A model generated the notes under the pieces. The model was given only the letters and a program-made list of their open reading frames with translations, was not told where the DNA came from and made no database searches. Shown one piece after another: positions 1 through 64,000 of a stretch of 64,000 nucleotides of DNA. The DNA is taken from assembly GCA_905178155.1 (NCBI GenBank), contig CAJINV010000003.1:6291985-6355984 (forward strand), written 5' to 3'. Both the position numbers and the translations under genes were made by a program. The stretch comes from Amoebophrya sp. A120 (lineage: Eukaryota > Protista > Dinoflagellata). The first letter of the stretch is position 1; the number at the start of each line of letters is the position of its first letter.

Positions 1-14227: not shown

Positions 14228-17200
14228 TCACATCAGCGCATCCGATGTCGGGGCGTTTCTTTGTTGCTCTTTCTGTTTCTGCCTGTCCCCGACGCAATTT
14301 AGTTCTGTCGGTAATTCGCCCTGTGACCTCGCCGGGATACTGCCAGCACTGTCAGCAGTCCCCTGTTCTTTTGCCGCCTCAGGGACACAGCCAGAGACAA
14401 ATGGTAGAGTGTCGTCGGTTGTCTCTCTACTTAAGTCTGCCCCAGCTCCTGCAGGCGCGCGTTTACTGTCGGCTAACCGTGTCAAAAACTCTAGCGCCCG
14501 CGGATCTACCGCGGGTTCTCCGAGTTCTCTGATAATGACTTGCCGAAACTCGGCCACGCTCTCCAGTACATCCGGCTGCGTTTGCGCATACGGCTCGTGC
14601 CGTCGCAGATGCTCCACCACATTGTGAAAAAAGTCGAATCGCCAATCGCACGCCGTGTCTACTACTTCCGAGGCGACAAGGAGCGGGGTATCACCGGAAG
14701 CAGTAGTGCTCCTTTCCAGTGAACGAGTACAACGACCTCCATCGGCTTTTCTATCCGACGAGCACGCGCTGCCAGTCGTCACTTGGCACGTTTTGTCTTC
14801 CTCGGCACTGCGGTCTTGATTTGCACCTAGTGGTCTATCCTGGTCCATTTGTGGTCCTCTCGCGTCCTCCGGCAAGAGAAGTTTGGGTAGAACCGCACTG
14901 TAGAAGTGCTGCCAGGAAGATGTGGCCGGGGTGGTCTTCAGAGTCTCTACGTCCGCGGTAGCAAAAGATTCCGGGCAGGCTCTAGTGGTGCTGCTCTTAT
15001 TCGTGCTGAGTTCTCGTCCTGGCAAGCCTGACACGTCTACCCTGCAGGCCGCGTCATCACATCCGCTTCCGACGCTTCCCCCGGGACTTCTGCCGGGACT
15101 TCTGCTCCGGAAATCCCGGAATGCCAAGCCCAGATTCAGAAGCTCGCGGCATCGCAGCTCGTGTAGACGCGGCTCTAGGTGGTGGCGCAGCAACAAAAGC
15201 AGCACGACAGAGTCCACGTTCCAGGCTTCAAGCGCGTCGATTGCGTGCACCACGTTCGCACAAAAAGCCGCATCGCAGTCCTTCCATTTCAAATAGGTTT
15301 TCCGAACGTCGATCCGGCACTGTAGGGCACGCTCCAACAGATCTAGGCCTGCCAGCGAGGAGCCCAGATCTTCCTCATTTTTTTCTTTCCTTGCTCCGTC
15401 GGTAGACGTAGAACAACTGGTCGAGGTGGACACAATAGCTGTGCTGCCGCTGCCCTCCACTCCTCTAGATCCGGCACCTGTTGTGGGCGATTCTTTCTCG
15501 GCTGTTGTAGTTCCCGACCACGCCGCTAATGGTTGAAAGCGCTGGAACAAGTCATCGGCAGTTGTCCTTTGGTTGCGTTCTTGCACAAGATTTTTGGCAC
15601 TGTTTGCGTTGCTACTTGCATCTTTCTCGAGGAGCTGTTGCAATCTCGTTTGCGCTGCGCCGCTCGCTGGTGCGGACGGTAACATTGCAACGAACCTTTG
15701 CACGAGCGCCGACAACACGGAGTGGTCCTCCCGGTACCCAAGTTTGGCCAGCGCATTCAGCGTGCCGTAGGATTGCGCGAGCGTCCACTGCACCTGGTCC
15801 GCCGAGAATGCAATTCGCGCGCACACCCGCCGCAATGCTTTCTGCAGCCATTCCTTGTCGTGGATAAATGCGCTCTGCCGCTGCAACCCCACGATCAGGT
15901 GGTGGCAACTCATGGGCCCCATTTTCTCGGTTCGGGCCAACAATTCCGAAATGAGCAGCTGGTACAGCCCTTCGTCCTCGTAGTTGAAGTACGCGAATGC
16001 ACCTAGAATGCGGCTCAGTGTCGCGTCGCGCAGCACCTGCATCTTGCTGTTCGCATTTGTTTTGGTCACCAGATTTGTTGATCTCGTAGTACCGTGATGC
16101 AGCAGGTTTTGGTTCTTCAGTATAGAGTGCGGAGACTGAGTGCCCCCGCATGTCGCCACCGGCCTATTTGGACGAGAAGCAGGCGCACAAAAGTAATGGA
16201 AGCTCGCAGCACACTCTCGTAGCAAACTTGGGTGTTCGTGCCGCATTCGCATCAGCCCGAATAAAATTTTCTCCAACAGCGTCACCTCCAGCGGGGCTCG
16301 GCGGACCAGCTCATCCGCGATCACGTCAATGGCAGCGGACTTTGCCTCGACAGAAAGGCTAGCACCATCCTCGGGATGAACAAAGGCGGCAGGACTTATA
16401 TCTTCAGATGCACCACCGTGTGCGACGAGATTGATGTCATCTGGTGATCCACACGACGTGACTGCCTGCTCATCGGCCAATTGTGCTTGTTCCGGCTCCG
16501 CAGTCTGACCCGGTACAGAGGCAGCAGGTACCGCTCCTTTACTATCCGAAACTTCGTCGACTGAAGTAGTCGACTTTCGTCCTGCCACGACAGCTGTGCG
16601 CCAGTTCAACTGACCGAAACTGCGAATTAAGTCTGCCAGCTCTCCTGCAGTGAGCAAATTGACCAGGCTGCTCTTGCCGGAGGTATCATGTGCTGCTGTC
16701 TTGCAGTCTTCGACGACGACAGGTCGGGCAGCTCGGTCGGCGCAGAAGCCTCCATGTAGTTCCTGCGGTGGCGCAGCAGACGCAACATTCGTGCTGCCTC
16801 CCAGAAGGCTCTGCGTGACCACCGTCAAAAACGGCTCATCGAAGTGGTTGAAGCTGGAGCATGCCCAGAGGATGGGCTTGAACAGCAACATCTGACCTCC
16901 CACCGTGGTTTCTCGATTGTATTGCTCCAGTAATGGGAGGGCCGCTCGGATGACGCCTTATGCATTGCAAATACGTCTGGGTCCACTCGGAAAGGTTGCA
17001 AATTGTACTGCGTTCCACAAATCAAACAAAAATTTCTAGCGTAAGAAGTGCGGTATTTGGCGGCCCTGCTATTTTTGAGACGGTATGTCTACTCACGCGA
17101 CACATTCATATACAAAGGCCGCACAAAACCTGTGATGCTATGCCCCGCATCGCAGTGGTCCTCATGGGACTGCATCCAAAATCACCATGGCAAACACAGG

Positions 17201-20200
17201 CACTCACCCAGACATATTTGCATTTGATACGTCTGCGAGCAGAACTAGACCAAGATCTTCGCTTCTCTCGGTGAAGTAGCTTCGGTTGGCGAGCATCATT
17301 GCCAAGTCGTACAGCGTGGGACCACCTGCAGAGTTTTGAAGTTGACATACAAAAAGATATTTCAGCACTCCCCCACAAATCAGGCGGTCTGGTTTGTTTG
17401 GTTGTGTTCATGCGGGCAGGTGAGAACCCCTTTTGTCATAGCGCTATTTCCAGAAAAACTAATCTTTATTCCTACGGCTGGAAAAAAGAGCACTCAACGA
17501 AGTTCCTAGTTCTTCTTCACGCAAAAAGCAGACGCAAACGTTCTGTACATGAGACACCACCCATCAGGGGACCAACACGGTCGCAGAGTGCGGCGAATAG
17601 TGGGTCGTACACAAAATTCATGCGCGAAAGCGTTAACATCAAGCGCGCCAGTAGGAGTTCGCAGCTCTTCCCTGCTTCTGTGGCTGCGTGGGTGGTCGCA
17701 GCAAGCGCGACTTTCTGTAGTAAGTCCAGGTCCCAGCGCTTCACCGAGGTTCTCCCCACAGCTCCTACCTCTGCCACTACGCCTTGCGGGAACAGGTACC
17801 CTAGAATTGCGAACAGCTCCAGCACCGTGTCGTGATGGGACTTCTCGTCAAGCCAGCTCGCTCCGTGCATCAACAGCAGCCGCGCACTGCAGTGCAGCGC
17901 GGGGGGCAGAGTAGCAGCTGCGTGGTCCACCGCCGCTGTCGGTCGGGAAATGTGCGGCTGGCCGGGCGTTGCCGCGTAGTTGGCGCCAGTCGAAGCATGA
18001 GATGCAAGAGATGATGCAGCAGCCTGTGCAAAGGACGGCGGGGCCCACTTCGCAGCCAACCACGCGTTCTCATGGCGGAGCGAGCACCGTACAAGCTTCT
18101 CGACGACAGGCAGGACCGCCATGGCACTTTCGCCGGACAGGCGTTGCAGCAGACAGGCCTCCATCGTAACAGCAGTAGTGGCACAGAGGCGGCGGTTGCC
18201 CAAAAACCGCGCCAGCGCGCGCGTCGGCCACTTGCGCAGTAGCCGCTCGCGCAAACGAATGCGCTCCTCGGAAGTAAGCGTGCGCACGACGGGTCGACTG
18301 CGGGTTCTTTGCTCTCCCATGAGGACTGCGCCAGGTGGACTTGTGTTTGCAGCCGGACCAGAAAAAAGCCACTGCAGCTCCACCAGCAAGGACGAGGAGC
18401 CGCGTCGTCGCGCACGAAACCTCTCCGCGTCGGCTTCATGATCAGTTGTGACTGGTAGGTCTTCTGATTTTGCATCTGGAAAATTGTACTGCTCGTCCGG
18501 AGGCGTTGGTACCACATCCTGTATGCGAGCGCGAATACCCGTTGCCCTAGTTGCCCCAACACGTCGGCCATCACTGATTTGCTCGTCCGTCTCGTCCGCA
18601 GGCGTCGATGTCCTAGGCTCAAGAAGAGCGTCGCGGTCCGGCGAAATTGAAAACGCTTCTGAACAAAGACTGTGTCGTCGCGCTGCTATCTGGTCCGCTT
18701 CAGAAGGCGCACCCACCGGACTCTCTCGTCCGGTGCTGCACGAGACATCTGCTTTCTCGCGTCCGGTGCTAAGGACGCTCCTGGAGGCTTGGTTTATCTT
18801 CAAGTCTGGTTTCCCTTTTATTTCACCAACAGAGCAACTACTTTTTGCCTTGTTCTTGCGTCTTTCCGAAATTGGCATTGTATGTTGCTTCGCATCCACA
18901 TCGAAAACCGTGCGTACAAGCTGCATCGCCGTCGGGTGCCCGCTCGCGGGCGGCGTAGGCCCGGCGGATCTACTTTCGGTCTCGGTATACCAAAAAACCG
19001 AATCACCTAGCCGGACTTCACGTCGCAAACCTGGGCGTTGCGCTCGCACCGGCGGATATGGAACAGGAGGCTGGGATCCAGCTGCTTTTTCGCCTTCTGC
19101 TGGCGGTGATGCGAAGGATCGCGCAAACAAAACAGGCGATAGCTGCTCGTTTGCCTGTCCCAGGTACCAGCGCCGAGCGTGCGCTCGCTCGCACCGCGAC
19201 GAGCGGGAGACAACTCGGGTAGCCTCCAGAGTGCTTCGCAGAAGAGAGGACCTGTGCATGAGTCGCTCTTTCATGATTTCACCCTGGCGCTTCCTCAATA
19301 ACTCCGTGTGCTGGGCTGCCCGTAGCTCCTCGCGCCGGGACACCTTTTGCTGTTTCTTCTCAAAACTACGAGTAGAGATTTCTTTTTCTTTTGCTTGGAC
19401 CCCTCCAAAAACCGCATCTACTTCTCGTTCTTTTGCTGGATGATCTCGACTGCGGTCGTTTGAATTATGCGCGTTGTGGTATCCGAGTGGTCCGTCGCTT
19501 TCTTGCGCTGTTTCTTGCCAGACGAACCGATTGCCGTTCTGCAGCAGCAGCCGCCCCAAAGGACTTTGCGAGACCACGCGGGGAGCCCCACCTTCCTCTC
19601 TCGCCTTGTTACCGTCTTTCTTTGCTTGTTTCCGCATCCTAGCCGAGGCCACAGGTAGGGTCTTTTCCCAGACGAACCGGTTACCGAAGAGAACGAGACG
19701 CCCCGCTTTTCCTTCACACACGACCCTATTCGTGCGCTGGCTGGAAGCTTGGGGCTGCGCAGACGCCTTCGTTATTTGGTCGCGCTTGTTCAAAACCGTC
19801 ACGGGCTGATCCTGATATTCAGCGCTGCGTCCCGTCGTCGTCTGCTCTACCTGCTCGTGCTGATGGTTTTGTTTTCCGTTGCTGTTTGCGGCCTGTGCAT
19901 TAGCCCCTCCTGTATCTGCGGTCGGTCTCGGGGATGTACTATGCCTCTGCTTCTGGAGCTCCAGCTTCTCGCGACAAAGTGCGTACTGATCGACCAACAG
20001 ATTCAGAACGTCGCCAACTTCCCGGAGGTGCTCTTCCTTCTGCGGTAGCGGCGTTTCCGGGTCGCGATTCAGCTTGTCCAAGGCTCTCATCAAGTTTTTT
20101 TTCCGAAATTTCTTCTTTGTCGTCCCCAGTATCGGGGCGATCGTTCCCTTCGACCATGGGGCCGCTGCACTGGCGCTCCCGGCGAGATTTGTAATACCGC

Positions 20201-20258
20201 CGCTCGCGCTCGTGGCAGTTGCGATCCGCACCGGCAGCGCAGCTGTGACTGCGCTCAT
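14228..20258 (-). CDS. Large helical-repeat protein (HPR/OPR/RAP-associated-like, likely organellar RNA binding)
   Basis: ORFs 17517-20258 and 14228-16903 are linked by a small exon (~17325-17230) via one GT-AG intron and one introner. Repeats such as LMLTLSRMNFVYDPLF, ILWACSSFNHFDEPFL, ILGAFAYFNYEDEGLY, TLNALAKLGYRED. 5' end uncertain (possible exon 20583-20400). Confidence 0.6.
16959..17229. mobile_element. Introner family A (TIR non-canonical intron)
   Basis: Ends tatgcattgcaaatacgtctggg / cccagacatatttgcatttgata; flanks cgcct/cgtct; removal gives in-frame LAD|VIRAALPLL. Confidence 0.85.
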
Positions 20259-20771
20259 CTTGTCTGGTCCTTGAAAGATTCAGCGACAAATCAACATCGT
20301 TTCTTTGCGGCCATGCATCAAGAAAACCATAAAACTTTCTTACCAACGGCAACGCAAAACTTGTCAAGAAAACTGAACAAGAAAACAAAATCGCATGCAT
20401 GCGCGCGATCGGGGGTTCTGGAACTTTGCGCCAAGGAGCGCGCTCTTGCGCTACCGGATTTGCAAAGGGATCCAAAAAACGCCAGAGTCTAACACTCTTG
20501 AACCGATCTTGATCCGCATCCAGATTTTTACCCGGTTGCATCCACGATCTCCACTGCTTCATGGCGTGCTCATTTATGATCATACGGCGCAGGAAAAGCG
20601 TCTGTCTGGAAAAAGGAAACCTTCACCTGCGGACGACAGTCAAGACATCAATAGCAAGCAAGTGAACGCGCCTCCAAGGAACGGAACCATCTGCAATTTG
20701 ATTTGTGTCGTCATACGCAGGCACACTATCAGCAGGGCTGTGTTGACATCTCCGAAAAGAAATTGATGATT

Positions 20772-22229
20772 TTAGCACTCGTAGAACATTTGCGCCCTGA
20801 GAGCGAACTGCTCTTCTTCCACACGCAAGCGCGCTTGCCGCAGACGCTCGCTTTCTTCCCGTTTTCTGACTGCCCGGGCCTCCGCACGAGGGGGGTTCAG
20901 TATTTCTAGGCGTTTGAGTGCAGCATCCTGTTTCTCAACTTCCTCCGCGACGAGTCGCCTCAGGCTCTCGCTGTCAATCTCTTCGCGGAGCATGCTGTGC
21001 TGATCTACCCAACCACCAGAACTCCCGCCTTTTCGTGTCGACGCCAAGTACGGGTTGTTGTCACTAACGGCCAGACTGGGAATTCCTACTTCTCTCAACA
21101 CGTCGTTCCCGTCTCTCGCACCAGACTCGCCCTGTGTCACAGTAGTTCTACAAGGACGTACACTTTTGCGCAGGAGCTCCAACAATTGCTCCCGGGGCCA
21201 AAGCGGCGATATGCCCGTGACGTCGAGACCCAGGTAGCCGCGCCGCACGCACTCCTCGAGAATTAGGATTCGGATCTGGTCGATGTGCAGCTGCTCGAGA
21301 CGCCGCATCTGGCCCTTGTAGCGCTTCGCTGCAGTCGCCTTTGCAGCTTTGTCCGCCTCCTTCTCCTGCCGAAAAGCCACAATCTCAGCAACGGTAGCGT
21401 CTATTAGTTTTCGCAAGTGCTCGCGAACCGAAGGAACTTGGTTTATTTTGTCCAAAATCAGATCATCCTCCTGAGCGAGAGTGCATCCGTTTTCCGCATT
21501 TGCGCTTGCGTTTCGCGCTGCCGCTAGTACTGCGCACTGTCCGTCCGCCGTGACGAAGTGATTACGCACCACGGCTTTTGGCCAAACCCACGAAATGCGG
21601 TCTAGCGGCAAGTCCAGCCCGGCTGCGAATCGGACTTCCTGGGCAAGCAGCGTCACGCACTTGGAATAACAGTGCTTCGTCGAGTATGGCAACAGCGTCC
21701 GATCAAACGCATCTTGTTCATCTGCAGGACAACTACTGACTGGCTTTCCAGCGGCTGCGGATCTCATATTGGCGATCCGGTCTATATGCTCCTGTCGCAG
21801 GTATTTGCCGAAACGCAAAGCAACGGAAGCATCACTCTCCACCTCTGGTTGATCCTTCGCAAAACCGTCTCTCGTCGAGGCGGCCCGACGTTCCGAAAGG
21901 AGCACGCTCGCCCCCGCAGCCAACGCCGCAGAAGATGACGCAGCAGTGGTGCTTTCGTGGCGTTTCTTGCCTCGAACCGGTGGCCACCCTGCCTCGCCGC
22001 GCCGAAAGGATTTTGCCCCGTCCGCACCAGTCGAGAGGTGGTACTCGATTTCCGCTCCTACTGCTGATACGCGGGAGCGTGTGACAAGTCTACGTCGAGC
22101 TGCTGAAAAAACTGCGCCACTGCCGCTTTTCCAAGAAGATATTGAAGAAACTTCTTCCTGGAATGGCGTTGCAGCGACCAGACCGTTTCCTCGCAAATAA
22201 CGCAAGCTGCGCACTCCAGTAGTCATCAT
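20772..22229 (-). CDS. Hypothetical protein, 485 aa, with Arg/Ser-rich N-terminus resembling a mitochondrial presequence
   Basis: Long ORF co-oriented with neighbours; no family recognised. Confidence 0.7.
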   Translation of the reverse strand: MMTTGVRSLRYLRGNGLVAATPFQEEVSSISSWKSGSGAVFSAARRRLVTRSRVSAVGAEIEYHLSTGADGAKSFRRGEAGWPPVRGKKRHESTTAASSSAALAAGASVLLSERRAASTRDGFAKDQPEVESDASVALRFGKYLRQEHIDRIANMRSAAAGKPVSSCPADEQDAFDRTLLPYSTKHCYSKCVTLLAQEVRFAAGLDLPLDRISWVWPKAVVRNHFVTADGQCAVLAAARNASANAENGCTLAQEDDLILDKINQVPSVREHLRKLIDATVAEIVAFRQEKEADKAAKATAAKRYKGQMRRLEQLHIDQIRILILEECVRRGYLGLDVTGISPLWPREQLLELLRKSVRPCRTTVTQGESGARDGNDVLREVGIPSLAVSDNNPYLASTRKGGSSGGWVDQHSMLREEIDSESLRRLVAEEVEKQDAALKRLEILNPPRAEARAVRKREESERLRQARLRVEEEQFALRAQMFYEC

Positions 22230-22569
22230 TGGAAATAAACGTGTCGTATGCAGCCAGTGTGTGTCAACATGTCAAGACGAACCCGAACGCTATCGGAACC
22301 TGAAAGAATAAGCACTCGCATAGACTCAGAAGAAGAGGCAACCAAGGACTGGCAAAAATCTGTCTTGAACGCTCGCGAACTCGTCAACACCCGTGCTCGT
22401 AGATACGGCGGGATACTATCCCCGCCTCGTGGTCTTCAACACACCACGCATCTGTTGTACAGATCCTTCGCGGTGGACGTGGATACCTACGGAGATGGAA
22501 GAATAACACGCGCGCTCAGTTCCCGAAAAGTGGTTGCCGAGGCAACATCCTTGTTTGCGCGAAATTCAG

Positions 22570-23205
22570 TTACAACTTTGCTTTGATTTTTTCCAACATG
22601 GCATTCGCGTCCTCATCGGCAATTTTGTCTTTCGCGGATGCTGGTGGTTTCCAGAGCCCATCGTCCTTGTAGCGCGGAATGAAGTGCACGTGGGGATGGA
22701 AAACCACCTGCCCAGAAGCCGCACCCAAATTTGTCAATACATTGACTGCGTCCGCACCGGTACCAGCCTTCACGGCAGCAGCAATCTTCGGCACGAGCTT
22801 CAGAAACTCCCCGGCGTCCGTCTCGGGCATATCCATGACAGACCTCGATGATTTCAGATTTGCGTGAGACTCGGAAAAGAGACAAGCGAAGCAGCACCAG
22901 CATCGACGTATCAGCGTAGTACTTAAAAGTAAAAAAGCACGACGTCATATCATTTCTCTTGTGAGAGATGAACCGTGGAGTAAAATTGAATCATATTGCA
23001 AGAGCGCAACGGCGTATCTATAAGTAGCGTGGTACCGATATCCTCTCTTTTTCGGCAACAGCAATGTGTGACCGGGGGCGACTGGGAAAGCGTCTAGAAT
23101 TGCGACAGCCGTCTCATCCTCAAATACTTTGTACGACGGAAAAACGCCGTCCAAAATCTTCGCGAAGATGTTATCAGGCTGGTAGGCTTCGGGATCTTCT
23201 GGCAT
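22570..23205 (-). CDS. HIT (histidine triad) family nucleotide hydrolase, 2 exons
   Basis: NIFAKILDG..PSYKVFED...LDAFPVAPGHTLLLPK and GQVVFHPHVHFIPRY; GT-AG intron. Confidence 0.92.
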
Positions 23206-23915
23206 GGTGATGATTGTCGTGACGCGATTAAGTACAATTAGTCGCAAGCGAAGAAAGGGACATGGGGGGGTGCGAAAAGAGTGATGGACTACAACTGAAA
23301 AGGGGACTCTCGGTTACACTCTTTGTTTCAAGCGAAGGCTTCTTCGCGGACAGCTGTGTGAGAAGAGACAGCATAGTAAATATGGCGAGTGGACAATGTT
23401 GCACGTTGACAGATGACGAAAATGATTCAAATTCATCGTAAGTACTCTTATGCATGATCTTTTCAGGCGACCGCTCGGCAAGGAGGAGATCTGGGATCTT
23501 CCAAGGCAGATCTTCTGTCACTTGAAATTGATGCAGAGAGGCATGGTGTGTTTATCTATCTGATCACGCCCTATACGACATCTGCGAATACAAGGTCCAG
23601 CATTTGAACGAAGGTGGGACAGACTGACAGGATCTTTCGCAACTCGACTTGACACACTGTCACACCGCAAATATCCCGAACCGGCAGAAACTGTGCGCCA
23701 CACACGCGAAGCTGCTTGGAACTTTCAACATAAGGGGCGAACACTGAAGTACTTCTAGGGAATCATACATCCCAGCTTAACAAGCAGGGCGGTCTCTCTT
23801 TTGGTTGAAGTTCTGCAGACTAGAATCACTTCAAAAATCCGAAAGATCCTCGTGCATATCTACTAACTCGCGGATGGAAGTTAGAATTCCGACGTAGGCA
23901 TCCCCTGGTCGCTCC

Positions 23916-24317
23916 TTACTTAGCGTTGCTGTTCGGGGAGCGCTTGGCGTTCGGGCCCTTGACGACGTTGACGAAGCGCTTGGCGTAAATCAATCGCTTC
24001 TTGTAGCGGCCGGTCGGGGCCTTCTTCTTGTCGGCTGTATTGTTTTTGATTATGTCCATTTAGAAGCTAAGCTTATTTCTTCAAAACTCTGCTTGTGCAT
24101 AGCAGATTCCGAAATTCGTGAAAAAGCGAGAGTACGAGCACTCATAACCACTGTTGCCTCAGCATACACCAATTGCTAGCATTCCTGATCCTGAATTAGA
24201 AGATTCAGACGGTAGCAGAAAAAAAAACAGGAAAAAACATGTACCTTGCGGGGCAACCTTCGGGGTCTGCCTCTTCACCTTTCCGGCACGAGCCAAAGAA
24301 CCGTGGACCTTTCCCAT
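23916..24317 (-). CDS. RPS30: 40S ribosomal protein S30 (eS30), 2 exons
   Basis: [21 protein letters not shown]...[22 protein letters not shown]; GT-AG intron; absent from the ORF track. Confidence 0.95.
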
Positions 24318-25552
24318 CTTGGATTTTGAATGTTTTCACTACTACCTAGTCTGCAGTAATGTTCCCTGTGAGATTGATTGTGAATTGAGATAAAGATTGA
24401 GCCCTTGAATCCACGGCTGCGGGTCACGGCATCGCAGTTATTTCAACTTTCCCGAACCGCTCTCAGTAATCTAAACTCAATTTAGATCGATCTCGCCCGG
24501 ATGTTGTTCTTCCTTGATCGAGATACAGGATCCATTCAACTTTCGTTTTCGTGCAATTCTCCTGAAAAAGATCGGGTTTGAGCGAGTACCGGATCCGATC
24601 TGGAACATTTTCTAAATCTAAATAAGGCGAGCACAAAATTTAGATCCGTCGGAACTACAACATTTGGTTTTAAAAGAAACATCGTATTTCTCGAATTCAG
24701 CACAACAGACAATCACGGAGCAGCGTCAGACTGTTTGTAGGATGCTCCGAACAGCCACTCACTCTAAAAGAAGTGCGGTGACCTGGAAGAGCTTCCACGT
24801 TGCTTTTGCGGGTATGTCTTCAGCAAAACATCACAAGGAGGATGCCCAACTGCTTTTTTACACGCATATCGAGATCCTCTCTGATCGGGCACAACAAAAT
24901 CTATCGGCTGACGATTTGCAGAACGAGAAGCACGACTATCATTCAAGCCAGATCCTTCGCTTTGGTTGATCTCCGTTCAGACGAATTTAGACGCTCACAT
25001 TCTGCGGTTTACACGAGGAACCACATGATCGAATCTTTCGGGATCTTTAGGAGATCGCGTAGCAACACATTTGACGGGATAATGGAATTTCATTTAGAGT
25101 GGATCCAGAAGCGCGTGGAACTGCTGAGATGAATGTCTGATGCCCAGAACAGAAAAAACACACAGGTTGAAGAGTGTCGATTCATGGAAAGGCAACTATT
25201 TCTTGTGGCGCAAGTGTCTTCAGCGCAGCACCACGGGAAAAGGTGCTGCACTGCTTTTTCGAGCGCAAAAAGATCGTTCAGGTAGAGAATGTTCGTGTGC
25301 TGGTCCGAGAATGCTGCACAACGAAAATGATGCACAGGAGGAACTCCTACTTGAATAAGCATATGAAACAGCTCGAGCACCACCGAAAGAGGACATGTCA
25401 ATATGCAAAAATTATCCTGAATAAAACTTCCGCACCTCTGCTCAAAATATGAACCTGAACCATCGGCGGGGAAGACCAATCAATATACATTTACAATGCG
25501 AAACATTTAGCTCTAAGGAAACAAAGCTCTATCAGCTCGTTCCGGGTCTCCG

Positions 25553-28500
25553 TTATTGCAGCGAGTCCGAAGGTTGCAGAATGCCATCGTCGTTTCCGAT
25601 CTTGTTTCGAGCCACGGCTTTGACCGGGGCAGTGGGTGGCGCCTTCGTTGCCGCGAACGTAAAGGTATTGTCATTTTGCGATGAACTCTCATCGGAAGAG
25701 GACGTCAGTGCCTGCTTCTCTTTTTCTAAAGCCAGTCTTGCTTCTTCCTCCGCCTTCTCTCGCTCTTTCTTTTCTGCCTGCAATTCATCCGCCTTCTTCT
25801 TCGCTTCAAGCTGCTGCTTGTTGTCATGTATACGCGCGTCCTCCTCTTGTATCAGCTTCGCTGCTTCCTCCTGCGCCATCTCAAGCTTTTCCGCGTCGGA
25901 TATTGGTGGCGGTTCGCTAGGACGGTGGGTGCCCGGCTCGTGCTCGCGCCCGCGGCGAGGTGAGACTGCAGCTCGAGTGCGCATCCCCCTGCTCTGCATG
26001 AGCTTCAGCGCGCGCGGTGACGGCGACTGGGTTGCGCGCTGCGGGCTGGGACTTGCGTTGCGGCCTTGTTGGCTGTTCAACACCGCCGCACTCCCGACCT
26101 TATGCTTGGTCAGCATGACACTGACGCCTTCCCCCTCCGGCTGTCCGAGAAGCGCGTCCTCCTGCTCCCGCAGAAAGGCGCTCTGGCCCTGGAGGTATGC
26201 TTCCATCCGCTGTTGGAAAAACTCCACTCGAGGCACGCTGTGCTCCGCCAGCTCCTGCAGAATTTTTTCATCCTTCTCGTCCTTCGCTTTGTAAACCAGT
26301 TCGTTGCTGCAATCGCGACACAAGAATGCGCTCGGGAGCGCAGGTAGTCGCTTTCCACCCTGCGCAATCTTCAGTGCGGCGCTGAAATGCTCCGCGATCT
26401 CGGCCTTCTCTCGGTCCGCCCGAGCCAACTTTTCGTCCCGCAGGGAGATCATGTGGACCAACCCAGCCACCTTCTCCTCCGCACTCTGCTTCGCGAGCAG
26501 GGCATCCGCGGCACGTTGCTGCTCCTCTTCCAAAGTCTTTTGTAGTGCCGTCACACGGACTCTCCAAGCCCTGGTGGGAAGATGTTTGTTTGATTATCAT
26601 ATAAATTTCAGTAGCGTAGTTGTAGCGAGGAGTCTCGCTCCGCATATGCTGCTTGCACGCAGGTGATCAGAATAATCTTTTTTTAGTGCACGACCTTACA
26701 AAAGAAGAACCGAAACTCCGGTCGAGGTAAAAACAAGTATTGTTTGTGTAATCTGTACTGCCGACACGCATCTTTCAGTCCCTGGAAGCTCCGATTCAGG
26801 AGACTCTTCCATTTGCGCCCCATGAGCTCGACCAGCTTCGCTTTGGCTGCCTCTGCCACGCGCGTCCGCTCGGTATACTGCGTCAGCATGAGCTCCAAGT
26901 TGGCACATTCGCGCGTCTTGATATCGAGGTCGAACTGCGTGTCCTTCAGCCTGGTCTCCACCCGCTCGATGTGGTTTCGCAACCGCAAAACCTTCATATC
27001 CAGCCAGTTCTTCTGCATCACGCGGAAGCATTTTTGCGAGAGGAGAAACATGAGCTGCCGGTTGATCATCCGGGCCTGCTCCGCCATCAGCCGCTCCTCC
27101 ACGGCCTGCTGCAAAAGCCGCTCCTTCTCGACCTCCTTCAACTTTTCCACCAGATTGAAAACCCGCTTCTCCAGCGAGTCGATTTTGGCCTCGTACTTTT
27201 GTCGGAACGCCAGAAACGCCCACGCGGTGAAGAAGTTCTTTTGCCGCCGCTGTCCTAAAAGGACGTCGTGCAGATACCGGTCGAGCCGCCTGAGTCGCTT
27301 GATTTGCTCCCCGAACTGCACGAGGAAACAGCTCGCCCACCGCCGGCGCCGCTGTTTGACGGCGAGCAGGGTCGCGAGCCTGGAGATGCGCGTGTTCAAC
27401 CGGTCCTCCACCTTCAGGAGCGCGTCCTTCATGCGCGCCAGCTCGAAGCGCAGCGAGACCGCGGAGTTCTTCGTCGGCGCCATCATGCACTGCATGAACT
27501 CGATCACGTACTCGTGCGACACGTCCTTCGTCCCCAGTTTGTGCCAACACACGGTCAGCGAGTGCTGCACTTTCGCAATCTTGTCGGAAATCTTTTCCAG
27601 CTGATTCTGCATCATTGCGGCGAACCGCACCTCGTTGATTCGCCCGCTATCAAAAGGAAAAATCCCCCCTCCCCATATCGAAAAGGTATGCCCCCGAAAA
27701 TTTGTGTTGCTGATTTGAGCCTTAGTTCCCCATGATATCCGTAGGCCAGACGTCGGGGGTCCCTCACCCGACACGCCGAACTTCCTCCTTCCACACGCAG
27801 CGTCGGAGGGGTCGCACGTAGCCCTGGAGGTGATAAACGAGGGTGGCGCCTGTATATGCAGTAAAATACTGCACAGGAAATGAGGAAGTCAGAAAGGAAC
27901 ACAAATGTTCTGGGATGACTGTTTAGGAACATCCCAACAACCTCCGCCAACCACTGCCCTCGAATACACAAGAGAAAGCCGAAGCTAACTCAACTCCGGA
28001 TACCCTTCCCGAAGCTGACCTGAACCGCCTTTCTCCACAGGTCAGCGACGAGGCAATGCCCTGAGGGGACCGTTAGGAACCTCCCCAAACAATCGTCATG
28101 TCGTTTCGCCGAAGCAAAACAGTCTGACGAAAGAGACGCTCTACCAGTACCCAGCGGCAAGTACACGGTAGGCATGGGCATAGGAGAACCGAACCGCACG
28201 ACCACTCGACCGAGGTAACCCAGGGGGCCCTGTCCGTAGCAGCCCTGGGGACCAAACGACAGCGACGGAGGAAAAACAAAAGCCAAAATGACTACCAGTC
28301 AAGCAGCACAGGAGCGTGAACACGAGGGAGCACAGACAGGGGAAGAACCCTTGCTGAGCCCGGGCACAGCCCCATGAACCCGCCCCCACACCGCAAGCCC
28401 CGGAGCAAGCTCCGATAGCCACCCTGACCCCGTCTACCCCCGAAGCAGCGTCGGCAAGCGTGGACGAACTCCTGGCAAGAGCCTCGCGCAACGGGAATTT

Positions 28501-31500
28501 CCCGCCAGGCTCAATCCACGAGAGCCCTGAGTGGAAGGCAAGACGGCCTCGCTCAGGAGAAGCAACAGGACCCCATGGTTCCAGCGTAAAGTCGTCCACC
28601 TCCGTGTCCACGCACCGCAGGTTCCGTATAGCAACGTAGGCCAGAACCGCCGATACTGCAGCCACCGCGAGCACGAGAGCCGCTAGAGAGGAGGTGTAGC
28701 CAGTTAGGGAGTGAAGCTACGTCCTCCTCTCCCGAGAGAACGTTCGCGATCAAGTCCAAATGCGCCGACGCCGCCGCGCACGTATGACCCACCGCTCCTT
28801 GTCTGGGACGCATCGCTACTGAAGAAGAAGCAGGAAAACCGCGCCACGCATCCCGCCGCAAGTACGCCACCGCCAAAAAAAAAGGGCACCACCGCACAGG
28901 GACCGGCTACTATGCCTACAAGCCTGACCTCAACGCATCTTGGGAGTCCGCGCCTGCGCTTGTGGCGGCGATCGGGCCAGAACGCTTGTGGTCTGACTCA
29001 GACTTGTCTGCATGGTACACGCAGGAGGAAGTATTGCTGGCACCCACGGGACCCGAGGTCCACGACGACGACCGCTCGCCAAAGACATCCATACGCGGCA
29101 GAAGACGAACCCGAAAACCCGCACCAACCCGCCGCAGGCAACCCACCACCATAAGGAGCCCCACCGCACAGGGACCGGCCACCTACCATGCCTACAAGCC
29201 TGACCTCACGCTTGTGGGAGTCCTTGCCTGCGCTTGTGGCGGCGAACGGGCCAGAACGCTTGTGGTCTGACTCAGACTTGTCTGCATGGTAACCGAACAA
29301 GGAAGTATTGCTGGCACCCACGAAACACGATGTCCACGACGCCGTCCGCTTAACAAAGAATTCCATACGTGGCAGAAGACGAGCTCGAACCAGCGCAGCA
29401 GAGAGCCGCCGCAAGAAGCCGCGTCGCCTTGTAGAAAACCACCGGCCAACAGAGAGAGTGTCAGCGACGAGTTCCGACCTGAGATCAGTGTGAAGAATAA
29501 GTAGTTCATCACAGGAGTACACAAAGAACAAGCATATACGAAAACACCAACTCATAGCGAATTGCAACACGCAAAGATTTTGTCCCTGATCTCCCCGCGC
29601 GTCTGGGCTCTCCGCTGGTGGGCGCGGCATCCACGTGGATCCGGTGCAGAACCCCGCTCCGGCATAAATCCACACTCCTCTATGAGTAGCCCGCCGAGAC
29701 TGCAAAGCCGCTTATACCGTACCGGAGGTCCCGACCGGCATGCACGACATGGAGGCGTGGAAGTCCGCATGCGAGAGGCCGGAAACCAGAGGAGCAGGTC
29801 GCAACGGACGGGGAATGGCTTGTAGACGAACCCCAACACGATCGGACACTCCGGAAGAAGTCGGCATCTCTTCGATCAGCCGCGGGCTCGCGAGCTGGCC
29901 GCTTGTCCTGGCAGCGCCCGTTTACTTCGGAGAGCCCACCTCGACGAAAGCCAGCCACGCCGCAGAGAGAAGATGTAATGCGCCCGGGCCGCTGACGGAA
30001 ACAGAGGGAGAGGGCGAGAGCCCTGCAGGGCTCTAAACATGATGCAGATTTGAGACCACAAATCGTCGCTGTATTGCATGAAGGCAAGTCTACAGGCTCC
30101 GCCACATTCTACGGGCGGTTTGTCATGCTGTTGCTCCTACAGCGTAGACTTCTGCCATGCTAAGCGCCTAGGCCAAAACTTGTCTACTCAGGCCTGATAT
30201 GGGCCTGCAGTCCTCGCCAGCAAGACAAATCTGATTTGTGACCTCAAATACAGCATCACAAATTTCGTTTTCGATATGGGGAGGGGGGATTTTTCCTTTC
30301 GATACCCCCTGAACCTTCTTTTTTTCCGTCTCCCCCACGGTAGTTGCGGCATGGTCAACTTCGACCTTCTTGTTCGATGCCGTACTACCAGCGGAGGCCG
30401 TCTTCAATGTTGCCCACGGCGGAGGGGTGCGGTCGACTGCCTTCTCTTTTTCCGCGCTGTTCGTCTTCTCCACGACACTCGTCGGCGGAGCCACACCATA
30501 ACTCTTGTAGATCTTGGCAATCTTGGCCTGCAGACCCTCTTCAACCTTCGACTCATATTGCACGGCGTCGGCGAAAAAACCGCGGGAATTGTTTGATCTA
30601 ATTTTGAACCAGACCCCTACTTCGAGGGTTTGTGGCAAATGCATAACCGACTGCAGGAGCTGGTCGAAGTGTTGCATCGCCGCTTCCTTGCCTTCTTTGA
30701 AGTCCGCGGCACTTACTGCCAGCGCTCGAACGGTTGAGCAAGTCATGTGGTCCAGGTCCACCAAAAACCCCGACCGCTGGAACTTTTCCTGCGCCCCAGC
30801 TATGGTGAACGTCGATTGCTGAGCAGCACTCGCGCCAACAAACACATGATTGCCCACCAATTCGATCTTCAGTACCCCGTACACATTCAGTTTCTTCCTC
30901 TCCAGTTCGTTCAAAGTCGGTCGGTCGCGTCGAAGCGCAGCTCTAGCAGGGTCGAAATCGCTCTTCGGAAAGGCGTCCGCGTGGTCCGCTCGAATCCTGT
31001 CCACTGCTTTCTCAGCAACGAGGGCAGCATTTTTCGTTGCAGCAGGGGTCGTACCGACGTCCGTATCCTGCTTCGCGGGCGGCAGAGTCTTTGGCTTGTT
31101 GCTGATTTGAGGTCACAAATCACAGCTGTCTTGCAGGAAGACAAGGGCAGAAGCTTCGCCCCCATTATGGAAGCGATTAGTCATGCTGTTGGGCCTAAAG
31201 GGGAGCCGTTTCGCATGCTGAGCAACTAGACCCATACGCCCCTACCTAGCCTGGGGACCTGGTCGCAATGCCTTACTGCAATACAGAGCTGATTTGTCTA
31301 CACAAATCCAGCATCAGAAGTTCCGTTTTGAAGATATGGGGTGGGGGGATTTTTCCTCTCAATACCCGCGGTCCTTGAACTTGGTGCGCTCGATCACGTC
31401 GGAGTAGTGCAGCCGGTTCAAAATATCCATCCCGTACCCCCGCCACTTGAAGCTGTCGAATTCCTTCAATAGCGCCCCCATGGACAGCCGCATGCGGTAG

Positions 31501-32000
31501 GCGCCGGCGGAGATGCAGCTCAAGTCCTCGAAGTACACGGAGTCGTAGTTCTTGCGATCCCGAAGAAAGCTGGCGACGCCCTCGATGCCGTCCAACTTGA
31601 GGTACTCGGGCCGCCGGTTTTCCTCCTCGAGCCGCGCGCGCCTTTTGGCCTCCTTCTTCCGCTTCAGGTTTTCCTCCAGCAGCCTCTGTTCCTCCTCGCG
31701 ACGCAGCCGGTCCAGCAGCTGCTGGTCGTTCTCGGCTGCCGCCGAAGAATTTGGATTCTCCTCATCCGTCATCGAGGCCGGGAACTTCAGCACCTTCTCG
31801 CCCGTTAGCCCAACCATTTCTTCCAGTGCGCTTTCTTTTTCCGGAGGCACGGCGCCTTCCCGTCCGTCGGAAGCTCCGGCCTGAACTTCTCCAGCGGCCT
31901 GCTCAGCAGGGTCCATTTTCTTAGCACTCTCCGCTGTGCCCCGGGTCTCTTCCCCGTTTGGAAGCAGTTCCCCTTCCTGCCGCTCTTCGTTCTCTTCCAT
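25553..32000 (-). CDS. Coiled-coil protein, 3 exons (~32000-31365, 27642-26759, 26570-25553), first intron is a 3.7-kb composite element
   Basis: KFKDRG|RINEVRF joins in frame across the 5-bp repeat cccgc; CRQ|AWRVRVTALQK joins across a GT-AG intron; E/K/R-rich heptads. Confidence 0.75.
27720..30039 (-). mobile_element. Inserted GC-rich element 'X', probable decayed/non-autonomous non-LTR retroelement
   Basis: Bounded by the introner target motif on both sides (27705-27719, 30040-30054). Frameshifted minus-strand fragments in RT order: LRRLSAALVRARL, ADSQDA, PRQGAVG, EVDDFTL, GYLG. The insertion is clear; the RT identity is tentative. Confidence 0.5.
28889..29430. repeat. Diverged ~272-bp tandem duplication inside element X
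   Basis: ccaccgcacagggaccggc...gggccagaacgcttgtggtctgactcagacttgtctgcatggta...ggaagtattgctggcacccacg at 28889 and 29161. Confidence 0.9.
30040..30304. mobile_element. Partial family C introner (one TIR, truncated at the target motif)
   Basis: Colinear with the reverse complement of 52723-52985; ends gatatggggaggggggatttttcctttcgata; lacks the other ~57 nt including the second TIR. Confidence 0.85.
30305..31096 (-). other. Captured coding fragment (~263 open codons) without its own start or stop
   Basis: Frame open from PKTLPPAKQD... to ...KKKVQG, ending exactly at an introner TIR and beginning exactly at the 15-bp duplication. Confidence 0.65.
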
Positions 32001-33062
32001 ATTAACGCTGTTCCGGGAGTCAAGAGGAATATTCTTCTCCTCCCCTTCGGAATCGGATTGTTGATCGCGTCATGAATGACCCATTACGACTCAAATGAGT
32101 AAATTGGACGAAAACCGCCTCGGAACAATCGTGTGGGACCGACGGGGCAACATGTTGTCCACAACCAGAGGTATTCTCCCTAAGAAAGCTAAGCCCCGTG
32201 ATGAACACGTGCACGCAATAGAGGCCGTGGCGGTCTGCATCACGTGGAAACATGCATTCTCTTTTTGTCAAAACAACGATACACGACAACGAAACAAAAG
32301 GCGAGACGACCAATGCGAATGGCGTCACCCCTTATAAACCGGCCGAGAAGGGTGACTCTGGCAATTGAGCACTGTGCTGACGACGATAAGCTTGCGGAGG
32401 TCCCATGTATCATGGCTCACTGGTACCGAGCACGACAAACAAACTTGCGGATCTCCCATCATGTATCACTCGTATCTTCACATCGAACTCTTCTCCCGGT
32501 TAGCTATCTGCTGGACACGACACGTCGCTTCTATCACCAATCACTCGAGCACACACCACGATATCAATTTAAGCCATGAAAAAATGAGCCGAGTAATACG
32601 GTGCTGTACAGAATTGCCAAGAACCGCGGCTCTCTCTGCAGAACTCCAAACATCGTACCTTCGGTGTTTTGCAATGGGAGCCCAGGCGGGAGGAAGGTTT
32701 TTAGTCAGCTTTACAGATTACCAGCGAAAATTGTGGGCGTGTTCAACAGTCAAACAATGTTGGCACCCTGTACCCCACTTGATATTCAAGTCGCAAATTG
32801 CCCTCGAGAAGGAACGACCTCTGCTGCTCCTCGAATTAAGCAATCTAATTGATGTTGGTACTGAATCTTGTACTAGCTTGCGAAAGTTTGCGATTTTTTG
32901 GCATTGGGTAAAGTGCTCAAGCTCAGATGTGGTTTGTACGCATAGGAATAAATCATCTTACATTTACATTTTTCACTGAAGTACTTCGTACACGGAAACG
33001 CGAAGATAGCGCGGACATGGCAAATGCGTCGAAAAGAAGCCGCCTGGTTTCCAACACAGCTT

Positions 33063-36000
33063 CTAAGGTCGTGTGGACGTACTAACATACTCGGCTTTAG
33101 TGCTGGTCAAGGCGCCCGCGGTTCTCAGCATGCTTTCGTACTCGTCGTCGGTAGTAGAGTGGGGCTTGGAACCACCAGTAGGCAGAGCCGCCGGCGGCTT
33201 CTCCTTCTTCTTCCCCCGCTCCTGCCGTTTCACACACCACGTCCACACCAAGCCAGTGGAAACCGCCCCGACAGCGAAGACGAGGAAGTAGCAAACCGTC
33301 GTCCAAAAGCTCGCCCCCCATGTTGTAAATGTATCAAAAAAGAACTGGACCCGCGTCACTTCAGCTGCGAGCTTTGCTTTCACGCCGTCGCCTCTCGTCC
33401 CTCCAACATGGTGCGCTGAGAAGTGGGCCTCCTCGTAGTCGCGCTTGCGGGGCTCGATGTCCTGGTATAAAAAGTCGTGTGCTGTTGCGAACGTGGCCTC
33501 TTCCTTGTCCTCGTGTGGTGTCGCTCGTTGTCCTTCGTGACCTCCCGGACTTGGTGGTGCCCCGACCTGCATCGCAACGTCTCCTTCTGCCCCGTAGGCC
33601 GCGACCGACGGGCCAGACAACTGGTCGCTCCAGAGGCCGGGGGAGGAGAATGAGGACATGTCTTCCGCTTCCGGTAGTTCGTTTTGCGCTCCGTCGGCCG
33701 CTACGAAATTTTTCCTCGTCTTCGTCTTGCTTCCAAGCGGGGATGGCTGCGGGTGCCCGGAAGACGGCACCAAGGGCACGGTCATGAGGCTCTTTCCGCT
33801 TTTCACTGGCGAAAGTACCACGACGCCAGCAGTTGGGCTCGCCGTCGTGTCTGTCGTAGGAGTACCTCCGGGGACGGCGGCGAGAGAAGGACTCGCGCAG
33901 GCGCTCGGTGCGTGGATTTTTTTCCCCGAGCCGCGGAGATGCGGCGTTTCGTTTGTAGCTGTTTTCACCTGTGTTTTTTTTTTGTAGCCATTTTCAGTTG
34001 TGCGCACGCCATCACTGTTTCCACAGCTGGCTTGTGCCCGAAGGTCACACTTTGTATCCATCAACATCCTCGCACTTCTACCGGTTGCAACGAATATTTT
34101 ATTCGAATTTCCAACTTTCTTCTAGGCCCCCAGAGGCACCCTGTGATTGTCTCCGAGGAGCACTGTTTCAAAATTTGTTTTTTTGTCTGCGACGTATCGA
34201 AAACAAGAACAAATACTCGCCCGCCTGTCATCTGGTCCTGCAAGCGAAATTCGTCCACTTTGCTCGCCTTGTTCTCAAATCCCCGCGAGGCTGCCCCTCC
34301 TCCTGTACACCCTGCAGCCCCTCCCCGAGAGTGATTGCAGCCCCTTCCCCTGCCTGTTGCATGTAGCTGTCTCCCTTGGTTTGCTCATCTGCGGTGATGG
34401 TCAGTGTAGTCTCCGCGTGTTCTTCTTCCTCCAGCTGGAGAGAGGAGCGGGCCCGCGGGGCTCTGGTCTTTCTTCCTCCGGCGCTGGCCTTCTTTTTCGA
34501 GCTTTTTTCGCGTTCCTTCGGTTGTCGGGGACGCGGTTTTTCAAGACTGGCGAGACCGGCCCCCAATACTGCTGGGGCGCCGAGGATAGTAACACCAACT
34601 GCCAAATCTTGACCACTCGGAGCAAGACCACCACCAGTATCAGCACCACTCGCACCAGCATCAGTCACACCAGTATCAGCACCAGGAGTCGCTACTTGTT
34701 GTACCGGCGCCGCCGAAGCCTGGGAAATCGCTCGCGCCGACCGGCGCCCCTTGCGCAGGCAATGTGCTACTTCCACTCATATTTTCGGTGTAGTCGGTCG
34801 TCTTGGGAAATTCTTGAATCTCTTGGAGCGACAAAGACTTCTCATTTCCGTCAAGGGTATTTCCTGGGTGGTTGTCTAGCGTGTCCTCGCCGATCCACTC
34901 CAAATGCCCTGCGTTCGAATCTCCGTGGTGTATCTGCATCCCATTCAGAAGTTTGAAAAGGTTGTTCCCGTGCAGCTCCCACCCGTACATCCCCAGCGCA
35001 CAGTTCTGCAGCCCTTGCGTGGTCAGTCCGTCGCCGTGCTTGTAGTCCTGGCACAGATTCTATCCAACAGAAAAAAGCGGGCAGGTCCAAAAATGCGAAA
35101 ACAAACACACAGAAAAATCTGTCATGGGGGGGCCCATAGCATGCTGCTTCGGATACGCAGGACAGATTTTTTTTGTTTGCTTTGTCTTTGTTTATTTTTG
35201 CATTACAAACATGATCTGCCTGTATTTTTCTGTGGGATAGACTCAGCAGCTCGTGCATGGACACGGAATTGGGGTCGCCACCGGGATGATGGATCATCGC
35301 TGCGTGCAGAAACTTCTTGTCATCTTCGTACAGGCCATTGATGCCGTTATAGTCACTGTGTTGCACAGGATCAAACTTCCACACATCATCCGGTATATTC
35401 CCATAGTTTGGATCAGTGTAGTCCCCCTGCTGTTCCATCATTCCGTACTCTGCTTGTATGTAGCCAACCGGGTTACTGATGGAGGCCGGGTGGTGAAATT
35501 TACTTATATCGATGCTTTTGAAATCTCTCGCAGTCCCGTCATGGGCGTCCGGATTTTCTTCACCAAGCCCGATCCACGTCGCCGGGGTGCCTCCGGCGGC
35601 TTTCCACTCGTGCCACTCCACGTATCCGTTGCCATCTCCATAGTGTTTGTCAAATTCCGTCAAATCCTGCTGCGTGATATGTGTATCTGGAGTGCCACCT
35701 TGTGAATCGTGCAACTCGGCAACGCCGTCGAGAAAATTATCGATCCACTTCTGCTTGATGATTCGCCTCATTGCTTGTTTCCTCTTCTGCTTTTCTCGTT
35801 TCGTTGTCCTTTTCTTGTTCCTCTCTTGTCAGTGCTGCATTCGCACACCTTCGGTCGTCATCTCCTTTTCTGATGTGGCAACTTCGGTTGCCGTGACGAA
35901 TAACCAACCTCGCCGCGTCGCTGGGCGGTGATGGTGCTTGTAGACTGCGGCGTGGTCGTTGTCCCGCGGCGACCACCAGTAAGAGCGGTCAACAACGGAA

Positions 36001-36362
36001 AGGCTGTAATAGAACAAGAAAAACACCGCTGGCGCGGCCAGCAGGAACGCGCGCAGCAGCGTCGTGCCCCGCTCTGGTGTGTTCGCCGGGCTCCTTGCGG
36101 TCGTGATTCTCCCCTGCTTCAAACGGTCCTCACGGCCCATGATTTTCCTCACCGCTTGTTTTCGGAACACCCGGTTTCGGGTTGGTCCTGCCGTGCTGGA
36201 AAAAGAATCACAATCATCTGCAGCACCGTGCAGCGTCAGTGCCTGCGAAAGACCGGAGAAAATCCAGGATGACGATAGCTGCCAGGAGCTCGAGTACAAG
36301 TTCGTCGAGCAGGAGTCGCAGCTCCCGCGGCCGGTTGTTCTCCTCCTTGGCGTGTACTTCAT
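33063..36362 (-). CDS. Putative membrane/secreted protein with EF-hand-like loop and C-terminal TM helix; several frame breaks (uncertain model or pseudogene)
   Basis: DGNGYVEWHE loop; FWTTVCYFLVFAVGAVSTGLVWTWCV followed by KRQERGKKK; in-frame TGA at 35829 and frame changes near 34730 and 34300. Confidence 0.4.
35061..35239. mobile_element. Introner family D (179 bp)
   Basis: TIRs tatccaacagaaaaa..ggcag / ctgcc..tttttctgtgggata; flanks gattc/gactc; removal gives in-frame LLSL|CQDYKHGDG. Confidence 0.8.
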
Positions 36363-37659
36363 AGTTGCGGTCGTTGCTCAACAATATCTCGCCCAACCCC
36401 TATTGAACCAAGAGTAAAAAATCCTCACCGAGATCGAACAGAAGCGAGCACAGCTGCTGCGCGGTGCAGGTCTTCTACGTACAGATTCATTGGTCTAACC
36501 GGCACCGTGATTCCATGAGCAACATCACTCGACGCTCAATACTAGTAGCACGAGAGGTCCTTCGTCCATGCAATCGAAAACAAAGAACTGTCTCTATCTG
36601 TACTTATTCCCGCGATGCCTCTTTATTCCAGCGAGCAGAACTCTCGAGGAAAACTCCGCAGTCAAATTCGCGGACATGCGCCTTTCTTCACGCTGTAGAA
36701 ACAAAACAAATGCCTGTGTACGACTAGCGAAGATAAAAGGCCAGCAATCATGCGAGTGCGCGGAAGCGCCATACCACAATCCCTCCCCGAATTTCAACGA
36801 ACTAGCCCTAGCGTCATTTGATGCGCTATCCTACGATACGAATGAAAACGGCACAACGAGGCGGTGCAGGTCTCGAGGAGGCGATACACTTGATAGAAAA
36901 ACGACCACACACGAAGCGAACACTACCTGCTGTGCAACGTGAACGTGGTCAGCCGCAACAACCCTCATTAGAAGGTCCATGTGAGAAAGCTGCTCATTTG
37001 CGTTTGCCTCTATGCTTCGCCAAAAGCAAAAATCTGAGCAAGCTCTGATACGCTCATGCGTTGATGATGTAGTATGTCCAAAATTGAATGACTGTAGTCC
37101 GAGCGGTGAAACTGAAACCAATTGGAGAATATAAGAATGTTCAGGGTCTGTAGAGCAAAGGATACAAAATCTAGAACATGCACTATGCTGGCACGAGCAT
37201 CCGGCGTCTGCAGTTCAAAAACTTTTGTGAGAAAATTTCATTTTTTGAAACAGAGACGAATCTTGATGGGCACAACTTAAAAGTGAAACCAAAGAAACAA
37301 ATTCTAGTGAAAAAACATTGGAAATTATGTAGACTTTTTTGTTTTACATGGTAAAAAGACTCACACCGTCTATACTTTCTTGGAAAGCGATCTTATCGGC
37401 GGTTAGCGGCATTCGGCACAAGACGCGTGTTGTGTCCGTTGCGGGCAGCGGCGTTCGGAAGTTTGTTCGTAATTGTAGCTGCAGAATATTGTGAATATTC
37501 ACAGGATTGTGGATTTTGATTCTCAAGAACAAACATGCAAACTGGGCTTGATAAATTGAATTCGATAGTGGCCGTGGCCCACAGATAATTACTACACCAT
37601 GCATGAGCATGTGTATCGATCCACCGTGTACAGCGGGCAAAGAAAAAATTGGTTTATGT

Positions 37660-40600
37660 CTATAATATACGCTTCTGAGCGGAGTGGGCGTCGTGCGCGT
37701 TTCCGGGTTTGGAGCTCAGGAGGGTGGGCATCTGGTGTTCCGCGCGGATGGCCTGCGCCACCTGCGGCGGGGTTTTGACCGTGTTCACGGTGGAAACGAA
37801 GTCGAAGTTTTCGTAGCGGATGCGGTCCATCGTGCGAGTGTGCATTGCAACTATGTCTGCGTCTGGAACACTGCAACTTGTGATGCAGCTGTGGCTGAAG
37901 TAGAAAGACAACCCTCTGTATTGCGTAGTCAGAAATCAACAAGCGCGCACTTTTTGTCTCCCCAAGAGCGCATTTCTCATGCAGAGACTAGGCATGGAGA
38001 GGCCTCCGCGCATCTTGTCAGGCTCTGCGTGCTTTCCAGAACTATTTGCAGGTCCACAAGCTGTATGATAAACGTCTACATTCTTCTTCCAGACCCAGAC
38101 TACATATTTGCAGTTGATAGCGAGACAGGTTCTGCCAGTGCGGCAGTGGCGTCTCCTTGTGCTGCGGGAACTTACTGGTGTCCAGCGTCGAACTCACCTT
38201 CGGAATAATCGGCGCCGTCTGCTGGTAGAGGTTGCCGAACTGCAGGTTCTGGAAAAACTTGTGCTGCTTGATCTGCGCGAAGGCGAGCCGTTGCTGCACC
38301 GGTGTGACCAAACTGTTGAGAAGCTCAACCGCCGGGTCCTTCAGATAGCCGGCCTGTCGCCCCCGCTGGACCGCTTTGCCGAAGTAGTGCTGCCACTTTT
38401 GGATCTTGTAAATCACACGGGTCACCTGACGAACGAGACACATCATCGTCGATCGAAACTTCTTATTGTCATTCGACGCTACTAGGAAGTTACTGGATTG
38501 TAGTGAGCACACACTCACGTAAGCATAATTTCATCTCGGAAACCAGCAGCAGATAGATTTCAAAACAGCCACGCAGCCTCGATGAACCATTATGTAGAAC
38601 AACAAGATCAAATCAAAACAGGCGAAGAGACTCGTACACGAAGTACCGCATCAGCCTTCTGGATCTGTGGCGGCTCTGCCTCGCCCACGCGTGGGTTGAA
38701 CGGGGTAGAGCCCACCAGGCAATCATACATGACGACGCCAGCAGCCCAAAAGTCCACCGCCTTTGTGTAGGGTAATGCATTGTAATTTCGGCTTCCACTT
38801 CAGGGAGCATGCAGTTGTGTTGCGTGACTTGCAAATTTGGTTGTCTATGATGAAGCTAAAAACAGAAGAGCTGTGCATGAGTCACAGCAATTTAGGTTCT
38901 GAAGTGTATCCGTGCTACTCGTCATGAAGGGTACAAAACATCAGCGAGCCAACCTTCCGGAAACAAAGGCGAACATGACCAAAGTAGTTGTCCTGCAGCT
39001 CTTTTCCTGAACTATTGCCATATTTTGCAGCGGATAATGTTTCGCGATTCACAATTTCTGGTGCCATGTACTGTGGTGTTCCGACCCAACTGTTCAAGTG
39101 GCGCCGCTTGTCCTGCTCCAGCGAATGCAGGTACTCCCCAACCGTAACCTTCTCATCGTTGTCATCGTACATAACCTGGTAGGTACGTAGATAACATAAT
39201 AATTGTGTGTACGATGATGCTCTGTTCATCCCAAAGCAAAACTTATCATCAGTCACACCCGCGTGGCGCTTGACTTTGTTTTTGATTCTGTGTTACTCCT
39301 ATCTCAGGAACACTAGTGTGGTCCTTACATCACTACAGTCGTAGCACAAGGTCAAAGCAACAAGGTCACTATAATACGTGATGCGAGGGGAGCTGCTTCA
39401 AAAAATCCGCCGACTCTTTGTAATGATCGACCACCTCCTTGCAAAGTCCGAAGTCCAGCAATTTCAAGTGCCCTTGTCTCGAAAAGCAGATGTTGTCGGG
39501 CTTGATATCGCGGTGCACGAACCCCAGCTCGTGGATGAATCCCAGCGCCTCAATCAGCTCCGCAATGTAGAATCGTGTCTCTGCCTCCGACAAACGCTTT
39601 CTGTCACACAGCAAACTGATCAAATCACCCCCCTGTAGGTGATTTTTCGCTCACGGATCCATAATTCTCTTGAGACACTAAAAACAACAGTTCGAGTAGG
39701 ACAACGCCAAACGATCACGGGAAAAACGTTTTCGTGTGTGCCAATCTGTATTTGGTAGATTCACACGATTTTGTTCAACGAGCCGCTGCTGTTGCGGGAA
39801 GCACAAAGATAACCAACGTATGTGCTCTCTTCTGGGGGAGGAGCGGACAGCATACGTCGAAAGCACGCCTATTAATTTGATGTCTCATCAAGTACCTGCA
39901 GAAACTCCATGATCATAAACAAGTGGTGATCGTCCGCAAAGCAGGCGTATAATTGCACGAAGTACTGGCCCCCGCTCCCGCCGAGTGCCACAAGACACTT
40001 GCGCTCCGCCATTAGGCGGGCCAGATCATTTTTCTTCGGGAAAGCCGTCTTCTGCATCTGTTTCATCGCGAACACTTCCTTGGACTGTTTGTGCTGGACC
40101 AGGCGCACCACACCGAACCCACCCTGTCCCAGAGTCTTCACCACGGAAAAATCATCCGTCCTCCAACCGCCGATTTCTGCCTGCAGTAGCCTGTGAAAAA
40201 TTTTGATCGATGAATCGATGGGATCTAGCAGTAGCGCCACCGCAAACTAAAACCACCACGAAATTACCAATGTAAGGAAGTAAGTACATACAATGTAGTA
40301 GCATTCAGGAGGTACAATTGCGACGAAACAAGCGCTTCTACTTCTCTTCCTGTCGTCCCAGCTCCGCCTCGAATCTCCTTTTCTGATCGGAAGTCATTGG
40401 CTTTGCTAGACTTCTTGCCTCGATTTGTCGCTCTTGCCGCATTTTATGAAACCACGCGACGCGAGTGTAAATCAGTGCTGGCATAATGAATTATCATGAC
40501 TACATGCACATGGCGGGTATCGGTAAAGGTTGGCACTAAAGATCGATGGAGAAGGACCACCCATCAGACACAAAATAACACCATCGATACACCGTGTTTG

Positions 40601-40807
40601 TCACGTTTCATACGCGTAGGCGGTGTCCCAGTGGTGCTCCACATGCGTATCGATAGCTTCCTTGAAAGCCTCCACATCTGCTGTGGTGTAGCCCCCCTTC
40701 TGCAACTTCGGCACCTGCACGTCCCGACTGAGGGCGTGTAACTTGCTGAGCTCCCGCAGCTGCGCCTCCTTGCGTGATACCTGCTGCGGATTTTGTTGCG
40801 CGTTCAT
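37660..40807 (-). CDS. AGC-group Ser/Thr kinase, NDR/LATS-like, ~7 exons
   Basis: [38 protein letters not shown], long activation insert, [14 protein letters not shown]-terminal DTSKF and YENFDF motifs. Confidence 0.88.
37839..38119. mobile_element. Introner family A
   Basis: Ends tgtgcattgcaactatgtctgcgtctggaa / ttccagacccagactacatatttgcagttgata; perfect gcgag flanks; in-frame NLSR|TMDRIRY. Confidence 0.88.
38774..39036. mobile_element. Degenerate introner-like non-canonical intron in the kinase
   Basis: No in-phase GT-AG found between APEIVNRET and YTKAVDFW; minus-strand start TATCCGCTGCAAAAT and weak TIR; same size class as the other introners. Confidence 0.6.
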
Positions 40808-41593
40808 GTTTGCCCGAGAGTTGAATCAGTCTTGATGGAATTCCGATACTTTTTAAGTAAATTTGGTCCCAACAGGCGATGATCATAGATTTCTTAATGC
40901 TTCTTGAATTTTTACGCGGCCTCTCACCCTATACTTAGTTGAAGCCACGTACTGATCTCATTTCGCACGTACACCGGCCGCCTTCTTGAGTTTTGCCTCT
41001 AGTGCAGCCCATTTTTTCTCGACTCCCTGGCCCTTTTGCGACGCTGGTCATCGTCCCTCATCAGACCCATTGTCACAAACAGATGAGATTTTTCAAGAAC
41101 TATTTGAAATACTGCTGGAACCCACTAATATTTTCCATTGTGAACAAAAAAGCGCCGACTCGCAAAGCAGCGTCCAAGCACCATCGCCGTGCTTCATGTA
41201 GATGTGCTTTATGCCAACGGAGTGCTTTACGCCATGCGTCTCTCTCGCCTCCGCCTTCTGGTACATTTTAAGGATATCTAGGACAGCTTTCGCGCCCTCG
41301 CTGCTGGATACCAGGAACGGGCTTCTACTTAAAATGATTTTTTCATGGCAGGCTTGATTCAACAGCTTCTCCCTACAGAGAGAAACCTGAACTTCCGCAC
41401 TGAGGAGTTTCCACAGTGCATCGACATCTCTGGCATGATGGACGATGTGGGCATTTACTACAATAAAAAATCGAAACGTAAAAAGAACCAAGGCGTCGTC
41501 GAGTATAGGATGCGGAAAAGGAAAATTTTGCAAATTCGTCTTTTGAGAGAACGAAAGGAACGCTTCAACATTGTCCGTGCCTAATTATCAGCT

Positions 41594-44211
41594 TCATTGT
41601 TCTTGACTTTTTCGCTCTTCCACGGAGCCCAGGGGTTGGTTGCGGGGAGACATTGTTTTGGACTCGGAAGTCCGGGCTTTCCGCGCGCTCGCGCCCGTGT
41701 CATCGGGCACCGACTTTTTGAAAGACGAGGTAGTCACGCTTTCGCGGCGGGCGAGACCCTGGATAAACTCGGAGATACGGGCGCCGCTCGCGTTGCCTGG
41801 CGAGGCGGCCGCCAACGGGTGGTGGGGCTCCAGCATGAAGTTCTGCCCACCTCCCGGAACGGACTTGCTGCTGGCCCGAGATTCCCCCTCCGTCGGGGAG
41901 TCCGCGTAGCCGGGACGCTCCTGCATCGGCACAAACTCGCGCCGCGTGCTCCCCACGTACAGCTGGCGGGGCCGCCCGATGCGCATCTGGTCCTCCTGGT
42001 GCATTTCCAGCCAGTGCGAGCACCACCCCACGCACCGCGCCATGGCGAACATGACCGTGAACATGGAGGTGGGGATACCGATGGCGCGGAGGATGATCCC
42101 CGAGTAGAAGTCCACGTTCGGGTACAGTTTCCTCTTCTTGAAGTACTCGTCCGATAGCGCGATCCGCTCCAGTTCCATCGCCAGTTCCAAGTGCGGGTCC
42201 AGCACGTCCAGGTCGTTCAGCACCTGGTGGCACAGCTTGTGCATCTGCTGCGCGCGGGGGTCGAAGTTCTTGTAGACGCGGTGTCCGAACCCCATCAGCC
42301 GGGTCTCCTTGCGCTTCACCTTCTCCAGGAAAGTGGGGATGTTCTCCTTGTGCCCGATCTCCTCAAACATCTTGATCACCGCCTCGTTGGCGCCGCCGTG
42401 CGCGGGGCCCCACAGACTCGCGATCCCCGCGGCCACGCACGCGTAGGGTTTTATCCTATGTAAAAACGTCCCCACCCCATAGTCAAGATGGGGAATCGGC
42501 TAGACAAATGCACAAGTTTCGGCTCTTTTGCATGACAGATTTGGACTCGTAGTGTAGTGCTGTTTGAGCTACCTGAGCAGCATCACAGATCTAGTACACC
42601 ATGCTGATTGGAGCATGACGAATTCCAAAAGACGACTAGAAAATGCTTCTCATGGGGCTCCGCATGAGAAACATGCTCAGCATGCAGATTTGCATTACAA
42701 CTATGGGATGGGGACATTTTTAAATGCGATAGGGTTGGCCTGGGAGCTACCGGCAATGCGCACGGTCGACGTGGAGGCGTTCTGCTCGTGGTCCGCGTGC
42801 AGGATCAAAAACACGTCTATCGCCTTGGCGTGAATGGGGTTCACCTTGTACTCCTCCAGCGGGGTGGCAAACATCATGTGCAAAAAGTTCTCCGCGAAAC
42901 CCATCTTGGCCTTCATTTTGCATATAAAAGTTTTGATCATTGAAAAGCGCATCAGCAACACAATTTCTAGTTGGTGTACTTACTCGTGCTAGGGCAGATA
43001 AGTACAGAAAACGAGGACCACAACATGTGAATCCTGCCCGTCTCATTCTTTTAGTACATAAAGCACTACGGAACGACACCTCGACAAGTTACTTTTTGCG
43101 GAATTGTACAACGAACTTTCTACCTGCGGCCACACGGCCGGTTCCCCCAAGTGCGTTTTGTATGCCAGGGCCGCGAGCGTCGGAAACTTTGCTACCATCC
43201 GGATGGTGGCCAGCCATCGAAACTCGGGATCCGACTGGTCCAGTTCGCTAAAAAAAGCCGAGAGCGCACCGGTCACTGCTACCATGATCGCCATGGGGTG
43301 CGCAATCTGCATTGCAAATATGCCTGGGTCGGCAAGGATGCGAACTTGTAATGCAGCAAACTACTCAGGAGCATACCAAAAACAAAATGTGTGTTGCATA
43401 AGCTCCTACCCGTCATCTCCTGCTCGATTATTAATGGCGAATTTTCATTTTTCATGCAGGATAGGGCTTGGAAAGAATGCCCGAAACAAACCTGTAATGC
43501 TGCAGTGTGCGTTTCAGGTTTGTCAGCGTGAACCTGATGCAAAACCTGCATGACAAAAAAGCGCAATCTTCCCGACCCAGACACACTTGCATTTGATACG
43601 CATCCATTCGAAACGATTCGAACATACGCTTGAGCTTTTCATGCACGAGCAGATTGGCCTTGATCTCCTTCTGAAACTCTTTCAACTCGTTTCGGTTCGG
43701 CAGCTCCCCCGTCATCAACAAGAAAGCCACCTTGTGATTTATGTGCGGTACAAAATGAAGGGCTCTCTCTTGATGAAACAGCCTGAGCGATCCAGTGCGC
43801 CGTTGCCTATATGATTTTTGCCGACGAACGCGCACTAGGATAATTCGTCGGCGGGGTTTTTTTCTTCAAACGGACAAGAAAGTAGAAGTACAGTATGCGC
43901 GGCGACCAAGAGTAGAAAGTTATGAATACCTCGATGAAATTGGATTTGACGCACAGCTCCTCGATGGGAATGCCACGATAGCAACAAATTCCTTCATTGC
44001 CGTCGATGAAGGTGATGGACGACGAGCAGGAAGCGGTGCAGGAAAAACCGGGGTCGTAGGTGAAGGCGTTGGTTTTTGCGTACAGGTCTCGTATGTCCAG
44101 GAACATCTCCGTACCCTCAGTCCCCCTATACACTTTGATCGAGTGTTCCTTTCCATCCGGGAGCTTGAGGACCGCAACTTCCTGCTTCGCCTGGCCGTTT
44201 GCATCCGGCAT
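41594..44211 (-). CDS. Citrate synthase, type II (GltA-like), 5 exons
   Basis: [81 protein letters not shown]. Confidence 0.95.
42452..42731. mobile_element. Introner family B
   Basis: TIRs tatcctatgtaaaaacgtccccaccccatagt / actatgggatggggacatttttaaatgcgata; flanks ggttt/gggtt; restores SSQANPYACV. Confidence 0.88.
43306..43598. mobile_element. Introner family A
   Basis: Ends tctgcattgcaaatatgcctgggtcgg / ccgacccagacacacttgcatttgata; flanks cgcaa/cgcat; restores the conserved FRMDA|HPM. Confidence 0.88.
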
Positions 44212-45886
44212 CTTTTGTTCTCTTCGGAAGATTGAAGCGCAATCAAGAGGTAAAGAAATATCAATGTCTTCAATAGCAAATACTTCAGCAGTTAAAGACC
44301 CGTATCGTACATTCAAAAACTTCTAAGGCTCAAAACCGCTACCGAAGTCAATTAGGCAGCTTACTTTATAAAATATTTTGTCGTCCGTTCCAGAGGAAAA
44401 AGTCCAAAAAAAGTGACCGGTTTCTCACTGTCACTGTCCATCATAAATATATAGAAGAAAAGCGACGGACATATGTGGTCTTCCTGAGTAAGACGGAACA
44501 ATCACCACAGTCTGGTCCGGTGTCGACTTCACATACGCCAAATTGAAGTGCCGTGCGTCGCTTGCTCGCCGCTCAGAAGAAACTGAAACTCGTTGAAGTG
44601 TGTCCTCGCGCGTAAGAACAGGAATATTTGCGCACGCACGCTTTCGTTTGTCATTTCACACCCCCGCTCAGATGGCACTTGTGCATGTATCCTTCTCCAT
44701 GGCATAGTATCTCTTTTTCGTGTAATAATGTGGCGGGACCGAACACGGACGAGATCGTGTGTTTGTTCACAAGAGAAGATGATATTTCAGATACCATCCA
44801 GCTGCGGACAAGGCGAAATTGTTTCTATGCGAGATGATGGGGCGGCACTGATGTTACTGTATACCTGATGTTTTTTGTTCGCGTTCCGTTGCGGGGCTGC
44901 CGCGCAAGAAAGTTGGTACAATTTCAGACGTATAACCTGCGTCGAATTTGTGGCGTTCCTAATGGTTCTGATGTTTCGAAGCACTGCCTTGGGAGCCAGA
45001 TAGTCAGTCTCGAAAGACTGCCTCAGCTCCAGTCAGATGGTTCTGCTACTCACTAGCCGGTTGAAGCGTAGTGGCAGCACTGCTCTAGGACGCTATCGAG
45101 CAGCATTGCGCTGCCTCAAATCATCCCAGGTCGTGTATCTGAATACGTAGTATCAGGCGTTGCGGCTGTACGTAAGCCGCAGGGTCTTGTACATAGGGCT
45201 GAAGATATGTTAACTGTGATGTTGGGGTTACGGATTCTGAAATATGTGTACAGAGGTGGATCATGTTGTAGCGCGTTGTTTAACAAAAATCCTAAATGCG
45301 GCCGAAATATGCGAAAAAATAGCGCTTTCCAAAAATTTTGTATAATGATACTTCTGATAGCGACTCACAACAATAAAATTCATTTGCAACTTTTCCTTCC
45401 TTCGGAACTGAGCAACTATGAGATATCTCGTCGCTGCTGAGCGCATCTGAAGATTAGTGCATCGCCTGTACGCAGCTATTGCTTTGTCCGGCGCCTGACA
45501 TACCACATTAACGTAGTGGCGCTTGATATTTTGAATTGTAATCAACTGAATTAACCATTCTGACTCTGTGAAATTGTAAATCAAAAGTAAAAAAATAGAA
45601 AGTGCTTGTAATCCAACATAAAAAAAGTGTGTCTGCTTCTGCTTGTGATACTTTAGTGTAAACAACATGATAACATAAAAAAGTGATAAGCATAAAACTA
45701 AAAGTAACTGAATCTGTGCTTCAAAAAAAATGCTGATGAACCACCTCTACTTCTTCTTTTCGTGCCATGGGACTACATAGGTATCAAAGCCGTCGTGAAA
45801 GTGACTGCTCAACTGTGGCAAAAATCTGGTGTATTATACAATTCATCGATGCTACTGCGCAGCCAGAAATGACTGTGATAGCCTAT

Positions 45887-48800
45887 TTAGTCCTCTTCGT
45901 CGAGCGCCTTGATGGAAGACAAGGAAATGTAAACACCCCAGAGCGCGCAGAAAAAAGCGAAGGTAGCCCACTTCGGCCCGGCCGGTCCGCCCAACTCACC
46001 GCCGTAGAGGTATCGTCGCAGCACGAGTGTCCCCAGGCACGCGAATGCGGTCAAAGTGAAAATCGTCACACTGTAACCGAGGGAGCCTGTAGTTTGTTTC
46101 TTTTGTAGATTGAGCCATAATTTCGTCATCCCAGCAGCATCATCAAAGCGCTAATGCTAGAGTGGAAGTGGCAAGAAAGTAGTGTTCGTGCACCCACTAG
46201 CGTTGTGGAATTCGAATTCGAATTCTCATCGCGTCGCGGAACAATGATCGGTGACCACACGACAATAAGAATAAACACCGTAGAAGCAATCATAAGTTTA
46301 CCTGCAACAACGACAAAGCCGCCGTCTTTCAGGTCTGGGTTTGTCAGCAGTGACAGCTTCTTCTGCGCAATCTTCGCCTCCCACTCCGGTGTTCGTCCCT
46401 CCGCATTCCAGTAGAAAGCACCGATCATCCACGGCAGCCCCAATCCGAGGAATACCTGTGTGGCGCAAGGGCAATACGGGTGTGTAACTAATGGCACTTA
46501 TTTTCGAAATGACAATGAGCCAATACAACCCCAATATTAAACGATGCATCATCACCAAATTTTGGCACCAAAGATTCATTATTTGAGCTTTCTTCTAACG
46601 TAACCTGTATAGTCGAACGAAGTCTGGCACAACCGCAACATGTGACTACAACAATCAAAACCCAAAGCAAAAACAAAAGCAAGCACAACTTTTCTGTGTC
46701 TAATACGTTGACGGAATTTGAGCCGGTGACGTTGCCGACGGAGGCGTCGGCGTACTCGTCCTGTTCCGCCGAGGTTTTTGAGGCGAACAAGTCGGGCAGC
46801 GAGGTTCCCAGGGCCACGAAGGTGATCGCGGTGACGGAGGCCGGGAGGCCCAGCACGCACCCGAGCAGCGCTATGGATTGCAAATATGTCTGGGTCTGGA
46901 AGGTTGCAACTTGTGATGCTGTTTTTGGATTCTAAAAAAACTTGTATTGCATGTCCAGCAAGAAAGGTCCAGTTTGTGCTACGCGGACAGGGCATTTCTG
47001 ATGCGGAAGGCGCATCAGGAAGCCCTCTAAAGATCTGTGATGCTGGGTCATGCAATACAGGCACCAGGGGCCGTGAGAAATATGCATGACAAGTCTTGCA
47101 TTCTTCCAGACCCAGACATTTTTACATTTGGTAAGCGCGGCCAGGTCGCCAATGATGGCGGTGAGCACGCTATCCTGAGTAAAAACATCCCCACCCCATA
47201 GTTGTCATGCAGATTTGCGATTACAGGAAGATTTGTAATGCGCATCTCCATGAGAGGCATTTCCAGTCGCGTTTTGGAATTTGTAATGCTGTAAACAGGA
47301 TAAACAGATGGATTCGTGATGCGGTTGTCCTCGCTAACATGCACTACACTACGGACTGCACTTTCTCATGCGTGGCGTCCAAAACTTGTGGATTTGTCTT
47401 GCTAGGTTCCCAACTTGACTATGGGGTGGGGACGTTTTTATATATGATACACGCCGATCATGATCAGACTGCAGAAGAAGCAGACCCAGCCGTTGGCGTA
47501 GTCGGTGGGGGGGACGATGGCGAACAGCAGTTTCCAGAACACGGTGAGAATGTGGAAGACCCAGTCGCCGGCGCCGGCCTCCGCCTGCTCCTCGGGAGAC
47601 CCGTTCACGTACAGGGCGGACACAAACTGGTCCCGGTAGTTCGCGTTGCCGATCGCCATCTTGTCCGCGTTCACCTTCAGAAACCCGGTGGCCTTGTCCA
47701 CCAACTGCTTGCGTTCCTCGTTGGGAATGATCGAAATGGTGCAGATGCCCGACTCCTCGCCGCCGTCCGTGTCCGCGGAAAACGAAGCGCCACCCGTCGC
47801 CTCGGTCAAGATGACTCGAAACTTCTCCAGCGCCTCGTACCGACCCCGGGCCAGCACGCGCACAGATATCACTTTCTCCACTTCGCCCGGAAGAAACGTC
47901 AACTCGCCTGTTTTATTACAAAATAGAAAAAGATGATGAAAATATTTGGCTCATTTTGAAATCCTTCCAGATTCGACAAGGACTGTTTCCCGACCATCAC
48001 GCCAAGGGGACGCGAGTGGCAGGAACAGCAGCTGCACGCATCCACGTTTGGGAGAAACAAGGCGCATAGATACATCTACAGATAGGATACATTTGTGTTT
48101 TGTCTTCACGGAAAATACTTATGCATAATTTCAAGCTTAGATCAAGGCTACCCATGCGGGTTCTATTGATTCGCAAATCCAAAAAATCCTAGTTTCGAGG
48201 GCATAAAGATGCTGTAGAAATAAATTCACATTCTCCTCGTACCTTCAATGTGTTCATAGTCGCGGTCCTTGGTCGCGCTATCTTCCTCCGTTGCGTATTT
48301 GCAGGTCACCGTACCGGTACTACCGCCGCGGCGCTGCACGAGGATCTTCTGGGTGCAGTCCTCTGTGCTTTCTTGTAGGTCCAACAATTCCTTCTCGAAG
48401 CAGAACACACCCGGCAGGTCGTCGTCGATAATCGTGATCTGTTCACAGTTGGTAAGGAAAAGGATATTTTTGCAGCTTTATTTCTTGGCTAGAGATACTA
48501 TAGCTAAACTTCCGTGAATGAAATCCGATGGACTCACACAAAAGACATCATTCTGAAAATGGCTATGACGGTGTTGAGCAATAGATACTACTTTTTTAAG
48601 AACTTGTACCAAAAGTATAGTTGGGTACTATAAATCTCAAGTGTCTAGTTACCGTGGCGGTTTCCTCGAGTTTGGGGATCTCGACGGTAACACCGGGCGG
48701 CCCGCTGGCCTCAGACAGATCGACGTAAAACAGCTCGTCACCTTCGTAAATGTCGTCGTCAATGATCTCTACCGTGACCGTCTTCTCGGCCTCGCCCGGA

Positions 48801-50951
48801 TTGAACGTCAGTGTGCCCTCAATGTGCACAAAGTCCTCGCCCGCCGTCGCCGTGCCATCCCGGGTGGCGTAGCGGATGCTCAACGTGCCCTCGGTGATGG
48901 TGCGCTTCACGGCCATGTTGATTTTTTGCCCGGATTCTAAAATGGCAAACGTCGTGCCCTCGAGAAACCTATCAAGTGTAAAAATGTCTGGGTCTGGAAG
49001 AATGCGCGACTTGTCATGCAGATTTTCCATGACCCATGAGGTCCGGAATGCAGGACCTAGCATGACAGATTCTGCGCGATCTCTCTCATGCCTATCCTGC
49101 ATGAGAAACTCCCTCCCGACTTGGTCAAAACTGGACGACTTTTGGCAATCATGCAACACAGATTTTTGCATGCTTCAGATTTCGCATGACAAGTTGCATT
49201 CTTCCAGACCCAGACATTTTTACATTTGATAAAACCCGACCTCCATCACGTTCTGCTTGCCCTTGCGCTCCTTTCCCTCCGGCGAAATGGTGTTCGAACC
49301 GACGGAGCCCATAATGCTGCTCACGCCGGGGATCCGAATTTTCTTCGAGCCGGTACCCCGCCGGGTGGCTTCCACACGCCGCGCGGCTCGGCTGTGGGAT
49401 TGGGTCTCGTAGGCCATAATCTGGGCCAGCTGCTCCTCGCTCAGCGGCGCGCCGCCGTGCTGCTTCTGAATCTTCGCCGTCAGCTCCGCGAGTTCCTCCT
49501 TGGTCAGATCGGAAGCTGAAATCACACTTGACGTGGTCGTCTTCTGGCAGAGAACACCGATATCCGCAAGGTAGGCTGTGAGGAGTCAGAGTATGAGAAC
49601 GTGGTGAACTATGCACATCATGCGCAGGTTTTTATATTATCGAGTCTATCAGTATCAACAGGACAAGGATGTTGATAAGTATGTTCGTTTAGGAGCAGTC
49701 CTTTGTGCTCAGACCTCGGCTTTGGCTTTCATAGGGACTTGCTTCGTCTGAGCCCGGACCTTGAAATAAAGCTATTGCTACTCAACATTTATTTTTATAT
49801 AGCCAAGAAACTTACACTAAAATTACACTATATCATATCAACTTCTATACCAATCAGGACTAAAACGGGGAAGTAAAGGAAGGAAATGACGCCCTCCGCC
49901 ACGGTGACAATGTCCTCCGTGGTCCACTGCAGGATGACGAGGAGCCAGATGTAGGCCCAGACGGAACAGATCGCAGTGATGGCGAAGACGCCCAGGTCCT
50001 TGATTTTTCTGATTTCGCCACTGGGAATGGCGATCACGCACACCGCGATGATTACCAACAGATTAAAGGCCGCGGACCCCACAATGGTAGAGGGCCCGAG
50101 CGCTCCGGAGTGAAAATCTTCGCTGAAAAGCTCAATGCAGGAAAGCAAGATTTCGGGTGCGGAACTCCCGAGGGCCATCAGGGTAAGATTTGCCACAGTG
50201 TCGTTCCACACTTTGATTGTTGTTGTTCGTCCGCTTGCTGGATCCCTGATCGTCTTCTTCACTGAGGTCACCTTTTCAATCGCGCCCTGTAAAGTCGTGA
50301 GACATTGAAAAATACTAAAACAGTTCTTGGCCTCCTCACTAGTCGCTACCTTAGTGGAAAATCAATCGAATCGTGGTGGAGCAGGAAAATGAATCGTGTA
50401 GTCGCTTCTCATGGACGAGTACAAGCAACTGAAAGTTCTTGAAATAGTCCAGGCCCATGTAGACATACAACATTGAATATCACGCACAGCCGTAGGAAAT
50501 ACAATGTAGTGCAAGCTTCTTAGACAAAAAACTATTATACCATAAAGACGTCGGCGATGATAGCAACGCCCAAGAAGCACCAGAGCGTGCCGATGAGGTA
50601 GAGGAATTGACGAAGTCCCTTTGGCCAGTCGACGTTTTCGTCATCGCCAAACAGGGGGAGGAGAAGGCCGGAGCCGCCGGCCTCGCAAATTTCTGGCTCT
50701 TTTACCTTCACCATGGTAACTGTAACCGTAGCGGTTGTCAACTGCCGCTGGACGTGCTCGTTCACGTGCGCGGAAAGTTCTTGGGCGTGCGCGACCACCT
50801 GCCGCGACACTTCCGCCATGTGTTCGGCGACATGCTGGGTCGTGAGGTGCAAAGCACCTTCGGCGGCGTACGAGGTGCTCGAGCTCGCGGCGCCCGTGCC
50901 CACCAGCAGCTGGGCTGGTGCTCCTGCTGCGTAAAAATTCTCTCCCGCCAT
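45887..50951 (-). CDS. Na+/Ca2+ exchanger (NCX/SLC8-like) with two Calx-beta domains, ~10 exons
   Basis: alpha-1 repeat [23 protein letters not shown]...[13 protein letters not shown]; Calx-beta [10 protein letters not shown]...IIDDDIYE; alpha-2 repeat [15 protein letters not shown]...[15 protein letters not shown]. Confidence 0.95.
46872..47133. mobile_element. Introner family A
   Basis: tatggattgcaaatatgtctgggtctggaag / cttccagacccagacatttttacatttggta; perfect agcgc flanks; restores IGDLAAL|LGCVLG. Confidence 0.92.
47171..47449. mobile_element. Introner family B
   Basis: tatcctgagtaaaaacatccccaccccatagt / actatggggtggggacgtttttatatatgata; perfect cacgc flanks; restores LIMIGV|LTAII. Confidence 0.92.
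48970..49231. mobile_element. Introner family A
   Basis: tatcaagtgtaaaaatgtctgggtctggaagaatgc / gcattcttccagacccagacatttttacatttgata; perfect aaacc flanks; restores MEVGF|LEGTTF. Confidence 0.92.
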
Positions 50952-51923
50952 TGTTAGCAAGTACGCAGCGGAGAAAAAATAGCAAGTCTAATAAATCGTT
51001 CGGGGGTGAAAGTTAGTATGGTACAAGGAAGTGCCGTTCGCAATTTGAATTGAAAACGCGTTTTCCTACGCAAAATTTTCCTCAACCCTCGGAGTTGGTT
51101 TTCCACTGAACCGTAGTTCCTCACCGCACCAGAAGGGGAGGCTTTAATGTAAGAGTGTGCTGACGAGGACACCGCATGTTGGTTAAACTTCAAATGTAAA
51201 AAAACGTTAGATGGATGATAAATTGATGAAAGGAATGACCCAATTACAGCTCCTTGCAGTCGACTCGGGGGGAATCAGCCGCATACAAAAGCAAAGGGAC
51301 TGTGTCGAAAGTAGTTCAAAGTGATGCATCCAAACGATTCGCAAGACTGTAGAAGTTCCAGTGCCGACGTTTATCTTGGCGTGGTTCCTTCGGTTGTATC
51401 TACTTTGTACGAAGAGCACGAATGTCAAAAGCGGAGTACGAATTGTTCAATTGGACGAACCGACGCTTTTTCATGTGTGCTACAGCCGACGCTTTTTCAT
51501 CAATACGATAGTCCGTAGTACTTTACGATACTGTAATTTTACTTTCTCTTGACGAGCGGTGTCGCACGGTAGTGAAGATCTACTTACAGAAGACAACCGG
51601 AATGCACTTGTTGCACCAACCGACTTCTTACCAAATCTCTTTGTCGTAGTTCATTTGTGCTTTTCGCTTGATAGATTGTGTTCCGACAAAGTGGGACAGA
51701 GAATGTGAATTGATGAATGATGTTGTGCTATTAACCTCTACTTGTAGTTTGTTTGCAAGACGGCCTTTGGAGGCTGAAGCGATGCAGCGCCACAAACAGC
51801 TTGTCGTGTGGGCAATGCGAACTGTAGTCCTACGTGTGCTTCCAGGTAGGTAGGTAGGTTTACTCAACTACGGAGTTATAACATACATCGTGTAGTGCTC
51901 TTGTAGCCCAAAATGAGACATTT

Positions 51924-53266
51924 TCACAGTTTCGAAGTTAGCACAGGTGGATCGACATCCCTATGTTTGCCGCTTGGCGGTGGTGGGGTATGCATCAACT
52001 GTTCTACGAAAGAATGCACGAGCTTCTTGTATTCCGCTGGCGAGCTCGGCAAAATACAGCAGTGCGGTGCCGAGGAAAAAACGACCGCGGTCACCGGATT
52101 CACCGTACTGGGTACGCGCCCGGTTTCCACGTCATACAACCGAGAAGCGACGTACTTAACCCGTTCCCGCATGCAGGCGCGGATGAACCACGGCTCACAC
52201 AACGTGTCCGCCTCGGAGAACACAAACTGCATGTTGCTCTGCGCGTTGCACAGCCGCGCGACGCCCCGCAGGAAGACTTTGTTGGTCGCCGACAAGTTCT
52301 TGCACTTGGTCTCGTTCGATGCTAAGGGCGTGGCGCTTTTGATGGTGATTTTTTCCTTGCTATCCGTGGTCTCCGCCATCACACTCTGCAGCCACTGTGG
52401 CAACCCGAAGGACATCACCCGCGCGAACACGCTCCACCGGAGCTCTCCCGGGGCACAGTCCATCCACACGGCCCTGGGAGCGGTTACCACCTTCAGTTCG
52501 TGCACCAGGGTGAGCATCAGGAACGTCCCGTTGTTGGAGAAGCAAAAGAACGCGCCCCGCGTCGGGTCCCGTGCATCTTCTATTACATTGGCCCCGTCGT
52601 CGTGGTCGGGAGAGGTCGTGGGTGGTGATGTTGAAAGCTCTCGCCGCACCACTTGAATCAGCTCCGTCGCGAACCGCCGCCGAAACCATGGCACCAGTAG
52701 CTCCTTCCCCCCGCATGACGTCAATTGAAAGGAAAAACCCCCCCTACCCATATCAAAACGAAGCTTCTGATTTTGGATTTGCGTACACAAATCAGATTTG
52801 TCTTGCTGGAGAGGACTGCAGGCCTATACTATGCCTGCGTAGGGAGGTTTTGGGCTAGGCGCTCAGCATGACAGGCGACTTGTCTTTAGGGCCAACAGAA
52901 TCACAAACCGCCTGTAAAATGCGGCGGAGCCTGTGGGGTTGCGTCCTTGCAAGACAGAGACGATTTGTGGTCACAAATCAGCATTGCAAATTTTCTAAGA
53001 TGTATCTTTTCGACATGGGGAGGGAAGATTTTTCCTTTTGATAACGTCTGTATCACGTTTACGGACTCCGGAAACAGCTCGGAGTACTTCGCGACCACGT
53101 CCGGCGTCGAAAATGCCCAGCCGAATACCCAAATCGTGTGCAAATGCTGCTTTTGCGTACTCGTTTTTTTACGCTCCCGAATATACACTGTCGGACCGCT
53201 TTTGGTTTTAACGGCCCGGAATCTCGAGAGAGGGGACCCAACATCTTCGGGATGCGCAGGGGGCAT
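51924..53266 (-). CDS. TMEM53/DUF829-like alpha/beta-hydrolase-fold protein, 2 exons
   Basis: WVFGW, FSNNG, MDCAPG, FVFSEADTL, FSSAPHC...PAEY in the family order; the exons join in frame (VIQT|SCGGK) across an introner. Confidence 0.7.
52723..53043. mobile_element. Introner family C, intact 321-bp copy
   Basis: aattgaaaggaaaaacccccccta / ggggagggaagatttttccttttgata; perfect acgtc flanks. Confidence 0.9.
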
Positions 53267-54482
53267 GATGAGGAGTGTGAGTGTTGTTATCAGAGTATAA
53301 TCGTCGAGAGGGTTTTAAGTCTTTCGTGCCGGGTATAGTACAAATGCGAATGGATTACGTGTACCTGCCGACCGGGGAACTCAAGAGCAAGACTTCTATA
53401 TCCAGTGAATATAATCGAACTGCTGCAGGCAAGGAAGTCATAACATGCCTCCGGACACCGAAGCGAAAGCGCGTCAGATTCTCATTGGTTCATCTCCTGG
53501 CAAACAAGTTTACGTCGTTGCAACTGATGACGGTAAACATGTGCAAGCCATATTTTACCGAGTTGGCACACACCAAAATGACCGATGGCAGAAGTGGATT
53601 AAGAAGTTCAAACCGATCCGTTTCTTTCTCTTCCATTCCCGCACGAATTTTATACACAAGCAACGGAAAAATTTCTACCGAAGCAGAGCAGTATCGACAG
53701 ATGAAAAGCTGCAACCAGGACCTGCAACACGGAGAACAAGACCGCCTGCGTCCCAAAGCACCACACTTTGCGTTTTGGCGTAGCCGCGTTGTATCAATCT
53801 TTCGCTAATATGAGCCTGGGTTCAAAGAAAATGAAAATGAGCGTACGGATTAGTCGGGTGCCTCTCCGCATCCACTTTCTTTTTCTCTTCAACACCGTGA
53901 ATATGCCAGGAGTCCTGATCATGCCAAAGACTGTCATGAAAACGCTTCGATATTCGTGGTATCCGTATCCAAATGACTTCTTGCACATAATGTAGCTTTC
54001 TGTGTCTTCTGCTGGGGTAAAAATCATCGCTCGGTATCAATTGAAAAAATGAAGTTGTAATTGTGCCTTCGTGCATCCTGCCGTGGTTTGTCTCGGTAAC
54101 TATGAATGGTCAAAAGGTCAAGAGGTGCGCGAAAGATCTACTTTGTGTATAGGTCACGCAATAAATGCTTCGTTCGAAGTGCTTATATTCTCTTTTTGCT
54201 TGCCGAAATGAATTGTTTGTCGCTACTAGCATTATTTTGCTTCAACACGCACGGATTTTTTCCCTCCTTCTTGGTGCGGCAAAACTGAAATGCCTATCAA
54301 ACAGCCGGCGCATCATTCAGAATTGCGTTGTCGATGATTCACGTAGCCCCGTTGAGCCCACAAATGGGTACTACGTAGAAGTCAAATCGACGTCAGGTGT
54401 CGCTTCTCCGGGCCCCCGAATCACATTTTACCGCTACGAGAAGGACCTTTCGCGTACTACACGAATTTCGACTAAGTACACA

Positions 54483-57400
54483 TTATTTCTTGTTCTGCTG
54501 CACTTTCCGAACCGCTTCCGCCAGATCGTGCAGCATGGTCTTGGTTTCCTCCAGGTCCACGCATTCATCCGTCACACTTTTGCCGTACTCGAAGGGACAG
54601 GCGTTCACTTTTTGGTTTCCGGCCACCAGGTTGCTCTCGATCATGACGCCCAGAATTTGGTAAGCAGGAGTAGAATTTTTCTGTTCATCAGCGCTAGAAG
54701 TACAACCCGCACTGGCGGACTCCGCCAGTTGTTCGCAGATGTTCTTCAACACTTTGGACTGGTTCTTGTAGTTCTTGTTGCTGTTGCCGTGCGATGCGTC
54801 GATGACAACCTTCTTCGGCAGCAGATCCGACGCCTTTTTGCTGAGCGTGATCACCTCCTCCACGAACTTCTTCTCGTAGTTTGGGCCGGTGGCCTTGCCC
54901 CCGCGCAGAACCACGTGCGCATCCGGGTTGCCAGGCGTCCGGATGATGCTGTACTTGGTCGGGCTGTTGCAGCTGTCGTCTTCGGAGGTGGAACCGGAGG
55001 TGGTATTATTGTTGTTATTCCCCGTCCTCGAGTGGGACAACGGCTGCTGCTGCGACAAGAACTTCTCGGTCTGCAACTGGGAAATCGCGGACAGGCCGAC
55101 CAGCTGGTAGTCCTTGCGTCCCGCCACCACCGCATCCACGGCCACCTGCACATCCCCGCTGGTGCCGTTCTTGAAGCCCATGGGACAGGGCAAATTTGAC
55201 ACCATCTCCCGGTGGATCTGCGACTCCGTGGTGCGCGCCCCGATGGCGCCCCAGGAGATCAGGTCGCACAGGTAGGGCGCCACCGTCGGGTCCAGGAACT
55301 CCGTCGCGCACGGCAGCTTGTACTTCGAGGCGATGTCGGCGAGCAGCTGGCGGCTCTGGCGCAGCCCCTTGGCGATGTCACAGCTGTTGTCCAGGTCGGG
55401 GTCATTCAAAAACCCCTTCCAACCGACCGTCGACCTTGGCTTCTCAAAGTACACCCGCATGATCAGCAGCAGTTCATTTTGGTACTTCAGCTGCTGCTGC
55501 GACAAAAACTGCGCGTACTCGTGCGCCACCTGTAAATCGTGGATGCTGCAGGGCCCGACGATGACGACGAGCCGCGGGTCGTTCACGTCGTGGAGAATAG
55601 CGCGGCACTGGGTCCGCGCGGCCTCGATCACGTTCTGCTTCACGTCCGCCGACACCCGGATCAGGTTGCACATCTCCAGCGGAGACGGCAACGTGCTGCT
55701 CGCCGCGACCCTTTTCTTCTTCTCTCCCGCAGGAACTACCGGCTGCCCGTCCTCCACCCGCGTTTTCTTGCTGGCGGCCTGCAGCTCCTCCGCCTTGTCC
55801 GAGCGGCCGCGTTTGTGCGACAGCGTTTCGACGTCCGACTTGTCGACGCCCGCCAGCAGGTTGATCGTGTTGTTGGAGGAGGAAGCCGTTGTCCCCGTCG
55901 TGCAGGACAAGAGCGGTTTCGGAACAGTAGTACAACCACCAGCACTGCCCGCCGCTCCGCCAAGCACGGCGCCCAGCACCAGACCGGGCTGCTGCGAGAA
56001 GATGTGCTGCTGGGCCGTATCAAATGTAAAAGTGTCTGGGTCTGGAAGAGTCATGCTGTTTCTGCATGACAAAGAAGGTCTGACATGGAAGCTCTAGCAT
56101 CACAGGTTTCGAGAAGCTTCCGCAATGCCGAACCCGCATGACAAATCCCCCATTTTGGTGACAGAAAGTGGGCAGCTTTTGCTACCTATGCATGAGAGAT
56201 TTTTGTGTGTTCTGAAATGCGCATCACAGGTTACATCCTTCCAGACCCAGACATTTTTGCATTTGATAGGCCGCGAGCGCGTGCAACGCCTGCGCGAGCA
56301 TGCGGTCGTACCGCAGCACCGCGTATCAAATGCGAAAATGTCTGGGTCTGGAAGAATACAAACTTGTGATGCGCATCTCCGAACACAGAAAAATCTCTCA
56401 TGTATAGGAAGCAAAAGTTGCCCACTTTCTCTCACCAAAATGGGGGATTTGTCATGCGGATTCGGCATTGCGGAAGCTTCTCGAAACCTGTGATGCTAAA
56501 GCTTCCATGCCAGACCTTTTGTGTCATGCAAAAACAGCATCACTCTTCCAGACCCAGACATTTTTACAATCCACACCGCGTCCGCCTCGATCTTGCCCTT
56601 GCTGTCGTCGGTGGCCACCTCGTACTCGTCGCTGCGGACGCCGCACACCTCCGCCACACCCTGGTCCAGCACGCGCGCAATCGCGTCTGCCGAGGTGCAC
56701 AAAAGCACCGGCACGGCGCGCGCGATCTTCCCGCACAACTCGGCGTCCAGCCCCTGCAGTTTCGCGCGGTGCACCGGCAGCTGCTGGTCCGCCTCGACGT
56801 CCCCGTCCGCGAGCAAGGCTTTGTCAGCCAGGTCCTCCCCGCGCTGCCACCGCTCGAACAAAAACTCCTGCAGCAACTTGGCGGCGTCCATCTGCACCTG
56901 CTGCACCACCATGTAGGCCGCCGGCACCAGGTTGATCTCCTGCGCCAGCACCTCGATTTTGCTCAGGTTGGCCACCTCCACCTCCGGCACGTAGCAAGAC
57001 TTGGTGGTCACAACCGTCGTGGCCTTGTTGGTTATTTTGCTCTGCACGAACTTGCACCGCGCAATCAGCTTGACAATGCGCAGGCGTTCGATGATCAGGT
57101 CGCAGACCACCTGGACCGCGGGGTCCACATTCGTGTCGCCCACCACACTTCCGATCGCGCTTCCGTTGCGCGAAAGCTTGCCGCTGACGTTGCTCGTCAG
57201 GCGGGGAATGCTGCTATCTTCCATTTGCGCGTCCTGGTCTTCATCGCCGGAAGCCCCCGGCTGTTCGTGCGACGTTGGGCCAAGCAACTTAGCCTGCGCA
57301 CACAGTTCCAGCTCCGCTTTCAAAATTTGCTTGCCCTCGGCGGACTGGTGGGCGGGAAACCCGGAGGAGCACTTTTGCGACGCCAAGGCGGCGCTCGCCA

Positions 57401-58175
57401 TCTCCTGGATCAAACGACTCGTCAGCAGAATCTCGTCCTTCCCGAGCTTCTTTTTACCCTTCTTCTTCACGAGCAGAAAGCGGACGGCGTTCTCCTTCCC
57501 AAAACCCTTCTCCGCACAACTCGCCTCCCCAACTACATTTTCTTCCGCCCGGGCGGAGTGCGCCTTGTGGCAGTCGTGCTGGAGGACTTTCAACCCGTAA
57601 ATCTCGGCAGCACGAGTGCCGGCAATCGCCCCCGCGGTGGCGTCGTGCTCCTCGGAGATCCGCATGGCCGCTGCGGCGGTCGTCCAGGTGGCTTCCTGGA
57701 GCACGGGTTTCGCCCGCTTCGCACCAACATCTTCAGCCCCCTCGCCGCTCAGGGACTCCAGAAAGTCGCGGCAGTGCTCCAGCGCGTGGGCGTGCGACCG
57801 GATGATGCGGAGCTCCTTGGCGCTCGTGTTGCCCTCCTTGAAGAAATCCGGATGGACAAGCAAGTGGTGCTGCACCGGAAGCACCAGCGACACGGGAATC
57901 AGGACCAGCTTGTCGCAGTGCACCCGGACCACGGCTTCGCAGTTCTTGTGGGCGCCACCGCGGGTGGAGGCGATGGGAATCAGGGCGTAGTCGATGCTGC
58001 CCGTGCGCCCGCTGCCCCGCAGCAGCTTCTCAAACAAGTCGGCGTAGCCTGCGGGCGCGGACTCCGGCACCACGGCATCCTCAAACAGCTCCAGAATTGC
58101 GTCCTCCGTCGCCGAGCCCGGACAGCCCATGTAGCCCACGCGCACCTGCGCGCCGGAAGGGATCACAGCGTCCAT
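54483..58175 (-). CDS. Fusion: prephenate dehydratase-like + AroQ chorismate mutase-like + class I-alpha DAHP synthase, 3 exons
   Basis: PDT: VGYMGCPGSATE, DYALIPI, SHAHALEHCRDFL, AAEIYGLKVL, NAVRF. CM: LIIERLRIVKLIARCK, QMDAAKLLQ..W, HRAKLQGLD. DAHP: GPCSIHD, RVYFEKPRSTVGWKG, IGARTTESQIHR, GFKNG, DASHGNS, GVMIES. Joined in frame via micro-exon 56323-56269. Confidence 0.85.
56018..56268. mobile_element. Introner family A
   Basis: tatcaaatgtaaaagtgtctgggtctggaag / cttccagacccagacatttttgcatttgata; perfect ggccg flanks. Confidence 0.92.
56324..56575. mobile_element. Introner family A, inverted close copy of 56018-56268
   Basis: Same TIRs; perfect ccgcg flanks; interior aligns end to end with the neighbour in reverse orientation. 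Confidence 0.92.
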
Positions 58176-59348
58176 GTTGGAAGTAAGAGGAACAAGCGAG
58201 AGAGAAATTTCTGTCTTGTTATCCGGGAGGGAGGAAAAGTGCGAAGACGAACCCTTCTTTTGTTTTTGTATCTACTTCCTTGCGGTTTACTGAGCTCAGT
58301 GCTTCTTCACCAGCTCTGTTCTTGATAGCTTCATCCAAAACCTATGTTGTTCAGTTTTATCTTTTTTCGTTGGCTGTCGCTACTGAGAACTTATGAAGCA
58401 TTGCGTACGCGAAAAATGAGTTATTTGTGTGCAGAAAACCGACAAAGTGTGCAGCAAACAAAAAGTAGGGACACATCTCTTCCGAGCCACTTCTTTGCGA
58501 CCGAGTCTCATTCGGAAGGGAGGAGGAGGAAAGGAGGGAAGTGCAATTCTCTGTAGGAGCGGATCTGTCTCTGAAGAAATTTTTCAATCGTGGATCTAGT
58601 CTGTATTGCATTCTTATTCGTGTGCTACGGGATGCAAGAAAGGAACAAAAAACACCCACCAGTGAAACAAAACAGACTGCACAGTGATGCATGCAACTCG
58701 AAGGAAAGGTTCGCGAGATGTGAAAAAAACAGCGTGAATGGGCCTCGGAGTTGGTGAGGCACGGTTTTGGCTGCGTCTGAACATGAGCGTAGACCTACAT
58801 CTGAAGGACATCACTCTCGTTGTTTGTTTGCCATGTGGTTTTGCATGATTTAGTTTTACGTGACCGCTTTAGCACGTAGTGGCACTCGCTTGCTTGTGGC
58901 ACTGCGCGCAAGTCTTTTTTCAGTACGCAGTGCACACGGGCGCTTGACCGTGTGTTGCAATCGAGCCGAAAAGCCCGCAAAGATTCTTCTCCGTAGTTGT
59001 CCCTTTTCGGCTTTGCTGCAACACAACTACCTAAAAAAAGTAGTAGATGTGATACAATTACAACAAAAACAAGCGAAAATAACACAAGTAGTATAGATAC
59101 TTTTCTTGTTGTTTTTACTGGCAGATTGAATATTCACATGCACTGAGTCACAGCAGCTTGACGCGCTAGATTCCCCGAGTCATATCAATCAACGCTCTTT
59201 CGGGCCTGTCTGAGATTGCCACACATCAGCAGGTCAATCACACTGACTAGGAATGCCAATCACGCTAGGTCGCCAAAAAAGCAGAAGAGTAGCAAATAGA
59301 TACTATCGCCGGGCCCGGACAAATCGGAGAGCGAGAGCTGCAGGACTG

Positions 59349-61341
59349 CTAAAATTCGATTTTGTACACTGCCGGGGAACGACAATTGGACACCGCAGGA
59401 TAGATGACGCTGGGTAGATCGGTGAAAAGCCGGTCGTACCGGATCTCGTCGATTTTGACGTGACACACCCGCTCTTCCATGTCCAAAACAAAGCCCACTT
59501 TGCTTCCGTCGCCAAACGCGATCACCTTCTCGCTCGCGATCGCATGTTTCTGTACGTGAAGCGTGCCGTTCGCCGCAATACCTGCAAATCAAGAGGGTTG
59601 TGCTTGAAGATGTTGATAGCGTTTCCTCTCTGTATCCGGAGGCTCTCCTCTGGTTGTGCAAAACACTTTTTTAGACTAGTCAAAACCTTATGACAAAACT
59701 AGCTTGCTTGCATGCCCTTCGCTGACAAAGAGGAAGACAACGGCCGCGTTCTTACTATACGTTGGACACAGACAACTTTGATCTCTGGAGATGAATGAAC
59801 AAAAACAACCCTTTGCTCGCGTCTTATGGCGCACGAGTTACTGTCTGACATATACAGCTACTGAATCCTGAGAGTAAGTCCTTTGCAAAAGCTTGTGAGA
59901 GCTTAGGCACTACAACAAGACCAAAAACCGCCCGTTTTGGCGGTGAACGACCAAGCGTAGGGAGTCACACAGTGTGAGTGAATTCGAGAAACTCACACAG
60001 TGTGAGTGAATGAACAAAAACAATCTTATTGTGCTACAAGTACTTACCCCAACTGCCCTGCGCTTTTCCAAGGGGGCACTGGAAGTGATTCCACGCATCG
60101 TCCACGAAGCCGAGGTAACTGTAGTCGGACGCCTTAAGCACCGTAACTTGCCATGCGTGCGTGCCTTTGTTGAAGCCCCGCGTCGCGCGAATGGCGGCGG
60201 CGTTGCCGATCTGCCGCGTGTCTGGGATCTGGCAAATCTGGCCGTCGTCCCCGAGCACGATGCTCGGGTGCGCGTAGCGTCGCGACCACCCGGGCACACT
60301 CTTCTTGGGGACCACTTGCTGCTCTTGGGGTATCACATTGAAAACAGCCCCTGCCCGACAACTTCCAGTCGGGATGTCAGGCTGCACTGCAATTACAGAT
60401 AGATACGTGCTTCGTTCATGCAAGGATAAGGATCGTTGCTCCTGCAGCTGTAACCCGATCTTCTAGAAGAATGGTGGAGCTTTTCTCAACGGGATACGCG
60501 AGGAGGACGGCTGGTCCTCGGTATCCATGCGCGCGGGAACCGTCGCGCTGCCAACGCTAGCTCTGCCGTATGGTGCGGGCTGCAGCTGCTCCTGGGGGAG
60601 GGAGGCTTGGCTGCCCACCAGCGTGCGATCTTCGCCCCCGGTTGTGGTTCCGTCCGTGCCGTGCCCAGCGGAATTTTCCGAATTTTTGGACTGCGAGACC
60701 CCTCTCGGCCGGCGGTCGTCCGCCACAGGGATGTCCCGCATGAATTGGTCCTGCTGCTGCTGCTGCGGTGCACTGGGACTTGCAGCTGCGCCGGGGTTCA
60801 TCTTCACGGGCACCTGGTCCTTCAAACCGAGGTACGACAGCAGATTCTCGAAGTGCTCCTTCTTGTCCACCGCGACGAGCGGAACCGCGGCAGGGCGCTC
60901 CGGTGTTTCAATCTTTTTGTCGCGGAGGTAGGTCAAAATCAAGTGGAAGCTCGCCGGGTCGAAGTCAAGGAAATAGTTGTTATGCTGGTCCCGTTCGATG
61001 GAGGACTCCCACCGCCCGGAGAACAGGTTTGCCAGGTAGCTCTGCGGGAACACCTGGGTCAGCGTGCTGCGCTTCATCGTGAAAATTTCACCGCCCGCGT
61101 TAATGGAAATCACGTCGTTCTCCCGTATGTTGCTCGCTGTCATGATCCGCTTCTCTTCCGCGAGGGCATTTTCGCGCGCTTGCAGGTCGCGGTACCGCTC
61201 TTCGAAATCGCGCTCCAGCACGGCCCGCTGCTCGCTAATTTCCCGGTAAAGCGCGTCTTCCTGTGCCTTGATATTCTTCTTCGCCTGCTCAAGCTCGAGG
61301 TAAAGCTCGGCGGAAAGCTGCGAAAACCGCTCGCCCGACAT
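59349..61341 (-). CDS. Coiled-coil + BTB/POZ (KCTD-type) + SPRY-like domain protein, 3 exons
   Basis: ISINAGGEIFTMKRSTLT...SYLANLFSGRWE...YFLDFDPASFHLILTYLR; GTHAWQVTV, VGFVLDMEE, IYPAVS; phase-matched GT-AG introns. Confidence 0.85.
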
Positions 61342-61649
61342 TATTTGTGGCTTATTTATATTTGCCTAGTACCACTTCAGAAGGGCCGTCAAACGTGTCT
61401 GCAGTCTAGTTAGGCAAAATCTAAATCGTCGATCTACATCCTTGCGATGGTAAATACAACACGCCTTGCGATCCCCCTGGATATTATGGGGCACAATTCA
61501 AAGAAGTAACCTCGTCGCGACGTCATCGAGCAGAGTTCAGAACATTCCGACCGTCGCCCAGGATAAGCGCAACAAATTGCAGGCGCTGTTTGCCCGGTCG
61601 CAGGGACATGGTGTTTGCACGGTTAGATCGAGGCTAGACCCAATTTACA

Positions 61650-63310
61650 AACGGGCACTGTATCAATTGGCGTCGCCGCCGCGACCTGCCGTCCCGAAGC
61701 GGGGGAGGCCGCGCACTGGGCCCGCGGAGCCCCGGCCAGATGGGAAAGCGGGCGCGGGGAAGGCGAGCCCCGCCGGCGCCCCCTGGGGCCCTTGCCGGCG
61801 GCAGGGGCGGCAGGCGACCCCGGGCGCCGGCAAGGATCCGCGCGACGGGCTAAGGGGCGGCGAGAAACAGGGCCGGCGCGCCCGCCAAAGTTTGCGGGAA
61901 ATGCGCGCCGTGACTACTGCGGCGAAGCGCATGCCATCGGCGGAGACTAAGCGCGGCAGCAGGCTCAGCCGGCCCTGCCTGCTTAATAGGGCGCAGCGTG
62001 CCCCGTGCGTGCGCATATTGGTGCTCTAACTGCTCCAACGCCACTCATGGCGCGGGGGAATTACACGCGCGCAGCTTGCTTCGCCGCGTCGCAGCCTCTC
62101 CTCTACAGGAGTAGAGGAGTCGAGCGCCGAACGCTGCGCGTATGCGTCTCATTCCATTGAAAGACGAATCGCGTAGGTGGTCTACCTTCAGTGCGCCGGC
62201 GGCCGCCGCTCGGTTGCGAAGCGCGGCCTTCGCTCCGGCAGATCGGCCAGCCGCCCCATCGCGTTCCACCTACTACCCGGCCAAGCGGCGCAAGTCGACG
62301 CAGCGGCGCCGGCCGCCTAACCGTAGCGCCAGCACCTTTGCAAAGCCAAACCCTAAAAGGGCCAGACTTGCGCGAACCGGCGCAGGTGGTGGCCGTCTCG
62401 TCTTGTCCGATTTGTTTTGCTTGGCTGGCGTCCGCCGCGAGGTATACGAAAAACCGCCAGCCCCCGAACCCCCCGGCCTCTGTGAAGTGTATGCAACTTT
62501 CCGCAACAACATTCCGCACCACGCACAACGCGCATCGCGCGGACTCCTGGCGGCTTGGCCAGCCCTTCCCCCCCGGGGCAAGCCTGAAAGCCGGGGAAAC
62601 TGGGGCCGCCCCCGCCCGGGCACCGTTTCCGACGTGTAGAAGGTTACCAAGAACGGAAGCGCCCCCGCGTCCGACTGCAATGGCCAAAGCACGAAGCCCA
62701 GCTCCCAGCACACCTCCGGAACCACCGAGCGCCGAAGAACGACCGGCCCGGCCGAACACGCCCGCCGAGACCGCGCTCGGCGGGTAGCCCGGGCTTGGCA
62801 GTATTGGGCCCGCCCGGCGCCGTGCCGCCGTATCTGGCTTGGCGCACCCACACGGGGGCCGCGTCCCGATCGCGCGGCGGCATAAACTTCCAACAACCCC
62901 CATGCGCCCGAAGCTGTCCGCCATCGTCTGCCGCGCCAGGGCCCGGCTTATTATGTTTTTTAGACGCCCGGGCCGGCTGCGCGGACCAAAAAAGGCAGCC
63001 GCCCCGGCTGCGCGGACAGGACAGAGAAGCCGCGCACGCCTTCCCCCCCTGCGCCGCGATTACGGCAGTCCAGCAGTCGCCGCTGAAGCAGATACCCTCC
63101 TCGCCAGAGTGGTGAACTTGATGCAACTTGGGCGCCAAAGCTTTGCCGTCCACAGCGGTCGCTGGCTTCCGCACCACTTTGGCCATTCGCGTGCGCTTAG
63201 GTAAACGCACACGCAACGCCTGCGCGCCATGGATTTCTCCGCTCTTGCGGCGATAGGCGCCGGCCTGGCAGCCGCGGCCACGATCACGCCGGCCCTCGCC
63301 ATTAATGCTG
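61650..63310 (+). mobile_element. Highly decayed, GC-rich Ty3/Gypsy-like pol remnant (tentative)
   Basis: IPLKDESRRWSTF resembles the RT QIPL..ESR..TAF motif; RDY...EADTLLA...LGRQSFAVHS resembles RNase H; abrupt GC rise; no LTRs seen. Confidence 0.35.
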
Positions 63311-63653
63311 GTGAGTGAGGCGCAAAAGCTGAGAAAAAGACGTCGAAAAGTTGCCACAAAGTGACTCACAGTGATCACAAGCGCGATGCTTTTATGTGAG
63401 GAGAACCGCTGAAAGCCCACGACGAGCGCATATCGAGCTACCGTCAATGCGGGCCAGTATCTGAGTATCTGTCAACTCTTGTTAGGTCTGGTCTGCTTTT
63501 TCACTTCGCAAGCATGCTGTGGCTGACACGCTACGCAAAAATTTGCTGTCGGCGACAAAGCCCAGCCGGATAAAAATGCAGCGCAAAACCACAATCATGG
63601 ATAGTGTGGCGACATGAAAGTGGCACTACAAAGAACAATGTCCTCATCATCAC

Positions 63654-64000
63654 TCACTGTCGTGTTTCGTGTGCTACTACCGTAGTGCTAGCCGTCGCAA
63701 GCAGTGGCGTAACCTGCGAAAGCAAACTGCTCAATCCGTCTCTGCCGGGTCCCAAAAACTTTAAGGCGCACTGCAGTTTCTCTTCGATGACGCGCGGACT
63801 CGCGGTCACTACCTGACCGCCCCTGTGTTTCTCCCCAGCTCCGGACAGTTCTAAAACGGATTGGCGGAAGACCGCAAGTACCTGCCCGTACTCTGGATTT
63901 TCGTTTTGCAGACCGGCGAAGAGCTCCGGTTGCATACCGCAGTTTCGGCCGACCGAAAGCATCTGTGCCCGGAAAACCGGCGTCGCAAACTGGTACATTT
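63654..64000 (-). CDS. Possible exon of a gene extending beyond the window
   Basis: Open minus-strand frame to the window edge, same orientation as all genes; no recognisable motif. Confidence 0.3.
   Translation of the reverse strand, partial: MYQFATPVFRAQMLSVGRNCGMQPELFAGLQNENPEYGQVLAVFRQSVLELSGAGEKHRGGQVVTASPRVIEEKLQCALKFLGPGRDGLSSLLSQVTPLLATASTTVVAHETRQ

Follow-up and report, generated by a model that had tools for sequence, protein, structure and literature searches.

Can an introner, itself a mobile intron, serve as the fixed target of a second mobile element? The locus that raises this question lies in a 64-kb stretch of the Amoebophrya sp. A120 assembly (64,000 nucleotides, hereafter the window), where a family C introner with terminal inverted repeats (TIRs; 27648-31364) within a conserved Amoebophrya gene is split by a 3377-bp insert (27720-31096). 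A120 introners are described as having inverted repeats that start with TAT and a direct repeat of 3-5 nt (PMC7789003), and the outer element has the same anatomy, with TAT...ATA ends and a perfect 5-bp flanking duplication, CCCGC. The host gene corresponds to the public A120 protein P0003, whose function is unknown and which has P0004 and P0005 as orthologues. All three proteins read across the insertion point of the outer introner, and the host frame is restored once the introner and one CCCGC duplicate are removed. If 27648-27719 is made to run straight into 31112-31364, the resulting element of 325 bp can be aligned over its full length with an intact family C copy at 52724-53043 (233/320 aligned letters), in which the target site is present once.

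The original prediction held that the insert is flanked by a perfect 15-bp duplication and that two different family C copies are interrupted at the same site, and both statements proved correct, coordinates included. The 15-mer at 27705-27719 recurs exactly at 31097-31111 (15/15), and a 13/15 variant lies at 30040-30054. The insert is a composite of an element that we call X (2320 bp), half of a second family C introner (C2; the outer copy is C1) and 792 bp of coding sequence of another gene (Table 1). That the last 792 bp belong to another gene, and that X has no coding signal, had not been part of the prediction. The retained right part of C2 (C2R, 30040-30304) comes from a different family C copy, with 186/265 letters alike to the outer one, and starts at the exact homologous base. 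Its TIR is identical to the outer left arm at 36/37 positions, compared with 30/37 for the outer right arm. An empty sibling in the public run X1 has a normal left arm directly before position 30040 (a loose contig end). Since the site at 30040 differs from the outer site at 2/15 letters, X joined C2 before reaching C1. A two-step model, in which host pre-mRNA was copied first and X inserted later, was rejected because the right flank of X is C2's version of the site and not a duplicate of C1's.

Table 1. Features of the split introner, its insert and the host gene (positions in the window).
Feature	Position	Strand	Remark
Host gene exon 1 (P0003 residues 1-212)	31365..32000	-	100% tblastn match
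Host gene exon 2 (up to P0003 residue 507)	26758..27647	-	tblastn
Left CCCGC copy (5-bp target duplication)	27643..27647	.	sequence comparison
Right CCCGC copy (5-bp target duplication)	31365..31369	.	sequence comparison
C1L, outer family C introner, left part	27648..27719	.	includes TIR 27648-27684
C1R, outer family C introner, right part	31097..31364	.	includes terminal inverted repeat
15-bp target-site duplication, left copy	27705..27719	+	overlaps motif repeated in several introner families
15-bp target-site duplication, right copy	31097..31111	+	likely 5' junction of insert
Element X, 2320 bp, non-coding	27720..30039	-	fixed end 27720 (putative RNA 3' end); copy depth falls towards 30039
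Internal direct repeat in X (28821-29136 and 29101-29413, 80% alike)	28821..29413	.	without codon-position bias
Perfect 18-bp palindrome, 5 bp inside right end of X	30017..30034	.	sequence
C2R, second family C introner, right part	30040..30304	.	begins at same target site (30040-30054, 13/15)
Captured coding segment of second gene, 792 bp	30305..31096	-	cut mid-frame; open for 263 codons
Uninterrupted family C copy, empty-site reference	52724..53043	-	sequence alignment

The captured coding segment matches residues 192-418 of P0001 (7/227 residues differ) and residues 1-37 of P0002, and the source gene (models CAD7939430-2) extends past both cuts, with P0001 continuing upstream and P0002 downstream. 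The segment has the orientation of the putative X RNA, and the captured part, including the introner half, is unspliced. An atlas search with the captured protein gave no usable match. The X/C2 junction is single-copy in run X1 (depth 48); together with the 7/227 differences to P0001, this indicates that the donor is absent from the data, a point against the RNA-copying model set out below, for which we assume that the donor was lost or is a different allele.

Further copies of X are apparent in X1, which may be the sample behind the assembly. At the left end of X (27749-27766) summed contig depth is ~25-fold the single-copy level set by host contigs, and from there to 30069 the best-matching contigs give 10, 4.5, 1.7, 1.5, 1.3 and 1.1 times single-copy depth, contig depth being a rough copy measure only. 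Two shortened copies lead back into the right arm of a family C introner at the target site, both with extra junction letters. One joins 28377 to 31098 (depth 97) through 11 extra letters, the first eight of which equal the target's 31111-31118, and then continues into the target site. The other joins 27741 to 30039 (depth 57) and consists of 22 bases of X, four target-like letters, a restart of X's first 12 bases and then the target site. Read with the caution due to depth, the gradient from ~25 to ~1 and these two copies show a fixed 3' junction with variable 5' truncation, and the target reappears after each copy, as it does with 15/15 identity at the locus itself.

All four junction sets seen lie at the target site, two of them visible only because they hit it; the two shortened copies came to light through re-entry into a known introner and thus do not form an unbiased sample. 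When X was compared alone, 0/6 listed X1 loose ends (each listed row being one contig) fell at 27720, yet the first depth bin needs cover left of 27720, from which we infer the flanks of the ~25 ends. No unrelated flank supported by several contigs was found at the fixed end among the matches listed, in which contigs overlapping X by only ~30 letters may be missed. The predicted site specificity of X finds some support in the two junctions in the window and in the two X1 copies. Runs X9 and X10, which contain short pieces only, were left out of conclusions on site and habitat. The target overlaps a short motif common to several introner families and is therefore conserved and abundant; the target motif has 23 matches in the 64-kb window compared with 1.5 expected, and 19 of these lie within 300 bp of introner ends.

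Element X begins with CC and ends with AACA, its plus strand is A-rich (612 A vs 327 T), and its longest internal stop-free frame is 237 aa. Pfam searches of 15 frames, 12 of them in or overlapping X, gave nothing above the cut-off. Neither a reverse transcriptase (RT) nor an APE or restriction-like endonuclease was found in X by Pfam, two homologue searches or a silent-change test; the homologue searches compared two X frames with longer proteins and are weak evidence, and silent-change enrichment was seen in no X frame. Rfam reported nothing on X at E 1, our own HDV-like descriptor gave 0 matches, and a hammerhead core scan gave nothing credible, scans by which a divergent ribozyme could be missed. 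ARAGORN found no tRNA-derived head in X, and folds of its two ends were no better than shuffles (z -0.83 and -0.48). Inspection by eye revealed no spliced-leader head at the right end. The fixed end has no poly(A) or short-repeat tail and X adjoins the target directly; R1 3' junctions are mostly precise too (PMC2718515). Diverged relatives share patches near 27872-28098.

A full-length relative with RT and endonuclease, as envisaged in the original prediction, did not emerge from two metagenome pattern scans and one viral pattern scan. A 22-mer of X's end had 0 matches in a metagenome scan, viral contigs gave 0 matches, and the sole locus from a 21-mer metagenome scan (L001) was rejected as a chance match, being phage-like and alike only in those 21 letters. 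With neither RT nor endonuclease and no partner found, X is non-autonomous at best, and its identification as an autonomous site-specific non-LTR retrotransposon of the R1, R2, Tx1 or CRE type fails for want of these enzymes.

In the reading that we consider probable, X is a non-coding repeat with a single fixed site in family C introners, into which it was copied from RNA; RT and site-specific endonuclease would be supplied by a non-LTR retrotransposon at another locus. What supports the predicted status of X as a retroelement is its anatomy alone (a fixed end, truncation from one side, the target-site duplication and extra junction letters); as no RT, endonuclease or partner was found, the retro step is one that we infer. 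X RNA would be the minus strand, as judged by how depth falls along X and by the two shortened copies, and would be made within the pre-mRNA of the host gene. The plus strand would be nicked after 27719 and prime cDNA from X's 3' end (27720), i.e. target-primed reverse transcription, with a second nick 15 bases off giving the 15-bp duplication. Most copies would stop early (5' truncation), and the copy at this locus may have read through all of X into the upstream donor transcript (5' transduction), carrying along the right half of C2, which would be the donor introner, together with a 792-base piece of the donor gene. The captured arm would leave a pre-mRNA in which a single left arm faces two right arms. 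An alternative, 3' transduction from plus-strand RNA, was rejected because it is the left end of X that is fixed and abundant.

Work on R1 and R2 describes a fixed 3' junction, variable 5' ends, a 14-bp target-site duplication (R1), extra letters and co-inserted flanking target (PMC2718515, PMC3414825). As characterized there, Drosophila R1/R2 and non-autonomous SIDEs resemble X in the fixed 3' junction, 5' truncation, target-derived 5' junction letters and template jumps; they likewise rely on host co-transcription, and non-coding derivatives use a partner's enzyme. X differs from R1/R2 in targeting dispersed introners and not rDNA and in having no detected 5' ribozyme, and it matches none of these families. 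Co-copying of an upstream host transcript, as proposed here, is also indicated for 5' transduction by SVA (by a title cited in PMC4494074) and by R1A carrying upstream 28S (PMC2718515), whereas the cargo here includes an introner arm able to act as a splice boundary plus ~260 codons of another gene.

A different and improbable explanation is that the target is prone to breakage, for instance where an introner transposase mis-cuts its binding motif, and that repair fills the breaks with copies of other loci, X being cargo and not a targeted retroposon. Overlap of the target with a motif repeated in many introners would suit this, the unspliced captured part could have been copied from DNA, and a mobilising enzyme was not found. 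However, in each of the four observed junction sets one and the same end of X adjoins one and the same side of the target, at ~25x single-copy depth, and repair capture would yield a clean 15-bp duplication less often than deletions or fillers of unrelated sequence.

It is less likely still that X moves as DNA by a one-ended rolling circle (Helitron- or IS91-like) on the plus strand; transfer would then begin at 27720, run past a hairpin terminator (30017-30034) and so pick up C2R together with the gene segment. The fixed left end, the 18-bp palindrome 5 bp before the right end, the A-rich plus strand, the fixed end free of a poly(A) or repeat tail and the unspliced introner half in the captured flanking DNA all agree with such a process. 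Helitrons start with TC, end with CTRR and make no target-site duplication; X starts with CC, ends with AACA and is flanked by a 15-bp duplication, the target site reappears after two shortened copies, and the target-copied junction letters better suit a template-jumping polymerase.

Very little speaks for a third scenario, insertion of X with little sequence preference followed by selection that purges all copies outside introners. Introners occupy 17% of the A120 assembly (PMC7789003), and our view of X flanks, among the matches listed, is incomplete. Selection accounts for a position inside an intron but not for the same base and orientation in one family; a random insertion would strike this base in one of 3,000 copies with a probability of ~1e-5 (using the 115.5 Mb size figure, PMC7789003), and for the present scenario the chance is put at ~1e-5 to 1e-4 per event. 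Misassembly between repeated introner copies, named originally as grounds for refutation, is hardly credible. No single contig spans the whole stretch and the left arm is closer to the inner than to the outer right arm, but neither the outer duplication of 5 bp nor the inner one of 15 bp has a mismatch. Contigs of X3 (a run with sample and study codes other than those of X1) match the window over 30305-31243 (3 differences) and 31228-32200 (0 differences), and one X3 contig links the captured segment to host exon 2. In X1, the X/C2 junction lies within a contig (29579-30069) that shows 0 differences.

Introners leave RNA via paired ends, so that in an ordinary insertion X and its introner would be spliced out together; in the public model P0003 the full 3.7-kb unit is treated as an intron and the frame is kept. 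A contig of run X3, which is RNA only by an automated guess plus low introner depth, joins 27642 to 30305 and omits the 2657-bp hybrid (2.66 kb, X-loaded) plus 5 bases; this joint is based on one contig with a short side of 29 (+3 ambiguous) letters. Such removal pairs the left arm with the captured inner right arm, a pairing worth -66 kcal/mol; for the outer arms the value is -53 kcal/mol. The inner, better-matching pair appears to be the one used for removal in the single likely-RNA run analysed, and the captured gene piece appears to redirect splicing of the host message. None of the runs containing the sequence is registered as RNA, and raw RNA reads of run X11 gave 0 alignments. The evidence on introners as a safe haven is mixed: the X-loaded unit is cleanly removed in the likely-RNA contig of X3, but by way of the captured inner arm, which would disrupt the host reading frame.

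Targeting of transposons by other elements has precedents. Tx1L of Xenopus laevis in Tx1D and the crocodilian Tx1-Mar / Tx1-9_AMi are non-LTR elements with a preferred site inside non-autonomous DNA transposons, which has been read as a safe-haven strategy (PMC6719617, PMC4494074). Those elements encode an RT and are placed by RT phylogeny, whereas X has no open reading frame by which to place it; in addition, the transposon targeted by X is an intron of protein-coding genes, so that the insertion is removable from mRNA. Transposon targeting as such is therefore not new, whereas no paper with introners as the target was found in the literature searched. While the outer element resembles the A120 introner elements in TAT-starting inverted repeats, short direct repeat and absence from the gene model, the available parts of the papers on them contain no description of inserts at a fixed internal site (PMC7789003, PMC12130899). 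Some A120 introners have been "attributed to non-LTR retrotransposons" (PMC12130899), and nested cases like X might be among them.

A broader picture that we put forward tentatively is that Amoebophrya has a retrotransposon system whose endonuclease is aimed at a conserved motif of its own introners and which lives, spliced away, in expressed genes. Its 5' transductions may move introner arms and coding sequence, the arms re-pairing to give new exon junctions, and non-canonical splicing may settle on whichever inverted-repeat pair is best or nearest, irrespective of the sequence enclosed. If true, mobile introns would join the targets of site-specific retroelements as a hiding place that is cut out of mRNA, and there would be an endonuclease to find and test, one that recognises some 15 bases and cuts with a stagger of 15. 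The locus would also be a natural experiment on boundary choice by inverted-repeat pairing. Its three arms offer a direct test of non-canonical intron recognition, a mechanism left open by the genome paper, and it shows a route for exon shuffling in a genome with ~30,000 repeated introns.

Introners, the TIR-bounded non-canonical introns of Amoebophrya sp. A120, are described in PMC7789003. The family C introner considered here, C1, interrupts a gene whose exons are 100% identical to the annotated A120 protein P0003; A25 and a JGI record supply orthologues at 57-66%. The window accordingly comes from A120 or a strain nearly identical to it. The reading KFKDRGRINEVRF is regained once C1 and one duplicate are taken out, and the same reading is found in P0003 and its orthologue P0004. 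When rejoined, the halves of C1 can be aligned over their whole length to an uninterrupted copy, and two contigs of public sequencing run X1 that link separated positions (27720 to 31113 and 27703 to 31096) are empty siblings of the interrupted introner. The 15-mer flanking the insert is therefore a true target duplication, and the insertion put forward in the original prediction is real. Misassembly is disfavoured because contigs of a second run, X3, across the captured segment, the right arm of C1, exon 1 and the exon 2 joint support the locus order.

Coordinates of features at the interrupted introner and elsewhere in the window
Feature	Position	Description
Outer introner C1	27648-31364	TAT...ATA termini, perfect CCCGC duplication
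15-mer duplication	27705-27719 and 31097-31111	Exact repeat
Element X	27720-30039	
Second family C introner, right part (C2R)	30040-30304	265 bp
Captured segment	30305-31096	792 bp, minus strand, open over 263 codons
Uninterrupted family C copy	52724-53043	Site present once
Introner-like units	56014-56579	Two of 219 bp, inverted pair, 90% alike, 128 bp between
Open frame	6079-10248	1389 codons, minus strand
Short direct repeats	10308-10509	After the 1389-codon frame, ~95-99 bp spacing

The insert consists of three pieces: X, the right end of a different family C copy, and an open segment. C2R starts at the base homologous to the C1 target, with 13/15 identical positions at the site and 186/265 overall, which confirms that a second, different copy was cut at the homologous position. 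A search of 1.84 billion representative proteins with the captured segment returned two matches, both partial A120 models. Residues 192-418 of P0001 align with it (7 of 227 different) and 191 further residues lie upstream of the cut, while P0002 spans its final 36 residues and extends beyond the introner position; the segment therefore derives from the middle of a gene at another locus. The boundary between the two models falls exactly at 30413-30414, where the captured copy reads straight through, and the source gene may have an intron or insert there that is absent from the captured copy. At three third codon positions (30726, 30735 and 30861) the window reads T,T,T, an X1 contig G,G,G and an X3 contig A,A,C, P0001 agreeing with X1 at 30861; this suggests unresolved assembly letters where two copies of the segment disagree.

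X itself is repeated in X1. Summed depth at 27749-27766 is 1050-1074, compared with 40 and 44.5 for host contigs, and the best-matching contigs along X have depths of 423, 189, 71, 62, 54 and 48 from left to right. This is a rough gradient from ~25 to 1.1 times single copy, in depth rather than copy number. In one contig X is cut short at 28377 and followed by 11 added letters, the first 8 of which equal the target's 31111-31118, before the introner resumes at 31098. Another exits X at 27741, adds 4 target-like letters and X's first 12 bases again, and resumes at 30039. Both shortened copies re-enter at the predicted introner site, but they were detectable only through hitting it and form a biased sample. 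In a less biased comparison of X alone with X1 contigs (63 aligned, 12 of them partially), none of the loose ends listed, at least six with a single contig each, lies at 27720. First-bin depth is 1600, of which X bases and generous overlaps explain at most ~1216, so cover on the introner side of the 27720 junction is required. This favours, without proving, the same introner flank for most of the ~25 left ends of X. X1 contigs at depths 367 and 234 match X solely in patches 27872-27975 and 28044-28098; these related families could include the 3' region of an autonomous partner. Diverged relatives spanning 28546-30031 (e.g., 23 differences and 9 gaps per 269 letters) extend almost to the right end of X, suggesting an old family whose natural full-length end lies near 30039.

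The fixed abundant end, variable other ends, target duplication and target-copied junction letters of X match the marks of target-primed reverse transcription in R1 and R2 (PMC2718515, PMC3414825). By these marks the 3' end of the RNA lies at 27720 and the RNA is the minus strand, also the coding strand of the host and captured genes. The simplest account is a two-event history. X would have inserted into introner C2 within a second gene, and pre-mRNA of that gene, with X's 3' end as terminus, would then have been copied into C1, halting 792 bases inside an exon. X joined C2 before reaching C1, since the version of the site on X's right flank is that of C2. In X1 the X/C2 junction occurs as a single copy, no donor locus was seen among the contigs, and the captured segment differs by ~3% from P0001 while this X differs at only 2/574 letters from the commonest X contig. 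We assume that the donor was a different, now absent allele, which would explain the single-copy junction and the ~3% divergence. A motif overlapping the target matches 23 times in the window, where 1.5 matches would be expected, and 19 of the 23 lie no more than 300 bp from introner ends, which makes the target a conserved and abundant place to land. TGTN(A/T)TGC(A/T)G recurs within several otherwise distinct TIR introner families (37839-56269).

Unlike autonomous site-specific non-LTR families, X gives no sign of coding: its frames have no Pfam match, the two searched have no homologue, and none is enriched in silent changes (27 changes between internal repeats; 36 listed differences from other copies). 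The enzyme for its insertion would have to be supplied from elsewhere. A retroelement targeting introners is partly supported, by the junctions and target duplication but not as an autonomous family, and X is likely a non-autonomous retroposon aimed at introners. It resembles SIDEs, known non-coding site-specific derivatives (PMC2718515, PMC3414825), and, in targeting a transposon, Tx1L in Tx1D and Tx1-Mar in Mariner-N4, non-LTR elements aimed at non-autonomous DNA transposons (PMC6719617, PMC4494074, PMC8869645). The targeting strategy is known, with X probably carrying it over to introners. Searches of open literature, outside subscription journals, for introners with target-primed reverse transcription and for dinoflagellate non-LTR target specificity found no description of introners as a retroelement target, and the available parts of PMC12130899 and PMC9860276 do not mention nested inserts in introners. 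Dataset S2 of PMC12130899 ascribes some A120 introners to non-LTR elements, and these entries may be relevant here.

Introner-end depth in X3, RNA by guessed label only, is 178-227 against gene depth of 24-55; this few-fold excess is small relative to the thousands-fold one in X1, so X3 fits spliced RNA. The first 29 letters of one X3 contig belong to the captured segment, and this contig matches host exon 2 at 0 differences, omitting 2662 bases, the 2657-bp unit of C1 left arm, X and C2R plus five. Two others are continuous through the captured segment, the right arm of C1 and exon 1, unbroken at the outer arm. A unit that includes 2.3 kb of X is thus excised cleanly, which supports the proposed safe haven for plain insertions. 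Here, however, removal appears to use the captured arm and would break the host frame, as judged from one run and one contig: the retained outer arm places a stop immediately behind exon 1, and the host frame is lost across the new junction. In the public P0003 model, by contrast, the entire unit is spliced out in frame, and the host frame has suffered no damage, so both spliced forms may exist. The left arm of C1 matches C2R at 36/37 positions (-66 kcal/mol) and its own outer arm at 30/37 (-53); its pairing partner appears to be the captured arm instead of its own. Of particular interest is that a transduced introner arm appears to redirect splicing.
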